Source: Gemmatimonadales bacterium (lineage in GTDB: Bacteria > Gemmatimonadota > Gemmatimonadetes > Gemmatimonadales > GWC2-71-9). From it: 64,000 bases of DNA. The position numbers were made by a program, and so were the translations under genes. Every line of letters begins with the position of its first letter. The first letter of the stretch is position 1. The stretch spans positions 3,012 through 67,011 of the forward strand of contig JBDTMI010000008.1 of NCBI GenBank assembly GCA_039934355.1, given 5' to 3'. Shown one piece after another: positions 1 through 64,000 of the stretch. The notes below the pieces were generated by a model that was not told the origin of the DNA, searched no databases, and worked only from the letters and a program-made list of their open reading frames with translations.

Positions 1-1163
1 GCGACCCCTGACGCCCGCAGGCTGTTAGGGCCGTCCTGCCCGGTGGCGAAGGTGATGGGTGCGCCCGAGGGGCGACCGGCCCGCATCGGGACGAAGGTGA
101 TGCGATAGCCCTCTTGCGGCAGGGGGGCGCGGTTCCAGGAGCCGTGGAAGGCAACGAACAGCCCACCGCGATAGCGCTCGGGAAACTGCGTGGCCGTATA
201 GAACGCCATCGCCATGGGGGCCCAGTGGCCCGGAAATCCGAGCAACGGCGACTTCTTGGAAGCGCAGCGCCCGATCGCCTTGCCATCGCCGCCGTACTCG
301 GGGGCCAGGACCAGCTTGCCCTGCTGGTGATCGAAATAGCAGTAGGGCCAGCCGAAGTCGTCGCCCATCGACACCTGGACCAGCTCCTCGCTCGGCAACT
401 CCGCGCCCTGCACGTCGGTGAAGCCCCAGTTCTGGGCCAGCTGATCCCGCCCATGGGGCGCGGCGAACAGCGCGCCGTCCGCGGGATTCACCGCCAGCGC
501 GAGCGCGTTGCGGAGCCCGGTCGCATAGCGGGTGCCGTCGCCCGACCGCTGACCGGGCCTGGTGCTGCTGAAACGCCAGAGGCCGGCGCGTCGCTCCAGC
601 TCGGTGCAGGGCTCGTGGCCCGGAGAGCGGGAGCTGCGATCCCGCTCCTGGCAGCTGTTGGTCTGGGAACCGATGTTCACGATCATGGTGTCACCGCCGA
701 GGAAGACCAGGCTTTTCGCGGTGTGGCCGCCGGTCGGCAGCCCCTCGACGATGGTCTCGGGCGGACTGGTCGGCCGCAGTGCGCCAGGCGTCCAGCGCCA
801 GCGGATGACCCGGTCGTCGGGGGAGAAATAGAGATAGCCGCCATGAAACCCGAGCCCGGTCCCACCCTCGTCGCCGAAGGTCTCCCGCTGGTCGGCCTCG
901 CCATCCCCGTTGGTATCCCGCAGGGCGACAATGCCGTTGTTGTCGAGGGAAACGAACAGATCCCCATTGGTGGCGACGGTGAGATGGCGGAGTGCACCGA
1001 GGCGGGTCACCACGCGAATGGCGCAGAATCCCTCCGGCAGCGCGAGTCCGCTGGTGCGCGTACAGCTCGGTGGCGGGGTCGTCGGCAGCGGCAATTGCAG
1101 CCGCGCCCGAGGGGAAATGAGGGTCGTGGCAAGGGTCAGCAGGACGAACGCGGGGCGAGGCAT
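1..1163 (-). CDS. PQQ-dependent sugar (glucose/sorbosone) dehydrogenase-like protein; partial, continues past the left edge
   Basis: I translated the minus strand myself from the ATG (complement of 1161-1163). The product starts MPRPAFVLLTLATTL (signal-like), then shows LPEGF, NGDGEAD, DFGWPYCY and FHGSWNR motifs typical of soluble sorbosone/glucose dehydrogenases. The frame is open to position 1, so it is missing from the ORF track. ORF 114..1184 + is its antisense shadow. Confidence 0.7.
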   Translation of the reverse strand, partial: MPRPAFVLLTLATTLISPRARLQLPLPTTPPPSCTRTSGLALPEGFCAIRVVTRLGALRHLTVATNGDLFVSLDNNGIVALRDTNGDGEADQRETFGDEGGTGLGFHGGYLYFSPDDRVIRWRWTPGALRPTSPPETIVEGLPTGGHTAKSLVFLGGDTMIVNIGSQTNSCQERDRSSRSPGHEPCTELERRAGLWRFSSTRPGQRSGDGTRYATGLRNALALAVNPADGALFAAPHGRDQLAQNWGFTDVQGAELPSEELVQVSMGDDFGWPYCYFDHQQGKLVLAPEYGGDGKAIGRCASKKSPLLGFPGHWAPMAMAFYTATQFPERYRGGLFVAFHGSWNRAPLPQEGYRITFVPMRAGRPSGAPITFATGQDGPNSLRASGV

Positions 1164-1184
1164 GACAGGCTCCAGCAGTGGTGA

Positions 1185-1289
1185 CAGAGGGAAAATAGCC
1201 CCGTCGGAGGGACCTTCCCAGAGGGGACGATGACGTTCCCAGAGGGGAAAATGGCGTTTCCAGAGGGGAAAATGGCATTTTCCCTCTTG
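1185..1289. repeat. CAGAGGG(G)A motif array: one upstream copy, three tandem 21-bp units (1215-1235, 1236-1256, 1257-1277) and one inverted copy
   Basis: Read directly. The three units are ttcccagaggggacgatgacg, ttcccagaggggaaaatggcg and tttccagaggggaaaatggca, followed by the inverted attttccctcttg. The array lies in the divergent region between the dehydrogenase start (1163) and the SWIB start (1382). Confidence 0.8.
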
Positions 1290-1381
1290 CACGCCTTGGG
1301 CAATGCCTTAGTTTGTGACGTGTTCGGCGCGGCTACCTGGGTGCGCCGAAGCATGATAACCACCCCAACGGAGGAATCCTG

Positions 1382-1687
1382 ATGGCAGTCAAGAAGAAGG
1401 CGGCCAAGAAAAAGGCCGCGAAGAAGGCAACGAAGCGGAAGCCGAATGCGGCGTTTATGAAGCCGGTCATGCCGGACGCCAAGCTCGCCGAGGTGGTGGG
1501 CTCGAAGGGCCTGCCGCGCACCGAGCTCACCAAGAAGCTCTGGCAGTACATCAAGAAGAATGGTCTGCAGGACAAGAAGAATCGCCGGATGATCAACGCC
1601 GACGCCGCGCTGCTGGCCGTCTTCGGCGGCAAGAAGCAGGTCTCGATGTTCGAGATGACCAAGCTGGTCAGCAAGCACGTCAAGTAA
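1382..1687 (+). CDS. SWIB/MDM2-domain protein with a lysine/alanine-rich basic N-terminal tail
   Basis: 101 aa. The AVKKKAAKKKAAKKATKRK tail is followed by LAEVVGSKGLPRTELTKKLWQYIKKNGLQD, a typical SWIB fold signature. GGAGGA lies 6 nt upstream of the ATG. Confidence 0.9.
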   Translation: MAVKKKAAKKKAAKKATKRKPNAAFMKPVMPDAKLAEVVGSKGLPRTELTKKLWQYIKKNGLQDKKNRRMINADAALLAVFGGKKQVSMFEMTKLVSKHVK

Positions 1688-1751
1688 GGCAGCTCCGCGC
1701 GCCTCGGGGCGCGCGTCCGGGTCGATTCCGACCCACGCGGTACTCGGTATC

Positions 1752-1787
1752 AAGGGCGCTCCCGTCGGGGCGCCCTTCGCGTGTTTT
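1752..1787 (+). terminator. Intrinsic terminator after the SWIB gene
   Basis: The stem aagggcgc(t)ccc / ggg gcgccctt is followed by cgcgtgttttt. Confidence 0.6.
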
Positions 1788-1879
1788 TGGCGGGGCGGCC
1801 TTCGCGTCGTGTGGCGGGGCGGACCAATGGGTCCGCCCCTACCCTGCACCGCGATGTGGCGCCCGCTTCCCGACCCACC

Positions 1880-1885
1880 TATAAT
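1880..1885 (+). promoter_or_regulatory. Candidate -10 box (TATAAT) 9 nt upstream of the ettA ATG
   Basis: A perfect TATAAT sits at 1880-1885 and the ATG at 1895. There is no SD motif between them and I saw no convincing -35. Confidence 0.3.
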
Positions 1886-1894
1886 CCGCGCCCT

Positions 1895-3570
<1,676 letters not shown>

Positions 3571-3571
<1 letters not shown>

Positions 3572-3675
3572 CTGACAGCGTTCAGCCCTGGGTCAATAGT
3601 TCCCGCCCCCCGCGCTTCACTGGAGCCCTCGGCTGAACGCGCACCGCTGAACGCTGAATGCTGAATGCTCAGCGG
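3571..3675. repeat. Heptanucleotide repeat cluster (GCTGAAY family)
   Basis: gctgaca gcgttca gccctgg begins at the ettA stop codon. The core gctgaac gctgaat gctgaat gctcagc lies at 3647-3674. Confidence 0.8.
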
Positions 3676-3737
3676 CTTATTCCCTCCCTCCCCGGCCCGT
3701 GGTACCTTCCCGAAGCGAAACCCTCTACCGCCTGTCC

Positions 3738-5888
3738 ATGACTCAGCCGCGTACCCGCATCCCGTACCTGCCCCCGCGAATCGAAGGCCTTGCCGCGCTC
3801 GCTACAAACCTCTGGTGGAGCTGGTCCCTCGAGGCCCGGCATCTCTTCCGGCGGATCGATGAACCGCTCTGGCACCTGACCAAGCACAATCCCCTCGAGC
3901 TGCTGCGCCGGGTCGATCCCGCGCGCCTCGCCGATTGCGCCGCGGACCCCGGGTTCCTGTCGCTCTACGACCGGGTCATGGATACGGCGCACCGCGCCCT
4001 GACGACACCGAACACCTGGTTCCAGGGCCGCCATCCTGACCTGACCCGACCGGTGGCGTACTTCTGCGCCGAGTTCGGGCTGCACAATTCGGTGCCGATC
4101 TATTCCGGCGGGCTCGGCATCCTCGCGGGCGATCATTGCAAGGCCGCCTCGGATCTCGGGGTCCCGCTCGTCGGCGTGGGCCTGTTCTACACCAAGGGCT
4201 ATTTCGACCAGCGTCTCCGTCTCGATGGCTGGCAGGAAGACAGCGACGTCAAGTTTGATCTGGAGACCATTCCCCTGGAGCGGATCCCCGGCGCAAACGG
4301 GGATCCCTGGCTCACCACGGTGGACACCTTTGGCCGACCGGTCCATGTCGCCGCATGGCGCCTGCTGGTCGGCCGGGTGCCGGTCTACCTGCTCGACACC
4401 AACCTCCCGCAAAACGACCCCGCCGATCGCGATCTCTCGGCCAAGCTCTACGCCGGGGGGCCGGACATGCGCCTGCGGCAGGAGTGGCTGCTCGGTGTGG
4501 GCGGGGTGCGAGTCCTGCGAGCGCTCGGCATCGAACCTGCCGCCTGGCACGCCAACGAAGGGCATGCGGCCTTCATGCTGGTCGAGCGGCTGCGGGAACT
4601 GCTGGTCGCGGGATTGAGCTACCCGGAGGCCGTCGCGCAGGTGCGCGCCAGCAGCGTCTTCACCACCCATACACCGGTGCCGGCGGGACATGATCGCTTC
4701 AGCATCGATCAGGTGCTGGCGTGCGCCACCCCGGCCTGGGAGGAGATGGGCCTGACGCCGGAGCAGTTTGTCGCGCTCGGAGGGCATCCGGAAGATGCCC
4801 ACCCCCTCTTCCACATGACCGCCACGGCGATTCGTCTCTCGGGCCGGGTCAACGGCGTCGCCCGCAAGCACGGCGAGGTCTCCCGCGAGCTCTGGCAGCC
4901 GCTGTGGCCACAGCTGCGCGCCGAGCAGGTGCCGATCGGCCACATCACCAACGGTGTGCACCTGCCGACCTGGATGTCGAGCCGCATGATCCGGGTCCTC
5001 GACCGCCACCTCGGCGAAGGCTGGATGGACCGGCGGGACCAGCCCGGCTTCTGGGAGGGCGTGCTGACACTGGACGACGCGCTGCTCTGGCGCGAGCATC
5101 AGGAGTGCAAGCGAGGACTGCTGAATTACATCCGGGAGGAGGCCCGCCGGCGCTGGGCTGACCGGTGGAAGGAAGCCGCCCATGTCGTCGGGGCCGGCAC
5201 GCTGATCAGTCCCGATGCGCTGGTGATCGGCTTCGCGCGGCGTTTCGCGACGTACAAGCGCGCGTCGATCCTGTTCAGCGACTTTGACCGGCTGCACGAC
5301 CTGCTCACCAATGCGTGGCGCCCGGTGCAGCTCATTTTCGCGGGGAAGGCCCATCCGGAGGACGGACCCGGCAAGGAAGTCCTGCAGCAGGTCTACACCT
5401 TCACTCGGGATCCTCGCCTCGAGGGCCGGGTGGCCTTCATCGAGGACTACGAGATGCACCTCGCCCATCGTCTGGTACAGGGCGTCGACATCTGGATGAA
5501 CGTCCCGCGGGTGCCGCTGGAGGCCTGTGGCACCAGCGGAATGAAGGCGGGGTTGAATGCGGTCCCGCAACTCAGCACGCTCGATGGGTGGTGGGCCGAG
5601 GGGTATAGTGGACGCAACGGCTGGGCGATACCACCGGTCCAGCCCGGCGAGGATGCCGATACCGCCGACGCCGACCGGCTCTTCAGTCTCCTGGAGGATC
5701 AGGTGGTGCCGATGTACTACACTCGCGACGCGCGTGGGCTTCCGGTGGAATGGCTGCAGCGCATGAAACAGGCGCTCAAAGTCACCGGCGAGCACTTCGA
5801 TGCCCGACGCATGGTGCACGACTACGTCAGCGACTATTACGCACCTGCGATGCGCGGTGATGCGCCTGACACCCCTTCCCCGGTCTGA
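3738..5888 (+). CDS. glgP: Alpha-glucan (glycogen/maltodextrin) phosphorylase, GT35, DUF3417-type
   Basis: The N-terminal LATNLWWSWS motif and the PLP-lysine region CGTSGMKAGLN are present. The length fits the archaeal/bacterial short GT35 clade. The start is taken at MTQPRT. Confidence 0.9.
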   Translation: MTQPRTRIPYLPPRIEGLAALATNLWWSWSLEARHLFRRIDEPLWHLTKHNPLELLRRVDPARLADCAADPGFLSLYDRVMDTAHRALTTPNTWFQGRHPDLTRPVAYFCAEFGLHNSVPIYSGGLGILAGDHCKAASDLGVPLVGVGLFYTKGYFDQRLRLDGWQEDSDVKFDLETIPLERIPGANGDPWLTTVDTFGRPVHVAAWRLLVGRVPVYLLDTNLPQNDPADRDLSAKLYAGGPDMRLRQEWLLGVGGVRVLRALGIEPAAWHANEGHAAFMLVERLRELLVAGLSYPEAVAQVRASSVFTTHTPVPAGHDRFSIDQVLACATPAWEEMGLTPEQFVALGGHPEDAHPLFHMTATAIRLSGRVNGVARKHGEVSRELWQPLWPQLRAEQVPIGHITNGVHLPTWMSSRMIRVLDRHLGEGWMDRRDQPGFWEGVLTLDDALLWREHQECKRGLLNYIREEARRRWADRWKEAAHVVGAGTLISPDALVIGFARRFATYKRASILFSDFDRLHDLLTNAWRPVQLIFAGKAHPEDGPGKEVLQQVYTFTRDPRLEGRVAFIEDYEMHLAHRLVQGVDIWMNVPRVPLEACGTSGMKAGLNAVPQLSTLDGWWAEGYSGRNGWAIPPVQPGEDADTADADRLFSLLEDQVVPMYYTRDARGLPVEWLQRMKQALKVTGEHFDARRMVHDYVSDYYAPAMRGDAPDTPSPV

Positions 5889-5889
5889 G

Positions 5890-7392
5890 ATGCGAGCCTC
5901 CGCCGAGCACCGTGTGGGTGACGCCGGCCTCGGCAACGCCGAGGGCGCGCCGGTGGGCGTGGTGCACCTCGCCGCGGAGTATGGCTGGCTGGCGCGCACC
6001 GGTGGGCTCGCGGAGGCGGTCGCCGGACTCGCTGCCAGTCAGGCGGCCGCGGGGATCCCCTCGGCAGTGATCATCCCGCTGCATCGCTCGGTACGCAGCG
6101 CGGCGCCGGGGCTCGAGCGGGTGGGCGGGCCGTTCCAGGTGCAGGTCGGCCCCCGCACCGAGGAGGCGCGGCTGTTCCGGATCCCGTCGGGACCGGGCGA
6201 AACGAAGGTCTACTGCATCGAGCATCCCTACTTCGATCGCGCCGGTCTCTATGGCGAATCGGGGATGGATTACCCCGACAACCTGCAGCGCTGGGCCTTC
6301 TTCTGCCGCGCCGCGCTGGAGGTGCTGGCCAAGGTTACCCGCTCTCCGTGCATCCTGCATTGTCACGACTGGCACACCGCGCTGGCCCCGGTCTACCTCC
6401 GGCTGTATCACCCAGAGCAGCCCTTCGCCCGAGGCATCCGCACCGTCCTCACCGTGCACAACGCCGGCTTCCAGGGACACTTCAGCGCCGACGGCATGCC
6501 CGAAGTCGGATTGCCGTGGGAGCTGTATACCTGGCAGGGGCTGGAATGGCACGACAAGATGAACCTGCTGAAGGGCGGGCTGAAGTTCGCCGATTCGGTC
6601 ACGACCGTGAGCCCGACGCACGCACACGAGCTGCGAACTCCGGTCGGCGGGTTCGGACTGCACGATGTGTTTGTCGCCCTCGGTGACCGGTTCACCGGCA
6701 TCGTGAACGGTATCGACATGGAGGAGTGGAATCCGGCCAACGACGACATGATCACGGCGAAGTATTCGGTGGAGGACCTCGCCGGCAAGGCGCGGTGCAA
6801 GGCGACATTGCAGCGGAGCTTCGGCCTGCCCCAGCGCCGGAGGATCCCGCTCTTCGCCATGACCGCCCGAATGACGCACCAGAAGGGGCTCGAACTGATC
6901 ACCGGCGACTACACCCTCTTCATGCTCGAGGCGCAGTTCATCTTCCTCGGGACCGGCGAGCCGAAGTACGAGGCCATGCTCAAGATGTACGAGGCCCGCT
7001 GGCCCGACCGGATCAGCGTGCATCTCGGTTTCTCGCAGCGCCTGGAGCACCGGCTGATGGCCGGGGCCGACATCTATCTGATGCCCTCGCTGTATGAACC
7101 CTGCGGACTGGCCCAGCTCCGGGCCGAGCGCTACGGCGCCATCCCGCTCGCACGGCGGGTGGGCGGCCTCGCGGACACGATCGAGGACGGGGCGACGGGG
7201 TTCCTGTTCGACGAGTACAGTTCCGAGGATCTGCTGCGCGTCGCGCGCCATGTCATGGATCGCTACCACCACGGGCGAGCCTGGGAGACCATGATGCACA
7301 ACGCCATGCAGAAGGATTTTTCCTGGTCCCGCTCGGGCGAGAAGTACCTCGCAATCTACCGCCGTATCCTCGCCGCGCCGGCTGTGGCCTGA
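5890..7392 (+). CDS. glgA: Glycogen synthase (GT5)
   Basis: The protein shows VVHLAAEYGWLARTGGLAEAV (a KTGGL-type motif with R), CHDWHTAL and PSLYEPCGLAQL. The ATG at 5890 immediately follows the glgP stop. Confidence 0.9.
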   Translation: MRASAEHRVGDAGLGNAEGAPVGVVHLAAEYGWLARTGGLAEAVAGLAASQAAAGIPSAVIIPLHRSVRSAAPGLERVGGPFQVQVGPRTEEARLFRIPSGPGETKVYCIEHPYFDRAGLYGESGMDYPDNLQRWAFFCRAALEVLAKVTRSPCILHCHDWHTALAPVYLRLYHPEQPFARGIRTVLTVHNAGFQGHFSADGMPEVGLPWELYTWQGLEWHDKMNLLKGGLKFADSVTTVSPTHAHELRTPVGGFGLHDVFVALGDRFTGIVNGIDMEEWNPANDDMITAKYSVEDLAGKARCKATLQRSFGLPQRRRIPLFAMTARMTHQKGLELITGDYTLFMLEAQFIFLGTGEPKYEAMLKMYEARWPDRISVHLGFSQRLEHRLMAGADIYLMPSLYEPCGLAQLRAERYGAIPLARRVGGLADTIEDGATGFLFDEYSSEDLLRVARHVMDRYHHGRAWETMMHNAMQKDFSWSRSGEKYLAIYRRILAAPAVA

Positions 7393-7405
7393 GGGGGAGT
7401 TGGTC

Positions 7406-9118
7406 ATGGATTTCATTCTCGCCCTGCACAGCCACCTGCCCTGGGTCCTGAACCACGGACGCTGGCCCCATGGCAGCGACTGGCTCACCGAGGCGGCGAT
7501 CGACACCTATCTCCCGCTGCTCCTCACCCTGGAGCAGCTGGAGCGCGACGGGGTGCCCGCCCCGGTGACACTCGGCATCACGCCAGTGCTGGCCAATCAG
7601 CTGTGCAGCCCCGACTTCAACGACGAACTCGAGGCGTACTTCACCCAGCGCCTCGAAGCCTGCGACACCGCTCCCGCCTCGCTGCGCACCACCGGCGATG
7701 CGCACCTCACGCCGCTGGTCGATCACTGGCGGACCCACCTGCTGGCCCTGCGGGCCCGATTCCGCGAGGCGGATGGCGATCTCACCCGCCCGTTCCGCCG
7801 GCTGGAAGAGGCGGGCCGGCTGGAACTCATCTCCTGCGGCGCCACCCACGGCTTCCTGCCGCTGCTCGCGCGCGACGAGAGCATTCAGCTGCAGCTCCGT
7901 CTAGGGCGGAGCGAGCATCGTCGCATTTTCGGCAAGGACCCCGTCGGCCTCTGGCTGCCCGAGTGCGCCTACCGCCCCGCCGGACCGTGGGCCCCGCTCC
8001 CCGAGGCCCCGGCGAGCCCGATGCGGCGCGGGATCGAGGATCACGTCGCGGAGGCGGGCTTTCGATATTTCTTCGTCGACAGCCACCTCGCCGAAGCCGG
8101 GGCGGCCTTCAAGCTCTACGGCGCTGATTGGGGGGAATGGCGCGCCGGGGGTGCCGGGGACACCCGCCATCCTGAGCCCACACCTCCCCGGACCATCGAG
8201 TCGCCGACGACCAACTCCCCGTATCAGGCGTATCGGGTCGCGAGCGGGGATGGATCGTCCCCCGTCGCGGCGTACATCCGTGATCCCCTGGCCTCGCGCC
8301 AGGTATGGAGTAAGCAGGAGGGGTATCCCGGCGACGAGTGGTATCTCGAGTTCCACAAGATCCGCTGGCCCGGTGGTCTCAAGTACTGGCGGGTGAGTGC
8401 GCCCGGCTCGGACCTCGGTGCCAAGCTCCCCTATGCTCCCCAGCAGGCCCGGGAGCGGGCGGCCGATCATGCCCGGCACTTCGCCGGCCTGCTGCATCGG
8501 ATCGCGGCGTCGCCCAACCGTCGACCCGCCGAGGATGTGGTCGCCGTCCCGTTCGATACCGAGCTCTTCGGCCATTGGTGGCATGAGGGGGTCGACTTCC
8601 TTGGCGAGGTCTTCCGCGCGCTGCAGCACCAGTCGACGATCGCGCCCAGTACCGGCGGCGCCCACCTGCGGCTGGCGCCGCCGACGCGGGGCGTTCACCT
8701 CGCGAGCGGAACGTGGGGCGCCAATGGCGACGCGAGCATGTGGCTGAACGCGGAGACGGCGTGGACCTGGCCGCGGCTGTGGAAGATCGAGGAATCGTTC
8801 TGGCGGGTCGCGCCGGCCGCGCTGGCCTCGACAGCCCACCACCTGGTGCTGGCACAGGCCGCACGCGAGATGCTGCTCGCCATGTCGTCCGACTGGCAGT
8901 TCATCATCACGACCGGCGCGGTCACCGACTATGCGGTGAAGCGTTTCACCGAGCATTGCACCGACGCCGAATTCCTCATCTCCGCGCTCCAGTCAGGCGC
9001 GACCAATCTCGCGGCGGCCCAGTCGCAGGCGGCGGAGATGTGGCGGCGGGATCATCTCTTCCCCAACGTGCTGGAAACGGTGGCGGAAGTGGTGGGAGGG
9101 GTGGCCGTTAGCCGTTAG
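7406..9118 (+). CDS. GH57-family 1,4-alpha-glucan branching enzyme-like protein
   Basis: MDFILALHSHLPWV is GH57 region 1 of the branching-enzyme type. The length and C-terminal helical domain match Thermus/Thermococcus-type GH57 branching enzymes. GAGGGGGAG lies upstream of the ATG. Confidence 0.8.
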   Translation: MDFILALHSHLPWVLNHGRWPHGSDWLTEAAIDTYLPLLLTLEQLERDGVPAPVTLGITPVLANQLCSPDFNDELEAYFTQRLEACDTAPASLRTTGDAHLTPLVDHWRTHLLALRARFREADGDLTRPFRRLEEAGRLELISCGATHGFLPLLARDESIQLQLRLGRSEHRRIFGKDPVGLWLPECAYRPAGPWAPLPEAPASPMRRGIEDHVAEAGFRYFFVDSHLAEAGAAFKLYGADWGEWRAGGAGDTRHPEPTPPRTIESPTTNSPYQAYRVASGDGSSPVAAYIRDPLASRQVWSKQEGYPGDEWYLEFHKIRWPGGLKYWRVSAPGSDLGAKLPYAPQQARERAADHARHFAGLLHRIAASPNRRPAEDVVAVPFDTELFGHWWHEGVDFLGEVFRALQHQSTIAPSTGGAHLRLAPPTRGVHLASGTWGANGDASMWLNAETAWTWPRLWKIEESFWRVAPAALASTAHHLVLAQAAREMLLAMSSDWQFIITTGAVTDYAVKRFTEHCTDAEFLISALQSGATNLAAAQSQAAEMWRRDHLFPNVLETVAEVVGGVAVSR

Positions 9119-9142
9119 CCGTTAGCCGTTGGCCGTTGGCCG
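9104..9142. repeat. Heptanucleotide tandem repeat (GCCGTTR, 5.5 units)
   Basis: The array reads gccgtta x3, gccgttg x2, gccg. It overlaps the last codons and the TAG stop (9116-9118) of the GH57 gene. Confidence 0.9.
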
Positions 9143-9316
9143 AGAAATAGTGCTGTCATCCTGAGGCCCGAAGGGCCGAAGGATCTCTTGCGATCGGAAC
9201 AGGAGCCGGGAATGTGCTCCGAGGCGAGGACTTCCTTCGCTGCACCCAGGACAAATGTTCGCGGCGGCAATTCCCCTCACTCCGCACTCCCTACTCCCAA
9301 CCGTCCCCTCAACTCC

Positions 9317-11326
9317 ATGCCCTCCCGCTCCATCGTCATCCACGGCCACTTCTACCAGCCGCCGCGGGAAGATCCGTGGCTCAACCTCGTCGAGGCGGAG
9401 CCGTCGGCGGCGCCCTTTCACGATTGGAACGATCGGATCGAGCAGGAGTGTTACCGGGCAGTGGCGGCGGCGCGGGTGCCGGGAATGGGAGGACGGATCG
9501 CCCGGATCGAGAACGCCTACGAGTGGATCAGCTTCAACTTCGGGCCGACCCTGCTGGAATGGATGGAGCATGCGGCGCCGGATACCTACGCGGCCGTGCT
9601 CACGGCCGACCGCCTCAGCACGGCGCGACTGGGGCATGGCAACGCGATCGCGATGCCGTACCATCACGCCATCCTGCCGCTCTCCAGCCGCCGAGAAAAG
9701 ATGACCGAGGTCCGCTGGGGCATCGCCGATTTCCGGCGACGTTTCGGACGCGAGCCGGAGGGAATGTGGCTGCCGGAGACGGCAGTCGACGAGGAGACGC
9801 TCGACGTCCTGGCGGAGGCGGGCATCCGCTTCACCATCCTCGCGCCCCATCAGGTTGATCCCCTCCCCCCTGGCGGCCGACCGGGTGTCGTCACCACGAC
9901 GAGCGGTCGCACCATCGCGGTGTGCGTCTATGATGGCTCGCTGGCGCACGATGTCGCCTTCGGCCCACTGGTGCGGGACGCTGAGGCTTGGGCGGCACGG
10001 TTGCTGACGCCAGCGGTCGATCCCATGTCACCCGCCGTGCTGGTGTCGCTCGCCACCGACGGCGAGACGTGGGGACATCACCACGCGTTCGGCGAGATGG
10101 CGCTGATCCGCACCCTGATTCAATTGCGCGAGCGTCCGGGCATCCGGGTGGAGAACTTCGCGGCCTTTCTGGCTCGCGAGTCCGTGAGCCATCCGGTGCA
10201 GCTCATCGCGCCGAGCGCGTGGAGCTGCAGCCATGGTGTGGAGCGGTGGCGGAGCGATTGCGGCTGCAAGATGAGTCACGATCCGCCCACCAGCCAGGCG
10301 TGGCGCGCGCCGCTGCGTGACGCACTGAGCTGGTTCACGACCGAGTGCCACGCACTCTATGACCGGGAAGGGGCCACGGTCCTGCGGGATCCCGCGGCGG
10401 CGCTCGCCGGGTACGGCGCGGTGATCGGTGCCGACATGGAGACCGTGCAGGCCTACATCGCGGGCGCCACCCGAGCGGACATCGATGCCGAGGGCAGGAT
10501 CCGGGCGGCCGAGTTGCTCGAACTGGAGCGCGGGGCGCTCCGGTCGCTGACGTCGTGCGCCTGGTTCTTCGACGATCTGGCGGGAATCGAGACGCTGCAG
10601 GTGCTGCGCTACGCTGCCTGGGCGATCGCGCTGGCCGGGCCGGAGGCCGCGCGCCTCGAAGCGGGACTGGCCAGCCGACTGGCCCCGGCCCGGAGCAATC
10701 TCCGGACGCTCGGCACCGGACGGGATCTGTATCTCGAGATCGCCAGGCCACTCGCGCCGGCGCCGCTGAGGATCGCGGCCGGACTCGCGGCGGCACGGCG
10801 CATCGCGCCGGAGGCAGCGACGACACCGGCCTGGATGATCGATGGGCCCGACGATCGTCTGCGGCTGGTGAATCGACGCACCGGGCGGGAGCAGCTGCTG
10901 TCGCTGGTGCTCACCGAGGCGGCACTGGACCTCACCGTTGTCATCACCTCGCCGCTCACCGCCGAGCCCCTGACCCTGACGCTCGCCGACCTCCCCGAGC
11001 GCCAGCGCGAGGAAATCGGCGTGGTGTTGCGGAGCCGCTGCCTCGCAATGCTGCTGAACACCCAGGAGCGAGCAGCGGTCGCCCGGGGTGACGCGTTGCG
11101 GCCAGTGGTCCGTCAGGCGCTGGTACGGTGGGTGCGGGCGCTTGGCCGCGAGCGGGATGCGCCCGCCGAGTCCGCGGTGACCCTGTTGCTCCACCTGCTG
11201 GATCAGCTCGGCCAGACGGTACCATTCGAGGCGCAGACCCTGTTCTACGAACGCTGGCAGGCAGGCGGCACTGGCGACGCTGGAATAATGGAGCTGGCGA
11301 AGCGGATGGGGTTCGTCACGCCCTGA
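9317..11326 (+). CDS. GH57-family protein with a long C-terminal domain (DUF3536-type), specificity unknown
   Basis: MPSRSIVIHGHFYQPPRE is GH57 region 1, with WLPETAV and TDGETWGHH further on. The start is taken at the ATG at 9317. Confidence 0.8.
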   Translation: MPSRSIVIHGHFYQPPREDPWLNLVEAEPSAAPFHDWNDRIEQECYRAVAAARVPGMGGRIARIENAYEWISFNFGPTLLEWMEHAAPDTYAAVLTADRLSTARLGHGNAIAMPYHHAILPLSSRREKMTEVRWGIADFRRRFGREPEGMWLPETAVDEETLDVLAEAGIRFTILAPHQVDPLPPGGRPGVVTTTSGRTIAVCVYDGSLAHDVAFGPLVRDAEAWAARLLTPAVDPMSPAVLVSLATDGETWGHHHAFGEMALIRTLIQLRERPGIRVENFAAFLARESVSHPVQLIAPSAWSCSHGVERWRSDCGCKMSHDPPTSQAWRAPLRDALSWFTTECHALYDREGATVLRDPAAALAGYGAVIGADMETVQAYIAGATRADIDAEGRIRAAELLELERGALRSLTSCAWFFDDLAGIETLQVLRYAAWAIALAGPEAARLEAGLASRLAPARSNLRTLGTGRDLYLEIARPLAPAPLRIAAGLAAARRIAPEAATTPAWMIDGPDDRLRLVNRRTGREQLLSLVLTEAALDLTVVITSPLTAEPLTLTLADLPERQREEIGVVLRSRCLAMLLNTQERAAVARGDALRPVVRQALVRWVRALGRERDAPAESAVTLLLHLLDQLGQTVPFEAQTLFYERWQAGGTGDAGIMELAKRMGFVTP

Positions 11327-11333
11327 GACAGAA

Positions 11334-11365
11334 CCCCCCCGTTCCGTCGACCGGAACGAGGGGGG
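11334..11365. terminator. GC-rich hairpin between convergent genes
   Basis: The hairpin is cccccccgttccg tcga cggaacgagggggg. No T tract follows it. Confidence 0.45.
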
Positions 11366-11394
11366 TGATGCGGGTGCTCTGGGTCGGCGTCGGG

Positions 11395-12156
11395 TCAGCT
11401 ATGGCGGTACGTCCGCGCGGCGGCAATGAAGGCACGGAACAGATGCCGGGTGTGCGGATCGGTCATCTCGAACATCTCGGGATGCCACTGCACTCCGACC
11501 ATGAAGTGATCGGCGTCCCGCTCGACGGCCTCCACCAGTCCGTCCGGGGCGACCGCGGCGGGGACCAGCTCCGAGGCGAGTTGCTTGATGCCCTGATGGT
11601 GCATGCTGTTGACCAGGATGTTCGGCTTCTCCATCACGGCCAGCAGGCGGCTCCCCTTGGCGAGGGCGACCTCGTGAGCCAGGTGATCCCGGTCGAAGCC
11701 GGCGGTGGGGAAGTAGTCATGCTTGATGGAGTCGGGGACCTGCGCGGCAATGTCCTGATACAACGTGCCGCCGAACGCGACGTTCAAGACCTGGATGCCA
11801 CGGCAGAGCCCGAGCACCGGCTTGCGGTCTTCGATGGCCCAGCGGGTGAGCTGCAGCTCCACCCGGTCCCGGGCCGGGTCAAGCGCGCCCAGCTTGGGGT
11901 GGCGCTCCTCGCCGAAGGTGGCGGGGTCCATGTCCACGCCCCCGGGGATGAGGATGCCATCCAGCCGGTCGTAGATCTCGCGCAACGTATCTTCGTCGTC
12001 GTCGAGCAACGGAATCATCCACGGCACCCCACCCACGATCGTGGCCGCGAGGAAATACCGCTGATTCATCACCCAGGATTCCGGGAGCGCGGCCGGAATT
12101 CCGTCGATGGCGTGCAGCGTCTGGGTTGTGACCCCGATTACGGGACGTGGCAGCAT
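11395..12156 (-). CDS. Class I glutamine amidotransferase-like / peptidase C26 gamma-glutamyl hydrolase (PuuD-like)
   Basis: GLCRGIQVLNVAFGG carries the nucleophile Cys, with MHHQGI and VQWHPE (His/Glu) also present. The start is taken at MLPRPVIGV. Confidence 0.85.
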   Translation of the reverse strand: MLPRPVIGVTTQTLHAIDGIPAALPESWVMNQRYFLAATIVGGVPWMIPLLDDDEDTLREIYDRLDGILIPGGVDMDPATFGEERHPKLGALDPARDRVELQLTRWAIEDRKPVLGLCRGIQVLNVAFGGTLYQDIAAQVPDSIKHDYFPTAGFDRDHLAHEVALAKGSRLLAVMEKPNILVNSMHHQGIKQLASELVPAAVAPDGLVEAVERDADHFMVGVQWHPEMFEMTDPHTRHLFRAFIAAARTYRHS

Positions 12157-12259
12157 GTTGCTCGAATATCGGCCGGAACCGCCCGGCCCAGGATGAATGA
12201 TTGGTGAAAGGCTCTTACTCCCTACAGGCACAAACTACGCCACGCCCCCGCCGGTTCCT

Positions 12260-13366
12260 TTAGAGTACCCCTTCGGCGGTCTCCCGGACCAGCTGGTCCA
12301 CGACCTGGCGGAGGTCTCCGGTCCTCTTGAAGGTGGCCAGCTGCCGGTCAGCGCTGGTGCCCTCCTCCAGAATCTTGTAGGCGTACTCGATCTCCTTGCG
12401 GGTGCCGAGTTCGTCGATCACGTCGCCGAGAAACCAGTCGAGCATCTCGCGGATCAGTACCCGTGAAGGCTGCTCGGTCCCTTTGCCAAAATCGATGAGC
12501 TTGCCATCGAGCCCGTACCGACTGGCCCGCCATTTGTTCTCCTCGATGAACGCCACCGAATACTGCCGGAAGGAGAGGTTGTCCCGTCTGAGCTTCCACA
12601 GCTTGGCGACGATGGCCTGGAAGATCGCGGCGATACAGACCGCTTCGTCGACCCGGGTGCAGACATCGCAGATGCGGAATTCCAGCGTGGGATAGCTCCA
12701 GCTGGGCCGGAGGTCCCACCAGATCTTCGACGCGTTCGGAATGCTGTTGGTGGCGACCAGCGTGTTGACGACATCCTCGAACTCGCCCCACGAGCCGAGG
12801 CTGCGCGGGACGCCGGTCCGGGGAAAGCTCCGAAACACGATACTTCGGTAGGACTTGAGGCCAGTCTGTCGACCCATCCAGAAGGGGGAGCTGGTCGAGA
12901 GCGTCAGCACATGCGGCAGGAAGTACCGGGCCACATTCATCGCATCGATCAGAAACTCCCGATCCTCGATGCCGATATGCACATGAGTCCCGAAAATCAG
13001 CAGCGCCTGCGCCAGGTCCTGCAGGTCCTCCTTCACCCCCATGTAGCGCTCGAGCGGGGTGATCTCCTGATCCATCCAGGAGGAGAAGGGATGACTCCCC
13101 GCGGCCGCGACTCGCAGCCCCTGTTTGGCGGCCAGATCCATGACCAGCCGCCGCAGCCGCACCAGCTCGGAACGCACTTCACTCGGATGGTGGCAGACCC
13201 GAGTGCCGATTTCCACCATCGACTGGTGCAGCTCCGGCTTGATTTCGCCGAGCATCATCGAGTCCTCCTTGAGGATCTCGGTGATATAGGAGCGGAGCTC
13301 CCGGGTCTCGGGGTCGATGATCTGATACTCTTCTTCGACGCCGATAGTGAGGCTGGGGGCTTTCAT
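12260..13366 (-). CDS. Carboxylate-amine ligase, GCS2 / YbdK family
   Basis: [13 protein letters not shown] at the N-terminus, the HVHIG motif and a 368-aa length are typical of glutamate-cysteine ligase family 2. GAGGAG lies 5 nt upstream. Confidence 0.9.
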
Positions 13367-13397
13367 TGCTTCTCCTCGAGCTGGGATCCGATAGCGC

Positions 13398-13461
13398 GTT
13401 CAGCGTTGAGCATTCAGCGGTACGCGGCTGAACGCCGAACGCTGAATGCTGAACGCTGACC
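13398..13461. repeat. Inverted heptamer arrays (3 GTTCAGC-type units facing 5 GCTGAAC-type units)
   Basis: The sequence reads gttcagc gttgagc attcagc ggtacgc g gctgaac gccgaac gctgaat gctgaac gctgacc. The arms are mutually complementary. Confidence 0.85.
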
Positions 13462-13463
13462 AC

Positions 13464-14819
13464 TCACTCGCGTTCCTCGACCACAAAACAAGGCACCGTA
13501 CTCCCCCCGCCGGCCGTCACGTTCAGCAGGGCGGCGGTGGACAGTCGCGTGAGGCAGCCATCCACCGCCGAGCCATTGAGGACGAAGGGTGCGGTATCGA
13601 ACATCCGGTCGATGAAGTGGACCGCGCCCTCGGACCAGGTGGGATAGGCTTCGCTCGGAACCGCGACGCGGGCCTGCACGATATGCGGTGTGGTGAGGGC
13701 GTGCGCGAGCGCCGCGGCCCACCCGGCATCATCCACCGTCCAGCCGAGGATCACCCCGGCGCCGCCGTAATCATCGTTGGGCTTGAGGACCAGCCGCTCG
13801 CGGTTGGCGGCGATGAACGGAACCAGGTCCACCCGCTCGCCGGCGCATTCCGTCTTCCGCTCCTCCACCACCCGGGTCCACGGAAGGAACTCGGCGATCG
13901 CCTCCCGCTCGCGCGGCGAGAAGAGGGTCGTATTCCGTTCGTCGGAGAGCACGGCGAGACTGGCCTTCTTGTGCAGCAGCTTGCAGCGAAAGGGATTTAC
14001 CATGCAGACCGCCCGATCCCGCACGGCCCGCACCATGGGATGCTCCAGCCCTTCCCGCTCCACCAGTTCGTTGATCAGCACCCGCTTGTAGATCAGGTCG
14101 ATCTCGCCACCGGGACCACGAAGCCGGCCACCGTGGTATTCGAGCTCGCGCGGATCGACGATGACAGTGGGACAGCCGATTGATTCGAAGTACGCCTTGA
14201 AAATCTCGAACTCCACGTACGTCGGCACGTCGTTCCAGTCGACAATGGCGATGCGGGGCCGCTCCCAGCGGCCGGAGAACTCTCGCCAGGCGTCCAGAAT
14301 GATCGTTGCCACGCCCGGCCGGGCCGGCAGCGGCATCACCCGGTAGCGCTGGCGAAAGGCGCGCATGACCGGCAGCACCGCGAACGCCTCGGTCAGCAGA
14401 TCGTTGAAGCCGGCCCCAGCGGGCGTCTCGGCGTTGTACTCCGTGAGCGCGAGCGTGTCGGTGGCGTCGACCGTGAAACAGTCGAGCCGTCCATGCGGGC
14501 TCGGGCTGGCATACCCGGGATCGGCCAGCATGAGCTGTTCTTCCCAGTCGGTGAGACGGAACTGTGCCCGCAGCGCCGCATCGATCATGGCGGCGTGGTG
14601 GGCCCGCCCGAACGCCGACATCAGGCGCCCGATGCGTCCCTCCATGCGGGAGAGCCACGAGGCGGTGACAAAGCGGGGCCGGAGCACGGTGCACAGCGGC
14701 CGATCACCGAAGACCAGCGTCCGCCGCCGCAGCTCCTCCTCGAGCATGACGTGCGAGGCTTCGGCCAGCTCCGACTGTCCGAGCAGCTCGTGGTAGAGTG
14801 CGATGGGTCCGGCGCTCAC
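13464..14819 (-). CDS. ATP-grasp-fold amidoligase, glutathionylspermidine-synthase-like or circularly permuted ATP-grasp type
   Basis: LALTEYNAETPAGAGF resembles the E-x-N-x-(D/E)-T-P motif of GSP-synthase / CP-ATP-grasp families. The start is set at the GTG at 14819, which overlaps the upstream stop (GTGA). The longer ORF to 15176 overlaps the next gene. Confidence 0.65.
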   Translation of the reverse strand: MSAGPIALYHELLGQSELAEASHVMLEEELRRRTLVFGDRPLCTVLRPRFVTASWLSRMEGRIGRLMSAFGRAHHAAMIDAALRAQFRLTDWEEQLMLADPGYASPSPHGRLDCFTVDATDTLALTEYNAETPAGAGFNDLLTEAFAVLPVMRAFRQRYRVMPLPARPGVATIILDAWREFSGRWERPRIAIVDWNDVPTYVEFEIFKAYFESIGCPTVIVDPRELEYHGGRLRGPGGEIDLIYKRVLINELVEREGLEHPMVRAVRDRAVCMVNPFRCKLLHKKASLAVLSDERNTTLFSPREREAIAEFLPWTRVVEERKTECAGERVDLVPFIAANRERLVLKPNDDYGGAGVILGWTVDDAGWAAALAHALTTPHIVQARVAVPSEAYPTWSEGAVHFIDRMFDTAPFVLNGSAVDGCLTRLSTAALLNVTAGGGSTVPCFVVEERE

Positions 14820-15748
14820 CGCCGGCTCTGGGCAAAGAGCTGGGCCCACCCCGCCTGTTCCACCTGGCGCCGGCCACCGTTGGCCAGCCGGATCACCAGA
14901 TCCGCCATGTGGGTCACCACCCACTCGAAGTAGGCCGGTGTGAGCGAGTAGATGTCCATGTCCGGTGCCGGGTTCATGAAATCGATCGCGTAGGGAATCC
15001 CGTCGCGTATGGCGAACTCGATCGTGTTCATGTCGTAGCCCAGCGCCCGGACGATCGTGTGGCAATCGCGGGTGACCTGTTCCCGCAGCGCGGCCGGCAG
15101 GTAGTCGTGATCGACGACATAAGATCGATGTTTCGGATCCCACTGCATGATCAGGACATCGTCCTGGCCCAGGCACATGCAGCGGACGAACTGGTCGAAA
15201 TGAATGAACTCCTGCATGATCATGTTGAGCAGGCCGGAGTCGTCATAGTTCTTCAGCAGGTCTTCCCGGGTGTGACAGACATAGACATCGCGCCAGCCGC
15301 CGCCGTGGGCGTCCTTGAGAATGCAGGGGAGACCGATTTCCCGGATCAGGCCATCCCAGTCCACCAGTTGCAGATTGCGCAGGCTCTCGTCCCGGACGAT
15401 CCCCTTGATGTAGTCCCGGTTGGGGAGGGCGACGGTCTTCGGGCTCGCGACGCCGAGCTTCGTGATGAGCGCCGCCCCGAAGAACTTGTCGTCCGCCGTC
15501 CACATGAACGGGTTGTTCACCACCGCGACGCCCTGCACCACGCACTGTTTGAGGTAGGAGCGGTAGAACGGCACCTCATGGGAGATCCGGTCCACGATGA
15601 CGTCCCAGGGGCAGGGCTGATCCATCGCCACCGCGCCGATCGAGACCATCTCCGCCACGACGCCGGCATCCCGGCGCGCGACTTCATCAATGAACGCCGG
15701 GGGAAAGCTCCACTCCCGCCCGACGATGAGGCCGACGCGCTTGAGCAT
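14816..15748 (-). CDS. ATP-grasp domain ligase (RimK / glutathione-synthetase-like)
   Basis: GLPCILKDAHGGGWRDVYVC, the MQEFI motif and IEFAIRDGIPYAIDFMNPAPD (Mg/ATP-binding region) are present. The start is taken at MLKRVGLIV. Confidence 0.8.
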   Translation of the reverse strand: MLKRVGLIVGREWSFPPAFIDEVARRDAGVVAEMVSIGAVAMDQPCPWDVIVDRISHEVPFYRSYLKQCVVQGVAVVNNPFMWTADDKFFGAALITKLGVASPKTVALPNRDYIKGIVRDESLRNLQLVDWDGLIREIGLPCILKDAHGGGWRDVYVCHTREDLLKNYDDSGLLNMIMQEFIHFDQFVRCMCLGQDDVLIMQWDPKHRSYVVDHDYLPAALREQVTRDCHTIVRALGYDMNTIEFAIRDGIPYAIDFMNPAPDMDIYSLTPAYFEWVVTHMADLVIRLANGGRRQVEQAGWAQLFAQSRR

Positions 15749-15773
15749 GGGTGCAGGTCCAGTGTGTGAATTC

Positions 15774-15878
15774 GTTGAGCGTTCAGCATTCAGCGGTAAG
15801 CATTCAGCAACCACAGTCGTCGACCGCCGCGCCAGGTTCAGTCCGAAACCGCTGAAGGCTGAATGCTGACCGCTGGCC
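15774..15878. repeat. Inverted heptamer arrays separated by about 40 nt
   Basis: The left arm is gttgagc gttcagc attcagc ggtaagc attcagc (15774-15808). The right arm is gctgaag gctgaat gctgacc gctggcc (15851-15878). Confidence 0.85.
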
Positions 15879-15883
15879 CCCGC

Positions 15884-16603
15884 TCATCCAGGTCCGCCCA
15901 GGTACATCCGCGCCATCTTCTCCCAGTACGGCCAGTCGTGCGCCGAACCGTCCCAGGGACGCAGCGCGTTGCCGATGCTCTTGCTCCAGAGCAGCTCGGA
16001 GAAGTCGACATTGTTCTGGTACATCGGATCGTCCCGGCCGATCACGAAGATCAGGTCCTGCCGCCGGAACGCGGCGAGGCGGCCAGGATGGTGCTCGTGC
16101 ACCATGAAGTCCATCGGATTCACCGGGTACACATTTTCATCCGAGAAGCCGTCGGTCATCCGCTTGAGGTCGTACATCCCGCTCATGCCGAGCACCCGAT
16201 TGACCTGTTCGGGAAAGAGCAGCCCGAACGTGGCGGCATGCGTGGCCCCCAGACTGGCGCCCGTCGCAATGACATACGGATTCGGGTTCTGCCACGCGGA
16301 GTACGGCAGGACTTCCTCGCGGATGTAGCGGAAATACTGCCGGTGCACCCACCCGCGGTGACTGGGATGGGTCCGGGTGTTCCCCCAGTTTTCTTCGTGC
16401 GGCTGGTCCAGGCAATAGAGCTGGATCCAGCCATTGTCGAGGTGATCCTGCAGCACCTCGTGCATCCGCCGGTCAGGCCATTCGGAATGGGTGCCCATGC
16501 TGGTGGGAAAGACCAGCACCCGGGCGCCGGCGTGCCCGATCACCTGCAAGGTCATCGACCGGTCGAGCGCCGGGCTGCGCCAGGAGTGGGTTTCGTGATG
16601 CAT
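15884..16603 (-). CDS. Esterase-family alpha/beta hydrolase (esterase D / putative esterase type)
   Basis: 239 aa with the nucleophile elbow GASLGATHA and a C-terminal HDWPYW region. Confidence 0.75.
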   Translation of the reverse strand: MHHETHSWRSPALDRSMTLQVIGHAGARVLVFPTSMGTHSEWPDRRMHEVLQDHLDNGWIQLYCLDQPHEENWGNTRTHPSHRGWVHRQYFRYIREEVLPYSAWQNPNPYVIATGASLGATHAATFGLLFPEQVNRVLGMSGMYDLKRMTDGFSDENVYPVNPMDFMVHEHHPGRLAAFRRQDLIFVIGRDDPMYQNNVDFSELLWSKSIGNALRPWDGSAHDWPYWEKMARMYLGGPG

Positions 16604-16640
16604 GGGGTGGCGGGGAGCAGGTGGCAGGTAGTCACACGCC

Positions 16641-16668
16641 GACGGCTGACGGCTGACGACTCACGCCT
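16641..16668. repeat. Heptanucleotide repeat (GACGGCT family, the reverse-complement phase of GCCGTCA)
   Basis: The array reads gacggct gacggct gacgact cacgcct. Confidence 0.8.
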
Positions 16669-16842
16669 GCCAGCCCCTTGTTGGGGGGACAATCTACCCC
16701 GATCCGCGAATTCCTCCATGCCCCCCCCGAGAGGCGGGTCACGGCTCGGCGGCACCCGCCCGGATACAAGCAACCCCGGTGGGTCGCGGCCAACCGGGGT
16801 AGGGCTCGACTCTTGACGTCTGCGTGCTGAGGACGCCGCCGG

Positions 16843-17511
16843 TTACTCCATCGGCTTCAGGCTCAACTGCATGTGAAATGTGCCACCTGCACCGGTCAGT
16901 TCAAATACGCCTCGGGCCGGCTTGCCCAGGGACACCCCTTCCACCCCCTCCGGCAATCCCTGCAACACGGCACACTCCTCGGCGCAATCCATCCGGCGCC
17001 ACCAGGTGGTGCCGCCTTCGTTGGTGATCAACAGCGAAACCGAACCCAGCCAGTGTGCCCCGCCCTGGCGGAGTCCATTGAGTGCGGACCCGAGAATCTG
17101 ACTCGCCGGATCCAGGAACGGTCGTCCGAGCTGACTCAGGCCGGAGGTGGTGGCCACACCGCCGTCGAGTTCGGTGGTGAGTTCCGCCGACTCGGATTCC
17201 AGCACGGAGATCACCACCCGGGCGCTGTCGCCGGGCGCGAGCAGCAGCACCTCCATCGGAGTCGGTGACACAATCGCGTTCTCGGCGAGTCGATAGTGTC
17301 CGCTGGCGGGGAGATGCGAGCTCGCGTGAGAATGGGAACCCAGGACCGAGACGAGGAAGTAGGGAGCATCGGTGCTGTCCCCCGCGCCGCGGGAGGTGGT
17401 GAGTGTTGCGGCGTGCAGGGTGGTCAGCTCGATGGCAACCCGGCTCGGCGCAGGCCAGGTCGAAAGCAGGCTGGTCAGCAGGAGCCCGCTGCAAGCAGGA
17501 ATCGGGAGCAT
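16843..17511 (-). CDS. Hypothetical secreted protein (222 aa)
   Basis: MLPIPACSGLLLTSLLSTWPAPS looks like a signal peptide. I recognised no family. The upstream 100 codons of the ORF-track entry are Pro/Arg-rich and were rejected. Confidence 0.45.
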   Translation of the reverse strand: MLPIPACSGLLLTSLLSTWPAPSRVAIELTTLHAATLTTSRGAGDSTDAPYFLVSVLGSHSHASSHLPASGHYRLAENAIVSPTPMEVLLLAPGDSARVVISVLESESAELTTELDGGVATTSGLSQLGRPFLDPASQILGSALNGLRQGGAHWLGSVSLLITNEGGTTWWRRMDCAEECAVLQGLPEGVEGVSLGKPARGVFELTGAGGTFHMQLSLKPME

Positions 17512-17973
17512 GATCTGGACATCCGGAGAGAAGGGAGGGAGGGATACCCAGGGTCTCGGCGCGCAAGGATGCACCTGGCAACATAGGACTGTGCGGCTGG
17601 AACTGGCAGGAGACGGCTGGAGCTGGCGGCCGTTGCACGGCGGAGGGTGGAAGTGGCCGCGGTCGCGTACGCGGCTCCCTGGCGGGCAGGCCGTGCCCCT
17701 CGGACGGCGACGGAACTGCGGAGGAGGGAGCGGCGGCCGTCGCGACGCCGGTTCCCGGGTGGGGCAGAGAGCGGGCAGCGGGTGCCCCTCGTCGTGGAAG
17801 CCTCCTGACACGCACCATGGGTGGTGCGGTCGACCTTCGAGGCTGCCGCCTCATGATGCAGCACCGGCGGCAAACCCCTGCTCGAAAGAACGCTTGCGCT
17901 CCCCCGGCAGTCTCACGCGGCCCATCACCAGCTCCCCGCTACCAGTCGCCAGCCCGCGCCTTACCTTTCTCCC

Positions 17974-19926
17974 ATGCCCTCCCCCACCCGGTTCGTCTTT
18001 GCGGTCCACCTGCACCAGCCGGTGGGCAACTTCGACTCGGTCTTCGAGCAGCATCTGGCGGACGTCTACCGCCCGCTGCTTGAAAAGGTGGACGAGCGGG
18101 ACTTCCTCCCGATCGTGCTGCACCTCTCCGGCCCGCTGCTCGAATGGCTGGAGCAGAAGGCCGGTGACTATCTCGATCTGCTGGGCCGGCTGGTATCCAG
18201 CGGCAAAGTGGAGCTGCTGCTCTCCGGCATGTACGAGCCCGTCCTGGCGGCGCTGCCCCGGCGGGACCGGGTCGAGCAGATCCAGTGGATGCGGGAGGCG
18301 ATCGCCACTCGTTTCGGGGTGCAGGCGCACGGGCTGTGGCTCACGGAGCGCGTCTGGGAACCGGAGCTCGCGGCGGACCTGGTCGATGCCGGGGTGCGCT
18401 ATGCGCTGGTGGATGACCGGCATTTCCTCGTCACCGGCTTTCAGCCCGGCGATCTCCACGTCCCCTACACCACCGAGAGCGATGGCCGTCGACTCACCCT
18501 GTTCTCGATCGATGAACGGCTTCGCTACCTGATTCCCTTCCGGCCCCCGGCGGAGACGGCCGACTACCTGCGCGACCTCTCAGCGCACGGGAAGCGGCTC
18601 GCGGTCTTTGCCGATGACGGCGAGAAATTCGGCGGCTGGCCCGGCACGAAGGACTGGGTGTACACCCAGGGATGGCTCGACCAGTTCCTCACGACGATGG
18701 CCGCGCTGATCGACGGCGGCGAGGTGCTGTTAACCACGCTCAGCGAATCACTGGAGGCGGTGCCCTCCGGCGGCCTGGCTTACCTGCCCACGGCCTCCTA
18801 CCGGGAAATGGAAAGCTGGTCGCTGCCGCCGGAACCGGCCCGCCGCCTGGCAGCCCTGGAGCGCGAACTCGGCGCCGCGCGCATGGCTGGTCCGGACGGT
18901 GTGCTGATCCGGGGCGCGCACTGGCGCAATTTCATGGTGAAGTATCCGGAGGCCAACCGGATGCACAAGAAGATGGTGGCGCTCTCCACGCTGTGCCGCG
19001 CCGCGGGTGACCCGGCCGACGCCCGTCGCGCCATCGGCCGGGCGCAGTGCAACGACGCCTACTGGCACGGCGTCTTCGGCGGGCTCTACACCCCGCATCT
19101 GCGCGACGCGATCTGGGCCGAGCTGGCAGGGGCGGAGGCGATTCTGCGGGAAGGTGAGCCGCCGGCGTGGGAGTGGCTCGACATCGACGCCGACGGTCAT
19201 GACGAGCTGTGGATCCACGACGCCACCTTTTCAGCCATCATCAGCCCGCAGCGCGGGGCCGTCATCGAGGAGTTCACCGTCTTCGCACACGCCATCAACT
19301 ACGCCAACGTCCTCACTCGGCGGCGGGAGGGATATCACGAGATCGCTCCTGCGACGGCCCGCGTCAGCCACCACGATGAGCGTGGCGTGCCAAGCGTCCA
19401 CGACCTCGAGGAGCAGATGCTCCGCAATGAGCTGCCCCCGATCGATCCCGAGACACGCGCGCTGATTCGCGAGCGGGCACTGCCCTCCGACGTGGATGCG
19501 GCGATGTATGCCCGCGGCGACTACGATCCGGCCTGGACCACCGCAAACACGACACTGGAATGCGCGGTGACGCCGGGGGCGGGTGACGGCGCCGGCGTCA
19601 CCGTGACCTGCCGCGCCACCGACGGCGGGATCGTGATCTTCGAGAAATCCTACCGCTTCCACACCGGTGGCCGGTTGATTGCCGAGTATCGCTGGCGGCC
19701 CGGCGCCCTCGGCGCCGGTGCGGTCTTCGCGCCGGAAGTCAGTTACGCCGGCCCGGCTGAACTCACCTGCTCGCCCGCCGCGCCGATCTGGCGTTACCAG
19801 ATCGAGACGGTGTCCAAGTCGGAGAAGGAACTGGAGCGCACGGTCCAGGGTCAGGCAGTCACGCCGCGCTGGCCGGCGAGCGTCGGCGAGGCGCGGATTG
19901 AATTCGTGACGAAGGGGCGGGGGTAA
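17974..19926 (+). CDS. GH57-family 4-alpha-glucanotransferase / alpha-amylase-like protein
   Basis: FVFAVHLHQPVGNF is GH57 region 1, with WLTERVWEP and GEKFGGWPGT also present. The 650-aa length fits the architecture with the two C-terminal beta domains. Confidence 0.85.
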   Translation: MPSPTRFVFAVHLHQPVGNFDSVFEQHLADVYRPLLEKVDERDFLPIVLHLSGPLLEWLEQKAGDYLDLLGRLVSSGKVELLLSGMYEPVLAALPRRDRVEQIQWMREAIATRFGVQAHGLWLTERVWEPELAADLVDAGVRYALVDDRHFLVTGFQPGDLHVPYTTESDGRRLTLFSIDERLRYLIPFRPPAETADYLRDLSAHGKRLAVFADDGEKFGGWPGTKDWVYTQGWLDQFLTTMAALIDGGEVLLTTLSESLEAVPSGGLAYLPTASYREMESWSLPPEPARRLAALERELGAARMAGPDGVLIRGAHWRNFMVKYPEANRMHKKMVALSTLCRAAGDPADARRAIGRAQCNDAYWHGVFGGLYTPHLRDAIWAELAGAEAILREGEPPAWEWLDIDADGHDELWIHDATFSAIISPQRGAVIEEFTVFAHAINYANVLTRRREGYHEIAPATARVSHHDERGVPSVHDLEEQMLRNELPPIDPETRALIRERALPSDVDAAMYARGDYDPAWTTANTTLECAVTPGAGDGAGVTVTCRATDGGIVIFEKSYRFHTGGRLIAEYRWRPGALGAGAVFAPEVSYAGPAELTCSPAAPIWRYQIETVSKSEKELERTVQGQAVTPRWPASVGEARIEFVTKGRG

Positions 19927-19963
19927 AAGGAGGAGGCCGTAGGCGAATCGGACACAGCTTCAA

Positions 19964-20019
19964 GCCAATGGCGAACGGCCAATGGCCATTGGGTGACGGC
20001 TGATGGCTGATCGCCCTAC
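19964..20019. repeat. Heptanucleotide repeat in GC-phase (8 units)
   Basis: The array reads gccaatg gcgaacg gccaatg gccattg ggtgacg gctgatg gctgatc gccctac. It lies between convergent genes and reaches the stop codon at 20016-20018. Confidence 0.8.
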
Positions 20020-21545
20020 CCGTAGACCGTCTCCGCCTCCAGCACCTCAAGGGTGCGCTGATACAGCGCGTCGGCTTCCGCCACACTGTTGCCGATGGCG
20101 GTGACCCCGAGCTTGCCATACTGCGACAGGGCCCCAATCAGGTGAAAGAGCACTCCGCTTTCGGTCCGGTAGTTGAAGTTCAGCTGGTTCACCGTGACGA
20201 TATCGATCAGATCCTCCGGCAGCAGCCCACGGTAGCGCGGGGCGTGCAGATTGTCGGTGGCACGGTAGTACTTGGGCCGGCCGCTGTCGGACGAAAAGAG
20301 GCCAGTCGCCGGATCGAGCGCGCCGCCGGTGAGGAGGCGAAGCGCGAGGAAGGGATGCGTCGTACCGCCTAACCGGAGATTGATCTCGATCGCGTTCAAC
20401 GCCCAGGGCTGGCCGGGCCCCGAACGCACCGCCATGAAATCCACTCCCATCCGGCTCACCACCCCCTTCGCCGCCAGCACGTCGCCCACCGCCTGGGCGG
20501 TCTGCTGCACCGCGACCCGGTAGCAGTCGTCGGCGGGGAAGCGGCAACCGAGGAACACCTGTCCTTCGTCGCCGCCAAGGATCTGATCGTGGGTGGAGAT
20601 GGGAACCACTTCACCCCGCGGTCCGGTGCGGAGCTGGGCGCTGGGCGAGCAGATCTCCGCCCCCTCGATGAATTCCTCGACAATCCCGCCCATCCCGCTG
20701 AACTTTTCGAAGTACGACTCCTTCTGCTCGCTGGGGGCGATGAAATGCACTCCGTCCAGCGCCCGACCCATGGCGGCGCGGCCCACGCCTCTGGGGTAGC
20801 GGAAGATGGCGTTGCCCTCGCCGGAGAAACTTTCGTTGAGTTTGATGACCGCCTTGCGGATCTCCGGCCGCAACACCCGGAGCCCGGTCAGCGCCGCCAG
20901 CACGTCGTGCTCATCCCGCAGATCCTCGGACCCCGCAGGATGGAGCACACCCGCCTCCCGGAAAATCTTCCGCCCGCCAGACTTGGTCCCATGATGGGTC
21001 AGGGCGGGATCGGCCCCGTTGAGTGGAATCCCCAGCAGCACGGCGAGCCGGCGTTCCAGCGGTGTGGAGTTGAAGACGCTGAGATACGCCTGGCTGGGGT
21101 TGGGGATCGCATAGCGGATCCGCTGAATCAGCCGGGGCCGCTCCAGGATCTTCTCGGTGAGCGGCCGGGGTGAGGCGTCGTGCGCGCACAACATGGTGAG
21201 CCGGTGACGGGCGTGACTGGCCGGCACACCGAGCAGGTGCTGCAGCAGGTAGTCGATAATGTCGGGATGCACTGGCTGGGCGGTCACATAGACCATGTGC
21301 GCCCGCGGGTTGCGCAGCCGGATGAGGAGGAAGAGCAGGCGTTCCTCGTAATAGCTCGCACCCTCGAGCTTGCGCAGCTCGGCCTGGTCCAGCGTCAGCG
21401 ATGGCACCACGACCGTGGTGCACGGCAGATCGTTGTCGCGCAGCAGCAGATCCCAAACCTCAATCAGGCGCGGCTTGAGGCGCTCGAAGGCGTCCAGCTC
21501 ATCCTGCAGGGCGAGCTGACTCGGGAAGGGAGGCTGGGGGATCAC
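20016..21545 (-). CDS. PGM1-like pre-ATP-grasp / ATP-grasp peptide ligase family protein
   Basis: 509 aa. The N-terminal pre-ATP-grasp-like region contains VVVPSLTLDQAEL. The C-terminal ATP-grasp-like region contains GIVEEFIEG and MGVDFMAV..ALNAIEINLRLGGTTHP. The start codon is GTG. Family assignment is from memory of the architecture. Confidence 0.6.
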   Translation of the reverse strand: MIPQPPFPSQLALQDELDAFERLKPRLIEVWDLLLRDNDLPCTTVVVPSLTLDQAELRKLEGASYYEERLLFLLIRLRNPRAHMVYVTAQPVHPDIIDYLLQHLLGVPASHARHRLTMLCAHDASPRPLTEKILERPRLIQRIRYAIPNPSQAYLSVFNSTPLERRLAVLLGIPLNGADPALTHHGTKSGGRKIFREAGVLHPAGSEDLRDEHDVLAALTGLRVLRPEIRKAVIKLNESFSGEGNAIFRYPRGVGRAAMGRALDGVHFIAPSEQKESYFEKFSGMGGIVEEFIEGAEICSPSAQLRTGPRGEVVPISTHDQILGGDEGQVFLGCRFPADDCYRVAVQQTAQAVGDVLAAKGVVSRMGVDFMAVRSGPGQPWALNAIEINLRLGGTTHPFLALRLLTGGALDPATGLFSSDSGRPKYYRATDNLHAPRYRGLLPEDLIDIVTVNQLNFNYRTESGVLFHLIGALSQYGKLGVTAIGNSVAEADALYQRTLEVLEAETVYG

Positions 21546-21723
21546 GCCGACCGATCGTGAAGGTTGGCTCCACAGTACCTGAGCAGCGGTCGGTGCGACG
21601 TGAGATCAGCGTGAAGAGGGCTTCAGGAGGGAGCCAGGAGGCGGCTGACAGCTGGCAGGTGGAAGACAATCGCGGGATCCCCAGCGCCTACTCCCCGCTC
21701 CAGTTGCCACCCGCCACCTGCGT

Positions 21724-23694
21724 TCAAGGCAGATATTGCTCCGCCTTCGGCTCCATTCTGAGGATCCACAGTCCGGTGTTGATGTCCGGCACAAAGATCA
21801 GCCCGTTCCTCACCACCGCGCCCCAGGCGAAGGGCGAGCGAGGCTTGTGGCCCATCGAGTCGGCGGTCCAGATCCAGCTCATCTCCCGGCCCTGGCGCAG
21901 AAGGTCGCCCTTGAGCTCGCCGGAAATATCCAGCGTCCGGGCGCCGCCATGATAGTTGCCGAGGTAGAGTGTGTCACCGGCCACCCACACGTTGTGCACG
22001 CCACCGTCAGTAGGCTCGTACCACGCCACCTCCTTCGGTGCCGCCATGTCCGAGACGTCGATCACATGGAGCCGGCCCCAGGTCAGGTCGTTGCCATCCT
22101 GCAGCCCCTTGGCTTCCCGCGAGGCGTACACCTCATCGCCCACGAAGACATATTTTCCGGCCCGCCACGCCGTGTGGGTCCCGCGCGCCCCGAGTCCATA
22201 GAGCTGGTCCACCCGGGCGTAGGTCTCGCTCAGGTTGTACTTGAACTGGGAGACGAATTTCGGCGCCTCGGGGCTGCCACCCTTCACGCCGTTGCCAACA
22301 TCGAGCACCACCAGACCGTCATTCCAGTAGGAGAGATAGGCCAGCCCATCGACCACCTGGATATCGTGGAGGTAGCGACCCGCCTCGGTCTGCTCGGTCT
22401 GCCACCGGGCGACTTCCTTCGGATGGTAGGGATCCTGGATGTCGATGACCCGCATGGAGCCGGTCGCGTCGTCGGTCAGGTAGACGTGGCCTCGGTAAAC
22501 GAAACTCGAATGCACTCCGCCGGTGACGGTCTCGGTGTAGTCGGCGATGATCGTCGGGTGACAGGGATCGCTCGCCTCGAAGATCTTGAGACCGTTCTTC
22601 CGGTTGGAGGCGCCCTCGCGCGAGAAGACGCCGAACTTGCCGTCTTCCGTCGTCATGATGTCGTTGATGATCCGGGCGTCGGCCATCAGCGAGTCCACGA
22701 TCCTCGGCTTGGCGGGGTCCTCAACATTGATCACGTAGGCCCGGTCGGCGATCGTCGACAGATAGACGCACTGCCCGGTCGGTGGCGCCCAGATCTCAGC
22801 GGAGCTGAACGTGACGGGCACCCGCCCGACCACTTCCATCCCCCGGGTGATGCGCCGCGGTGCGACGGTGACCTGCGCCTCGGCGGTCGAGCCACCGGCG
22901 CTGGCCGTGACGGTGTAACGCCCCGGCGTCTCGGCGACAAACGCACCCGCGGCGTCGATCTGCGCGACCCCATCGCTCCCCGCCACCGACCAGCGCACCG
23001 CGAAGTCGCCCACCGGCTTCGCCGCGGCATCGCGCGCGTCCACCGTGAAGCGCACCACGTCGCCGGTCCGCACGCTGGGCGTCGCCGGTGCCAGCGTCAG
23101 CCGCCGAACGGTGTTGGGGACGACGGTGAGGGCGACGCTGGTGGTGGCCCGGCCGGCAGCTCCGGTGATGGTCACCTTGCCGGGCGCGAGCGCCTGCAGC
23201 CGCCCGTCCGCGGTGATGCTTGCGACACGACTGTTGCTGGAGGTAAAGCTCAGCAGGTCGTCCCGCTTGTCGTTCTGGTTGCTGTAGGCCGCCCCGCTCA
23301 GCGTCAGTCGGCTCCCGGCCAGCACCCGCGCCGGGACGGGATCGAGCACGACCCGCGATGCCGCCTGCGGCGTGACGAGAATCGTCGCGTTCCCGAACGT
23401 CGGCTTGCCTCCGGCCACCGACGCCACCGCCGTCACCAGCACTTTGCCCCGGTAGCCAGCGGTCAGCAATCCGGTGGAGTCGATGTCGCCCTGCCCGGCA
23501 TTGTCAAACCACCGGACCCGGGCGTCGGGAACCGGCTGACCGGCCTGATCCAGGACCCGCACGCCGAGCTGAAGCGTCTGGCCGACCTCCAGCGAACCGG
23601 TCGCAGGTGTGACTTCCACCCGGGCGATCGGCGACGGCGCCTGGGGCTGTTGGGGCTGCTGCAGGACAAGCGTGAGCAGGGCGATGGTCAGCAT
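21724..23694 (-). CDS. Secreted protein with bacterial Ig-like (Big_2) repeats and a C-terminal LVIVD-repeat beta-propeller
   Basis: There are three to four repeats of the G..L.L.A...D..G type. The C-terminal half carries repeated VID/VLDV/VIDVSD blades. Confidence 0.75.
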   Translation of the reverse strand: MLTIALLTLVLQQPQQPQAPSPIARVEVTPATGSLEVGQTLQLGVRVLDQAGQPVPDARVRWFDNAGQGDIDSTGLLTAGYRGKVLVTAVASVAGGKPTFGNATILVTPQAASRVVLDPVPARVLAGSRLTLSGAAYSNQNDKRDDLLSFTSSNSRVASITADGRLQALAPGKVTITGAAGRATTSVALTVVPNTVRRLTLAPATPSVRTGDVVRFTVDARDAAAKPVGDFAVRWSVAGSDGVAQIDAAGAFVAETPGRYTVTASAGGSTAEAQVTVAPRRITRGMEVVGRVPVTFSSAEIWAPPTGQCVYLSTIADRAYVINVEDPAKPRIVDSLMADARIINDIMTTEDGKFGVFSREGASNRKNGLKIFEASDPCHPTIIADYTETVTGGVHSSFVYRGHVYLTDDATGSMRVIDIQDPYHPKEVARWQTEQTEAGRYLHDIQVVDGLAYLSYWNDGLVVLDVGNGVKGGSPEAPKFVSQFKYNLSETYARVDQLYGLGARGTHTAWRAGKYVFVGDEVYASREAKGLQDGNDLTWGRLHVIDVSDMAAPKEVAWYEPTDGGVHNVWVAGDTLYLGNYHGGARTLDISGELKGDLLRQGREMSWIWTADSMGHKPRSPFAWGAVVRNGLIFVPDINTGLWILRMEPKAEQYLP

Positions 23695-23807
23695 AGGCCG
23701 GGGAGGAGGGAAAGAGGAAAAGGGAAAGTGGAGTGCTCCGCGGACAATCTACTGCGTGCTACCGAGAGCGTCAGGGGACGTTTCAGGCCGAACGCGAGGG
23801 GCGCGGA

Positions 23808-23842
23808 GCCGTCAGCCGTCAGCGTGCAGCGGATAGCCGCTC
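23808..23842. repeat. Heptanucleotide repeat (GCCGTCA family)
   Basis: The array reads gccgtca gccgtca gcgtgca gcggata gccgctc, in a divergent promoter region. Confidence 0.75.
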
Positions 23843-23903
23843 ACCTAGCCGCCCAACCCCCCCCCGCCCTTTCCCCATTCCCCCTTCCCCGTATTTTCCC
23901 TCC

Positions 23904-24791
23904 ATGCCAGAAGCCACTGCTGCTCAGACGGTACTCGGGCTCATCCAGATGCGCATGTCCGCCGATCCGGAGGAGAATCTCACCCGGGCCATCGCGCGCA
24001 TCCGGGACGCCGCCGGCCGCGGTGCAAATGTCATCTGCCTCCCCGAGCTGTTCCGCAGTCCGTATTTCTGCCAGACCGAGGATCATGCGTTTTTCGCCCT
24101 GGCGGAATCGATACCCGGCCCCACCACCGCGCGGCTCGCCGGGCTAGCCGGCGAGCTCGGCGTCGTGATCATCGCCTCCCTGTTCGAGAAGCGGGCCGAG
24201 GGGTTGTACCACAACACCACCGCCATCCTCGATGCGGACGGGCAGTACCTCGGCAAGTACCGGAAGATGCACATCCCGGACGACCCGAACTACTACGAGA
24301 AGTTCTATTTCACGCCCGGTGACCTCGGCTACCGCTCGTGGCCGACCCGCCACGCCAAAGCCGGCGTCCTGATCTGCTGGGATCAGTGGTACCCCGAGGC
24401 CGCGCGACTCACCGCCCTCACCGGCGCGCAGATTCTCTTCTATCCCACGGCCATCGGCTGGCTGGTGCCGGAGAAGGCGGAGTACGGCACGGCACAGCAA
24501 CAGTCGTGGGAAACGATCCAGCGGAGTCACGCGATCGCCAACGGCGTCTTCGTGGCAGCGGTGAACCGCGTTGGCCTCGAGGCCGGACCCAATGCGGGGA
24601 TCGAGTTCTGGGGCGGCAGTTTCGTCTGTGCCCCCAACGGCGAGATCATCGCGAAGGCCGGCACCGCCGAGGAAACGCTTCTCGTCCCCGTCGACCTGAC
24701 CCGCGTGGACTTTGCCCGCACCCACTGGCCCTTCCTGCGCGACCGGCGGGTGGACAGCTATGGGGAGTTGACCAAGCGGTACATCGACTGA
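23904..24791 (+). CDS. aguB: N-carbamoylputrescine amidase (carbon-nitrogen hydrolase)
   Basis: ICLPELF, YRKMHIPDDPNYYEKFYFTPGD and ICWDQWYPE (catalytic Cys) are present. The start is taken at MPEATAAQ. Confidence 0.9.
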   Translation: MPEATAAQTVLGLIQMRMSADPEENLTRAIARIRDAAGRGANVICLPELFRSPYFCQTEDHAFFALAESIPGPTTARLAGLAGELGVVIIASLFEKRAEGLYHNTTAILDADGQYLGKYRKMHIPDDPNYYEKFYFTPGDLGYRSWPTRHAKAGVLICWDQWYPEAARLTALTGAQILFYPTAIGWLVPEKAEYGTAQQQSWETIQRSHAIANGVFVAAVNRVGLEAGPNAGIEFWGGSFVCAPNGEIIAKAGTAEETLLVPVDLTRVDFARTHWPFLRDRRVDSYGELTKRYID

Positions 24792-24795
24792 ACGT

Positions 24796-24848
24796 GAGTC
24801 AGAAGTGAGGAGTAAAGAGGAAAAGTCGTTCCTCCTCACTCCTGACTC
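24796..24848 (+). terminator. 17-bp-arm hairpin between aguB and aguA
   Basis: gagtcagaagtgaggag pairs with ctcctcactcctgactc with one mismatch. The arms themselves have a 7-nt period (gagtcag aagtgag gagtaaa gaggaaa). Confidence 0.5.
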
Positions 24849-24869
24849 CGTACCCCACCCCCCAGCTCA

Positions 24870-25958
24870 ATGCCACTCCCCACCCCCGGCTCTCCCGCTT
24901 CCCTCGGTTATCACATGCCCGCCGAGTGGGCGCCGCACCGCGGGACCTGGCTGAGCTGGCCGCACCGCGAGTCGTCGTGGCCGGAGCGGTTTGCGCCGAT
25001 CCCTGGCGTCTTCGTCGAGATCGTCAGGCAGCTGTGCGCGGTGGAAGAGGTCCATATCAACGTCAGCGGCCCGGCCATGGCGGCCGATGTCGCTGCGCGT
25101 CTCGGAAAGGCGGGAATCATCGCGGTTGATCTGGGCCGCACCCCCGCAGCTACCGGCCGGGTCTTCCTCCACTACAATCCCACCAACGATGCCTGGTGCC
25201 GTGATCATGGCCCCTGCTTCATCCAGCGGGTGGTGGACGGCCGGGCCGAGCAGGCCATCGTCGACTGGGGGTACAATGCGTGGGGCGGCAAGTATCCGCC
25301 GTTCGAAGCGGACGACGTCATACCGAGCCGGATCGGGGCGGAATATGCGCTCGAGGTCTTTCATCCCGGCATCATCATGGAGGGTGGCAGCCTGGACGTG
25401 AACGGTCGCGGCACCCTGCTCACCACCGAGAGCTGCCTGCTCAATCCCAATCGCAATCCGGCGCTGACCCGGGGCCAGATCGAACAGGCGCTGCGTGATT
25501 TCCTTGGCGTACGGCACATTCTCTGGCTGGGTGACGGCATCGAAGGCGACGACACCGACGGTCACATTGATGATCTCACCCGGTTCACCGATCCGGAAAC
25601 CATCGTGACCGTGGTGGAAGAGGATCCGGCCGATACCAACTACGCCCCGCTGCGGGAGAATCTCCGCCGCCTCGCCGCGATGCGCGACCAGGGCGGCGCG
25701 CCCTTCCGGATCGTGACCCTCCCGATGCCACCAGCCAGCTTCGTCGAGAAGCAGCGACTGCCGGCCAGCTACGCCAACTTCTATATCGCCAACGGGATCG
25801 TGCTGATGCCGGCGTATTTCCCGGCCACGGATCGAGAGGCACAGACCATTCTGCAGAGCTGTTTTCCCACCCGTCGTGTGGTGCCCGTCGATTCCCGCGA
25901 CCTGGTCTGGGGACTCGGGTCATTCCACTGTGTGACCCAGCAGTGGCCGGCGGTTTGA
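24870..25958 (+). CDS. aguA: Agmatine deiminase
   Basis: YHMPAEWAPH, WCRDHGP, GGSLDVNGRGTLLTTE, DGHIDD and GSFHCVTQQWP (catalytic Cys) are present. Confidence 0.9.
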   Translation: MPLPTPGSPASLGYHMPAEWAPHRGTWLSWPHRESSWPERFAPIPGVFVEIVRQLCAVEEVHINVSGPAMAADVAARLGKAGIIAVDLGRTPAATGRVFLHYNPTNDAWCRDHGPCFIQRVVDGRAEQAIVDWGYNAWGGKYPPFEADDVIPSRIGAEYALEVFHPGIIMEGGSLDVNGRGTLLTTESCLLNPNRNPALTRGQIEQALRDFLGVRHILWLGDGIEGDDTDGHIDDLTRFTDPETIVTVVEEDPADTNYAPLRENLRRLAAMRDQGGAPFRIVTLPMPPASFVEKQRLPASYANFYIANGIVLMPAYFPATDREAQTILQSCFPTRRVVPVDSRDLVWGLGSFHCVTQQWPAV

Positions 25959-26037
25959 TGCCATTCGACCGTTGAGATGGCTACACTTGCTCCGCGGTTC
26001 CAGCGTCGCCGCGCCGCTTTCCTCATCCCTGGTCCAG

Positions 26038-26454
26038 ATGCCACATCCGATCTTCTCTGATGCCTGGGCACGCGCCTGTGCCGAGCGACTCAACGCCCGC
26101 GACGCATATCGGGCGGCGGCCGCCACCTGGGAGGGCGCCATTCTCCTGCGCATGCACAAGGCGGGCGGCGAAGCCCGCCGCGTCTTCCTTGATCTCTGGC
26201 ATGGTGAGTGTCGGGCGGCTCGGGCGGGCACCGCGGAAGACGAGGAGGCGGCGCGCTACATCCTGGACGGTGAGCCCGCCGCGTGGGAACAGGTGCTCAC
26301 CGGCAGGGTGGCCCCACTGCTGGCGATCATGACCGGCAAGCTCAAGCTCGCCAAGGGCAGCCTCGCCGAGCTGCTGCCGTATGTGAACGCTGCCAAGGAG
26401 CTGGTGAGTGCGGCCGCAGAGGTGGATGCGATCTTCGCCGATGCCCGCGATTGA
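26038..26454 (+). CDS. SCP2 sterol-binding-domain protein
   Basis: FSDAWARACAERLN is followed by LAIMTGKLKLAKGSLAELLPYVNAAKEL, typical of the SCP2 C-terminal helices. Confidence 0.65.
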   Translation: MPHPIFSDAWARACAERLNARDAYRAAAATWEGAILLRMHKAGGEARRVFLDLWHGECRAARAGTAEDEEAARYILDGEPAAWEQVLTGRVAPLLAIMTGKLKLAKGSLAELLPYVNAAKELVSAAAEVDAIFADARD

Positions 26455-26473
26455 GACCCGATCGAGCAACGAT

Positions 26474-27646
26474 TCAGGCCGCGGCCGCTGGCAGAACGGC
26501 CGGCCCGTCGAAGGTGACCCGCACCGGCGCCGGTAGCTCAAGCACGGCCCAGAAGTCCTCGATGCGATCCAGCAGCGCCTGGGTAACGTCCTGTCCGCGG
26601 GCCACCAGCAGCGTGCCATCCGGACCGCGTACATCGTCGACAAAGCTCATGCCAAGCTGCACGTCCTGGAAACGAATCTCGCGGATTTGCCGGGAGTCTT
26701 CCGCCCCGAGGATCGTGCCAAGGTCGCTCACGACCGCCTGATCGTACATGCCCTCCCGCGCTTTCAGCCGAGCCACCGCCTCACCCGACGGAAAGCCCTG
26801 CGAGCGCAGCGCGTCGTAGTCCAGCACGACCCGCAGCATTCGAGCACCCAGAGGCAAATTCTCCCCCATCACCTCGCCGCTGGTCGCCGTGGCCTCATAG
26901 GGATGGTTGACGTGGCTGAGAATGGCGCGGATCTCGTCCAACCGGGGAATGTCTCCCAGGAGGCGCAGCGCGATCCCGGGCAGGCCGGCGACCTGCGCCG
27001 CCATGGGGCCATGGAGCTCCACTCCCGCCGCGTAGAGCGCCACCACCTCGGCGGGGAGCGTGACCGCGCCAACCTGCGAGAGCATCGCGGCCATCTCCAT
27101 CTGCCATCGATCGCGAAACCCGATCATCGCGGCCAGCTCGCCAATCAGCCGGCGGGCCCGTTGTGCCCGGCCGAACACGGCGGGATGGGTGAGCGCCAGC
27201 ATCTCGATCAGCGCCTGCACGCTTCCCCGGAGGGTGAGCTCGAGCACATCCCGCTCGGCGGTGACGAGACGATGCTGCTCCACCGCCTGCAGCAGGACGC
27301 CCCGCATCACAGCGGGCGAGCAGGGCTTGGTCAGGAAGCGGAAGACCTGGCCTTCGTTGACGGCCGCGACTGCGGCGGCGGTGTCGGCGTAACCCGTGAG
27401 GAGAACGCGGGTCGCAGCTGGCAGCAGCTTGCGCGCGGACGTGAGCACAACGACGCCATTGATCTGCGGCATCCGCATGTCCGTCAGTACGACCGCGAAG
27501 GGCTTCCCCGACTGCATTTCGGTCAGCGCGGCGGCGCCGCCGACAGCGAGCACCAGATCGAAATCGTGGCGCAGTACGCGTGACAGGCCATCGAGCACCT
27601 GACGCTCGTCATCGATACAGAGTACCAGGGGGAGCGCGGTGCTCAT
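26474..27646 (-). CDS. Response regulator (REC) fused to a degenerate HD-GYP-like domain
   Basis: The REC domain shows VVLTDMRMP and FLTKP. The HD-GYP-like region has SQVG where HDIGK is expected and lacks the HHE..GSGYP motif. The start ATG overlaps the upstream stop (ATGA). Confidence 0.8.
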   Translation of the reverse strand: MSTALPLVLCIDDERQVLDGLSRVLRHDFDLVLAVGGAAALTEMQSGKPFAVVLTDMRMPQINGVVVLTSARKLLPAATRVLLTGYADTAAAVAAVNEGQVFRFLTKPCSPAVMRGVLLQAVEQHRLVTAERDVLELTLRGSVQALIEMLALTHPAVFGRAQRARRLIGELAAMIGFRDRWQMEMAAMLSQVGAVTLPAEVVALYAAGVELHGPMAAQVAGLPGIALRLLGDIPRLDEIRAILSHVNHPYEATATSGEVMGENLPLGARMLRVVLDYDALRSQGFPSGEAVARLKAREGMYDQAVVSDLGTILGAEDSRQIREIRFQDVQLGMSFVDDVRGPDGTLLVARGQDVTQALLDRIEDFWAVLELPAPVRVTFDGPAVLPAAAA

Positions 27647-28829
27647 GAATCCACCTCTTGTTGGGCCGATGCCCACTCCTGCCATTCGGGCAATTGCCCA
27701 GTCCAGCCCAGCTCTGCCACCGACACGGAATCCAGCCGCTGGTCGATGGCGCCCGGGCCATCGCTGATCCCGTGCACCAGTGCGTCCGCGACGTGAACGG
27801 CCACCAGCGCCCGCCGGTCGCCCCCCGCGACTCGGTCCGGTGCGTGATGATGCGCCACCGCCTCGACCACCTCGTGCGGCAATCCCCAGAGGCCAAGCAG
27901 GTAGGCGCCGACCTCCGCGTGACAGACGTTGGTCCGGCTGAGCTCGACCCGGTGGAGCGGGAGGCCCCGGAGTCGGGCTTCGCCGAGATCGTCGAGAAAT
28001 GGCTGGGGCAGCCGGGCGGCAAGGATCAGCTTGCCGACGTCGTGCAACAGACCCGCGGTGAACGCCGCCTCACCGGCGGGCTGCCCGGGCAGGATGTGCC
28101 GGGCGAGTCGCGCCACCGCCAGCGCGTGATTGCGTTCCTCCTCCAGCGAGCATCCACGCCCCGGGCTGAGGCCGGACCCGAAGAACTGCTCGGCCAGCGC
28201 GAGTGCCCGGATCGTTCCGGTGCCGAGCAATGTCGTGGCGTGTGCGATGCTCGAAATCTCCCGCGCCTGGCCGAAGAAGGAGGAGTTGACCAACTGGAGT
28301 ACCTTGGCACCCAGGCCGGCGTCCTGCTCGATGATGACCGAGATCTGGGAGACGCTCGCCCCTTCATCCCCCAATGCCCGGCGCAGGGCGATCCAGACCG
28401 TTGGGGCCGATGGCAGGCTTTCCATTCCGCCAACGATGCGTCGAAGCCCGGGGCTCCGCAGCAGGTCTCGCAGGGCGCAGGCCCGGTCGATCACCGTCCG
28501 GATTTCCATTGCGGCGCAGGGCTTGGTCAGGAACTGGTGGGCGACGAGAATGGCTCGTGAGGCCGCCGCCGTGTCAGTCTGCCCGGAGAGCACGAGGCGA
28601 ATCGTATCCGGGTAGCGCTGGGCCACCTGCTCAAGCAGCGCCGCACCGTCCATCCCCGGCATCCGCATATCGGTCAGGACCACATCGACCGGCCCACGGG
28701 CCATCTCCTCCAGCGCCGCCGACCCGCTGGCGGCCGACAGCAGTTCCCACTCGCCCCGCTCACGATGCAGCAGTCGCCGGAGCCCATCGAGAATGCACGG
28801 CTCATCGTCCACGAACAGGATGCGGCGCA

Positions 28830-28830
<1 letters not shown>
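27643..28830 (-). CDS. Response regulator (REC) with an HDOD domain
   Basis: RILFVDDEP, VVLTDMRMPGMDG and FLTKPC mark the REC domain. The HDOD-type region contains LGAKVLQLVNSSFFG and LLHDVGKL. Confidence 0.85.
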
Positions 28831-31034
<2,204 letters not shown>

Positions 31035-31217
31035 CCCGCCTCCTGGTCGCCAAGGCCCGAAATGGGCCTGCCGGCTTCCTCGGTCCGAGTATCGCCTCGG
31101 GTACGAAGCGCCTTGAATCGAGACTCATCAGCCGCCCAGGCTCATGCTTCCTCCTCCAGCGGCCGAAACCCGGGGGATGCATCCTGACATCCGCGCCGCT
31201 GCCGGGCACCATCGATA

Positions 31218-32864
31218 ATGCGCCGCCTGAAGCTCCCAGTCTTCATGACAGTGCTCCTGCTCAGTACAGCCATGGGCTCGCTCGAGCTTGGGGCCCATCA
31301 TCTCGCCTACCCCGCGGCGCCACTCCTCGCCCGGGTCGCCGCCCACCTCCTCCCCTGGTACCTCTGGGTCGCCTTTCTGCCGCTGATGCAGTGGCTCGTC
31401 CGGCGTCGGCCTACCTCACAGTGGACCCATCCTGTCCTGGAGCACCTCGGTGCCGGCGCAGGCCTGATAGCCCTACACGGGATGCTGCTCACCGCTACCC
31501 ATCATCTGCTCGGCTGGAGCCCGCCGGAACAGCCCTTCCTGGCGACCTATCGGGTGCTCTTCGGCGAGACATTGCTCGGCAATGTCATCGCCTTTGCGGT
31601 GCTGGATCTGATGATCAGCGCGCTGCATCAGCTGACCGATCTGCGGAGTGCGGAGGAGGCGCTCCGCAAGAGCCAGGAGCAGTTGCTGCAAGCCCAGAAG
31701 ATGGAGGCTGTCGGCCGGCTCGCCGGGGGCATCGCGCACGACTTCAACAACCTGCTGACCGTCATCGGCAACTACACCGCGCTGGTGGTGGACCAGCTGG
31801 ACGAGGGCGACCCGCGCCGCGAAGACCTGCTGGAGGTGCACAAGGCGAGCGACCGCGCCGCCCGCCTCACCCAGCAGCTCCTCGCCTTCAGCCGAAGGCA
31901 GGTGATGCAGCCGCAACCACTCGACCTCGGCGAGATCGCCACCGAGATGGCGGGAATGCTGCGGCGGCTGATCGGCGAGAACATCGCCCTGGAGGTGAAA
32001 CGCCGGCCCGGCCTGGGACAGGCGCTGGCCGATCCGGTCCAGGTCGAGCAGCTCCTGCTCAACCTCGTGGTCAATGCTCGTGACGCCATCGGCGGGAACG
32101 GGACGGTGTCCATCGAATGCGGCAACGCCGAACTGGACACCGAGTTCGCCCGGCTCCACGCCGGCGCCCGACCCGGCTCCTACGTCATGATGAGCGTGGC
32201 CGACACCGGCTGCGGGATGGACCGTGAAACCCAGCGCCAGATCTTCGAGCCATTCTTCACAACCAAGGACAAGGGTCAGGGGACCGGACTCGGACTGGCC
32301 ACCGTCTACGGGATCGTGAAGCAAAGTGGGGGCTATATCGCGGTGTACAGCGAGCCGGGGCACGGCAGCGTCTTCCGGGTCTATCTGCCACGGGTCGGGG
32401 CCGAGCAGCCTACTCTGCTGCCGCCGGTTGGGCCGCCAGTCTCCGAGGGAATCCCGGGGACCGGAACCATCCTGCTGGTGGAGGACGAATCGAGCGTGCG
32501 CCAGCTGGTGCGGAGGGTGCTGCAGCGAGACGGGTACCGGGTGCTGGAGGCGGCGAATGGCGCAGAGGCACTCCTGATCGCGGCCCGGCACACCGGGCAG
32601 ATCCACCTCCTCCTCACCGATGTGGTGATGCCGGAGCTCTCGGGACCCGAACTGGTCGAGCGGCTGACACCACTCGAACCCGGTCTGCGCGTCGTGTTCA
32701 TGTCAGGCTATAGCGAACAGGGCGTGCCGCTGGAGGGCCTCATCGGTCCCCGCCGGGCCTTCCTTCCCAAGCCGTTCCCGTCGCGGGAACTGCTGCGCAC
32801 CGTGCGGTCCGCGATGGCGGGCGAGCGGATGGCATCGGTGGCGGAGGCGATCGAGAGCAGGTAG
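31218..32864 (+). CDS. Membrane-bound hybrid sensor histidine kinase with a C-terminal receiver
   Basis: It has N-terminal hydrophobic helices, the H-box [11 protein letters not shown], the motifs DTGCGMD and [11 protein letters not shown], and a REC domain with [13 protein letters not shown]. Confidence 0.85.
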
Positions 32865-32893
32865 CCGGTGGCAGGTGCTGGGTGAAACAGGAA

Positions 32894-32932
32894 AACGGGA
32901 GGACTCCTCAGGGAGCCCTCCCGTTCTGTTTT
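32894..32932. terminator. Bidirectional intrinsic terminator between the hybrid kinase and glnN
   Basis: There is a perfect 9-bp stem aacgggagg/cctcccgtt plus an inner ctcc/ggag. T-rich tracts flank it on both strands (ctgttttg, and ttttcc on the minus strand). Confidence 0.7.
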
Positions 32933-32960
32933 GCTGAACGCTGAATGCTGAACGCCGAAC
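32933..32960. repeat. Heptanucleotide repeat (GCTGAAY family, 4 units)
   Basis: The array reads gctgaac gctgaat gctgaac gccgaac. Confidence 0.85.
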
Positions 32961-32970
32961 GCTTCCTGCC

Positions 32971-35112
32971 CTACTTCAAGAACAGCAACTGCCGATACGT
33001 CGGCATCGGCCACAGATCGGCGCCAACGGTGGCCTCGAGCTGGTCAGCGTAGGTGCGCAGCGTGGTCATCGCCGGGCGGACCTTGTCCCGGATCCAGGTG
33101 GCATGCTTGACCGGATCGCTGTCGGTGTGACTGATCGCCTTCTCCAGCGTGCCGAGCGACTCGCGGAAGCGGGAAATCAGGTTGACGAACTCCCCGAGCG
33201 CGCCGAGGGTGTCATTGCACTTCACCCCGGCCGCCTCGGTGGTGCTGACCGCGAGCGCCACCACCGCCTGCGACTTGAGCGCCGCCGGAAGGATCATGGT
33301 CCGGGCCATCGTGACCATCGTCTCGGCCTCGATCTCCAGCTGCTTGATGTACTTCTCGTAGGCGATGGCCTGGCGCGACTCGAGCTCCGCCTTGGTCAGC
33401 ACCCCATACTTCTTGAACAGATCGACGTTCTTCTTTGCCTTCATGACCACGAGCGCGTCGACCGAATTGCGCAGGTGTGGCAAGCCGCGCTTCTCGGCTT
33501 CGGTGTGCCATTCGGCGGAATAGCCATCGCCGCCAAAGAGCACCCGCTTGTGCTGTTTCACGATCTTCTTGAGCAGCGCCATCGAGGCGGACTGCACCTT
33601 GGCCGGCGTCGGGTGGGCGCCGACCGCCTTTTCCAGCTCGGTCGCAATGAAGTCGAGCGACTCGGCGGCGATGGTGTTGAGGACCGTGTTGGGCCACGCG
33701 ATCGTCTGGGCCGAGCCGACGGCGCGGAACTCGAACTTGTTGCCGGTGAAGGCGAAGGGGCTGGTGCGGTTGCGGTCACCGGAGTGGCGCGGCAGCGTCG
33801 GCAGGGTGCGGGCACCGAGATCGATCACGCCGCCCTTCAGGGTCCGCTTGAGCTGGCCCTTCTCGACCTGATCCAGGATGTCCTGCAACATGTCGCCCAG
33901 GAAGATCGAGATGATGGCCGGCGGAGCCTCGTTGGCGCCGAGCCGGTGATCGTTGCCCGCCGAGGCGATCGACGCGCGCAACAGGTCCGCGTGAATGTCC
34001 ACCGCCCGGATCACGGCACAGAGGAACACGAGGAACTGCATGTTGGCGTGGGTGTCATCCTGCGGATCGAGCAGGTTGTGACCCTGGTCCGTCGCCATCG
34101 ACCAGTTGTTGTGCTTGCCGGAACCATTCACGCCGGCAAAGGGCTTCTCGTGCAGGATGCACATCAGGCCGTGCCGCTGGGCCACCCGCTTCAGGGTCTC
34201 CATCGTCAGCATCTGGTGATCGCTGGCCAGCTGGCTCATTTCGAACAGCGGGGCGATTTCGTACTGACCCGGGGCCACCTCATTGTGCCGGGTCTTGACC
34301 GGGACGCCGAGGCGGTAGAGCTCCCGCTCCGCATCGGCCATGCAGGCCAGCACCCGCTGCGGGATGACGCCAAAGTACTGGTCCTCGAGCTGCTGACCCT
34401 TGGGCGGCTTGGCCCCAAAGAGGGTGCGCTCGCAGGTGACGAGATCGGGCCGCTGGAAGAACAGCTCGCGGTCGACGAGGAAGTATTCCTGCTCGGGCCC
34501 CACGGTGGTGTAGACCCGGCTGACCCCGCGGTCGGTGCCGAACAGCTTGAGAATGCGGAGCGCCTGCCTGGACAATGCGTCAATGGAGCGCAGCAGGGGG
34601 ATCTTGGTGTCCAGCGCCTCGCCGGTCCAGGAGACGAACGCCGTCGGAATCACCAGCGTGACCGCGTTCTCCGTGCGCATGAGAAACGCGGGGCTGGTCG
34701 CATCCCACGCGGTGTAGCCGCGGGCCTCGAACGTGGCGCGCAGTCCGCCGGAGGGAAAACTCGACGCGTCCGGCTCACCCTGCACCAGATCGGAGCCGGA
34801 GAAGTCGAACAGGACGCCACCCTGCCCGTCCGGAGAAATCAGGCTGTCGTGCTTTTCGGCGGTGAGCCCGGTGAGCGGCTGAAACCAGTGGGTGTAGTGG
34901 CTGGCCCCGTTTTCTATGGCCCAGTCCTTCATCGCGCTGGCAACCACATTGGCCACCGAATGATCCAGCGGTTCGCCAAGGTCGATGGTCCGGATCAGCT
35001 TCTTGAACACATCTTTGGGGAGCCGTTGCCGCATCACTGCCCGCGAGAAGACGTCGCGGTTGAAGATGGCATTCACCGGCTCGATGGCACCGTTCGCTAC
35101 GGGGGTGGTCAC
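32971..35112 (-). CDS. glnN: Glutamine synthetase type III
   Basis: 713 aa. The N-terminus [33 protein letters not shown] is typical of GSIII, with [10 protein letters not shown] also present. The start codon is GTG. Confidence 0.9.
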
Positions 35113-35137
35113 TGGGGAGGCCCTCGGTCTGGATTGT

Positions 35138-35153
35138 TGCGCGCTGGGTGCCG
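35138..35153 (-). promoter_or_regulatory. Candidate sigma-54 (-24/-12) promoter upstream of glnN
   Basis: The minus strand reads cGGCACccagcgcGCAa, with correct GG-N10-GC spacing. It matches 8 of 11 defined consensus positions and lies about 25 nt upstream of the GTG. Confidence 0.3.
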
Positions 35154-35223
35154 TGATGGCGGGTCGAAATTAATCGCGCGCACGGTGGGGGGAAGGGCTC
35201 GCAATGACACCCGGCCCGGATCC

Positions 35224-36309
35224 CTACCGCCACCGGAGCGGTGCTGCGGCCGCAGGTCCAAGAATGTCGGGATCGAGACCCAGGAGTGACAAGATTGTCG
35301 GAGCGACCTGGGACTGGGTCGCATCGCCCTGCATTCCCGGCCGGACGCCGGGTCCCACCACCGCCAGCCACATCTGCGCCGAGCCCTCGACGTCATCGCC
35401 GTGATCACTCCAGTCCTTTGGGCTCCGGCCTCGGCCGTGATCGGTGGTCAAGATGAGGGTGGTGTGGTTCCGGTAGCCCGGGGTGGTCTGCACCGTCTGC
35501 CAGAGTTCCCGGAGAAAATCGTCCAGACCGTGGAGGGCATCGAGCAACCGGTCATAGCGCCGGGAATGGGCCAGGTCATCGGTGTCATCGAACGAGACGA
35601 ACAGCAGGCGTGGCCGGCGGACCTTCAGGTACTCGAGGGCCATCGCCCCGGTGAAGACATCCAGCCGGGCCCCATCCCACAGCGGCGGCGCCCGCCGCTC
35701 CAGCTGTTCCAGCTCACGCAGGCGCGGCGTGGCGGCGCGGGTGGGCAGGGTATCGAATCCGGCGTTCACCAGCACCGCATCCTCGCGGCTCGCCCCGTAC
35801 ATCCGGAAGTTTTCCCAGCTTCCAAAGAGCGCCACTCCCTCCTGGGGGAGGCGCAGCCGCTCACGCACCAGCTCAAGCACGGTGCGGTGCGGATACCGGA
35901 TCAGGTCATTCGTGGTGACGTCCGGCTGGGCCCGCCCGGTGAGCAGCTCCAGATACCCCGGCGCGGAGAATCCGTGGGAGTTGGTGATGGTGACTCGACT
36001 GCCCACGGTGGTATCGCCGAGGACGAGGCCGTGCGGGGCGAGCGAATCCCAGAAGAAGGGCATGACGGTGCGTCGGCGGGCTTCCCGGGTTGGCCTGTCG
36101 TACGCGGCGCGCAACACATCCGGGTGCCCGACGCCACTCAGCTCCCTGGCGGCGTTGGTAATCGAGGTGTCGAGGCCGCCGAAGAATTCCTGGGGCCGGA
36201 CGCCATCAAAGGTGACCAGGATGACGTAGTCGGTTTTCGGCGCCTGCGCGAGCAGGGTACCGGGAGCGAGCGCGAGCAGCAGCGTCAGCCGGCACGGCGG
36301 CCAGATCAT
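35224..36309 (-). CDS. Alkaline-phosphatase-superfamily protein (nucleotide pyrophosphatase/phosphodiesterase-like), secreted
   Basis: It has the signal peptide MIWPPCRLTLLLALAPGTLLAQA, followed by VTFDGVRPQEF, FDDTDDLAH and TTDHGRG metal-site-like motifs. Confidence 0.7.
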   Translation of the reverse strand: MIWPPCRLTLLLALAPGTLLAQAPKTDYVILVTFDGVRPQEFFGGLDTSITNAARELSGVGHPDVLRAAYDRPTREARRRTVMPFFWDSLAPHGLVLGDTTVGSRVTITNSHGFSAPGYLELLTGRAQPDVTTNDLIRYPHRTVLELVRERLRLPQEGVALFGSWENFRMYGASREDAVLVNAGFDTLPTRAATPRLRELEQLERRAPPLWDGARLDVFTGAMALEYLKVRRPRLLFVSFDDTDDLAHSRRYDRLLDALHGLDDFLRELWQTVQTTPGYRNHTTLILTTDHGRGRSPKDWSDHGDDVEGSAQMWLAVVGPGVRPGMQGDATQSQVAPTILSLLGLDPDILGPAAAAPLRWR

Positions 36310-36404
36310 GAACTCCTCGGTGCGGAGATGGGGCGGAGAGAGAATGTAGGGATTCCGGACCGAAAATGGTGATTTCTGGCCCGAACTTGACAATTATGTC
36401 GAAA

Positions 36405-36420
36405 ATGTAAACGTTTACAT
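36405..36420. promoter_or_regulatory. LacI-family operator 1: perfect 16-bp palindrome ATGTAAACGTTTACAT
   Basis: Read directly. The palindrome has a central CG and matches the TGnAAnCGnTTnCA-type LacI/GalR operator consensus. It lies between the divergent AP-family and lacI-family genes. Confidence 0.7.
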
Positions 36421-36467
36421 ACCGCCACAGGCCGTGTCGGCTCCCGCTGGACTGTTGTGGACCGAAA

Positions 36468-36483
36468 ATGTAAACGTTTACAT
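36468..36483. promoter_or_regulatory. LacI-family operator 2: identical 16-bp palindrome
   Basis: This is an exact second copy. The shared stretch is the 20-nt gaaaatgtaaacgtttacat. The two centres are 63 bp apart. Confidence 0.7.
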
Positions 36484-36595
36484 GCCGACAGAGCCTCGTC
36501 GGCCCCCACTCGAGTACCCACAGTATCCCTGGCGGAATCGGCATTCCGTCCCGGGCGCACCTCGGAGCACCGAGGGCGGGCGCCTCTCAGCTGCC

Positions 36596-37609
36596 ATGAT
36601 GATCACGATCAAGGACGTCGCCCGTCAGGCCGGGGTCTCCGTCGCTACCGTCTCTCGGGTCTTCAACGACATCGATAACGTCCGCCCGCACACCCGCGAG
36701 CGGGTGCAGGCCGTCGCCCTGGAGCTCGGCTACAGCCCGCATGGAACCGCCCGCAGCCTGATCACAAGCCGGACCCACACTCTGGGCATGCTGTTGCCGG
36801 ACCTCTATGGCGAATTCTTCTCCGAAGTCATCCGCGGGGTGGACCAGGCGGCCCAACGGGAGGGCTTTCACCTGCTGATCTCCAGCGCGCGCGCCGAAGG
36901 TCCCTCCCTGGAAGCGGCCCTGCGTTCCATGCGCGGCCGGGTGGACGGACTCATCGTGATGTCGCCCGATCTCGATGCCCTCGCTTCGCGCCGCAGCCTG
37001 CCCCATGGCTTCCCGGTCGTCTTGCTCAACTGTCCGCCCAGCGACGCCGGCCATGACAGCATCGGCATCGCCAACTACGAAGGCGCGCTCGCCATGACTC
37101 GGCACCTGGCGGGTCAGGGGCACACCCGGATTGCGATGATCAAGGGCGCGGAGGGGAATTTCGACGCGGCGGAGCGGTTGCGCGGGTACCGCGCGGTGGT
37201 GCGGGAGCGCAACCTCGATGCCCACCCCACCCTGGAGCTCGCCGGTGATTTCAGTGAAGACGGGGGACACGCCGCGGCCCTGCGCCTCCTCGCCCTGCAT
37301 CCCCGCCCGACCGCTGTCTTTGCCGCCAATGACGGCATGGCCGTCGGCGCGCTCAGCGCCTTCCGCGAGGCCGGCCTCCGGGTGCCCCAGGATATCGCCC
37401 TCGGCGGCTTTGACGACATCCCGCTGGCCCGATACGTAGAGCCGGCCCTGACCAGTGTCCACGTCCCCATCAATGTGCTCGGTGAACACGCCACCGGCTG
37501 CCTGTTCGCACGCCTGCGTGCGGTCGAGCCCATGGAGTCCCGTCGCGAAGTGCTGGCCACGACACTCGTCGTGCGGCGCTCCTGCGGCGCGCAGGGTGGA
37601 CCGGGCTGA
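36596..37609 (+). CDS. LacI-family transcriptional regulator
   Basis: The HTH is MITIKDVARQAGVSVATVSRVFN, followed by a periplasmic-binding-protein-like sugar-binding core. Confidence 0.9.
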   Translation: MMITIKDVARQAGVSVATVSRVFNDIDNVRPHTRERVQAVALELGYSPHGTARSLITSRTHTLGMLLPDLYGEFFSEVIRGVDQAAQREGFHLLISSARAEGPSLEAALRSMRGRVDGLIVMSPDLDALASRRSLPHGFPVVLLNCPPSDAGHDSIGIANYEGALAMTRHLAGQGHTRIAMIKGAEGNFDAAERLRGYRAVVRERNLDAHPTLELAGDFSEDGGHAAALRLLALHPRPTAVFAANDGMAVGALSAFREAGLRVPQDIALGGFDDIPLARYVEPALTSVHVPINVLGEHATGCLFARLRAVEPMESRREVLATTLVVRRSCGAQGGPG

Positions 37610-37649
37610 CGCCCGGTCCCGCATTCAACATCCCACGGAGGGAAGTGTC

Positions 37650-40600
37650 ATGGTGACTCGTAATTGTATGTGCCTCCTGCGCGCGGCCTTGGTGGTTCTG
37701 GGCCTGGGCTTCCTGGTAAGCCCCGCCGTGCAGGCGCAGACCAGCACCGGCGGCATTCGCGGCTATGTCACGGTCGATTCGACCGGGGCGGCGGTGTCCG
37801 CAGCGGAAATCCAGGCCCGCAATGTCAGCAGCGGCGTCACCCGCACCACGACCAGCCGGGATGACGGCTCCTACAACCTGCCGGGTCTCGTTCCCTCGAC
37901 CTACGAACTCACGGTCCGCCACATCGGAATGGCGGCATCGAGCCGTCGGGTCGTCGTCCAGATCGGCGCCACCGCGCTGCAGAACTTTGCCATGGGTGAA
38001 CGGGTGGTGGAAGTCGAGGAGATCACGGTGACGGCGGCACCGGTACCGGAAACCCGGACGTCGGAAGTGGCCACCAATATCACCTCGGCGCAGATCGAGG
38101 CGTTGCCGAGCGCCAGTCGCAACTTCCTCGACCTCGCGGCGCTGGCGCCCGGGGTGACGGCGACGGAAGATCGAGTCAATGGAGGAAATCGGACATTCCA
38201 GGGCGGTGGTTCGAGCCCCAACCAGTCGAATGTGTTTGTAGACGGGTCGAGTCTCAAGAACGATCTCACCGGGGGCGGAGTCGCCGGGCAGGACGCGAGC
38301 CGGGGCAATCCTTTCCCCCGCAATGCGATCCAGGAATACCGGGTCATCACCCAGAACTTCAAGGCGGAGTACCAGAAGGCCTCCAGTGCGATCATTGTCG
38401 CGACGACGAAGTCCGGCGGCAACGTCTGGTCGGGAAGCGCCTTCACCGAGTATCAGAACAAGGGGCTGGTCGCGGCGGACAGCTTTGACGTCGCCAACAA
38501 CGTCAAGAAGCCGGACTACAGCCGGTACCTCATGGGCCTGAGCGCCGGCGGACCGATCATCCGCGACCGGCTCCACGTCTTCGGCTCCTTCGAGGGCAAC
38601 TACCAGAACCGAAATGCGACCGTCGCCTTTACGCCGCCGGCCACCGGGCTCTTCCCGTCGCTGGATACCGTCAACCTTTCGCAGTACAACGGGGGGTTCA
38701 CGTCGCCGTTCCGCGAGACCCTGCTGTTCGGCAAACTCAGCTACGCCGTGAGCCCCAAGTCCACCGCTGAGTTCAGCCTCAGCAACCGCCATGAGACGGA
38801 CGTGAAGGACTTTGGCAATCTGAATGTCTCGCGGCAGTCGGCCACCAATTATCGCCAGAACGTCGGCATCGCGACCCTCAAGTACAACTACTTCTCCGGC
38901 CCGGTCCTCAATGAGGCCAACGTCACATACCAGCGCTTCCGCCGCTTCCCCTCGCCGAACACCCCCGGGCTGATCTCGCGCATCTACCACTACCCTGGTC
39001 AGGACGCGATCATCGGGAGCAATCGTAGCACGCAGGACTTTACTCAGAAGCGCCTCGGCTTCCGCGACGACCTGACCTACAGCGGATTCCAGGCGGGTGG
39101 CCAGCACATCTTCAAGATCGGCGCCAATGTGGACTTCGTGACGTACGATGTCATCAAGCGCAACAGCGAGAACCCGCTGTTCGAGTACGCCGAAAATGTG
39201 AACTGCCACCCCGTCTGCAACGATACACTCGCCAACCAGCTCCACTTTGACTACCGCACTCCCTATCAGCTCATCTACGGCACCGGCGTCCCGGGACTGA
39301 ACAACAAGAACAATCAGCTCGGTATCTATCTGCAGGACGACTGGAGCCCGACGCCACAGCTGACAATCAATCTCGGCATGCGGTGGGACTACGAGTCGAA
39401 CATGATCAACACCCACTACAAGACACCGCAGAACGTGGTCGATACACTCACCAGGTACAACGATTCACTGCCGAACCCATTGGACCTCAATCGGTACATC
39501 AGCACCGGCAACAATCGGAAGCCCATCACCGGCGCCTTCCAGCCGCGGCTCGGCTTCTCGTACGCGCTCGACAAGGAAAGCAAGACGACGGTCTTCGGCG
39601 GATTCGGCATCTACTACGACCGCTCGATCTTCGACTTCTCAGTGGATGAGATTCAGAAGCTGACTCACCCCACCTACGTGATTCAGTTTGCCCACCCGGA
39701 TTCGACGAACATACCGGCGGGCCAGGTGGCCTGGAATGACAACTATCTGACGACGGATGTCAGTGTGCTGAATGCCCTCGTTGCCAGCTCGGGACAGCCG
39801 GAGGCATTCCTGATCGACAACAAGACCAAGCTGCCGAAGACCAAACAGTGGAGTCTCGGTGTACGCCGCGTGCTGGGTCAGTTCGTCGGGGCACTGACCT
39901 ACCAGGGTCAGCGCGGCACCGACCTCTTCACCTACAACTGGGCCAATATCGACCTCAATCCCGACGGCTCCTGCTGCCGGAGCTTCAATATCGGCGCACA
40001 CGGGTTCAACAACTTCATCACCTCCACCAACGACGGAAAGACCTGGTACGACGCGCTCTCGTTCCAGCTCGATCGTCCGTACCGCAGTTCATCCGCCAAG
40101 TTCGGCTGGGGCGCTGGCATTGTCTACACCTACGCCGAGCGCTCGATCGCGGGCTCCGACAACCTCAACGACCTCGCCGGGTCCTTCCCGGGCTCATTCC
40201 CCACCGCCGGAAAGATTCCAAAGCACGCTGATAACGGTGGCAACGACGAGCGCCACCGTGTTGTGGCCAACTGGATCACCGACGTGCCGTATCTCTTCGG
40301 CATCCAGTTCAGCGGGCTGATCACGCTGGGCAGCGGCGCCCGCCTCGACATCGGCTGCGCGCCGCGCTTCTGCGGGCCGGCGACCTACATCAATGGCGGA
40401 TTCACCCCCAAGAAGTACAATTTCATCATCCCCGGAGCGTGGGCGTACCGTCGCGTCGATGTGCGTGTCCGCAAGGATTTTCCCAGCTTCGGCGGCACCC
40501 GCCTCGGTGTGACGGTCGACGTGTTCAACGTGATGAACTACCGGAACTTCGGCTGCTACAACACCGGTTTCGACAGCCCGACGTCTCCGAATCCCAATCA

Positions 40601-40667
40601 GGGCAAGGCTGGCTGTCTCGCCAGTGATCCGCGGCGCATCCAGCTTGGTGCCGAGTACAACTTCTAG
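37650..40667 (+). CDS. TonB-dependent receptor with an N-terminal carboxypeptidase-regulatory-like domain (Oar-type)
   Basis: The signal peptide ends in AVQAQ. It has the CarboxypepD_reg-like GIRGYV..DGSYNLPGL..YELTV, a plug region and a C-terminal ...LGAEYNF beta-signal. GGAGGGA lies upstream of the ATG at 37650. Confidence 0.9.
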   Translation: MVTRNCMCLLRAALVVLGLGFLVSPAVQAQTSTGGIRGYVTVDSTGAAVSAAEIQARNVSSGVTRTTTSRDDGSYNLPGLVPSTYELTVRHIGMAASSRRVVVQIGATALQNFAMGERVVEVEEITVTAAPVPETRTSEVATNITSAQIEALPSASRNFLDLAALAPGVTATEDRVNGGNRTFQGGGSSPNQSNVFVDGSSLKNDLTGGGVAGQDASRGNPFPRNAIQEYRVITQNFKAEYQKASSAIIVATTKSGGNVWSGSAFTEYQNKGLVAADSFDVANNVKKPDYSRYLMGLSAGGPIIRDRLHVFGSFEGNYQNRNATVAFTPPATGLFPSLDTVNLSQYNGGFTSPFRETLLFGKLSYAVSPKSTAEFSLSNRHETDVKDFGNLNVSRQSATNYRQNVGIATLKYNYFSGPVLNEANVTYQRFRRFPSPNTPGLISRIYHYPGQDAIIGSNRSTQDFTQKRLGFRDDLTYSGFQAGGQHIFKIGANVDFVTYDVIKRNSENPLFEYAENVNCHPVCNDTLANQLHFDYRTPYQLIYGTGVPGLNNKNNQLGIYLQDDWSPTPQLTINLGMRWDYESNMINTHYKTPQNVVDTLTRYNDSLPNPLDLNRYISTGNNRKPITGAFQPRLGFSYALDKESKTTVFGGFGIYYDRSIFDFSVDEIQKLTHPTYVIQFAHPDSTNIPAGQVAWNDNYLTTDVSVLNALVASSGQPEAFLIDNKTKLPKTKQWSLGVRRVLGQFVGALTYQGQRGTDLFTYNWANIDLNPDGSCCRSFNIGAHGFNNFITSTNDGKTWYDALSFQLDRPYRSSSAKFGWGAGIVYTYAERSIAGSDNLNDLAGSFPGSFPTAGKIPKHADNGGNDERHRVVANWITDVPYLFGIQFSGLITLGSGARLDIGCAPRFCGPATYINGGFTPKKYNFIIPGAWAYRRVDVRVRKDFPSFGGTRLGVTVDVFNVMNYRNFGCYNTGFDSPTSPNPNQGKAGCLASDPRRIQLGAEYNF

Positions 40668-40680
40668 TCCTTCCGCACAG

Positions 40681-40710
40681 GCCCCGACGCACCTCACGGT
40701 GCGCCGGGGC
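40681..40710 (+). other. Intercistronic 13-bp-stem hairpin after the TonB receptor gene
   Basis: gccccgacgcacc tcac ggtgcgccggggc, with one mismatch and no T tract. It could be an attenuator or an mRNA-stability element. Confidence 0.45.
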
Positions 40711-40740
40711 ACACCTCCCGCCGGCGGTACGGTTGAACCA

Positions 40741-42174
40741 ATGCACCAGATCCGAGCCTGGCTCGTCCTTCCCGCCTGCGGCCTCCTCCTTACGCTCGCG
40801 TGCAGCGCCAATCACCCGCTCGCGCCCACCATCGACCCGGCGCCAACCCCGCGCGCGCTGGCGCTGCTCGACACCCTGGAGCAGCGCACCTTTAATTTTT
40901 TCTGGGAACGCACCAACCCCGCCACCGGCCTGACGCCTGATCGCTGGCCCACCCCCAGCTTCTCCAGCATCGCCGCCGTCGGCTACGCGCTCACCGCCTA
41001 CCCCATCGGCGCCGATCGCGGATACGTGAGCCGGACCGACGCCGCGACCCGCACGCTCGCCACCCTGCGGTGGTTCTGGCAGGCGCCGCAAGGACCGGGG
41101 GCCGCCGGCATGAGCGGCTACCACGGCTTCTTCTATCACTTCCTCGATCAGACCGACGGCACCCGTTTCAGGGATGTCGAGTTGTCCACCGTCGACACCT
41201 CCCTGCTGCTCGGCGGCGTCCTCTTCTGTCAGCAATTCTTCGACGCTGCCGACCCGACCGAGACCGCCATCCGCGCCTATGCCGACTCGCTCTACCGCCG
41301 AGTCGACTGGCAGTGGGCCCGGCGTGATCCACCGATGGTGAACATGGGCTGGCAGCCGGAGAGCGGCTGGCTGCCGCTCAACTGGATGGGCTACAACGAG
41401 GCGATGCTGGTCTATCTCCTCGCCCTAGGCTCCCCCACCTATCCGATCGAGGCGACCGCCTGGGACCGGTGGAGCGCCACCTACGTCTGGGGCAGCTACT
41501 ACGGGCAGGCCCATCTCGGCTTTGCCCCGCTCTTCGGGCATCACTACAGTCACGTCTGGGTCGACTTCCGCGGCATCCAGGACACCTACATGCGCGGCCA
41601 CGGAATCGACTATTTCGAGAACTCCCGCCGAGCCACACTGTCGCAGCGAGCCTATGCCACGGACAATCCGACTGGCTGGCGCGACTACAGCGACAGCATC
41701 TGGGGACTGTCTGCCGCTGACGGCCCGGCAGACGTGACCTTGCCGTACAACGGCGCCAACCAGCGCTTCTTCACCTATGCGGCCCGGGGCGCGTCCTTCA
41801 CCGAGGTGCGCGACGATGGTACGCTCGCGCCAACCGCGTCGGCCGGCTCGCTCCCCTTTGCGCCCGAGGTGGTCCTCCCCGCTCTTGTCGCCATGCGCGA
41901 GCGCTACGGCGACAATCTCTTCGGGCAGTACGGCTTCTACGATGCCTTCAATCCCAGCTTCCAGTTCGCCATGCCGGTTTCTCAGGGACGCATCGTCCCC
42001 GGTCAGGGGTGGTTCGACACCGATTACCTCGGCATCGACCAGGGACCGATCATCGCCATGATTGCGAATTACCGGAGCGACTTCGTCTGGAAGTACATGC
42101 GGAAAAGCCCCTACATCATCCAGGGACTGCGGCGCGCCGGCTTTCGCGGGGGATGGCTGGACCGGGCGCCGTGA
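40741..42174 (+). CDS. GH144-like endo-beta-1,2-glucanase ('glucoamylase family protein'), lipoprotein
   Basis: The lipobox is LLLTLAC. The motifs FNFFWERTNPATGL, SIAAVGYALTAY, GFFYHFLD, ELSTVDTSLL and GYNEAMLVYLLALGSPT recall the PF10091-type family founded by the Chitinophaga beta-1,2-glucanase. The assignment is from memory. Confidence 0.7.
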   Translation: MHQIRAWLVLPACGLLLTLACSANHPLAPTIDPAPTPRALALLDTLEQRTFNFFWERTNPATGLTPDRWPTPSFSSIAAVGYALTAYPIGADRGYVSRTDAATRTLATLRWFWQAPQGPGAAGMSGYHGFFYHFLDQTDGTRFRDVELSTVDTSLLLGGVLFCQQFFDAADPTETAIRAYADSLYRRVDWQWARRDPPMVNMGWQPESGWLPLNWMGYNEAMLVYLLALGSPTYPIEATAWDRWSATYVWGSYYGQAHLGFAPLFGHHYSHVWVDFRGIQDTYMRGHGIDYFENSRRATLSQRAYATDNPTGWRDYSDSIWGLSAADGPADVTLPYNGANQRFFTYAARGASFTEVRDDGTLAPTASAGSLPFAPEVVLPALVAMRERYGDNLFGQYGFYDAFNPSFQFAMPVSQGRIVPGQGWFDTDYLGIDQGPIIAMIANYRSDFVWKYMRKSPYIIQGLRRAGFRGGWLDRAP

Positions 42175-42245
42175 CGGAGCCGGGCGATTGGCCGGTAGTC
42201 CCACACCCCTCCTCATCTCCACGACGGTGGAGAGGGGGCCGGGGG

Positions 42246-43520
42246 GTGAGGCAGCGGTGGGCGATGCTGCTCGGCCTCCTCGCCGCGCTCTCCTGCGCGC
42301 CGGCGCCGAGCGCTGAGACCGACCTCCGCTTCTGGGCCTTCGGCCGCGAGGGCGAGGTGGTCACCAGTCTGGTGCAGGACTTCGAACGGGAGAATCCTGA
42401 CATTCACGTCCGAGTGCAGCAGATCCCCTGGAGCGCCGCGCACGAGAAACTGCTCACCGCCCATGTCGGCAACGCCAGCCCGGACCTGGCCCAGTTAGGC
42501 AATACCTGGATCCCGGAACTCGTCACCCTCGGCGCCCTCGCCGCCCTGGATTCCCTGCAGCGGGCGTCCGCCGAGATCCGGCCGGAGGAACAGTTCCCCG
42601 GCATCTGGGCGACGAACATCATCGATGGCGCGCTCTACGGCGTACCATGGTACGTCGATACCCGGGTGATCTTCTATCGCAAGGATATCCTGGCGCGTGC
42701 CGGATACGCCGCGATGCCCGAGACCTGGGACGGCTGGCGCGATGCCATGCGTGCCATCCGCCGACTCCAGGGCCCCGGCAAGTACGCCATCTTCCTGCCC
42801 GTCAACGAATGGCCGCCGCAGGCCATTCTCGGACTGCAGCAGGCATCGCCACTCATCGACGCCAGCGGCCACGGCGCCTTTGCCCAGCCGGCGTTCGGCC
42901 GAGCCTTCGAGTTCCTCCTCTCCTTATATAGGGATAGCCTGGCGCCCCCGGTCAGCAACAGCGAGATCGCGAATCTGTACCAGGAGTTCTCCCGCGGCAC
43001 GTTCAGCATGTACATCACCGGCCCGTGGAATCTCGGCGAATTTCGCCGCCGGCTGCCGGCCGAGCTGCAGCACAGCTGGGCGACGGCGCCGATGCCCGGA
43101 CCCACCGGCGCCGCCTCAGGGCTTTCGCTCGCCGGAGGATCGAGCCTGGTGATTTTCCGCTCCTCGAAGCACAAGGCCGCCGCCTGGAAGCTGATCGAGT
43201 TCCTGTCCCGCCCGGAACAACAGCTCCGATTCTACCAGCTCACCGGCGATCTCCCCGCCCGGCGCGAGGCGTGGAACGACTCGCTTCTGGCCACCGACCG
43301 CGAGGCCGCCGCCTTCCGCATCCAGCTCAACCGGACCATGCCGACCCCGATGGTGCCTGAGTGGGAGCAGGTGACGACGAAGCTGATGGACCAGACCGAA
43401 GCGGCGGTGCACGGTGCTGCGTCTCCAGCGGATGCACTCACCGCACTCGATCGCGACGTGGACCGGCTGCTCGAACGGCGCCGGTATCTGCTGGCCCGGC
43501 GACCGGCGGAGTCACCGTGA
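42246..43520 (+). CDS. ABC transporter extracellular sugar-binding lipoprotein
   Basis: The lipobox is LLAALSC, and DLRFWAF..IPWSAAHEKLLTA..PDLAQLGNTW is typical of the family 1 SBP fold. The start is uncertain: GTG 42171 (GTGA overlap), GTG 42246 (preferred, GGAGAGGGGG upstream) or ATG 42264. Confidence 0.8.
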   Translation: MRQRWAMLLGLLAALSCAPAPSAETDLRFWAFGREGEVVTSLVQDFERENPDIHVRVQQIPWSAAHEKLLTAHVGNASPDLAQLGNTWIPELVTLGALAALDSLQRASAEIRPEEQFPGIWATNIIDGALYGVPWYVDTRVIFYRKDILARAGYAAMPETWDGWRDAMRAIRRLQGPGKYAIFLPVNEWPPQAILGLQQASPLIDASGHGAFAQPAFGRAFEFLLSLYRDSLAPPVSNSEIANLYQEFSRGTFSMYITGPWNLGEFRRRLPAELQHSWATAPMPGPTGAASGLSLAGGSSLVIFRSSKHKAAAWKLIEFLSRPEQQLRFYQLTGDLPARREAWNDSLLATDREAAAFRIQLNRTMPTPMVPEWEQVTTKLMDQTEAAVHGAASPADALTALDRDVDRLLERRRYLLARRPAESP

Positions 43521-44401
43521 GCCGAAGCGACCGGGAGACCGTGGCGGGCTGGGCCTTCGTGACGCCGGCGCTCGCGCTCATCACGGTGTTCTTCGCCATT
43601 CCGGTCTGCGGCGCATTCGTCCTGTCGTTTACCGACTTCGATCTCTATTCCATTGCCGATCCGGGCAGCACCCGGTTCATCGGGCTCAAGAACTATTACG
43701 ACCTCTTCAACAGCCCGCTGTTCTGGACCGCGCTCCGCAATACCACCTTCTTCGTGATCGTGGGTGGTCCGCTCTCGGTGCTGGCCTCACTCGGCGCCGC
43801 GCTCCTGGTCAACGGGAAACTGGTGCGCTTCAAGCCGTTTTTCCGGAGCGCGTTCTTCGCCCCCTGGGTCACCACGCTGGTCGCGGTCGCGCTGGTGTGG
43901 CGCTACATCTACCACCCGCAGTACGGCCCGCTCAACGCCGCGCTGGTCGCCATCGGGATCCCGCCGGTCGACTGGCTCGGTGATCCGCACTGGGCCATGC
44001 CGGCGATCATCCTCCTCTCGGTGTGGAAGAATTTCGGCTACAACATGCTGGTCTTTCTGGCCGGCCTGCAGAGCATCCCCGAGGAGTTGTACGAGGCGGC
44101 GGCTCTCGACGGCGCCGGCAACTGGAGTCGCTTCCGTCACATCACGCTCCCCATGCTGGGCCCGACCTTCATCTTTGTCGGCGTCGTCACGATGATCGCC
44201 AGCTTCCAGATCTTCAGCGAACCGTACGTGATGACCCAGGGCGGGCCACTCAAGAGCACGCTGACGCTGGTGCTGTTCATGTACGAGGAGGGCTTTCGCT
44301 GGTGGCGGCTGGGGTACGCCGCGGCGATCGCCGTCGTCCTCTGCCTGTTGACCCTCGCCGGGACTCTGGTGCAGCTCCGGCTGCGGCGGGAACAGCCCTG
44401 A
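43517..44401 (+). CDS. Carbohydrate ABC transporter permease (MalF/UgpA-like)
   Basis: It is a multi-TM protein with the EAA-type loop EELYEAAALDGAGNWSRFRHITLP. The GTG start overlaps the upstream TGA. Confidence 0.9.
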   Translation: MSRSDRETVAGWAFVTPALALITVFFAIPVCGAFVLSFTDFDLYSIADPGSTRFIGLKNYYDLFNSPLFWTALRNTTFFVIVGGPLSVLASLGAALLVNGKLVRFKPFFRSAFFAPWVTTLVAVALVWRYIYHPQYGPLNAALVAIGIPPVDWLGDPHWAMPAIILLSVWKNFGYNMLVFLAGLQSIPEELYEAAALDGAGNWSRFRHITLPMLGPTFIFVGVVTMIASFQIFSEPYVMTQGGPLKSTLTLVLFMYEEGFRWWRLGYAAAIAVVLCLLTLAGTLVQLRLRREQP

Positions 44402-45222
44402 TGCCGCGCCCGCTCCGCTCGTTCCTGCTGCACGTCACCCTGCTCGGCGCCGCGATCCTCGCGGCGAGTCCGCTGCTCTGGATGATCTCCGCCAGTTTCA
44501 TGGCGCCCGGCGAGGCGAACACCTCGCCCCCACCGCTCCTGCCCAGCCACCCGACGCTGGAACATTACCGGGTGCTGTTCGCCAGCCTGAACCTCGGCCG
44601 GTACTTTCTCAACAGTCTCATCATTTCAGTGGGCGGCACCGTCCTCGGTGTGATCATCGTGGCGATGGCGGGTTATTCCTTTGCCAAACTCCGCTTCACC
44701 GGTCGCGCCGCCGTCTTCAAGACGCTGCTCGGCGGCATGGTGGTGCCGGGCCAGGTCGCCATGCTGCCGATGTTTCTGCTGCTGCGCGAGATGGGGCTGA
44801 TCAATACCCTCTTCGGCGCGATGATCCCGGTGCTGGCGCCGATCTACGGCATCTTCCTGGTGCGGCAGTACGCTCTCTCGATTCCCGATGATTTGCTGGA
44901 CGCGGCCCGCCTCGACGGCGCCGGTGAGTGGATGATTTTCCGCCGAGTGGTGCTGCCCGGTATCACGCCGGTGCTGGCGACGCTGGGGGTGTTCACGTTC
45001 CTGAGTGCGTGGAATGACTTCATGTGGCCCCTCATCGTCCTGAGCGACGACCGCCACTACACCCTGCCGGTGGCGCTCGCCAATCTGGCGGGAGAGCACG
45101 TGCTCGATGTCGAGCTGATGATGGGCGGTGCGGTGGTGACGGTGCTGCCGGTGTTCGTCGCCTTCCTCTTCCTGCAGCGGTATTACATCCAGGGCATCAT
45201 GGCGGGAAGTGTAAAGGGATGA
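44401..45222 (+). CDS. Carbohydrate ABC transporter permease (MalG/UgpE-like)
   Basis: The EAA loop is DDLLDAARLDGAGEWMIFRRVVLP. The ATG shares its A with the upstream TGA. Confidence 0.9.
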   Translation: MPRPLRSFLLHVTLLGAAILAASPLLWMISASFMAPGEANTSPPPLLPSHPTLEHYRVLFASLNLGRYFLNSLIISVGGTVLGVIIVAMAGYSFAKLRFTGRAAVFKTLLGGMVVPGQVAMLPMFLLLREMGLINTLFGAMIPVLAPIYGIFLVRQYALSIPDDLLDAARLDGAGEWMIFRRVVLPGITPVLATLGVFTFLSAWNDFMWPLIVLSDDRHYTLPVALANLAGEHVLDVELMMGGAVVTVLPVFVAFLFLQRYYIQGIMAGSVKG

Positions 45223-48200
45223 TCGCCGGCCTCGTGGCGCTCACCCTCACCGCCGTGGCACCGCCCGACTCCTTGCGGCCCACGCTGCTGGACGACTTCG
45301 AGCGGATCACGCCGTGGAGTGCGCATCCGGCGGATGGCGTGACGCTCGCGCTCCGCTCCGGCGCCGGGCGATCCGGTCGGGCGCTGCGGATGGACTTTGG
45401 CTTTACCGGTGGTGGCTATGCCATTGCGCGACGGGCACTGCCGCTCCTGTTGCCCGACAACTATGCGCTGTCCTTCTGGATCCGGGGCATTGCTCCGCCG
45501 AATACGCTGGAGTTCAAGCTGGTCGATCGGAGCGGCGACAACGTCTGGTGGTACACTGAACGCGACCGGCGCTTCGATGGACGGTGGCAGAAGATCACCA
45601 TCCGCAAGCGACAGCTCAGCTTTGCGTGGGGACCGCTGGGGGGTGGCGAACTCAGGGAAGCGGCGGCGGTGGAGATTGTGATCACGGCCGGAGCGGGAGG
45701 CGGACGTGGCAGCGTCTGGCTCGACGATCTGAGACTGACGCCGCTTCCCGAACTCGGTCCCTACACGGCGACACCAGCGGCAGGTGCGAGCGGCGCCATG
45801 AAAGGCCATCCGGCCGCCGCGGCGCTGGACGGCGACACGACGACCAGTTGGCGGGCTCCCGCCGGCGCCACCGCCTGCTACACCGTGGATTTCCGCCGAC
45901 CGCGCGAGTTCGGTGGCCTCTCGCTCCTGTGGGAAGCCGAACACGGAGCGCCTGACTACGACGTGCAGCTCTCTGATGATCGCCTGACGTGGCGCACGGT
46001 CCGCTCGGTACGTGCCAGCGATGGCGGTCGCGACGACCTCGACCTCCCGGAGAGCGAGTCACGTTACCTGCGCCTCGTCGTACGGCGGACCCTCGCCACC
46101 GGCACGGGGTTGCGGGAACTCGTGGTCCAGCCGCTGGCCTTTGGCGCCTCACGCAACGCCTATTTCGAGGCGGTCGCCACCAACGCACCTCCCGGCGCCT
46201 ATCCACGCTACTACAGCGGCCGGCGTTCCTGGTGGACCGTGGTGGGGGTCGATGGCGCGAGGGAAGAGGCGTTGATCAACGACGATGGGGCGGTCGAAGC
46301 CGGGAAAGGCCTCTTCTCCGTCGAGCCCTTCCTGCTCGATGCCGGCCGTCTCATCAGCTGGCACGACGTGCAGGCATCTCCATCCCTCGATGAGGGCGAC
46401 CTGCCGATCCCCAGCGTCACCTGGGCGGCCGGCAAACTCGCGTTGCAGATCACCGCCGTTGGCACTGGACCGGTCGCCAGCTCTTCGGTGATGGTGCGCT
46501 ACCGGGTGGTGAACCACGACACGGTCCTCCGCGCGCCGACGCTCGCCCTCGCGGTGCGTCCCTTCCAGGTGAATCCACCGTCACAGTTCCTGAACACCAC
46601 CGGGGGATATAGTCGGATCGATTCACTCCGGTGGATCGGCGGCGCCCTGCGCGTCAACGCCGATCGTACCGTCCAGCCGCTGACGTCGCCCGCAGGCGTC
46701 ACCGCCAGCACACTCGATGGTGGCGACGTGGTGCAGCATCGGCGACAGGGCACGCTGCTGCGCGCCGAGTCCGCCCACGATCCAGAGGGTGCCGCGTCGG
46801 CCCTGCTCCGCTACCCGCTCTCCCTGGCACCGGGAGACTCCGCCGATGTGGCCATCGAGATTCCGCTCGTGGCAAACGGCATCCCCGCCGTCCCGATTCA
46901 CCGGCCAGCGGCGGTGGATAGCGTCTTTGCCGCGGCACGCAGCGCCTGGCGCGAGGCCGTCACCCACACGACTATCGGGCTGCCCCCCTCCGGCGCGGAT
47001 CTCGAACGGACCATCCGCACCACCCAGGCGTGGATCCTGATCAATCGCGACGGCCCCTCCATTCAGCCCGGCTCCCGCTCCTACGAGCGCTCCTGGATCC
47101 GCGATGGCGCGCTCACCTCCGCCGCCCTGCTTCGCTTCGGGCATCCCGAGCCGGTGCGCGCCTTCCTCGACTGGTTCACCACCTTCCAGTATCCCGACGG
47201 CAAGGTGCCCTGCTGCGTCGATGCGCGCGGCGCCGATCCGGTGCCGGAACACGACAGCAACGGCGAGTACATCTACCTCGTCATGGAGTACTGGCGTCAC
47301 ACCGGAGACCGGCCGACGCTTGAACGGATGTGGCCCCATGTCGTTCGCGCCACCAACTACCTCGACAGTCTGCGGCAGACGCGCCGCACCACGCCCTGGA
47401 CGATCGGCGACAATCGCGTTTTCTACGGACTCCTGCCGGCCTCCATCAGTCATGAGGGCTATTCGGCCAAGCCGATGCATTCGTACTGGGATGATTTCTT
47501 CGCGCTCCGGGGCTTCAAGGATGCCGCGGCCATGGCGGAGTTGATGGGCGACACCGACGCCAGCATCCGCTTTGGCCGGATGCGCGATGAGTTCCGCGTT
47601 GACCTGCTCGCGTCACTCGCGCTGGTGCGGCAGCAGCATGCCATCGACTTTCTTCCCGGTGCGGCGGACCTCGGAGACTTCGACGCCACCTCGACCACGA
47701 TCGCCCTCTCGCCGGGGGGAGAAGAGGCGGCGCTGCCGCCGGATGCGCTGCACGCGACATTCGAGCGCTACTGGCGCGAGGCCAGTGCCCGCGCCGACAG
47801 CGGCAGCACTTGGGAGGCTTACACCCCCTATGAACTCCGTACCGTCGGCGCGATGCTCCGGCTGGGCTGGGCCGACCGCGCCCGCGCCATGCTGTATCAA
47901 TTCCTGAACGACCGAGAACCCCAAGCGTGGAATCAGTGGCCGGAAGTCGTCTGGCACGACTCCCGAGTTCTCAAGTTCATCGGCGACTCGCCCCATACCT
48001 GGGTGGGATCGGATTTCCTGCGCTCCGCCGCCGATCTCTTCGGGTATGAGCGTGAGGCGGACAGCGCCCTCGTCGTCGGCGCGGGCATCGATCCAGCCTG
48101 GCTGGAGGGCGAAGGTGTCCGGGTCCATAACCTCCGCACCTGGTGGGGACCGTTGAGCTACGTCGCGCGCCGGGAAGGTGACGCGATCGTCGTCCAGCTC

Positions 48201-48368
48201 GAGCCCGGTCTGCGGTTACCGCCGGGAGGGATCGTTCTTGCGCTCGTGGTCACCGGAGTTCATAAGGCCGTGCTCAACGGGTCGCCCGTGCCGTTCTCGA
48301 CCGGTGGTGGGGTCCTCATCCGTCAGCTCCCGGCGCAGATCCGGCTTACTTCGTCCATCGTTCCGTGA
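45219..48368 (+). CDS. Large multidomain protein: N-terminal carbohydrate-binding-like module, F5/8 type C (CBM32-like) module and a C-terminal (alpha/alpha)6 GH15-like domain; activity unassigned
   Basis: The discoidin-like segment is AALDGDTTTSWRAP..YTVDF..FGGLSLLWE..DYDVQLSDD..WRTV. The C-terminal region has SYERSWIRDGALTSAALL and a YWDDFFALRG glucoamylase-like helical repeat. The ATGA overlap with the permease sets the start. Confidence 0.6.
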   Translation: MIAGLVALTLTAVAPPDSLRPTLLDDFERITPWSAHPADGVTLALRSGAGRSGRALRMDFGFTGGGYAIARRALPLLLPDNYALSFWIRGIAPPNTLEFKLVDRSGDNVWWYTERDRRFDGRWQKITIRKRQLSFAWGPLGGGELREAAAVEIVITAGAGGGRGSVWLDDLRLTPLPELGPYTATPAAGASGAMKGHPAAAALDGDTTTSWRAPAGATACYTVDFRRPREFGGLSLLWEAEHGAPDYDVQLSDDRLTWRTVRSVRASDGGRDDLDLPESESRYLRLVVRRTLATGTGLRELVVQPLAFGASRNAYFEAVATNAPPGAYPRYYSGRRSWWTVVGVDGAREEALINDDGAVEAGKGLFSVEPFLLDAGRLISWHDVQASPSLDEGDLPIPSVTWAAGKLALQITAVGTGPVASSSVMVRYRVVNHDTVLRAPTLALAVRPFQVNPPSQFLNTTGGYSRIDSLRWIGGALRVNADRTVQPLTSPAGVTASTLDGGDVVQHRRQGTLLRAESAHDPEGAASALLRYPLSLAPGDSADVAIEIPLVANGIPAVPIHRPAAVDSVFAAARSAWREAVTHTTIGLPPSGADLERTIRTTQAWILINRDGPSIQPGSRSYERSWIRDGALTSAALLRFGHPEPVRAFLDWFTTFQYPDGKVPCCVDARGADPVPEHDSNGEYIYLVMEYWRHTGDRPTLERMWPHVVRATNYLDSLRQTRRTTPWTIGDNRVFYGLLPASISHEGYSAKPMHSYWDDFFALRGFKDAAAMAELMGDTDASIRFGRMRDEFRVDLLASLALVRQQHAIDFLPGAADLGDFDATSTTIALSPGGEEAALPPDALHATFERYWREASARADSGSTWEAYTPYELRTVGAMLRLGWADRARAMLYQFLNDREPQAWNQWPEVVWHDSRVLKFIGDSPHTWVGSDFLRSAADLFGYEREADSALVVGAGIDPAWLEGEGVRVHNLRTWWGPLSYVARREGDAIVVQLEPGLRLPPGGIVLALVVTGVHKAVLNGSPVPFSTGGGVLIRQLPAQIRLTSSIVP

Positions 48369-51300
48369 CCACCGCGTCACGTTTGCAGGAGAATCAACCG
48401 TTGCCCGTAGCTTCTGGCGTAGAGGGACTCGCGACTGCCGCCCCGCTGCTGCACCTGCTCTCCAATGGCCGCTACCGCGCGGGCATCACGACCGCCGGCG
48501 CCGGCTTTTCCTGTTGCGAGCGGTATGCGATGAGCCGGTGGACGCCGGACCGTGTGCGGGACGCCGACGGGTTCTTCTTCTACCTGCGTGACCTCGACAG
48601 CGGCGCCTGGTGGTCGGCCGGTCTTCAGCCGGTACCGCCGAACTCCGAAAGCTACGCGGTGGAATTCGGGTCCGGTGTCGCGCGGATCAGCCGGACCGAC
48701 CACGGTATCGACCTCCGGCTCGAGTGCGCCGTCGACGTGGACGCTGACGTTGAAGTGCGTCGCCTTCTCCTGACCAACCGCTCAACCACGACCCGCCACA
48801 TCGAGATCACCACGTTCGCCGAGGTGGCACTCAACACCCCCGCCGCGGATGCCGGCCATCCGGCGTTCTCCAAACTGTTCGTGAGCACGGAAGCCGTGTC
48901 TGGTGGTGCCGCGCTCCTCGCCCGTCGGCGCCAGCGGAGTCCCGAGGAAGAGCCGCTCTGGCTCATGCATGCACTCCTGGCCACCAGGTCGGATGGCCCG
49001 GTGGGGCCCGCATCGTGGGAGACCGACCGCCTCCGCTTCCTGGGCCGAGGTAGAACGGCTGCGAGTCCGGCGGCGCTGATGCCGGGTGCCCTTCTGAGCG
49101 GCACCGTCGGCAATGTGCTCGATCCCGTCGTCAGCCTCAGGCGGGTGCTCACGCTGCCACCTGGCGCCTCGGGTGAAGTCGTCGCCCGGCTGGGCTTTGC
49201 CCACGATCGTGAGGCGGCGCTCGGTCTGATCCCCCTTGAACCCGATCTGGACGGGATCTTCGTTCGCGCCGCCGAGCGGGATCGAGAGTTGCGACGGCGC
49301 CACGGCATCACCGGTGAGATCGAGAAGTTGTTGCCCCTGCTGAGCGGCGCCCTCTGCTACGGGCATCCGGATTTCTACTCGGCATCCAGCGCCGAGGCCG
49401 TCACCGACGAGGAATGCGCCGCGCTCGGGCTCGATCGCAAGCTACCGGTGGTCGCGGTGCATGTGGGGTCGGAAGATGACGCTCCGACGCTCGACCTGAT
49501 GACCCGTGTCGCCGCCTGGTGGCAGAGTCAGGGGATGCCGGTGGATCTTCGCGTCCTGACCGGGGAGAGCGGCAGAAGGGAAGCCCACATCATCGAGTCG
49601 GTGACGCGAATGGTCGTCCACCATCCCGTCGCCCCGACTCGGTCCAGTCCGTGCGCGAAACCAACTCCTGCCCGCTCCGCGCCCAGCGCCACTCCGCCCG
49701 CACCTCGCTCCCCCGAGGACGCCGGCAACGGCTACGGCGGCTTCAGCCCCGATGGGTCCGAATACATCATCACCATCCCCGCCGACGGTCGTCGGCCGCC
49801 GCTCCCCTGGTCCAATGTGATCGCGAACGAGGAGATTGGTTTCATCGCGACCGAGAGCGGAGCCGGCAATACCTGGTCGGTGAACAGTCGCGAGCATCGG
49901 CTGACCCCCTGGTTCAATGACCCGGTCTCCGATCCGCATGGCGAGGCGTTCTACCTGCGCGATGAAGCCACGGGAGTGTTCTGGTCTCCGACGCCCGGCC
50001 CGGTGCCCAGTGACGGGGCCCATGAAGTGCGACATGGTTTCGGCTATACCTCATTTCACCGTCGCACGCCGGGCCTCATTCAGGAGCTGGTGCAGTTCGT
50101 GCCGCGCCACGGCTGCGTGAAGCTGAGCCGCTTGTCGATCACCAACAGCGGAGGAGCAACACGGCGCCTGACCCTGTTTGCGGCGGTCCAGTGGGTGCTG
50201 GGAGTATTGCCCAGTGACACTGCCGCTTCGATCGTAACCAGCCGGGACTCGGCCACTGGCGCCATCTTCGCCCAGAACTCGCGGGCGGGCGAGTTCTCAG
50301 AGCGGGTCGCATTCGCCACGCTCATCGGGCCCCACGGTCCTGCCATCGACATCACTGCCGATCGTGCGACGTTCCTCGGCCGGCACGGCAGCCTCGCCTG
50401 CCCCGCCGCCCTCCGCACCGACGCCCCTCTCGACGGACGCACCGGCCGAGGTCTCGATCCGGGTGCGCACTTTCGTCTGCCGTTCACCGTCGAGCCGGGG
50501 CAGACCGTCACCTGCCTTTTCCTCCTGGGCGACGCTGCCAGCGAGCCGGACGCGCGTGACCTCATTGGCCGGTTCGGCGGTGTCGCCGCCGCCGACGCCG
50601 CGCTGGCGACGGTGCGTCGTTTCTGGCGCGATACCGTGAGCGCGGTGCAGGTCCACACACCATCCCCGGCCATCGACTTGATGCTGAACGGCTGGCTCGC
50701 CTACCAGAACCTCTCCTGTCGCATCTGGGGCCGGTCCGCCTTCTATCAGTCGGGAGGTGCATTCGGTTTCCGCGATCAGCTCCAGGATGCGGCCGCCCTG
50801 CTCTGGCACGATCCACAGTTGGCCCGGACGCAGATCCTGCTGCACGCGGCCCATCAATTCGTGGAGGGCGACGTCCTGCACTGGTGGCATCCGCCGCTCA
50901 GCAAGGGCATTCGGACTCGCTTCTCCGATGACCTGCTCTGGCTGCCGCTGCTGACCAGTTCGTATGTCGCCCAGACCGGCGACACAAGTGTCGTGAAGGA
51001 GCAGGCACGATTCCTCACCGCGCCCGTGCTCAAGCCGGGCGAGGACGAGATCTTCCTGTTGCCAGAGGACTCCGGTACGTCGGCCGACCTCTACGAACAT
51101 TGTTGCCGGGCGATGGACCGGTCACTCACCCGCGGCGCACATGGCCTGCCCCTGATCGGCACTGGCGACTGGAATGACGGGATGAACCGGGTCGGCCGGG
51201 AGGGACGGGGCGAGAGTACCTGGCTCGGCTTTTTCCTCGCGCGCGTGCTCGAAGGATTCATCCCGCTGGCGGAAAGTCGGGGCGACACCGCTCGCCTGGT

Positions 51301-52195
51301 GCGGTATCGCGATTATCTCCGCCAGCTCCACGTGGCCCTGAATGACGGCGGCTGGGACGGCGGCTGGTATCGCCGCGGCTACTACGACAACGGCACCCCC
51401 CTCGGCTCGGCGAAGAGCGACGAGTGCCGGATCGACGCCATCGCGCAGGCCTGGGCGGTGCTCTCCGGGGTGGCGCCAGCGGAGCGTGCGACCCAGGCGC
51501 TGGACGCGCTGGAGCAGCACCTGGTCTCGGAGTCCGATGGGATCATCCGGCTGCTGACCCCGCCCTTCGACCAGACGCCTGAGGATCCGGGCTACATCAA
51601 GGGCTACCTCCCCGGCGTGCGGGAAAACGGCGGGCAATACACTCATGGCGCGCTCTGGGCCGTGCAGGCGCTGGCCGAAGCGGGTCGGGGCGACCGCGCC
51701 GCCGCATTGCTCACCATGCTCTCGCCCGTCACCCACGGCGCGACACCCGCCGCCGCGGATCGATACCAGGTGGAACCGTATGTCATCGCGGCGGATGTCT
51801 ACGGCGTGGCACCGCATGTCGGACGGGGCGGCTGGACCTGGTACACCGGCTCGGCGGGGTGGATGTTCCGCGTCGCGGTGGAATCGGTGCTGGGGATCGC
51901 CCTTGAGGGAGGGAACTTCATCGTGGTACGACCAGCCTTGCCACTCGCGTGGCCCGGCTACTCCTTTACCTCCCGGCTGCCCGATGGCAGGACGACGCTC
52001 ACGCTGACGGTGGAACGCGCGGCGGCCACAGACCAGTCAGCGACCAATGGTACGCTGGACGGCCAGGCGCTCGCCGTTGTCGATGGCGCGGTCCGCATCC
52101 CACTTCCCGATGACGGCGCAACCCACACCGCGGCAATTCGTTTTGGCGCAGGCGCACGTGTTACCTATCACCAGCGACCAGCCGCTGAATGCTGA
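48365..52195 (+). CDS. GH94-family glycoside phosphorylase, 1,2-beta-oligoglucan phosphorylase / cyclic-glucan-synthase C-terminal-like
   Basis: [33 protein letters not shown] is repeated at [11 protein letters not shown]...EAFYLRDE. The catalytic-domain motifs [30 protein letters not shown] and [11 protein letters not shown] are present. The GTG start overlaps the upstream TGA. Confidence 0.8.
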
Positions 52196-52225
52196 ACGCT
52201 CAATGCTGAACGCTGAACGCTGACT
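52184..52225. repeat. Heptanucleotide repeat (GCTGAAY family, 6 units)
   Basis: The array reads gctgaat gctgaac gctcaat gctgaac gctgaac gctgact. It contains the GH94 stop codon (52193-52195). Confidence 0.9.
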
Positions 52226-52235
52226 GGAGTCCCCA

Positions 52236-53330
<1,095 letters not shown>

Positions 53331-53353
53331 CCGGCGCCGGTACCGGTACTAGC

Positions 53354-54172
53354 TCAATTGCACTGACTGTATTCCTTCCCGTCGGCGGTGATGATCGGAT
53401 ACCCGTTGGAGTTGCGGGTGACGGACATGCGGACCGGCTGCATCCCCTGTCCCGCATCGAGATACAGCTGACCGCCCTGGACCTGCCACTGCACCACGCT
53501 GCCCCCCTGCGACTGACTGTACACGCTTCCGGTGCCGACATTTCCCCCGCCAAACTGATTCACCGTGCCACCTTCGGCGTTGGTATTCACCGCCAATCGG
53601 CCGTCGGCGTAGAACACATTGCGCGAGGTGTGGGTCGCGCCGCTGGTCTGGCTGTAGGTGAAGCTGCACCAGGGCGAGCTGAGCAGGAGCTGGCGAACCT
53701 GCTGATCCTGCGGAGTGCCGCCGCCCGCTGCGGGCACCGGGGCCTGCCCCCGAGGCGGTGTCGTCGCGAGCGGACCAGTGGAATTCGGGGCGGGCGGCGC
53801 CGTCGCCACTCGACTGCTGCGGGTGAACCGAAGTTCCTTCGCCGCCGAGAGGTTGGGCGCGCCATCCTGACCCAGCTCGATCAGTGCGACGATGAGCGTC
53901 ATTCCGTCCAGCTCGGCGGTAAACATCGCCCGGGTCTGCCCCATGATGGCCTGCCCGACAAGATCGCCCTCCTCGACCTTCGCCTCCAGCTGGATCACCG
54001 TTCCGTTGCCCGAGAGCGTCCCGGTCGTCCGCCCGCCGGCCACCTGTGTCAGCGCAATGGTCAGCACCGCACCGTTGGGTGCCTGCATGGTGTACGTGCC
54101 GGTGAACTGCTGGGCGGAGGCCGGTGTGGCCAGCACGAGAAGGAGCACGGCAAGGCGACCTGGAATCCGCAT
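53354..54172 (-). CDS. Hypothetical secreted protein
   Basis: The signal peptide is MRIPGRLAVLLLVLATPASAQQ, followed by a Pro/Ala-rich linker. I recognised no family. Confidence 0.45.
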   Translation of the reverse strand: MRIPGRLAVLLLVLATPASAQQFTGTYTMQAPNGAVLTIALTQVAGGRTTGTLSGNGTVIQLEAKVEEGDLVGQAIMGQTRAMFTAELDGMTLIVALIELGQDGAPNLSAAKELRFTRSSRVATAPPAPNSTGPLATTPPRGQAPVPAAGGGTPQDQQVRQLLLSSPWCSFTYSQTSGATHTSRNVFYADGRLAVNTNAEGGTVNQFGGGNVGTGSVYSQSQGGSVVQWQVQGGQLYLDAGQGMQPVRMSVTRNSNGYPIITADGKEYSQCN

Positions 54173-54181
54173 GCGTATCAC

Positions 54182-54496
54182 CTATTTGGCGAAGACCTTG
54201 GCACTACGGGGCTGGACAAACACCTTGTCGCCGTGCGAAAGCCCGAGTTCCTCGAACTTGGCGCGAGGAATCTCCGCTTCGATCACCTGGCCGTCTTCCA
54301 CCTGATCCAGGGTAACCCGCTAGGAGGCCATCACCCGCGGCGCCGTCGCCGAATGCCAGAAGCTCTCCCAGCCGAGGCCCATGCTCTTCACAAAAATCGT
54401 GGAGAGAGGGATCAGGACAAGCAAGCTCAAGTAGGCAGTCGTCAGCCCAAGCGAGAGGCCGAATCCCGGCAGGGTCCGGTGGGGTCGTCCGTTCAT
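54182..54496 (-). pseudogene. cysT: Remnant of a sulfate ABC transporter: cysT N-terminus (58 codons, in-frame TAG) fused in frame to a cysA C-terminal TOBE fragment
   Basis: My own translation gives [58 protein letters not shown], then TAG, then RVTL, which is CysT/CysU-like up to that point. It continues directly as DQVEDGQVIEAEIPRAKFEELGLSHGDKVFVQPRSAKVFAK and a stop, which is the CysA C-terminal type. Confidence 0.7.
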
Positions 54497-55596
54497 ACGC
54501 TGACATCGACAGCAACTCTGTGCCAGGCGGTGTTGGTGTAACCCTTCACGTTCCACACCTCGGCGAGCTCTGCCGGTTGGCAATGACCCGCCTGGTCCCA
54601 GGCGCGGGCTACCAGCATCTGCTGTCCTGGCCGGAGGTGCATCGCCGCCCGCCAGAAGGTCCAGCTCCAGGCCCCACCGGATTCCTCCAGCACGGCATTC
54701 ACCCAGGTCGCGCCGTTGTCCGGGGAAACCTCCACCCGCGCCACCCGCTCAGCAGCACCACCGAAGGCCCACCCGGTGGCCTCAACGAGTCCGGGAGCGA
54801 CGCGCGATCGCGCCTCGGGCGAGACGATCACGGCGTTGAGTGGAACCGTGCCTAGCGCTTCCCCCGCGGCGACGCTGCGCGGATTGTCAGGATCGGGCTC
54901 CCGGAGGACGCGGTACGCCTCCGTCTGGAAATAGTTGGTCGACGGTTGGGCCTCTACCACGATCTCGCCCAGCCACTTCACGCTCCGTGCCCCGATGTAA
55001 CCGGGCACCACGGCGCGGAGGGGATATCCATGAGCCGGCGGCAGTGCCTCGCCATTCAGATCGAAGGCAAGCAGCGCCTCGGGAGCCATGGCCTTCTCCA
55101 GCGGGATGGAACCGCCGAAGCCAAACAGGCGATCATGCCGCGAGACCTGGTCGAGGCCGGTGAACGCCACATGGCGCGCCTCATCCGTCGCTCCGGCGGC
55201 CATCAGCACATCGCGTAGCGCCACGCCGCTCCACCAGCCGTTGCTGATCGCATCGGCACCCCAGAGCAGTTCCCCCGGCACCGGTCGATGCGCTACCAGC
55301 TCGGCCCGGCGGAGTCCGGCGCAGACCAGTGTGGCCGCCAGGTCATGCCTGAGGAACTGCTGCCGCAAGTCGCTGAGCGACAGCTCGAGCGGCCGGCGTA
55401 CCAGGCCTCGAACCCGCAGTCGCCAGGTCAGCGGATCGATCTCGGGCGTCGGGGCGTGACTCCGAATGAAGAAGAGCGAGGCCGGGGTGACCTGGTGCTC
55501 GCGGAGCAGCGAGGGTGGCGGCCCCGCATTCCACTGCTCCGGATCCTTCACTACGAGTCGCGAGTCCTTGCCGGGAAGCGCCGGGTTCAGTGTCAT
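54493..55596 (-). CDS. Sulfite-oxidase-family molybdopterin oxidoreductase (no signal peptide, no heme domain)
   Basis: [14 protein letters not shown], the Mo-ligand Cys motif [28 protein letters not shown] and a C-terminal dimerisation (Ig-like) domain are present. The start is taken at MTLNPALPG. Its stop overlaps the cysT-remnant ATG (ATGA). Confidence 0.85.
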
Positions 55597-55756
55597 AGTC
55601 GAGCCTGCTCCTGCGGGGGAAAGGGAGGACGGACCGCCAGGCGTACCCGCAGCCTCGGAGGCATTGGCGATGCCGCGCCAGACCAAAATAGCCGGGCGCC
55701 CCCATTCCATGTCCTGTCGATCCGCCGTCGGAGTCGCCATCTGCCTATCGGCTTGC

Positions 55757-56010
55757 ACACGCATTCCTTGGCCGGCGCATCATTCCCACCCGCCTGACGC
55801 AGGGCATACGCCCACGCCGCGAGGTAGTTCCACCGGGCGCCGCTCGAGGTCTTCGGGTTGGGCGAGATCACCGAAACCCCCGGCCGGATGAGGTCGTTTC
55901 AGTCCTTCGATCTGCACGACGTGCCCTTCATAAATCACCAGTTCCACCGAGCCGAAGCGAAGGCCCTGCATGGCGCGGCGGAGATCGGGGAGCGCGTCTT
56001 CGAAAACCAC
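55757..56010 (-). pseudogene. YezD-like (DUF2292) reading frame running without a stop into a frameshifted fragment of a sulfate-binding protein (sbp/cysP)
   Basis: Frame 1 reads [40 protein letters not shown] (YezD-like). The next frame reads [36 protein letters not shown], which matches the conserved internal Sbp motif, but the N- and C-terminal parts of Sbp are absent. Confidence 0.55.
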
Positions 56011-56082
56011 GTCTAATGCGCCGAGTTAGGCTAGTGATCTGATACGGTACTAGTGGAATCACCATGCCGCAGTGGGCACGAA

Positions 56083-56511
56083 TCAGCCGACCCGGTGCCG
56101 CCGCCGCGCCAGCGACGCGATCGAGGTGTGGTCCAGGATCCGGGCGGTGGCGTCCCGCACATCCTTCATGGCCAGCCGAACTCCGCATGTGGCCTCGTCT
56201 TCGCAGTCCTCACAGGCAACGTACGCCGTCTGGCTGGCGCAGGGGACCGGAGCCAGTGGACCGTCAAACAGCCGCACCACCTGCCCCACTGTGATCTGCT
56301 TCGGATCCCGGGACAGCCGGTAGCCGCCGCCCTTTCCCTTGCGACTTTGCAACATGCCCGCGTTGCGCAGGCTCAGCAGAATCGCCTCCAGGAACTTGGC
56401 CGGGATGTGCTCCTGCTCCGCCAGGTCGCCAATCCGGACCGGTTCCTCAGAGGTATCCTCGGCAAGGGCCAGCAGCGCCTTGATCGCGTACTTGGATTTC
56501 TTCGATAGCAT
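56083..56511 (-). CDS. Rrf2-family transcriptional regulator with a four-Cys cluster
   Basis: MLSKKSKYAIKALLALA is the winged-helix start. CASQTAYVACEDCEDEATC is a possible Fe-S ligand set. Confidence 0.9.
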   Translation of the reverse strand: MLSKKSKYAIKALLALAEDTSEEPVRIGDLAEQEHIPAKFLEAILLSLRNAGMLQSRKGKGGGYRLSRDPKQITVGQVVRLFDGPLAPVPCASQTAYVACEDCEDEATCGVRLAMKDVRDATARILDHTSIASLARRRHRVG

Positions 56512-56547
56512 CGGAGCGATTCGGACGGGGTGAGCGGGGAAGTTAAA

Positions 56548-56631
56548 GCCGTCAGCCGTCAGCCGTCAGCCATTGGGAAGAGGCCGTTGGCGGTTGCCCA
56601 TTAGCCGTTGGCCGTTGGCCGTTGGCCGCTT
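56548..56631. repeat. Heptanucleotide repeat, 12 units in a single register (GCCGTCA/GCCGTTG family)
   Basis: The array reads gccgtca x3, gccattg, ggaagag, gccgttg, gcggttg, cccatta, gccgttg x3, gccgctt. It lies in the divergent Rrf2/ALDH intergenic region. Confidence 0.9.
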
Positions 56632-56684
56632 CATATTCCCAGCCACTTGTCCGCTGTCACCGGCCACCTGCCACCTGATTCCTC

Positions 56685-58172
56685 ATGCCCTCCCCCTCCC
56701 GCATCCTCATTGACGGCCACTGGCGCACTGTCACCGACCGACCCAGCCGACCGATCCACAATCCTGCCACCCTGGATGTCGTGGGCATCGCGACCGACTG
56801 TGGCGCCGCCGAGGTCGATACGGCGGTTCAGGCGGCGGTGCGGGCCCAGCGGGGTTGGTGGAAGGTGCCGGGTGTCGAGAAGGCGAAACTGTTGCATGAA
56901 GTGGCAACGAAGATCCGGACTCGGGAAGCGGAGCTGTCAACGCTGCTCACGCGCGAGACCGGCAAACCATTGATCGAAAGCGTCGACTGCATCGACTGGG
57001 TCGCGGCCTGCTTCGACTATTACGCCGAGGTGGGACGGCAGAGCTACGGCAATTCAGTGCCACCCGTGGCGCCGCATCAGCTGAACTTCACCATCAAAGA
57101 GCCCTTCGGCGTCGTTGCGGCAATCGTGCCGTTCAACTTTCCGCTGCTTCTCATGGCGTGGAAGGTTGCTCCAGCCCTCGCCGCGGGAAACACCCTCGTC
57201 TGCAAGCCACCACACCAGAACCCGCTCTCCAACCTCCTCCTGGCGCAGTGCTATGACGGTCTCCCTGCCGGCGTCGTCAACATCATCACCGGTGGTGCCG
57301 AGACTGGGGAGCTGCTGGTGCGCCACCCGAAGGTGGACTGCATCGCGTTCACCGGGTCGGTGGCGGCGGGCCGGAAGATCGCGGCCCAGGCCGGGCACGA
57401 CCTCAAGAGGGTGAACCTCGAGCTCGGGAGCGTCGACCCTTTCATTGTATTCGCCGATGCCGACCTCGACGTCGCGGTCGAGGGTGTGGCCTGGGCCCGG
57501 CTCCTCAACGCCGGCCAGGTTTGCACCTCCGCCAAGCGGATCTACCTGCTGGCGCCCATCGCGGAGGAGTTTACCCGACGTCTGGTCGCCCACATGAAGA
57601 CAATCATCGTTGGTGACCCCATGGACCCCGCCACCGATGTCGGCCCGATGATCTCCGAGGAGGCCGTGGCGCTGGTCGAACGCCAGGTGGCCGAGGCGGT
57701 GAAGCAGGGCGCGCGCGTGCTTGTGGGTGGGAAGCGGATGCAAGCACCGGGGCTGGCCGGCCACTATTTCCAGCCGACCATCCTCACCGATGTGCGGCAC
57801 GGGACCCTGCCAACGACAGAGGAGATCTTCGGCCCGGTCATCAGCCTCACCGTGGCGCCGAACGACGACGACGCGATCGCCATGGCCAACGACTCGGAGT
57901 TTGGCCTCGGCGCAAACGTCTACACCCGGAGCCTCGAACGGGCCATGAAGTCGATGGAGTTCATCAAGGCGGGGACGTTCTGGATCAATGACCCGCTGTC
58001 GGACAACGACGCGGCACCCTTCGGCGGCATGCGGCACAGCGGGATCGGACGAGAGCTGGGCGAGGAGGGGCTCGACGCCTTCCGTGAGCCCAAGCATGTG
58101 CATCTGGACTATCTGATGGAGCGGAAGGCCTACTGGTTCCCCTACCGCGATCGGCCGCTGCCGCACCGGTAG
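56685..58172 (+). CDS. NAD(P)-dependent aldehyde dehydrogenase family protein
   Basis: FGVVAAIVPFNFPL, FTGSVAAGRKI, NLELGS (catalytic Glu region), NAGQVCTSAKR (catalytic Cys) and the EEIFGPV motif are present. Confidence 0.9.
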   Translation: MPSPSRILIDGHWRTVTDRPSRPIHNPATLDVVGIATDCGAAEVDTAVQAAVRAQRGWWKVPGVEKAKLLHEVATKIRTREAELSTLLTRETGKPLIESVDCIDWVAACFDYYAEVGRQSYGNSVPPVAPHQLNFTIKEPFGVVAAIVPFNFPLLLMAWKVAPALAAGNTLVCKPPHQNPLSNLLLAQCYDGLPAGVVNIITGGAETGELLVRHPKVDCIAFTGSVAAGRKIAAQAGHDLKRVNLELGSVDPFIVFADADLDVAVEGVAWARLLNAGQVCTSAKRIYLLAPIAEEFTRRLVAHMKTIIVGDPMDPATDVGPMISEEAVALVERQVAEAVKQGARVLVGGKRMQAPGLAGHYFQPTILTDVRHGTLPTTEEIFGPVISLTVAPNDDDAIAMANDSEFGLGANVYTRSLERAMKSMEFIKAGTFWINDPLSDNDAAPFGGMRHSGIGRELGEEGLDAFREPKHVHLDYLMERKAYWFPYRDRPLPHR

Positions 58173-58184
58173 CTCGACGCGAGG

Positions 58185-61100
58185 TCAGGGCGAGACTGCG
58201 GTACCCTCAGGGGAGGGCCAGTCATGCGCCTGCGTCCCCAGTCCCCCCAGGTTGCGCAGCGCCACCGGCAGGAGAAACAGCGTCACCAGGGTGGACAAGG
58301 AGAGGCCGCCAATCACTGCGATGGCCAGCGGCCGCTGCAGGTCGGCGCCGGCACCGATGCCGAGCGCCAGCGGAAGCAGTCCGGTGAGGGTGCAGACGGT
58401 CGTCATCAGGATGGGACGAAGCCGGAGCTGGCCGGCCTGGATCAGCGCCTCGTCCACCGGGAGTCCGCTCTCGCGGAGTCCGCGCGCGGCATCGAGGAGA
58501 ATGATCCCGTTCTTCACCACGAGACCGACGAGCAGGATCAGCCCCATGAAGCTGGAGACATTGAAGGGGATGCCGGCGAGCACCAGCCCGAGCAGCGCAC
58601 CGGAAAGCCCGAGCACCGAACCACCAAGAATCAGGAGCGGCCCGCGCAGGTTGCCAAACTGAATCACCATCACGAGCAGGACGGCGCCGGCGGCGAGTCC
58701 AAAGACCAGCAGCAGCTGGTGAAACGAGTCCCGCTGCCCCGCCTCCTGCCCGCCGTACTCGAGGGTCGTGCCGGCCGGCAGGGGCACACCGGCGAGCCTG
58801 GCGCGGATTTCTCCCATGACACTGCCGAGGCTCGAACTGCCGGCATTCACCGCCCCGGTGACCAGCACCAGCGGTCGCAGATTTTCCCGAAGCAGTTCGC
58901 TGACCTCCGCTGTCTCGGTCACCGTACCGAGGGAGGCGAGTGGTGCCCATCCCGTCGGCCCCACAATCGGGAGCCGCCCCAGCACCTCCCGATCGTAACG
59001 AATGGCATCCGGCATCCGCACCCGGATCGGCACCAGCCGGTCGGGCTCGCGGATCGCGCCGGCCTCCACGCCGAAAAGCGCCGCACGCGCCTGAGCGGTG
59101 ACCTCGGTCGCCGTGAGCCCGAGCCGGGCGACCCGACCGGGATCCAGCGTCACGGTGAGTCCGGGCAAGTCACCCACCACGCCATCGAACAGATCCTCGA
59201 GGCCTGGCGTTCCCTCAATGGCTCCAGCGACAGTTTTCGCGGCCACTTCCGCGGTGCGGACGTCGGGATGAAAGAGCTTGAGCTCGACCGGGTCGGGCGA
59301 ACCGGTGAGGTCGCCCAGCAGATCGGCTTGAACCTGGTGGAACTCGACTCGGAGCGCCGGCATCGTCCCCTCGATCCGCACCCGCAGCCGATCCATCACG
59401 TCGTAGACCGAGGCATCCCGCTTGCCGAGCGGCTTGAGCAAGATGGTCATGTCGCCGCTGTTCGGGGTGGTGGCAAAGAGGCCCAGCTCCGCGCCGGTCC
59501 GGCGGGTAAAGGCGGCGATGGCGTCATCCGCTTTCAGGATGCGCTCGAGCGCGTGCAGCTGCTGGTCCGTCTCGGCGAGCGAGCTCCCCGTCGGCGTCCA
59601 GTAGTCGAGAATGAAGCCGCCCTCGTCCATGTCCGGCAGAAAACCGGTCTCCAGTACCTGGTACAGGCCTCCGCCGAGCACCAGCATTGCGGTTGTCACT
59701 GCCGGAACCACCCACCGTCGGGCGAACATCCGCCGGAGCACCCCCGCGTACCATGACTGCAGGCCTCCGAGCCGAAGCTGGAACCAGGCATGGTGCGCCG
59801 CCCCGACGCGGCGGCCACGCTCCAGCACAACCCCGGCAAGCGCTGGGATGACGGTGACCGCATAGACCAGCGAGAGGAGGACCGCGACAGCAAGGGCCAG
59901 CGAGAAGGAGTGAAAGAATTCTCCGACGACGCCGCTGAGCAGCCCCAGCGGCAGGAAGACGACCACGGTCGTGATCGTGGAGCTGGCGACGGGGGCCAGA
60001 ATCTCGCCGACCGCCGTTTCAATGACGCCTGCCGGAGCCTCGCCCGGATACGCCGCGAGCCGTCGCTCGATATTCTCGATCACGACCACCGCATCATCGA
60101 TGATCAGCCCGACCGCGACCGCCAGCCCGCCGAGGGACATCAGGTTGAGCGAATCGCCGAACAGCGCCAGCCCGGCGAAGGCGCCCAGCAGGGAGAGCGG
60201 CAGGGACACCGCGGCGACGGCCGTCATCCCCGCCTGCCCCAGGAAGAGGAGCAGGGTGATGATCGCCAAGACGCCGCCGATCAGCATCGCGTCGCGCACG
60301 CTCGCGATCGACTCCCGCACCAGCGCGCCGAGGTTGTACACCGGTTCCAGCCGGATGCCGGCCGGCAGCAGCGGCCGGAGCGAATCCACCGTCGCCATCA
60401 CCGCCGATTCGACCGAGAGCATGCTGCCGTCCGGCTGGCGCGACACATTGATGAGGGCAGCGGGCTCACCATTGCCGCTGGCCAGCTCGAACTGATCTTC
60501 GGTTCCGTAGCGCACCGAGCCCAGCTCGCGTACCCGGAGTGGCGCGCCGCCCTGGGCCCGCAGGACGAGATTGCCGACCGCCTCGGGCGTGGCTGCCAGG
60601 CTGGTGACCAGTACGCCGACCTGTCGGTACTCCCGATCCACCCGGCCGGCGGCGATGATCGTATTTGCGTCGCGCAGCCGGTCGGCGACCTCCGCCGCTC
60701 CGATGTGATTGGCGCTCAACCGCGCCGGATCGAGCTGGACCGACACCTCCCGCACCAGCCCGCCCTGGATCTCCACGTTGCCGACATCCGCCAGTCGCGC
60801 GAGCCGGGGCCGGATGGTGTACTGCGCCAGGTCCCGCAACTGCACCGGATCCCCGCCCACCAGCTCGAATTGCAGCATTGGGAAGACCGACGGGGTGAGC
60901 CGCTCGGCAGTGAGCTGGAGTCCGGCAGGGAGATCGGGCTGCAGTGACGCGAGGCGGCCCTGCACCTGTTGCAGCACGAATGGCATGTCCGCGCCGGCGC
61001 GGAAATCGAGATTGAGTTCGGCGGCGCCACGCACCGTGCGGCTCCGCACCCGGCGCAGGTCGATCACCCCGATCAGCGCCTCTTCCAGCGGTCGGGTGAC

Positions 61101-61286
61101 GGCGACGACCATGTCGCGCGGCTCGAAGGTGCCGCCATTCGCCAGGACGACAATCCGGGCGAACTCCGCCTCGGGATAGATCCCCGCCGGCAGCTGCGTC
61201 GCGGCATACCCACCCCCCAGCGTGAGCAGCAGCGCCGCGAGGCCGACCGCGACACGCTGCCGCAGAACGAGTCCCGCCAGCGTCAC
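58185..61286 (-). CDS. RND efflux transporter permease (AcrB/CzcA superfamily)
   Basis: 1033 aa with a 12-TM pattern and two large periplasmic loops. The motif GLIIDDAVVVIENI is present. The GTG start overlaps the stop of the adaptor gene. Confidence 0.9.
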   Translation of the reverse strand: MTLAGLVLRQRVAVGLAALLLTLGGGYAATQLPAGIYPEAEFARIVVLANGGTFEPRDMVVAVTRPLEEALIGVIDLRRVRSRTVRGAAELNLDFRAGADMPFVLQQVQGRLASLQPDLPAGLQLTAERLTPSVFPMLQFELVGGDPVQLRDLAQYTIRPRLARLADVGNVEIQGGLVREVSVQLDPARLSANHIGAAEVADRLRDANTIIAAGRVDREYRQVGVLVTSLAATPEAVGNLVLRAQGGAPLRVRELGSVRYGTEDQFELASGNGEPAALINVSRQPDGSMLSVESAVMATVDSLRPLLPAGIRLEPVYNLGALVRESIASVRDAMLIGGVLAIITLLLFLGQAGMTAVAAVSLPLSLLGAFAGLALFGDSLNLMSLGGLAVAVGLIIDDAVVVIENIERRLAAYPGEAPAGVIETAVGEILAPVASSTITTVVVFLPLGLLSGVVGEFFHSFSLALAVAVLLSLVYAVTVIPALAGVVLERGRRVGAAHHAWFQLRLGGLQSWYAGVLRRMFARRWVVPAVTTAMLVLGGGLYQVLETGFLPDMDEGGFILDYWTPTGSSLAETDQQLHALERILKADDAIAAFTRRTGAELGLFATTPNSGDMTILLKPLGKRDASVYDVMDRLRVRIEGTMPALRVEFHQVQADLLGDLTGSPDPVELKLFHPDVRTAEVAAKTVAGAIEGTPGLEDLFDGVVGDLPGLTVTLDPGRVARLGLTATEVTAQARAALFGVEAGAIREPDRLVPIRVRMPDAIRYDREVLGRLPIVGPTGWAPLASLGTVTETAEVSELLRENLRPLVLVTGAVNAGSSSLGSVMGEIRARLAGVPLPAGTTLEYGGQEAGQRDSFHQLLLVFGLAAGAVLLVMVIQFGNLRGPLLILGGSVLGLSGALLGLVLAGIPFNVSSFMGLILLVGLVVKNGIILLDAARGLRESGLPVDEALIQAGQLRLRPILMTTVCTLTGLLPLALGIGAGADLQRPLAIAVIGGLSLSTLVTLFLLPVALRNLGGLGTQAHDWPSPEGTAVSP

Positions 61287-62308
61287 GGTGCCGCCTGACG
61301 CAGCGTTACCCGGCTGCTGTCCGGGAGGCCGTACGCGCCCGCCGTGACGATGACCTGGCCTGCCACAAGGTCACCGGTGATTTCCGCTCGTCCCGCCTGC
61401 CGCGCACCCACCACCACCGGATGCCCCCGAACGATCGAATCCGGTCCCAGCACGAAGACCTGAAATGCGTTGCCCACGAGTACCAGCGCCGAGTCAGGCA
61501 CCACGAGCACGCCGCGCCGCGTTTCGACCGAGACCCGGGCTTCCGCCGACGACCCCGACCGGAGCCTGCTCCCGCTCCCAGTGACCCGGACGAGCACCTG
61601 GGCGGCGTTCGTCATGGTATCAACGGAGGGCGCGATGGCCTGGATGCGACCATGTTCCACTGTCGCGCTGCCCTCCACCGTGATGGCCGCGAGTTGTCCC
61701 ACGCGGAGCAGGCCGAGGTCCGCGGCCGGAACCGCCGCCACGAGATCGAGCGTCCCGTCGTCCACCACGGCCGCGAGCCCCTGGCCCGCCGCCACCCGCT
61801 CCCCCGGTTGCACCAGCACCTGCGCCACAATCCCGGAGAGCGGCGACACCAGATTGCCTCGCACCAGAAGCGCCTCCGCGGCGCGTGCGGCCGCTTCCGC
61901 CGCCGTCGCCACCGCCTCCTGCTCCTCGACACTCCGCCGGCTGGTGATCCCCTCACTCAGCAGACGCCGCTGACGCACCGCGTTGGCGGTGGCGGCATCG
62001 GCCTGGGCCCGCAGCGCCGCGGCCTGGCCAGCGAGTTCCGGCGCATCGAGTTCGACCAGCACCTCGCCCCGGCCAACGCGGTCCCCGACGCTCACCCTCA
62101 CGCGGCGCACCATCGCATCCATTGGCGCGCTTAACGCTGCCGCTCCCCCGGGCGCCGGGAGGAGCCGGCCCACCACGGTCAGCGTCCTGGAGATCGTATC
62201 ACTGCGCAGGGTATCCAGCACGACCGGAACGATCAGTGCTGCGGGTTCCCCGTCACCGGCACCCCCACCGCAACCAACCAGCAACAGGAGGAGGCAGCGG
62301 AGTTTCAT
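61283..62308 (-). CDS. RND efflux periplasmic adaptor (membrane fusion protein), lipoprotein
   Basis: The lipobox is MKLRCLLLLLVGC, followed by a biotinyl-lipoyl-like segment (GDRVGRGEVLVELD) and a coiled-coil hairpin. The start is set by the ATGA overlap. The ORF-track N-terminal 200 codons are rejected. Confidence 0.85.
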   Translation of the reverse strand: MKLRCLLLLLVGCGGGAGDGEPAALIVPVVLDTLRSDTISRTLTVVGRLLPAPGGAAALSAPMDAMVRRVRVSVGDRVGRGEVLVELDAPELAGQAAALRAQADAATANAVRQRRLLSEGITSRRSVEEQEAVATAAEAAARAAEALLVRGNLVSPLSGIVAQVLVQPGERVAAGQGLAAVVDDGTLDLVAAVPAADLGLLRVGQLAAITVEGSATVEHGRIQAIAPSVDTMTNAAQVLVRVTGSGSRLRSGSSAEARVSVETRRGVLVVPDSALVLVGNAFQVFVLGPDSIVRGHPVVVGARQAGRAEITGDLVAGQVIVTAGAYGLPDSSRVTLRQAAP

Positions 62309-63495
62309 TCGCGGGTACCGGTGAGGGCGTGCCATGATGCGAGGGCCTCTTGAAAGGCGAGCAGATCGTCCAGGGCGAGTGCCGCCGTCTCCCGCTCGGC
62401 GCGGAGCGCATCGAGCACCGGGAGGACGCCGGTTTCTCCCAGTTGATACCCGGTGAGCGCCTTGGCACGCAGCAGGGCGGCGGCCGGGAGCAAGGTGTCG
62501 CGAGCACGGCGAGCTCGGATCGCCGATTCCGCCAGCCGTACCCGCGCGACTTCCACCTGGGACCTGACCTCCATCCGCGCTTCGCTGAGCAGGGCGGCAG
62601 ACTGCTCCGCCCGCGCGGCGGCACCCGCCGCGACCGCCCCACCCCGGTGCCACAGCGGCAGCGGCAGGCTCACGCCGAAGAGCCAGAGCGTTTGCCCGCG
62701 CTGCGACGGATCGGCCCAGTCGGCACCGAATTCCACCGAGGGCAGGGGAATCCGCGCCCGTCCCGCACTCCGGGCCAGTGCTGCCGCGCTGGCCGAATCG
62801 GCCTCGGCTCGGCGAATCGCGGGGACGCGGGCCAGGTCGGCCGACGTGGAGCTGACGGCCGCATCGAGATCGGCGTCCAGCTGGCCCGTGACCGGGGGCA
62901 GCGCACCCGCACCCCACCCGATGGCGCGCGCGAGGGCACTGGCGCTGCGCTGCTCCCCTTCACGCCCGCGCGAGAGTTCCTGCTGCACCCGGCTCGCTTC
63001 CAGCGCCAGCCGGAGGGATTCGACCTGCGGGATCTCCCCCAGCTCGAAACGGTGGGCCGCGAGTGTCGCCGCCGAATCCGCCGCCCGGGCCTGCTCCTCC
63101 GCCAGGCGGCGCGCCTCCCGCCCCGCGAGGGCGCCATAGAAGGCACTGCGGATTTCAAGCCCGAGCGTCGCCTCGATCAGCGCCGAATCGGCGGCGGCGC
63201 GGTCGACTGCGCGAGACGCCGCGCGCCGCTCCGCCCCGCGGGTCAACAACCAATCGAGCGTCTGCTGCACGACGAGGTGCTGCCGCGGCGCATCGTCGGT
63301 GTAGGAATATCCCAGGGTCGGATTGGGTATCACGGAGGCGGCACCGACTCCTGCCCGCGCCTCGGCGACCCCGGCACCTGCGGCCCGCAACTGCGCCCGA
63401 TGGGTCCGGGCGTGCGTCAGTGCCTGCGCGAGGGAGAGGGAATCCGGTGCGGCCGCCTGCAAGAGCAGAACGGTGCCGACCACCAGCGTCAGCAT
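62305..63495 (-). CDS. TolC-like outer membrane efflux protein
   Basis: The signal-like N-terminus is followed by LSLAQAL..A..H and duplicated coiled-coil OEP repeats. Confidence 0.85.
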   Translation of the reverse strand: MLTLVVGTVLLLQAAAPDSLSLAQALTHARTHRAQLRAAGAGVAEARAGVGAASVIPNPTLGYSYTDDAPRQHLVVQQTLDWLLTRGAERRAASRAVDRAAADSALIEATLGLEIRSAFYGALAGREARRLAEEQARAADSAATLAAHRFELGEIPQVESLRLALEASRVQQELSRGREGEQRSASALARAIGWGAGALPPVTGQLDADLDAAVSSTSADLARVPAIRRAEADSASAAALARSAGRARIPLPSVEFGADWADPSQRGQTLWLFGVSLPLPLWHRGGAVAAGAAARAEQSAALLSEARMEVRSQVEVARVRLAESAIRARRARDTLLPAAALLRAKALTGYQLGETGVLPVLDALRAERETAALALDDLLAFQEALASWHALTGTRE

Positions 63496-63732
63496 GGAGC
63501 GATGCTGCGAATATTCATGGAGGGCAAATCATTACACGCACTCAGTACAGGCGCAAGGTGAAGCCCGAGCGTATCAGGAACGCCTGGCTGTTGTCGAACG
63601 TCAGTTTCATCGAACCGAACAAACCTGTGGTAAAGTTGTTCCCGCAACCGAATGAACCGAAGAACTCCCCACCCGGCGAGATTCGGCGTCGGTGTGGTAG
63701 AACCGCTGCCATCCGGCTTCGCTTCGAGTTGA

Positions 63733-64000
63733 CTAGGGGCCCTCAAGGCTGCCTCCCCGATCACTGCTCGGGATGAGATGCAGGGAAACCCGGGTGCGGC
63801 CGGCGACATGCTGGCAGACCAGTCGCCCGCCGTGCTGCGCGGCGATCCACTGGAGGATGCCGAGCCCCAGTCCGCCCTCTGGCTGGGGCGATTCGGCATC
63901 CGTCGCCGTGCTGAATTCCGGAACCGGCGGCCCGGTATTGGACACCACCAGTTGCGTGACCCCGGCATCGGACAGCACCGAGACGCTGACAGGCGACGCG
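63733..64000 (-). CDS. Sensor histidine kinase, C-terminal HATPase fragment (5' part lies beyond the right edge)
   Basis: VSNTGPPVP..GGLGLGILQWIAAQHGGRL (G1/G2 boxes) is present. The frame is open to position 64000. Confidence 0.7.
   Translation of the reverse strand, partial: ASPVSVSVLSDAGVTQLVVSNTGPPVPEFSTATDAESPQPEGGLGLGILQWIAAQHGGRLVCQHVAGRTRVSLHLIPSSDRGGSLEGP

Follow-up and report, generated by a model that had tools for sequence, protein, structure and literature searches.

Which product could be assembled, and turned over again, by five neighbouring genes that combine three ATP-dependent amide-bond ligases with two hydrolases? Such a set lies on the minus strand of the 64,000-nucleotide stretch of DNA analysed here (the window). 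All five ORFs were found at 11395-16603, where the initial annotation had placed five co-directional genes, and their products are referred to as Est, AG1, CPAG, GCS2 and C26 (Table 1). The domain classes that it had proposed were borne out by Pfam and NCBIfam searches, structure matches and AlphaFold models, and the catalytic motifs are present, with catalytic residues kept in 31 to 80 orthologues. A literature search yielded no paper characterising any gene of the operon and no described product, in agreement with the earlier statement that no characterised pathway has such a composition.

Table 1. Features of the operon and of the nearby agmatine-related genes, in window coordinates.
Feature	Coordinates	Strand	Remarks
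Est	15884..16603	-	Alpha/beta serine hydrolase, PF00756-like, 239 aa; opens the operon in this genome
REP-like inverted repeat	15772..15873		GCTGAAY heptamers; Est/AG1 spacer
AG1	14816..15748	-	Divergent classical ATP-grasp ligase, RimK/Ddl/LysX-like fold, 310 aa; ORF reaches 15814
CPAG	13464..14819	-	Circularly permuted ATP-grasp ligase, 451 aa; GTG start
Second REP-like inverted repeat	13396..13463		GCTGAAY; CPAG/GCS2 spacer
GCS2	12260..13366	-	GCS2/YbdK-type carboxylate-amine ligase, 368 aa; PF04107 at 1.4e-51
C26	11395..12156	-	Gamma-glutamyl hydrolase-type, class-I amidotransferase fold, 253 aa (likely start); PF07722 at 1.9e-63; ORF reaches 12231
Terminator-like hairpin	11334..11364	-	13-bp stem with 10 G-C pairs, then T-rich tail; directly past the C26 stop
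Agmatine deiminase	24870..25958
CN_hydrolase	23733..24791

The genes are separated by short spacers, and the single terminator-like hairpin past C26 closes the operon, whose boundaries are clear. The GTG start of CPAG (14819-14817) overlaps the TGA stop of AG1 (14818-14816), so the GTGA coupling of the two ATP-grasp genes that had been claimed is real and can be read directly at 14819-14816. Two spacers contain REP-like repeats, whose GCTGAAY pattern was matched 22 times in the whole window against 0.16 expected. The Est/AG1 spacer has a folding energy of -56.7 kcal/mol (z=-2.7), and the hairpin in the CPAG/GCS2 spacer one of -48.5 kcal/mol (z=-4.2). The Est/AG1 repeat was found in 0 of 86 related loci and is therefore a genome-specific insertion, no conserved part of the operon; the CPAG/GCS2 repeat was likewise seen in none of the related loci compared.

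Est-AG1-CPAG-GCS2-C26 is a genuine operon that is kept in several bacterial phyla. Eighty genome loci from Gemmatimonadota, Acidobacteriota, Rhodothermales, Chloroflexota and Armatimonadota were compared; nearly all of them show this order, as do 43 of the 47 that were fully assessable. A second PF00756 esterase (Est2) accompanies the set in about half of the loci, including 23 of these 43. When loci with enough flank were counted, adjacency was kept for AG1 (69/71), Est (62/65), GCS2 (61/64) and C26 (51/56), an arrangement far above chance. The initial hypothesis thus withstands the check for co-localisation in related genomes that had been proposed with it. In Bacteroidota, orthologous Est2, Est, AG1 and GCS2 (26-51% identity) occur in a rearranged order, alongside a GATase of class I and what is probably a divergent CP-ATP-grasp protein; that the gene set survives this rearrangement argues for a functional link. 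The operon occurs in hundreds of species. Some loci of Chloroflexota and Gemmatimonadota lack GCS2 and/or C26 (L048, L050, L051, L057, L059, L072 and L076). Each of these two genes is dispensable in some such loci, and the gamma-glutamyl steps therefore are not obligatory for the Est-AG1-CPAG core, to which gamma-glutamyl chemistry may be accessory. The operon has no associated riboswitch, precursor peptide or defence signature, nor a transporter, regulator or substrate-supplying gene that could anchor a prediction.

Est falls marginally short of the Pfam Esterase cut-off (PF00756, E=1.9e-4, 21.7 bits; cut-off 22), and its profile matches PF00756-type esterase structures (5vol at 8.5e-11, 7xrt and FphF 6vh9). 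Across 64 orthologues the serine of GASLG (Ser117), the aspartate of GRDDP and the histidine of AHDW are kept. Of the esterase-D-like hydrolase proposed earlier, the nucleophile and the general class thus stand, but the nearest relatives are feruloyl- and carboxyl-esterases, and S-formylglutathione hydrolase was matched at E=0.2 only.

AG1 almost certainly starts at the ATG at 15748, because its orthologues are about 311 aa long. Its description as a RimK/glutathione-synthetase-like ATP-grasp enzyme holds at the level of the fold, the AlphaFold (AF2) model (pLDDT 84) matching Ddl, RimK and LysX at TM 0.65-0.75. Neither AG1 nor its orthologues match a Pfam model, and the one family match is a weak hit to rimK_fam (1e-8, 34.8 bits; cut-off 143). 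The KDAHGGGW loop, QEF, E245 and DFMN are invariant among orthologues, and clustering at 50% identity divides the family members with E<=1e-30 into 282 clusters.

CPAG contains the E-Y-N-A-E-T-P motif noted initially, as an invariant TEYNAETP. It matches Pfam CP_ATPgrasp_2 (PF14403) below the cut-off (E=1e-4, 21.9 bits; cut-off 32), while many of its orthologues have a precomputed PF14403 match. The AF2 model (pLDDT 87.6) resembles eukaryotic-type glutathione synthetase, GspS, YgiC/YjfC, Mfla_0391 (3n6x) and Cp1B, the best matches being glutathione synthetases and GspS at a TM of about 0.68; identity to all solved members of the fold is 11-17%. A search with the family profile reached 3n6x at 1.7e-7 and YgiC at 0.006. 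CPAG relatives are encoded by at least 594 species genomes. Distant homologues (25-29% identity) were found in Selenomonas, Bacillus and Streptomyces plasmids, beside a glutamate-cysteine-ligase-family gene, alpha/beta hydrolases, an M20 deacylase and MATE exporters, and these neighbourhoods share with the operon the theme of small-peptide synthesis. Since AG1, CPAG and Est each miss the curated cut-off of the family nearest to them, functional transfer from these families is weak.

GCS2 exceeds the cut-off of the generic carboxylate-amine ligase model PRK13515 of NCBIfam (517.7 bits; cut-off 371) and matches the YbdK structure 1r8g at 2.4e-45. The NCBIfam models that rank next carry the name glutamate-cysteine ligase, and GCS2 is below the cut-off of each. 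It is the most conserved gene of the set (69-97% identity across loci). C26 likely starts at the ATG at 12156, and its orthologue in locus L001 has 254 aa. The Cys-His-Glu triad was correctly described as intact, with the CRG (Cys), HHQ and WHPE motifs present and kept in orthologues. Structure searches with C26 gave Lin1909 (3fij, 2.5e-42), the gamma-glutamyl-GABA hydrolase PuuD (6vtv, 1.8e-33), which is the nearest named relative, and the chains 7d4r, 7d50 and 7d53 (about 1e-30; 'probable glutamine amidotransferase' in PDB). Against the PuuD equivalog model C26 scores 129 bits, well short of the cut-off of 266.

We propose, with a probability of roughly 0.55, that the operon is an NRPS-independent module by which a small intracellular peptide, or a conjugate of a peptide with an amine, is assembled and turned over; this compound most likely contains a gamma-glutamyl linkage. 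Judged from the enzyme classes, a gamma-glutamyl-type conjugate would be the most reasonable choice of product. As in its family, GCS2 would convert the gamma-carboxylate of glutamate to an acyl phosphate and join it to an amino acid or amine. CPAG would activate a small acid or peptide at its free carboxylate and couple it to an amino acid or polyamine through the amine of the latter. All characterised enzymes of its fold, namely glutathione and homoglutathione synthetase, GspS, YgiC/YjfC and Cp1B, catalyse this kind of ligation (PMC12568646). AG1, encoded nearly always directly upstream of CPAG, may add a further residue. An ester bond made by AG1 instead is possible, since its Ddl relatives can form esters. 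C26 could then cleave a gamma-glutamyl amide, either recycling the product or removing a temporary glutamate handle, and Est, with Est2 where present, could hydrolyse an ester or amide bond, either in the product or in an intermediate.

A specific form of this proposal, in which the product is a low-molecular-weight thiol resembling glutathione, or a conjugate of that thiol with a polyamine, appears unlikely. GCS2 would make gamma-Glu-Cys, AG1 would act like GshB and CPAG like glutathione synthetase or glutathionylspermidine synthetase, and the thiol or its thioesters would be recycled by C26 and the esterases. The GCS2 family includes proven gamma-Glu-Cys ligases, and the names of the second-best GCS2 models, the top structural matches of CPAG, the label 'glutathione synthase/RimK-type' of AG1 relatives in source databases and the matches of C26 to PuuD and 7d4r-type chains all point in this direction. 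The likeness is, however, at the fold or superfamily level only: CPAG matches neither the glutathione synthetase nor the GSP_synth Pfam models, GCS2 passes the generic cut-off alone, and Est is nearest to enzymes other than S-formylglutathione hydrolase. The agmatine-to-putrescine genes reported about 7 kb from the operon are present and would suit a polyamine conjugate, but they lie outside the conserved neighbourhood of related loci. For several of these phyla the thiols that have been proposed are bacillithiol derivatives, which also counts against it.

AG1 and/or CPAG might instead add amino acids to the carboxylate of a target protein, with GCS2 starting a branch in the manner of Pup ligase and C26 and Est serving as erasers; this we consider quite improbable. 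Pup ligase arose from the GCS2 fold (PMC2588565), and in its fold AG1 resembles the graspetide cyclases as well as RimK and LysX/ArgX, whose substrates are protein C-termini. Some Bacteroidota orthologues of AG1 have C-terminal AT-hook-like (PKRRGRPAK), Lys/Ala/Pro-rich or acidic tails and an HHH_5/H3TH domain, which suggest tethering to nucleic acid or the ribosome; a macromolecular context fits these tails better than a soluble-metabolite pathway. The AG1 of the window, however, is tail-less, the characterised YbdK/GCS2, C26 and CP-ATP-grasp relatives work on small molecules, spacers are short, and in none of the 86 related loci is the operon accompanied by a conserved small ORF or by a gene for a candidate target.

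Still less is to be expected of a catabolic or salvage role, in which GCS2 would gamma-glutamylate an amine or polyamine in the way of the Puu/Pau pathways and C26 would release it after processing, related conjugates being handled by the ATP-grasp enzymes and the esterase. It would agree with the nearness of C26 to PuuD-type gamma-glutamyl-amine hydrolases, and GCS2 belongs to one carboxylate-amine ligase superfamily with the gamma-glutamyl-polyamine synthetases (PMC2588565). Yet the conserved neighbourhood in related loci includes neither an oxidase or dehydrogenase nor an aminotransferase or transporter, C26 is far under the PuuD cut-off, and spending ATP on three ligases is hard to justify in degradation; three such enzymes would rather favour biosynthesis. 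That the five genes are unrelated neighbours sharing only a strand, as the occasional loss of GCS2 or C26 and the two REP-like interruptions might suggest, is scarcely credible, because it is contradicted by synteny across phyla with differing flanks and in the rearranged Bacteroidota loci, and AG1/CPAG coupling also speaks against it.

Compared with known systems, the Puu/Pau pathway (PuuA/PauA and PuuD) shares the hydrolase type, but the ligase here is GCS2 and not a GS-like PuuA, oxidase and dehydrogenase genes are missing, and C26 misses the equivalog cut-off. AG1 has the same fold and ATP/Mg motifs as the classical ligases RimK, LysX and Ddl; unlike them it falls short of rimK_fam and has no Pfam model, and the operon holds no S6 or LysW-like partner gene. 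Like glutathione and glutathionylspermidine biosynthesis (GshA or GCS2, GshB or eukaryotic GS, GspS), the operon combines a GCS2-family ligase with one of the eukaryotic-GS/GspS fold, AG1 being the RimK/GshB-superfamily counterpart, and CPAG retains the Mg-binding E-x-N motif. In contrast to those enzymes, CPAG is divergent in sequence and has no amidase domain, and the operon adds one or more esterases and C26. The stand-alone E. coli peptide-spermidine ligases YgiC/YjfC and fungal Cp1B of the E-64 pathway, which join small acids or peptides to amines (PMC12568646), have the CPAG fold. The NADTP of YgiC aligns with NAETP of CPAG, but these enzymes are very distant and occur in another genomic context.

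The closest parallel is reportedly found in a survey of 2009 by Iyer, Abhiman, Burroughs and Aravind (Mol Biosyst 5:1636), said to have predicted small-peptide synthesis for CP_ATPgrasp_2 neighbourhoods. Its prototype is said to be Roseiflexus RoseRS_2616 with a GCS2-like ligase, an alpha/beta-hydrolase peptidase, an amidohydrolase and an M20 peptidase. The operon differs in that its amidohydrolase is class-I (C26) where that of the survey is reportedly of the GAT-II type, in that the M20 enzyme is seen beside a distant CPAG homologue and not in the operon, and in the addition of AG1 and a second esterase to the core. It shares the CP-ATP-grasp family, to which the PF14403 matches of CPAG orthologues attest, the GCS2 ligase, alpha/beta hydrolase(s) and an amidohydrolase, and it has members in Chloroflexota. 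The Pfam description of PF14403, which cites Iyer et al. 2009, reportedly describes neighbourhoods of just this sort, and the operon would thus belong to a type that was already predicted and is biochemically uncharacterised.

The initial annotation described five co-directional genes on the minus strand, and inspection of the sequence found all five ORFs in place (see the table). They are Est (a PF00756-like esterase), AG1 (a classical ATP-grasp ligase), CPAG (a circularly permuted ATP-grasp ligase), GCS2 (a YbdK-type carboxylate-amine ligase) and C26 (a gamma-glutamyl hydrolase-type enzyme). The GTGA overlap said to couple the two ATP-grasp genes is real: the TGA stop of AG1 (14818-14816) lies partly within the GTG with which CPAG begins (14819-14817). 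The start of AG1 was corrected from orthologues to the ATG at 15748, giving 310 amino acids. For C26, the ATG at 12156 is the most likely start, giving 253 amino acids.

Features of the window and of related genome loci (L handles) compared with it
Feature	Location	Strand	Description
Whole operon	11395-16603	-	Est-AG1-CPAG-GCS2-C26
Est	15884-16603	-	esterase, PF00756-like
AG1	ORF 14816-15814	-	ATP-grasp, weak rimK_fam match
CPAG	13464-14819	-	GTG start; weak CP_ATPgrasp_2 match
GCS2	12260-13366	-	PF04107, PRK13515
C26	ORF 11395-12231	-	PF07722
REP-like copies	3646-3668, 13396-13463, 15772-15873, 32933-32962, 52184-52227		GCTGAAY heptamers
Glycogen island	3699-11326, 17974-19926		DUF3417/phosphorylase, GT5 glycogen synthase, GH57 branching enzyme, GH57/DUF3536, GH57 4-alpha-glucanotransferase
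ORF upstream of Est	16843-17811	-	no Pfam match
PGM1-type ATP-grasp gene	20016-21545	-	ATP-grasp_IQCH + PGM1_C
CN_hydrolase	23733-24791	+	N-carbamoylputrescine-amidase type
Agmatine deiminase	24870-25958	+	adjacent to CN_hydrolase
Est2 (example)	L001 7580-8266		second PF00756 esterase
S9 peptidase variant	L050 9322-13701		Anaerolineales
Phage-type integrase	L001 13538-15054; L048 2930-3922; L051 12660-13598		adjoins cluster
DUF4262 gene	L085 9227-9691		between AG1 and GCS2
401-408-aa protein	L085 11798-13024; L086 11240-12445		no Pfam match

Catalytic-motif conservation was scored over 31-80 orthologues, and the following were kept in at least 98%: GASxG, Asp and HDW of Est; the Gly-rich loop and Mg ligands of AG1; TEYNAETP, the VLKPND.YGG.G loop (Lys, Gly-rich stretch) and the C-terminal GGGS of CPAG; EEEYQ and further acidic motifs of GCS2; and CRG, HHQ and WHPE of C26 (31 orthologues). 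Both the E-Y-N-A-E-T-P motif and the intact Cys-His-Glu triad of C26 had been pointed out before and hold among the orthologues.

Profile searches upheld the earlier domain calls with qualifications, clearly for GCS2 and C26 and below cut-off for Est, CPAG and AG1. GCS2 matched PF04107 (1.4e-51, 176 bits, cut-off 21), the NCBIfam model PRK13515 'carboxylate-amine ligase' (517.7 bits, cut-off 371) and the YbdK structure (2.4e-45), and scored under the cut-off of every NCBIfam model named 'glutamate--cysteine ligase' (e.g. 349 bits vs 409). C26 matched PF07722 at 1.9e-63 (214.6 bits, cut-off 20.5); it is a relative of PuuD and not its orthologue, scoring 129.2 bits against the cut-off of 266 of the equivalog NF008471. 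Est, called esterase-D-like in the initial annotation, scored 21.7 bits against the PF00756 cut-off of 22; its Ser (GxSxG), Asp and His are conserved and its family profile matches PF00756-type structures (5vol, 8.5e-11; FphF, 4e-6). An assignment as S-formylglutathione hydrolase was rejected (SFGH 7yvt, E=0.2, vs 1e-10 to 1e-6 for feruloyl/carboxyl esterases).

Because three ATP-dependent carboxylate-amine ligases of small-molecule families are encoded beside a gamma-glutamyl hydrolase plus one or two serine esterases, we read the operon as an NRPS-independent module that would assemble and turn over a small peptide or peptide-amine conjugate inside the cell, probably through a gamma-glutamyl linkage; we put the probability of this reading at roughly 0.55. 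The operon holds no transporter, regulator or precursor ORF, an Rfam scan of 11000-18200 gave no riboswitch (only sub-threshold chance matches on the REP hairpin), PADLOC returned 0 defence matches for the five proteins and two neighbours, and a single terminator-like hairpin lies 3' of the last gene, C26. A sigma-70 promoter scan detected no promoter. GCS2 would form a gamma-Glu-X bond, which CPAG and AG1 may extend with amino acids or amines; C26 would take off or recycle glutamate, and the esterases may trim or recycle. The initial annotation had proposed such a gamma-glutamyl scheme. The enzyme classes, intact active sites, operon organisation and multi-phylum linkage are established; the scheme itself is reasonable and partly supported, its substrates and product being predicted.

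The AlphaFold model of CPAG (pLDDT 87.6, orthologue alignment) resembles 8fbz, 2hgs, 3kal, 3n6x, 2io8 and 7uk8 along almost the entire chain (best E 9e-16, TM at most 0.69). Proteins that it aligns with comprise glutathione/homoglutathione synthetases of eukaryotic type, E. coli glutathionylspermidine synthetase, YgiC/YjfC, the CP_ATPgrasp_1-type protein 3n6x and Cp1B, the fungal E-64 ligase. The family sequence profile independently matches 3n6x (1.7e-7) and YgiC (0.006), with NAETP aligned to NADTP of YgiC. By model and profile, CPAG thus has the circularly permuted ATP-grasp fold in common with eukaryotic glutathione synthetase and GspS; its motif had been placed with glutathionylspermidine synthase and circularly permuted ATP-grasp enzymes by the initial annotation. 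Of the two Pfam families which that annotation had weighed, CP_ATPgrasp_2 (PF14403) matched only the C-terminal 120 residues (21.9 bits vs cut-off 32), while of the orthologues listed (61-76% identical) about half carry a precomputed match, and PF03738, like the eukaryotic glutathione synthase models, did not match at E<=0.01. All characterised enzymes of this fold link a small acid or peptide carboxylate to an amino acid or polyamine (PMC12568646). The likeness of CPAG to glutathione and glutathionylspermidine synthetases is structural only (11-17% identity). A narrower version of the main reading, in which the product is a glutathione-like thiol or thiol-polyamine conjugate, is attractive but draws on superfamily-level resemblance, and we regard it as unlikely.

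AG1 matched no Pfam model, and its sole family match, to the RimK family TIGR00768 (rimK_fam), was weak (34.8 bits, cut-off 143.4). Its likeness to RimK is confined to the fold. The AlphaFold model (pLDDT 84, orthologue alignment) is closest to Ddl, RimK and LysX/ArgX (TM 0.65-0.75). A fold search gave 535 PDB matches at E<=0.001, and all of the top 50 listed were ATP-grasp ligases. AG1 has a three-domain ATP-grasp fold in which the Lys, the Gly-rich loop and the acidic/Asn Mg ligands of the superfamily are retained, with LKDAHGGGW, QEF, E245 and DFMN invariant. Grouped at 50% identity, the family comprises 282 clusters at E<=1e-30, a number that rises to 1031 at E<=1e-10. Bacteroidota hold many of the more distant members, at about 43% identity; cultured examples are Mucilaginibacter galii, Phaeodactylibacter luteus and Flavihumibacter.

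The RimK/LysX-like fold would also suit a protein-modification system. Bacteroidota AG1 orthologues (P0260, P0274, P0279 and many others) often carry an HHH_5/H3TH domain and long low-complexity C-terminal tails, either acidic, with AT-hook-like PKRRGRPAK repeats, or Lys/Ala/Pro-rich and histone-H1-like. These tails suggest tethering to nucleic acid and favour protein modification, but no target gene is linked to the operon, and we consider this explanation distinctly unlikely. AG1 of the window has no C-terminal tail. Domain fusions of AG1 were rejected as Rosetta-stone evidence, the long relatives being low-complexity tails or frameshifted AG1/GCS2 chimeras. In two such chimeras (P0337, P0374) an AG1 segment is joined directly to a GCS2 segment; AG1 and GCS2 are therefore immediate neighbours in some lineages, with no CPAG between them.

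The Bacteroidota loci encode orthologues of Est2 (a second PF00756 esterase, here divergent on the opposite strand), Est, AG1 and GCS2 in changed order, 26-51% identical to the window proteins, and a class-I GATase other than C26. They end with a 401-408-aa protein whose VLKP..GxG, QE[KR]V and RLS align in order with CPAG motifs; the hhalign match is weak (E=0.019), since one sequence was set against a profile. A DUF4262 gene was seen in one locus only. That the gene set is kept despite this rearrangement is strong evidence for a shared function. Distant CPAG homologues occur on plasmids of Selenomonas, Bacillus and Streptomyces, next to a glutamate-cysteine-ligase-family gene, alpha/beta hydrolases, an M20 deacylase and MATE exporters, which is the same small-peptide theme.

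A catabolic route like Puu would also use a gamma-glutamyl hydrolase-type enzyme, but its oxidative and transport genes are absent, making it very unlikely.

The assembly-and-turnover reading draws further on gene order. Relatives of CPAG were sought by pattern scan with one genome per species, yielding at least 594 genomes, and the best 80 loci were fetched. By tblastn with the five window proteins, the order Est-AG1-CPAG-GCS2-C26 was found in almost all fetched loci, so that the adjacency looked for across genomes holds in several phyla. Among loci with enough flank, AG1 was adjacent in 69 of 71, Est in 62 of 65, GCS2 in 61 of 64 and C26 in 51 of 56. Among the carriers are Acidobacteriota, Rhodothermales, Armatimonadota and several Chloroflexota orders, in which the flanking genes are unrelated; this synteny contradicts chance adjacency of the five genes, which is extremely improbable. 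Est2 is clearly a PF00756 esterase, with a length of about 230-290 aa. Roughly half of the assessable loci (30/59) have it next to Est on the upstream side, and the whole 64-kb window lacks it.

Variants without the full set occur in Chloroflexota and a few Gemmatimonadota: C26-Est-AG1-CPAG without GCS2 (L048, L076), Est-AG1-CPAG-GCS2 without C26 (L051), AG1-CPAG-GCS2 without C26 (L072, where the contig ends inside AG1 and Est is not assessable), AG1-CPAG-C26 (L059) and Est-Est2-AG1-CPAG followed by an S9 peptidase (L050). Est-AG1-CPAG is therefore the invariant core, often joined by GCS2 and C26, either of which can be missing independently of the other. In L050, the S9 prolyl-oligopeptidase-family gene replaces GCS2 and C26, overlaps the end of CPAG and is followed by the potassium-uptake genes TrkH and TrkA. 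No extra partner was consistent in Chloroflexota (S9 and TrkH/TrkA in L050; flavin reductase, HIT and alpha/beta hydrolase in L051). Phage-type integrase genes adjoin the cluster in three unrelated loci, one from Acidobacteriota (L001) and two from Chloroflexota, which hints that the module is sometimes carried on mobile islands.

Around the operon, and on the strand opposite to it, lies a glycogen-metabolism island. These flanks are common to about 20 Gemmatimonadales loci only and thus represent lineage synteny; a functional link to the glycogen genes (three GH57, glycogen synthase, phosphorylase) was rejected, as the flanks are absent from other phyla. A third ATP-grasp gene, of PGM1 (pheganomycin peptide ligase) type, lies 3.4 kb upstream of the operon, a position kept in only about 5 close relatives. 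The co-directional ORF upstream of Est probably does not belong to the operon, since it is kept there in 4 close relatives only; its probable product has about 230 aa and starts with a hydrophobic, signal-like stretch. The agmatine-to-putrescine genes do lie about 7 kb away, as first reported. They were rejected as partners, since they do not belong to the conserved neighbourhood; they lie beyond the 4-kb flanks compared across loci, and the window flanks are common to close Gemmatimonadales relatives only.

The window contains a REP-like element in which tandem GCTGAAY heptamers make up inverted repeats (22 matches vs 0.16 expected). It folds into strong hairpins (-48.5 kcal/mol, z=-4.2), and operon spacers hold two of the copies. 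It was found in 0 of 86 related loci, including loci at about 90% protein identity, and is therefore genome-specific and dispersed. A RiPP or carrier-protein arrangement was rejected, as the spacers are short or filled by this repeat and leave no space for a conserved small ORF.

The five or six enzymes form a compact, self-contained set that has stayed together in at least five bacterial phyla, all of them dominant in soils and sediments. Identifying the product would give a function to large families labelled 'hypothetical protein', 'carboxylate-amine ligase' or 'glutathionylspermidine synthase family', and it could be a new widespread metabolite (thiol, osmolyte or polyamine conjugate) in poorly studied phyla. 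Its small size, cultured carriers and obvious candidate substrates make the operon directly testable. More speculatively, the operon and its Bacteroidota counterpart might make an undescribed gamma-glutamyl peptide cofactor (LMW thiol, redox buffer or osmolyte) standard in Gemmatimonadota and many Acidobacteriota, Chloroflexota and Bacteroidota, with AG1 as a new unmodelled ATP-grasp family; we hold this to be doubtful.

A 2008 paper from the group of Iyer et al. described carboxylate-amine ligases beside amidotransferase-like thiol peptidases and interpreted the pairs as synthesising glutathione-like peptides (PMC2588565). In the literature searched, which did not cover Iyer et al. 2009, no biochemical characterisation of the Est-AG1-CPAG-GCS2-C26 operon was found, in line with the initial annotation, which knew of no characterised pathway with this exact composition. 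PF14403 is the Pfam family of circularly permuted ATP-grasp proteins with Roseiflexus RoseRS_2616 as prototype. In its description the neighbours are a GCS2-like ligase, a peptidase of the alpha/beta-hydrolase type, an amidohydrolase and an M20 peptidase, and small-peptide synthesis is predicted; the source cited there is reportedly Iyer et al. 2009. Like that neighbourhood, the operon has adjacent GCS2 (61/64), Est (62/65) and C26 (51/56), whereas the amidohydrolase here is a class-I enzyme (C26) and the M20 peptidase is absent. Going by this description, the operon is one of hundreds in a neighbourhood type already predicted yet uncharacterised. The present analysis adds quantified synteny, recognition of Est-AG1-CPAG as the core and of a second esterase, an AG1 family that no Pfam model covers, and the rearranged Bacteroidota counterpart in cultured strains.

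Follow-up and report, generated by a model that had tools for sequence, protein, structure and literature searches.

Within the window, the whole stretch of 64,000 nucleotides that was analysed, a gene for a 1049-amino-acid protein lies between the permease genes and the GH94 gene of a beta-1,2-glucan locus (Table 1), and the question is what this protein contributes there. Beta-1,2-glucans are periplasmic or secreted glucans of rhizobia, Agrobacterium, Brucella and Xanthomonas with functions in symbiosis, virulence and osmoadaptation, and the enzymes of their breakdown have been mapped only since about 2014.

Table 1. Features of the locus and of the 1049-residue protein, with positions in the window
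Feature	Position	Strand	Basis
LacI-family regulator	36434..37609	+	Pfam; syntenic in 31/53 loci
Oar-type TonB-dependent receptor	37455..40667	+	Pfam CarboxypepD_reg, Plug, OMP_b-brl_4
GH144 endo-beta-1,2-glucanase lipoprotein (MHQIRAWLVLPACGLLLTLAC)	40741..42174	+	PF10091 E 3e-80; XcSGL 8xul E 2.4e-175; lipobox
Solute-binding protein and two ABC permeases	42009..45222	+	Pfam
Gene for 1049-residue, probably exported, multi-domain glycosidase-like protein	45219..48368	+	Open frame; identical cluster; homologues; AF2 pLDDT 95.6
Leader MIAGLVALTLTAVA, residues 1-14, short, hydrophobic, ending AVA	45219..45260	+	Probable signal peptide without basic n-region
First beta-sandwich, CBM11-like, residues 20-178	45276..45752	+	DSSP of model; weak CBM11 matches (1v0a/2lro)
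F5/8 type C / CBM32 module, residues 186-304	45774..46130	+	PF00754 E 7.5e-13; 4zz5/2rva
Beta-supersandwich, residues 305-560, like the GH15/GH65/GH94 N-domain	46131..46898	+	DSSP; Foldseek alignments to GH94 and GH15 span the region
Helical linker, residues 561-589	46899..46985	+	Helix 564-580; faint profile match to GH94 linker region
(alpha/alpha)6 barrel, residues 590-941, putative catalytic domain	46986..48041	+	Twelve helices; hhalign to GH15 94.5%
Y622-E-R-S-W626-I-R628-D629, putative equivalent of GH15 conserved region 1 (YxxxWxRD), -1 subsite block	47082..47105	+	Aligned to YRYTWIRD; codons checked
H745-E746 in SISHEGYS, candidate general acid	47451..47456	+	Invariant; alpha5-alpha6 loop; segment paired with GH15 GIWEVRG
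E909 in WPEVVW, candidate general base	47943..47945	+	Invariant; aligned to first Glu of GH15 YSEE
C-terminal beta-sandwich, residues 942-1049	48042..48365	+	DSSP
GH94 gene	48365..52195	+	Pfam; 8rf9/8rf0 E 1.8e-267; N-terminus
MalK-type ABC ATPase	52236..53330	+	Pfam

Translation of the frame revealed no internal stop. Its ATG (45219) shares bases with the permease TGA at 45220-45222 (ATGA), and its own TGA (48366-48368) overlaps the GTG at 48365 with which the GH94 frame starts (GTGA). The sequence-only reading of this DNA had described the open reading frame, both overlaps and three motifs (MIAGLVALTLTAVA at residue 1, SWIRDGALTSAALL at residue 625 and YWDDFFALRG at residue 756), and all could be confirmed on the sequence. 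The gene is real, and a chance open reading frame of high-GC DNA is ruled out, because a protein cluster (P0002) identical to the encoded protein (P0001) and thousands of full-length homologues exist, more than 7380 homologues being found. The family comprises 4868 representative clusters at E<1e-3, of which 1149 remain at E<1e-30; it retains the full-length architecture and is present in at least 599 species genomes.

An AlphaFold2 model of the protein was obtained with pLDDT 95.6 and pTM 0.93 (pLDDT of the models 95.6 and 94.8). From the N-terminus it consists of the hydrophobic leader, a CBM11-like beta-sandwich, a CBM32, a beta-supersandwich, a linker helix, an (alpha/alpha)6 barrel and a C-terminal beta-sandwich, and it suggests that the protein has the four-domain fold common to GH15, GH65 and GH94 enzymes. 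The three regions that had been recognized earlier were recovered: the N-terminal binding-module-like region forms a beta-sandwich that faintly resembles CBM11 (the family profile matched 1v0a at E 0.0024, and PF03425 matched 3 of 45 members, none better than E 0.0019), the F5/8 type C segment matched PF00754 over residues 191-290 with 49.2 bits against a cut-off of 28.2, and the C-terminal helical domain is the barrel of the model. PF00754 also matched 41 of the 45 members, and the family profile recovered the CBM32 structures 4zz5/2rva at E 1.7e-13. Conservation is highest in the barrel, where 52 residues, many of them acidic, are conserved at 95% or more; the CBM-like modules are far less conserved.

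For the barrel, searches with the protein and with the family profile gave no Pfam, NCBIfam or PDB family above threshold. A search for the nearest clan, as had been proposed, gave a distant GH15 relation at the profile level (hhalign probability 94.5%, E 7.5e-8, 365 columns), whereas no single winner emerged by fold, where GH94, GH15 and GH116 score about equally. Like GH15 (glucoamylase, glucodextranase and bacterial trehalase-like enzymes; clan GH-L), the protein combines a beta-sandwich N-domain with an (alpha/alpha)6 barrel, carries a YxxxWxRD block, a D-x-x-G-E block and a Glu at the catalytic-base position, and matches 1ug9 and 1lf6 in Foldseek. It differs from GH15 in its low identity (about 11-14% to 1ug9 and 1lf6), in SISHEG at the acid motif in place of (I)WE(E/V), in the additional invariant residues E677, D758, D820, E872, R874, D923 and H926, in its two N-terminal CBM-like modules and in gene neighbours that point to beta-1,2-glucan instead of alpha-glucan. 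The GH15 models of Pfam and NCBIfam also fail: PF00723 has no match in the protein and matches only 7 of 45 members, at E 5e-4 or worse, TIGR01577 reaches 32.8 bits against a cut-off of 820.7, and the PF00723 search of the whole genome found four other places and missed this gene. The expectation that the protein falls outside any characterized GH15 subfamily was thereby borne out. An ordinary GH15 glucoamylase or trehalase-type alpha-glucan enzyme placed beside the operon by chance, which the WIRD motif and the weak TIGR01577 and GH15 matches might suggest, is close to refuted and most improbable in view of these sub-cut-off scores, the GH15 model's miss, a gene order kept across phyla and the overlapping stop and start codons.

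In Foldseek, GH94 beta-glucan phosphorylases match as well as or better than GH15 and rank first for the catalytic part (TM 0.51-0.61, lowest E 2.4e-18). With GH94 the protein shares the order N-sandwich, linker helix, barrel and C-sandwich, and a GH94 gene is its immediate neighbour; unlike this neighbour, which matches PF17167 and PF06165 at E 1e-115 or better, neither the protein nor any of the 45 members matches these models. The hhalign probability between the two neighbouring proteins is only 21%, and the alignment places the GH94 catalytic Asp (G-D-W-N-D) at residues 726-731, which are non-conserved in the family. GH94 enzymes are moreover cytoplasmic, whereas the protein, judged from its relatives, is probably exported. 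The GH144 enzymes CpSGL and XcSGL, compared together with clan GH-S, share with it the operon, an (alpha/alpha)6 barrel and presumably the polymer, but no sequence relation is detectable, PF10091 matching none of the 45 members, and GH144 enzymes are single-domain (PMC12102758).

Weaker sequence matches lie over the first barrel helices. They concern MmpH (7qsj, E 1.5e-6), the GDE_C/GH133 amylo-alpha-1,6-glucosidase domain (18 of 45 members) and the GH78 alpha-L-rhamnosidase domain Bac_rhamnosid6H (PF17389), which scores 21.8 bits on the protein, below its cut-off of 24.5, and matches 17 of 45 members at E<=0.01 (best 9.1e-9). Barrels of this group were also matched in Foldseek (7vma, 8iwd, 6i60), but the sequence matches are sub-threshold, and domain architectures and gene contexts are different. 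With GH15 (7 of 45 members), GDE_C and GH78 are the only profile-level relatives of the barrel, and all three are alpha-glycoside enzymes.

The putative catalytic residues, whose absence would have indicated a non-enzymatic binding protein, are present and invariant across members. None of Y622, W626, R628 and D629 varies among 45 diverse members, and in hhalign they pair with the YRYTWIRD of nine bacterial GH15 proteins, a block that corresponds to Tyr48, Trp52, Arg54 and Asp55 of A. niger glucoamylase. D679, G682 and E683 pair with the GH15 QLDIYGE block, and the invariant E909 with the first Glu of the YSEE base motif. For the acid, the GH15 Glu falls opposite a gap beside H745-E746 in one alignment and opposite a non-conserved residue in another; SISHEG is invariant and by alignment lies in the same loop as the GH15 acid motif, and the assignment of E746 as candidate general acid is indirect. 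R628 and H926 align with the Arg of FRD and the His of PH in the neighbouring GH94 protein, at the same alignment probability of only 21%; this Arg and His are phosphate ligands in GH94 enzymes. This alignment, like the GH94 fold scores that equal or exceed those of GH15, speaks against a GH15-like hydrolase.

A non-hydrolytic role, be it glucan binding or capture, transglycosylation as in dextran dextrinase or the Cgs cyclase, or phosphorolysis, would agree with the R628 and H926 alignment, with the two CBM-like modules and with dextran dextrinase 9ju0 as the top full-length Foldseek match. It is improbable given the invariant acidic residues at GH15 catalytic and subsite positions, the conservation of the barrel far beyond that of the CBMs and the catabolic operon setting; for a phosphorylase the exported location is a further argument against.

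The sequence-only reading had tied the protein to beta-1,2-glucan genes, and this tie was upheld by conserved synteny. The order LacI, TonB receptor, GH144, binding protein, two permeases and family member recurs in phyla from Gemmatimonadota to Xanthomonas. In the 53 loci that include 6 kb or more of upstream DNA, GH144 lies upstream on the same strand in 42 and the binding protein with both permeases in 46, and GH144 or GH94 is present in 51. The GH144 of the Xanthomonas locus is the characterized XcSGL, the binding protein of the window locus matches the sophoro-oligosaccharide binding protein Lin1841 (E 5.6e-67), and one relative (L045) has a two-gene unit of family member and GH94 alone. 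Because the family sits in such operons across many phyla, the protein probably performs one step of beta-1,2-glucan breakdown.

The window locus was correctly described as lacking a beta-glucosidase gene: MalK (from 52236) follows directly on GH94 (to 52195), and close relatives have a GH1 gene at this point. The protein had therefore been proposed to fill the role of a missing cytoplasmic exo-hydrolase, but it does not replace the beta-glucosidase, because a GH1 gene stands alongside the family member in 33 of the 48 loci with enough downstream DNA. The proposal is weakened further by a GH1 and three GH3 genes elsewhere in the genome, and by the signal peptides of homologues.

The earlier idea can also be put as an exo-acting beta-1,2-glucanase, sophorohydrolase or beta-1,2-glucosidase of a new family, whose task would be to shorten GH144 products or glucan ends until the transporter accepts them. 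Tight linkage with GH144, GH94 and a Lin1841-like binding protein, the two-gene unit with GH94 alone and a fold as near to GH94 beta-glucan phosphorylases as to GH15 are in its favour, and beta-acting families also occur among six-hairpin barrels. Such an enzyme is nevertheless rather unlikely, considering the GH1 genes of the same loci, the exclusively alpha-acting profile relatives and the lack of a conserved counterpart of the GH94 DWND motif. In addition, GH144 enzymes already release Sop2-7 from linear and cyclic glucan (PMC12102758), so that no missing step is evident.

As to location, the protein had been said to have no signal peptide, only a short hydrophobic N-terminus; comparison with homologue leaders indicates that this N-terminus is the export signal of the family. 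A hydrophobic N-terminal core was found in 105 of 117 homologues, preceded by K or R in 70 of these 105, and the homologues of L045 and Xanthomonas L081 have classic signal peptides. Since homologues have signal peptides, the family is regarded as exported, and the protein probably acts outside the cytoplasm, in the periplasm or at the surface. The leader of the window protein, probably a signal peptide, contains no basic residue, because the ATG overlaps the permease stop. GH94 and GH1 enzymes, by comparison, work in the cytoplasm.

Taken together, these results make it quite likely that the protein is exported and represents a new enzyme family with a part in the breakdown of beta-1,2-glucan. 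Our best explanation, held with slightly less than even confidence, is more specific: an exported glycoside hydrolase of a large uncharacterized family, distant from GH15, which serves as a core accessory enzyme of a LacI-controlled beta-1,2-glucan operon. It is a candidate for a new GH family cleaving what GH144 cannot, and the alpha-1,6 closing link of cyclised glucans is the leading candidate for the bond.

The data show the gene and its domains, the export signals of homologues, the synteny, the remote GH15 homology and the invariant residues. The scheme that we infer, covering hydrolase activity, catalytic roles, compartment in this organism and substrate, would run as follows. The glucan would be taken up through the Oar-type TonB receptor and its beta-1,2 bonds cleaved internally by the GH144 lipoprotein. 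The 1049-residue protein, anchored to the glucan by its CBM11-like and CBM32 modules, would cleave a GH144-resistant bond; the oligosaccharides would then be imported by the binding protein, the two permeases and MalK, and cytoplasmic GH94, with GH1 in relatives, would complete the breakdown. E746 would serve as the general acid and E909 as the general base of a single-displacement (inverting) hydrolysis, and the -1 glucose would be held, as in GH15, by Y622, W626, R628 and D629. The most likely target would be the one alpha-1,6 bond by which alpha-1,6-cyclised beta-1,2-glucans are closed, or a derived oligosaccharide resistant to GH144 and beta-glucosidase.

That the protein represents a new GH family hydrolysing this alpha-1,6 bond, or a resistant oligosaccharide containing it, is possible but doubtful. 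It had been argued that an alpha-acting enzyme does not fit the locus, a premise which ignores the alpha-1,6 link in these glucans. CpSGL together with BtBGL leaves a "non-degradable glucopentaose" from alpha-1,6-cyclised glucans (preprint 10.1101/2025.04.21.649730), and this pentaose and the alpha-acting sub-threshold Pfam neighbours (GDE_C, GH78, GH15) would point to such an activity. A cyclic substrate is a poor fit for a GH15-type exo pocket, and the resistant pentaose was obtained in vitro using a beta-glucosidase, an enzyme that is cytoplasmic in cells; both observations count against the alpha-1,6 bond as target. Our literature searches found no enzyme for cleavage of the ring-closing alpha-1,6 bond.

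The sub-threshold match of 18 of 45 members to the debranching-enzyme domain GDE_C could also indicate a debranching enzyme for osmoregulated periplasmic glucans of the E. coli/Pseudomonas type, which would cut off beta-1,6-glucosyl side chains or other glycosyl decorations. Branched beta-1,2-glucans exist (L-beta-G-6-beta glossary entry, PMC11228985), and an exported enzyme with CBMs suits trimming at the polymer level. BtBGL is, however, reported to strip side chains completely, so ordinary beta-glucosidases may suffice, and a debranching role is decidedly improbable.

The protein is a conserved operon partner of a characterized GH144 in hundreds of species of many phyla, yet it is itself assigned to no family; its characterization would probably yield a new GH family and a completed beta-1,2-glucan degradation pathway. 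CbG16alpha, an alpha-1,6-cyclised beta-1,2-glucan, is a virulence factor of Xanthomonas. Should the protein indeed cleave the alpha-1,6 closing link, it would be the first enzyme known for this reaction and a possible tool to analyse or destroy this glucan. The family is not obligatory for beta-1,2-glucan use, because three of the 41 sampled genomes of the phylum have a high-scoring GH144 without a family gene; three of the 41 are carriers, and in all three of these a GH144 gene lies 4-6 kb away.

The gene of P0001, the CBM32-barrel protein, is real. Translation of its stop-free frame gave 1049 residues, its ATG shares bases with the TGA ending the second ABC permease gene (ATGA) and its own TGA with the GTG at which the GH94 frame begins (GTGA), and the three motifs quoted in the sequence-only reading were located at residues 1, 625 and 756; the frame, the coupling on both sides and the motifs were thus all confirmed. 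An upstream in-frame GTG was rejected as start, since about 200 nt of the gene would then lie within the permease, and the homologues begin at the ATG.

Coordinates of the genes, signals and protein domains, the domains being those of the AlphaFold2 model unless a search is named
Feature	Position	Strand	Match or remark
LacI regulator	upstream of P0001	same as P0001	
Oar-type TonB-dependent receptor	upstream of P0001	same as P0001	
GH144 lipoprotein	upstream of P0001	same as P0001	XcSGL (XCC2207, 8xul), E 2.4e-175
Mechanical GH144 ORF	window, from 40624		long 5' extension, probably untranslated
GH144 N-terminus	window 40741-40803		lipoprotein signal LLLTLAC
Solute-binding protein	upstream of P0001	same as P0001	Lin1841 (sophoro-oligosaccharide binding), E 5.6e-67
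Two permeases	upstream of P0001	same as P0001	
In-frame GTG	window 45024		rejected start
P0001 gene	window 45219-48368	+	
GH94 protein	downstream of P0001		1276 aa
GH94-malK gap	window 52195-52236		about 40 nt
MalK ATPase	downstream of P0001 and GH94		
N-terminal helix	P0001		12 residues
Beta-sandwich	P0001 residues 20-178		
CBM11, PDB sequence search	P0001 residues 22-109		faint
CBM32 module	P0001 residues 186-304		
F5/8 type C (CBM32), Pfam	P0001 residues 191-290		above threshold
Beta-supersandwich	P0001 residues 305-560		
Linker helix	P0001, between beta-supersandwich and barrel		
(alpha/alpha)6 barrel	P0001 residues 590-941		twelve helices
MmpH (7qsj), PDB sequence search	P0001 residues 634-729		
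C-terminal beta-sandwich	P0001, after barrel		
P0001 homologue and GH94 gene, Binatia MAG	L045 9923-16938		4-nt overlap
Split P0001-type gene, metagenomic relative	L002 9043-12175		ORFs of 335 aa (CBM32) and 724 aa (barrel)
Second high-scoring GH144 gene, genome of the window	C9:63588-64298		267 bits, 441-aa frame
PF10091-like domain, genome of the window	C8:75080-75709		weak, 78 bits

The window locus is a beta-1,2-glucan utilisation operon, and XcSGL, to which its GH144 lipoprotein was matched, is a characterised endo-beta-1,2-glucanase (PMC12102758). The sequence-only reading had found no beta-glucosidase here, and this holds: in the close relatives L001, L007, L008 and L030 the short gap between GH94 and malK is occupied by a divergent GH1 beta-glucosidase gene, and the window locus has therefore lost its GH1 or never had one. 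Elsewhere in the genome GH1 and three GH3 genes were found, the GH1 fragment (on contig C121) being 44 % identical to the locus-type enzyme.

Homologues of P0001 were found in large numbers. A word-indexed search returned more than 7380, the best from Gemmatimonadota, with the top ones named in their sources just 'discoidin domain-containing' or 'hypothetical'. When 1.84 billion cluster representatives were searched exhaustively with phmmer, 4868 matches were obtained, mostly with full-length coverage and 1149 of them at E<1e-30, and a scan of species-representative genomes gave at least 600 matching stretches, at least 599 of which were confirmed. Carriers among the matches listed include Gemmatimonadota, Acidobacteriota, Eisenbacteria, Xanthomonas, Lysobacter, Stenotrophomonas, Duganella and alphaproteobacteria. 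Of the domains the barrel shows the highest conservation: 52 of its residues reach 95 % or more, against none in the CBM32 module. Among the residues without any exchange across 45 diverse members are Y622, R624, W626, R628, D629, E677, D679, H745, E746, D758, D820, E872, R874, E909, D923 and H926. Some members are much longer (P0123, 1578 aa; P0237, 1868 aa; P0173, 1292 aa) and therefore have extra domains or are fusions. At L002, a locus without GH94, the gene was called as two overlapping ORFs, as a result of a frameshift, of pseudogenisation or of misassembly.

For the C-terminal half of P0001, the sole Pfam match was Bac_rhamnosid6H, below threshold, and NCBIfam returned one far-sub-threshold match of glucoamylase type. 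PDB sequence searches with P0001 and with the family profile found CBM32 and CBM11 modules, and beyond these the barrel was matched only faintly. The AlphaFold2 model, built on 121 homologues, was very confident (pLDDT 95.6, pTM 0.93), and a second model of residues 310-1049 (pLDDT 94.8) agreed with it. The Foldseek comparison suggested by the sequence-only reading, performed on these models against the PDB, revealed no close relative. Dextran dextrinase 9ju0 was the best match for the whole protein, while for the catalytic part GH94 phosphorylases came top with GH15 glucodextranase, GH116, GDE and GH78 close behind, all matches lying at 10-15 % identity and TM 0.4-0.6. GH94 and GH15 were about equally near, and Foldseek could not separate them as nearest fold with either the full model or the catalytic part.

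Profile-profile alignment against nine bacterial GH15 proteins gave a probability of 94.5 % (E 7.5e-8); the 365 columns covered extend from the linker up to the barrel end. The family motif YERSWIRD was aligned to the GH15 block YRYTWIRD, a type of block in which glucoamylases have the Tyr, Trp, Arg and Asp of their -1 subsite. Furthermore, D679-G682-E683 were aligned to QLDIYGE, and E909 to the general base of GH15, which is the first Glu in YSEE. SIS-HEG of the family lies opposite the GH15 general-acid segment GIWEVRG, which places the invariant E746 in the right loop, although not column for column with the GH15 Glu. In contrast, the probability towards the neighbouring GH94 protein was 21 %, and the catalytic DWND motif of GH94 fell on non-conserved family residues. 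When the 45 members were scanned singly with Pfam, the barrel gave sub-threshold matches only (GDE_C in 18, Bac_rhamnosid6H in 17, GH15 in 7), and a GH15 HMM search of the window's genome did not find the P0001 gene. Judged on these comparisons, P0001 is a distant relative of GH15 and not a member, outside every described family in the libraries searched. Full-text literature searches on beta-1,2-glucan enzymes, new GH families, XCC2202-XCC2212, 3UOR and MmpH yielded no description of the family or of its Xanthomonas orthologue. As a new GH family it is a good candidate, in line with the earlier suggestion.

The sequence-only reading had seen no signal peptide, a view which the homologues do not bear out. 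Of 117 homologues extended at the N-terminus, 105 show a hydrophobic core there, preceded by K/R in 70, and the Binatia and Xanthomonas orthologues carry textbook signal peptides. In the Gemmatimonadales clade, where start codon and permease stop share bases, the leader consists of Met and a hydrophobic stretch, variable in sequence but constant in character; that of the window ends in AVA. Given these leaders and signal peptides, a cytoplasmic location was rejected. The family is predicted to be exported, and P0001 of the window very probably is as well, which fits its two CBM-like modules.

Gene context was scored by tblastn with the window proteins. Of the 53 homologue loci that extend 6 kb or more upstream, 42 have GH144 and 46 the binding protein with both permeases upstream on the same strand, and 51 contain GH144 or GH94. 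A Xanthomonas arboricola locus combines an XcSGL orthologue (1190 bits to 8xul) with a full-length P0001 orthologue, 45 % identical. At the Binatia locus L045, the homologue and its overlapping GH94 gene form an isolated two-gene unit amid unrelated housekeeping genes, with no GH144 and no transporter within 10 kb. The genes lying downstream in the loci of Xanthomonas, Lysobacter, Competibacter and Binatia included no further conserved partner. A P0001-type gene was present in three of 41 sampled genomes of the phylum, each time with GH144 4-6 kb away, and three others had a high-scoring GH144 but no such gene. P0001 is a frequent, not obligatory, partner of GH144. Of the 48 loci that extend 6 kb or more downstream, 33 have GH1, 21 have GH94 and 14 have both. 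Since it usually coexists with GH1, P0001 is no stand-in for a beta-glucosidase. A GH1 enzyme associated with beta-1,2-glucan has been characterised (PMC12369401). Of the role proposed earlier, the tie to beta-1,2-glucan genes stands, and that of the missing exo-hydrolase, which would be cytoplasmic, does not; P0001 would rather act as an exported accessory enzyme.

GH144 enzymes already produce short sophoro-oligosaccharides from linear as well as cyclic beta-1,2-glucans (PMC12102758), and an additional exported enzyme should therefore handle something else. [quoted passage not shown] Because the sole profile-level relatives of the family are inverting enzymes for alpha-glycosides, cleavage of this alpha-1,6 bond was ranked first, as a tentative assignment. 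The fold comparison tells against it in leaving GH15 and the beta-acting GH94 unseparated, and exo-beta-1,2 activity, as first proposed for P0001, was ranked second and is somewhat less probable. Next come debranching of branched periplasmic glucans and a non-hydrolytic role. The alpha-1,6 substrate hypothesis is testable and potentially important.

The genome of the window also carries, about 8 kb past the window end on the same contig (C8), a reading frame about 3019 aa long with the PF10091-like domain, and giant frames of this kind are also present in 9 other genomes of the sample. The organism may itself produce the glucan degraded at this locus.

What the first reader, a model, noticed from the sequence alone, without database searches (positions are those of the whole stretch)
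56548..56631. Family of phase-locked heptanucleotide tandem repeats in intergenic DNA (largest array shown)
At least 11 loci in 64 kb carry tandem 7-nt units that keep GC at unit positions 1-2. The families are GCTGAAY (3571-3675, 13427-13461, 15851-15878, 32933-32960, 52184-52225), its reverse complement GTTCAGC/ATTCAGC (13398-13418, 15774-15808), GCCGTYR (9104-9142, 23808-23842, 56548-56631), its complement phase GACGGCT (16641-16668), and GCCAATG/GCTGATG (19964-20019).

The array at 56548-56631 holds 12 units in one unbroken register. Every array lies between genes or just touches a stop codon, and I saw none inside a conserved coding region.

They are too short and lack the spacers needed for CRISPR, and they differ from classical palindromic REP elements. 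The 7-nt period, family diversity and strict intergenic placement suggest a genome-wide element class with a role in termination, mRNA processing or protein binding, or a slippage-prone simple-sequence class. I do not know whether it has been formally described.
Basis: seen in the sequence. Interest (0 to 1): 0.66.

Follow-up and report, generated by a model that had tools for sequence, protein, structure and literature searches.

The report
Intergenic 7-base tandem repeats, Gemmatimonadales
The 7-base tandem repeats are real, confined to the DNA between genes and specific to one Gemmatimonadales lineage, but they belong to a kind of bacterial repeat already described in other phyla, and their function is still unknown.

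Summary
Period 7 is the only amplified period in the window: 9 strong runs against 0.23 expected. All 9 lie in the 7.6% of the window that is non-coding. Five independent assemblies reproduce the arrays exactly.

The window comes from a Gemmatimonadales bacterium. Relatives about 11% diverged in DNA carry arrays in the same spacers. Sister lineages have none in 72 kb. Two distant Gemmatimonadales loci have arrays built from unrelated units.

All units in the clade form one family around GCCGTCA; GCTGAAC is the same family read on the other strand. Copy number differs between genomes (3 versus about 11 units). About 38% of arrays have an inverted partner nearby, and such pairs fold into long hairpins whose two arms change together. 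Many arrays start 0-8 nt after a stop codon or contain it.

This matches the intergenic heptanucleotide repeats described in Xanthomonas, Nostoc/Calothrix and Beggiatoaceae. I found no report for this phylum.

The most likely origin is replication slippage in 7-nt steps, with template switching keeping hairpin arms matched. Any function is secondary. Three things stay unexplained: why the period is 7, why sister lineages lack arrays, and why hairpin loci within one genome share a unit.

The parts
56547..56631 (+). Main array: (GCCGTCA)3, two degenerate units, then (GCCGTTG)n. Twelve units in one register, in the divergent spacer between an Rrf2 regulator gene and an aldehyde dehydrogenase gene.
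   Evidence: The composite is conserved upstream of the aldehyde dehydrogenase gene at 91% protein identity, with different copy numbers, and also where Rrf2 is absent. It is not structured: fold z = -0.3.
56654..56677 (+). (CTGCCAC)3.4 array, 7 nt upstream of the aldehyde dehydrogenase start codon. It is the third block of the same composite.
   Evidence: It has 3-7 units in L225, L226 and L227. The same family sits ahead of the esterase gene start (16618-16631) and in L211 and L212.
3577..3669 (+). One GCGTTCAGCC unit (3577-3586) and a (GCTGAAY)5.4 array (3632-3669). Together they form a hairpin between the ABC-F gene and the glucan phosphorylase gene.
   Evidence: Fold -45.6 kcal/mol, z = -3.05. 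The orthologous spacer in L211 has (CTGACGG)3 plus an inverted GCCATCAGC unit.
9104..9142 (+). (GCCGTTA)4(GCCGTTG)1.6 array that contains the TAG stop codon of the GH57 branching-enzyme gene.
   Evidence: The orthologous array in L212 shares the first unit, GCCGTTA, and then reads (GCCGTCA)3. Sister lineages L218 and L221 have 21-39 nt spacers without arrays.
13398..13461 (-). Inverted pair of GTTCAGC-type and GCTGAAY-type arrays. They fill the spacer from the stop codon of the 451-aa gene to about 30 nt before the GCS2 start (IG-A).
   Evidence: Fold -46.3 kcal/mol, z = -6.2. Orthologous inverted pairs with other units occur in L207, L208, L209, L211 and L212; there is none in L218.
15774..15878 (-). 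Inverted pair of TTCAGC-type and GCTGAA-type arrays with a loop of about 40 nt, between the esterase-like gene and a 310-aa gene (IG-B).
   Evidence: Fold -55.8 kcal/mol, z = -4.1. Orthologous pairs are built from GCCGTTG (L207, L211) or GCCGTCA-type units (L212).
16618..16669 (+). (CAGGTGG)2 followed by (GACGGCT)4.1. On the gene strand this reads (CAGCCGT)n then (CTGCCAC)n, upstream of the esterase-like gene (IG-C).
   Evidence: The CAGCCGT array has 3 units here, 3.5 in L211 and about 11 in L212. L207 has (CTGCCAG)4 instead.
19964..20019 (+). Weak composite of (GCCAATG)3 joined to GCCATTG/GCTGATG units, between convergent genes and abutting the stop codon of the ATP-grasp gene.
   Evidence: Fold z = -2.7. 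It is absent from the orthologous spacer of L212.
23807..23890 (+). (AGCCGTC)2.4 with degenerate continuation, plus (CCCATTC)3.4, in a divergent spacer.
   Evidence: The orthologous spacer in L211 has 7 GCCRTCN units and (GGGGAAC)7. Sister lineage L221 has none.
32933..32963 (+). (GCTGAAY)4.4 array between the stop codon of the GS-III gene (minus strand) and a bidirectional intrinsic terminator.
   Evidence: At the same position L002 has an inverted pair of GAGTCNN arrays. L001 and L004 have only plain terminator hairpins.
52183..52223 (+). (GCTGAAY)5.9 array with a 14-nt higher-order period. It contains the TGA stop codon of the GH94 gene and ends 12 nt before the MalK-like gene start.
   Evidence: L225 has no array here, but has an extra GH1 gene at this junction.

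Best explanation
These are intergenic heptanucleotide simple-sequence repeats. The same kind of element is known as cyanobacterial STRR, Xanthomonas GGGAATC repeats and Beggiatoaceae/Microcystis TAACTGA repeats. Here it appears in a Gemmatimonadales lineage, as one unit family centred on GCCGTCA.

Proposed mechanism:
1. A short seed in a spacer grows and shrinks by slipped-strand mispairing in 7-nt steps. Internal units are continually homogenised, so arrays stay regular while the unit drifts by single substitutions.
2. Arrays spread until they meet a constraint. They run up to, or replace, the stop codon of the upstream gene, and they stop short of the ribosome-binding site of the next gene. 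Seven is not a multiple of three, so arrays inside genes are removed by selection.
3. Where an array sits next to a hairpin, intramolecular template switching (quasipalindrome correction) copies changes from one arm to the other. This yields long inverted pairs whose arms change together.
4. Homologous recombination between related genomes moves whole spacer alleles around.

The arrays are mostly tolerated by-products. Some hairpins between genes, and the arrays upstream of the aldehyde dehydrogenase gene, may have been co-opted to tune expression.

Shown: period specificity, non-coding placement, conservation of position with turnover of copy number and unit, relatedness of units, hairpin formation, matched arms, and lineage restriction. 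Inferred: slippage, template switching, and the largely non-adaptive status.
For: - Period 7 only: 9 runs against 0.23 expected, all non-coding. In relatives, 26 runs in 81 kb with other periods at 3 or fewer.
- Real sequence: five independent assemblies are identical to the window.
- Copy number varies at one locus: 3, 3.5 and about 11 units at IG-C; 2.4 versus 7 units at the 23808 spacer; different block sizes upstream of the aldehyde dehydrogenase gene.
- Homogenisation: at IG-E the edge unit GCCGTTA is shared, but internal units are GCCGTTA/G in the window and GCCGTCA in L212. Within-array identity is 80-100%, although third-position divergence between these genomes is about 30%.
- Units form a single-step network: 17 pairs within one mismatch against 3.7 expected, 0 of 300 simulations.
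- Arrays fill the available space: many start 0-8 nt from, or overlap, the upstream stop codon, and paired arrays leave 17-30 nt before the next start codon.
- Arms match: duplex energy of a genome's own arms is -52.9 against -41.9 kcal/mol for chimeric arms at IG-A, and -60.4 against -45.0 at IG-B.
- No sense/antisense asymmetry (p = 0.43), as expected for a DNA-level process.
- One arm is often longer than its partner, for example 3.4 versus 6.4 units around a core GGAGGG...CCCTCC hairpin in L004.
- Loops are locus-specific, so these are not copies of one mobile cassette.
- Allele shuffling: L207 and L208 differ by 0.7% in GCS2 yet carry the L212-like and L211-like IG-A alleles.
- Dispensable: sister lineages have none in 72 kb and do without them in the same spacers.
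- Precedent for the same behaviour in Xanthomonas: inverted pairs, same gene context, differing length, type preserved (PMC4692102).
Against: - Slippage alone does not explain why only period 7 is amplified. Periods 4, 5, 8, 10 and 11 are just as incompatible with coding.
- It does not explain how one unit family came to occupy many separate spacers. Singleton heptamers are not enriched in genes.
- It does not explain the all-or-nothing difference between lineages of similar divergence.
- Three hairpin loci (IG-A, IG-B, IG-F) switched together to GCTGAAY in the window lineage, while direct-only arrays kept GCCGTYR. This points to coupling between loci.
- Position and architecture are kept across about 30% synonymous divergence. 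Some array-free relatives have ordinary hairpins at the same spacers. Both fit a functional hairpin.
- No copy-number variation was seen among five assemblies of the same population.
Confidence: 0.55

Rival explanations
1. Functional RNA hairpins. The inverted pairs are selected intercistronic or 3' stem-loops that work like REP/BIME elements. They would protect upstream mRNA from 3' exonucleases, attenuate read-through or serve as RNase III sites. The direct arrays upstream of genes would be 5'-UTR or promoter spacers that tune expression. In this view heptamer slippage is only the way this lineage builds and resizes them.
For: - Hairpins are very stable: z = -6.2, -4.1 and -3.05; -72 and -97 kcal/mol in L004.
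- Every detected inverted pair in the clade lies between co-directional genes.
- The paired architecture is kept at IG-A and IG-B in all five clade lineages despite unit changes.
- A genome's own arms pair better than chimeric arms.
- Several array-free relatives have ordinary hairpins at the same spacers: L219 and L221 at IG-B, L224 at IG-A.
- The composite upstream of the aldehyde dehydrogenase gene is conserved at 91% protein identity, including a CATATTCC motif between blocks, even where the neighbouring gene differs.
- Four of 16 hairpins fold 7-15 kcal/mol better as sense RNA through G-U pairs.
Against: - There is no overall sense/antisense asymmetry (p = 0.43).
- No U-tracts follow the stems.
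- L218 and L221 have short spacers at IG-A with no hairpin.
- Only 3 independent paired loci exist in the clade, so the link to co-directional genes is not statistically secure.
- One arm is often much longer than needed.
- No transcript data are available.
Confidence: 0.2
2. A trans-acting, sequence-specific system. A lineage-specific factor would seed, recognise and homogenise the heptamer arrays genome-wide. Candidates are a REP-associated tyrosine transposase acting on REPIN-like hairpins, another nucleic-acid enzyme, or a DNA- or RNA-binding protein with a 7-nt register. The arrays would be its substrates or binding platforms.
For: - Gain is burst-like: at least 8 spacers shared by the clade, none in sister lineages of similar divergence.
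- A single unit family occupies all loci.
- Hairpin loci within one genome share a unit 'dialect'. The window uses GCTGAAY at IG-A, IG-B and IG-F, L212 uses GCCGTCA and L211 mostly GCCGTTG, while direct-only arrays keep the same unit in all genomes.
- Independent array-rich Gemmatimonadales loci have their own units.
- PMC4679880 notes that cold-shock proteins bind one heptamer per monomer.
Against: - None of the 41 window proteins is a transposase, RAYT or obvious candidate. The window is only a fraction of the genome.
- Loops are locus-specific, so these are not copies of a mobile cassette.
- Singleton heptamers are not enriched in genes.
- Array orientation relative to transcription is not consistent.
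- Arrays of arbitrary heptamers are common in environmental DNA.
- The dialect evidence rests on 3 loci in 4 genomes, and recombination complicates it.
Confidence: 0.15
3. Contingency (phase-variation) loci. The arrays would be selected mutational switches whose copy number flips expression of neighbouring genes within a population. The 7-bp repeats in the Haemophilus influenzae hmw promoters are the model.
For: - Arrays lie in promoter or 5' regions of some genes (56548 composite, 23807, 16641).
- Copy number differs between related genomes.
- Heptanucleotide SSR phase variation is documented in H. influenzae (PMC8262952, PMC12721329, listed).
Against: - Five assemblies from different read sets of the same population show no copy-number difference at any array they span.
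- Most arrays lie at 3' ends or between cistrons of housekeeping genes (glycogen metabolism, GS-III, sugar uptake), not next to surface or host-interaction genes.
Confidence: 0.05
4. Assembly or sequencing artefact, or a chance pattern.
For: Short-read contigs of the same organism tend to break just after arrays: L085 ends at window position 9152 and L086 at 13498.
Against: - Sequence is identical in five independent assemblies.
- Arrays are present at orthologous spacers in other species' assemblies from NCBI, JGI and ENA.
- There are 9 runs against 0.23 expected.
Confidence: 0.01

Closest known systems
Xanthomonas GGGAATC heptameric intergenic repeats (Rehm et al. 2015, PMC4692102)
   Same: - Tandem 7-nt units with one consensus family per genome, about 4 units typical, almost all intergenic.
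- A large fraction occur as convergent inverted pairs able to form stem-loops.
[quoted passage not shown]
   Different: - The units here are not G-rich and cannot form G-quadruplexes.
- The host phylum is different.
- The unit itself changes between related genomes, with both arms changing together.
- The arrays are absent from sister lineages.
Cyanobacterial STRR heptanucleotide repeats of Calothrix and Nostoc/Anabaena, and Nostoc GGGGAYT repeats (as cited in PMC4692102)
   Same: - Several heptamer families per genome.
- Tandem and intergenic, dispersed at many loci.
- Function unknown.
   Different: - Unrelated unit sequences and a low-GC host.
- Few inverted pairs were reported in Nostoc.
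TAACTGA direct repeats of marine Beggiatoaceae, Microcystis and some Bacteroidetes (MacGregor 2015, PMC4679880)
   Same: - A single heptamer amplified as short tandem sets in many spacers.
- Patchy phylogenetic distribution.
- Spacers that contain mixtures of heptamer arrays.
- Close relatives with shorter spacers and no repeats.
   Different: - TAACTGA sets lie mainly just upstream of start codons in one orientation, and only one indirect repeat was found.
- Here many arrays abut stop codons, and about 38% are in inverted pairs.
REP/BIME elements and REPINs of Proteobacteria
   Same: Works like:
- Hairpin-forming inverted pairs of 70-130 nt.
- They lie in 3' and intercistronic spacers at conserved positions.
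- Sequence variants are lineage-specific and distribution is patchy.
   Different: - The arms here are tandem heptamer arrays of variable length, not a fixed palindrome.
- No RAYT gene was seen in the window.
- Loops are locus-specific.
Heptanucleotide excess among long SSRs of prokaryotes (Mrazek, Guo and Shah 2007, as summarised in PMC4679880 and PMC4692102)
   Same: - Heptamers are the most abundant class of 5-11 nt SSRs.
- They are mostly non-coding and occur in free-living bacteria with large genomes.
- The proposed link is to polymerase slippage.
   Different: That survey predates Gemmatimonadota genomes, to my knowledge. It did not address hairpin pairs or unit evolution.

Membership tests
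Intergenic heptanucleotide SSR families (STRR / GGGAATC / TAACTGA type) | Head-to-tail tandem copies of a 7-nt unit, at least 3 copies | tested here: met
   TRF finds 13 arrays of at least 3 copies in the window. About 50 arrays occur in 145 kb of the clade.
Intergenic heptanucleotide SSR families (STRR / GGGAATC / TAACTGA type) | Excess of period 7 over chance and over other periods | tested here: met
   Nine runs against 0.23 in shuffles, with other periods at 0-1. In relatives, 26 runs against 3 or fewer at other periods. Unrelated high-GC DNA has 6 runs in 713 kb.
Intergenic heptanucleotide SSR families (STRR / GGGAATC / TAACTGA type) | Confined to non-coding DNA | tested here: met
   All 9 runs lie in the 7.6% of the window that is non-coding. 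The census shows zero coding overlap apart from array ends that contain stop codons.
Intergenic heptanucleotide SSR families (STRR / GGGAATC / TAACTGA type) | One or a few related units dispersed over many loci of a genome | tested here: met
   Twelve of 17 units form one single-step network around GCCGTCA. None of 300 random sets is as related.
Intergenic heptanucleotide SSR families (STRR / GGGAATC / TAACTGA type) | Same gene context in related genomes, with differing copy number | tested here: met
   Shown at IG-A, IG-B, IG-C, IG-E, IG-F, the 23808 spacer and the region upstream of the aldehyde dehydrogenase gene.
Cyanobacterial STRR proper | The specific STRR unit sequences in a cyanobacterial genome | tested here: not met
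   Units here are GCCGTCA-type. The nearest relatives are Gemmatimonadales MAGs. The STRR unit sequences themselves were recalled from memory, not checked.
G-quadruplex-forming heptamer repeats (Xanthomonas/Nostoc type) | A run of at least 3 G (or C) in every unit | tested here: not met
   GCCGTCA, GCCGTTG, GCTGAAC and CTGCCAC have no GGG or CCC run.
REP/BIME, REPIN | Fixed-length imperfect palindrome of conserved sequence, repeated as a unit | tested here: not met
   Arms are tandem arrays of variable unit number, and loops are locus-specific.
REP/BIME, REPIN | A cognate RAYT (Y1 transposase) gene in the genome | not testable with these tools
   None of the 41 window proteins has a Y1_Tnp hit. 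The rest of the genome could not be scanned.
Intrinsic (Rho-independent) terminator | GC-rich stem followed directly by a U-tract | tested here: not met
   The consensus scan does not flag the heptamer hairpins at 13385-13470, 15765-15885 or 3570-3680. Its one hit inside an array (56609-56628, tail CTTCATATTC) is a 6-bp stem within a direct array, and the scan total is near shuffle expectation. Reading the sequence shows no T-run after the stems. True terminators with T-runs exist elsewhere, for example next to the 32933 array.
CRISPR array | Repeats of 23-47 nt separated by unique spacers of similar size | tested here: not met
   Units are 7 nt and contiguous.
DNA uptake sequences (DUS/USS) | Strong genome-wide over-representation of the motif, including inside genes | tested here: not met
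   Fourteen heptamers, counted in 56.7 kb of coding sequence against codon-shuffled controls, give z from -1.6 to +2.0.
Phase-variable contingency SSR | Copy-number heterogeneity within a population | tested here: inconclusive
   Five assemblies of the same population are identical. Consensus assemblies hide minority variants, so this is not decisive.
Known RNA families (Rfam 15) | Match at gathering threshold | tested here: not met
   There are no matches anywhere in the window.

The most novel reading that the evidence does not exclude
The hairpin-forming heptamer arrays could be substrates of a lineage-specific trans-acting system. Candidates are a REPIN/RAYT-like mobilising enzyme or a protein that reads nucleic acid in 7-nt steps. 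Such a system would have seeded one unit family into many spacers in a burst on one branch of the Gemmatimonadales. It would keep hairpin loci within a genome on a common unit 'dialect': GCTGAAY in this genome, GCCGTCA or GCCGTTG in relatives. If so, the long-noted but unexplained excess of heptamer repeats in bacteria would have a dedicated molecular cause. That cause could be found by comparing array-rich genomes with their array-free sisters.
Probability: 0.15. Interest if true: 0.75.

Novelty: new member of a known kind. Interest (0 to 1): 0.42.

Why it matters
The excess of heptamer repeats in bacteria was noted in 2007 and is still unexplained.

This lineage offers a clean comparison. 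Array-rich genomes and array-free sisters are only slightly more diverged from each other than the array-rich genomes are among themselves. A whole-genome comparison could therefore find the determinant, whether a replication or repair property or a dedicated gene.

The data also show that arrays hold their position while the unit and copy number turn over, and that hairpin arms change in concert. Both bear on how bacterial intergenic hairpins originate.

There are practical points too:
- The arrays break short-read assemblies.
- They add variable array-encoded C-terminal tails to proteins.
- They could serve as strain-typing markers for Gemmatimonadales.

Tried and rejected
- **Rfam (gathering) on the whole window:** no match.
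- **Literature search for Gemmatimonas with tandem repeat and intergenic:** no papers.
- **RNA-level selection test:** sense and antisense folds of 16 hairpins show no asymmetry.
- **Uptake-signal idea:** the units resemble the Neisseria DUS (sequence recalled from memory). I rejected this because singletons are not enriched in genes.
- **GCTGAAY as a specially favoured unit:** (GCTGAAY)4 occurs in at least 120 metagenome contigs of 33-77% GC. Permuted control units are about as frequent in viral contigs: 13 and 25 stretches against 21. The wide spread therefore reflects the general abundance of heptamer arrays.
- **Stop codon required in the unit:** rejected. Several units (GCCGTTG, GGTCGAT, GAGAACG) have none on either strand, by direct reading of the units.
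- **Mobile cassette or MITE:** loops between arms are locus-specific, and array flanks share nothing beyond degenerate units.
- **Consistent orientation relative to transcription:** none found.
- **Inverted pairs restricted to co-directional spacers:** true for every pair detected. It rests on only 3 independent loci, so it is not claimed as significant.
- **Sigma-70 promoter scan around the main array:** no hit. A role for the conserved CATATTCC as a -10 element remains a guess.
- **Copy-number polymorphism within the source population:** none seen.
Full report
**1. The observation**

The sequence at 56548-56631 reads as twelve 7-nt units in one register: GCCGTCA x3, GCCATTG, GGAAGAG, GCCGTTG, GCGGTTG, CCCATTA, GCCGTTG x3, GCCGCTT. 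The span given as 3571-3675 is too wide. It holds one inverted unit at 3577-3586 and an array at 3632-3669.

A lag-p self-match test gives 9 strong runs at period 7, against 0.23 +/- 0.5 in dinucleotide-preserving shuffles. Periods 2-13 and 15 give 0-1 runs, and period 14 is the harmonic. A codon-usage gene model finds 41 genes covering 92.4% of the window. All 9 runs lie in the remaining 7.6%. Two arrays contain the stop codon of the upstream gene (9104-9142 and 52183-52223).

Contigs assembled from five different read sets are 100% identical to the window through the arrays they span. The arrays are therefore not assembly artefacts, and there is no visible copy-number variation in that population.

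**2. The organism and the lineage pattern**

The genes are ordinary chromosomal genes. They include a glycogen cluster with three GH57 paralogues, GS-III, two-component signalling, a LacI-regulated sugar operon, an Rrf2 regulator, an aldehyde dehydrogenase and RND efflux. The nearest relatives are Gemmatimonadales MAGs.

Among 80 loci fetched with the GS-III gene, only the two long Gemmatimonadales loci are rich in period-7 arrays, and their units are unrelated to the window's.

A graded series of GCS2 and aldehyde dehydrogenase orthologues sharpened this picture.
- **Array-rich clade.** These genomes are about 11% diverged in nucleotides and about 30% at third codon positions. They have 26 period-7 runs in 81 kb.
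- **Sister lineages.** Third-position divergence is 0.35-0.44 where it was measured (L221, L218). The five sister loci have none in 72 kb.
- **Distant Gemmatimonadales (L002, L004).** They have 10 runs in 44 kb.
- **Unrelated high-GC DNA.** It has 6 runs in 713 kb, and multiples of three dominate there.

**3. How the arrays evolve**

Almost every array-bearing spacer of the window also has arrays in clade relatives, and none in the sisters. Copy number differs. The CAGCCGT array has 3 units in the window, 3.5 in L211 and about 11 in L212. The 23808 spacer has 2.4 units in the window and 7 in L211.

At the spacer after the GH57 branching-enzyme gene, the first unit (GCCGTTA) is shared. The internal units are GCCGTTA/G in the window and GCCGTCA in L212. 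This is the pattern expected from homogenisation inside an array.

The composite around the reported coordinates is (GCCGTCA)n, (GCCGTTG)n, CATATTCC, (CTGCCAC)n, ATG. It is kept upstream of the aldehyde dehydrogenase gene at 91% protein identity, even where the Rrf2 neighbour is missing, with different block sizes.

The units are related to each other. Seventeen unit pairs differ by at most one base, against 3.7 +/- 2.0 for random heptamers of the same composition (0 of 300 simulations). Twelve of the 17 units form one single-step network centred on GCCGTCA. GCTGAAC joins this network when read on the other strand as GCGTTCA.

**4. Hairpins**

About 38% of roughly 50 arrays in 145 kb have an inverted partner within 220 nt. 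All of these lie between co-directional genes, but they represent only three independent loci. They fold strongly: -46.3 kcal/mol with z = -6.2, -55.8 with z = -4.1, and -45.6 with z = -3.05. The large direct array at 56548 is unstructured, with z = -0.3.

At the spacers before GCS2 and after the esterase-like gene, every clade genome has an inverted pair. The unit differs between genomes: GTTCAGC-type in the window, GCCGTCA-type in L207 and L212, and GCCGTTG-type in L208, L209 and L211. Both arms change together. A genome's own arms pair better than chimeric combinations: -52.9 against -41.9 kcal/mol, and -60.4 against -45.0.

L207 and L208 differ by only 0.7% in GCS2, yet they carry the L212-like and L211-like alleles. 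Recombination therefore moves whole spacer alleles between genomes.

The distant locus L004 shows the same design with unrelated units. Arms start 0-12 nt after the upstream gene, and stems reach -72 to -97 kcal/mol. One pair flanks an ordinary GGAGGG...CCCTCC core hairpin, with arms of unequal length.

Sense and antisense strands fold equally well (n = 16, mean difference -1.7 kcal/mol, p = 0.43). The stems are not followed by U-tracts.

**5. Placement**

Many arrays begin 0-8 nt after the upstream stop codon or contain it. Paired arrays leave 17-30 nt before the next start codon. The CTGCCAC arrays end 1-13 nt before a start codon. Arrays occur in tandem, convergent and divergent spacers, with no consistent orientation relative to transcription.

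**6. Explanations**

The pattern fits intergenic heptanucleotide simple-sequence repeats that grow and shrink by 7-nt slippage. Internal units are homogenised, and arrays are confined to free non-coding space. Arms can be kept complementary by intramolecular template switching, which is the established quasipalindrome-correction mechanism and needs no selection. The lack of strand asymmetry agrees with this. I give this reading 0.55.

A primary role as REP-like RNA hairpins gets 0.2. It is supported by the conserved position and architecture, and by ordinary hairpins at the same spacers in some array-free relatives. It is not supported by the strand test or by any terminator features.

A trans-acting system gets 0.15. 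It would explain the burst-like gain, the single unit family, and the shared unit at hairpin loci within one genome. No candidate gene is in the window.

Phase variation (0.05) and artefact (0.01) are unlikely.

An uptake-signal role is rejected because singleton heptamers are not enriched in genes. GCTGAAY is also not a privileged unit. It occurs in at least 120 metagenome contigs of 33-77% GC, but permuted control units are about as common in viral contigs.

**7. What is known**

Two papers summarise the 2007 finding that heptamers are the commonest 5-11 nt SSRs in many bacteria, with a proposed link to polymerase slippage. They describe specific families: TAACTGA in Beggiatoaceae, Microcystis and Bacteroidetes (PMC4679880), and GGGAATC in Xanthomonas and GGGGAYT in Nostoc (PMC4692102).

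The Xanthomonas study reports 70-75 inverted pairs and arrays between the same genes in two species. Lengths differ there, and the single or paired type is preserved. Its units are G-rich and were interpreted as G-quadruplexes, which cannot apply here. Neither paper mentions Gemmatimonadota, and a direct literature search found nothing.

**8. Verdict**

This is a real and statistically strong feature, and a new member of a known kind. Three things are new:
- the phylum and the unit family;
- the clean presence/absence contrast between sister lineages;
- concerted change of the unit in both arms of a hairpin, and across hairpin loci within a genome.

Why the period is 7, and how one unit reaches many spacers, remain open.

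Noticed in passing
window 9150-9195; L212 15317-15530 (reverse strand); L002 12190-12215; L003 2470-2540: A REP-like element, GTCATCCTGAGGCCCGAAGGGCCGAAGGATCTC, lies next to the 9104 array and is conserved in L212. Related GTCACCCTGAGCGAAGCGAAGGGG copies, one as a long palindrome, occur in other Gemmatimonadales loci. This looks like a second, unrelated dispersed repeat family.
   Followed up: partly
window 1211-1274: Three direct copies of a 21-nt unit, GACGTTCCCAGAGGGGAAAAT, lie in the divergent spacer between a glucose/sorbosone-dehydrogenase-like gene and a small SWIB-domain gene. They may be an operator or iteron-like site.
   Followed up: no
window 36395-36420 and 36465-36485: Two copies of the perfect palindrome ATGTAAACGTTTACAT, each preceded by CCGAAAATG, lie upstream of a LacI-family regulator gene (36596-37609). 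That gene heads an operon encoding a TonB-dependent receptor, glucoamylase, ABC sugar transporter, GH94 and MalK. The palindromes are probably the LacI operators.
   Followed up: no
L225 11489-11871: A 380-nt spacer downstream of the aldehyde dehydrogenase gene is made almost entirely of short tandem arrays. It includes a period-8 array, (GGGCGATT) of about 12 units at 11508-11600, the only strong non-7 array seen in the clade. In the window the same junction is 12 nt long.
   Followed up: partly
L002 4962-5144: Two same-orientation (GGTAAAC)n arrays flank a tRNA-Ser(CGA) gene (5002-5088, minus strand). The window itself has no tRNA gene.
   Followed up: yes
window 52183-52235 versus L225 5018-6419: The GCTGAAY array between the GH94 gene and the MalK-like gene sits exactly where the relative L225 has an extra GH1 gene on the opposite strand. 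The array may mark a gene gain or loss junction.
   Followed up: no
window 9104-9118; L212 15465-15530: The C-terminal residues and stop codon of the GH57 branching-enzyme gene are encoded by the array, so the protein has an array-derived tail. The tail differs between genomes: the protein is 572 aa here and was called as 583 aa in L212.
   Followed up: partly
window 9152 and 13498 (ends of Logan contigs L085 and L086): Short-read contigs of the same organism end within about 10-40 nt after heptamer arrays. The arrays appear to fragment de Bruijn assemblies of these genomes.
   Followed up: no
window 24797-24860 and 21635-21722: Two further hairpins have weak 7-nt periodicity in their arms: GAGTCAG/GAGTGAG against CTCACTC/CTGACTC, and GCTGGCA/GGTGGAA against TGCCACC/CGCCACC. 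The first resembles the GAGTCNN unit family of the distant locus L002.
   Followed up: partly
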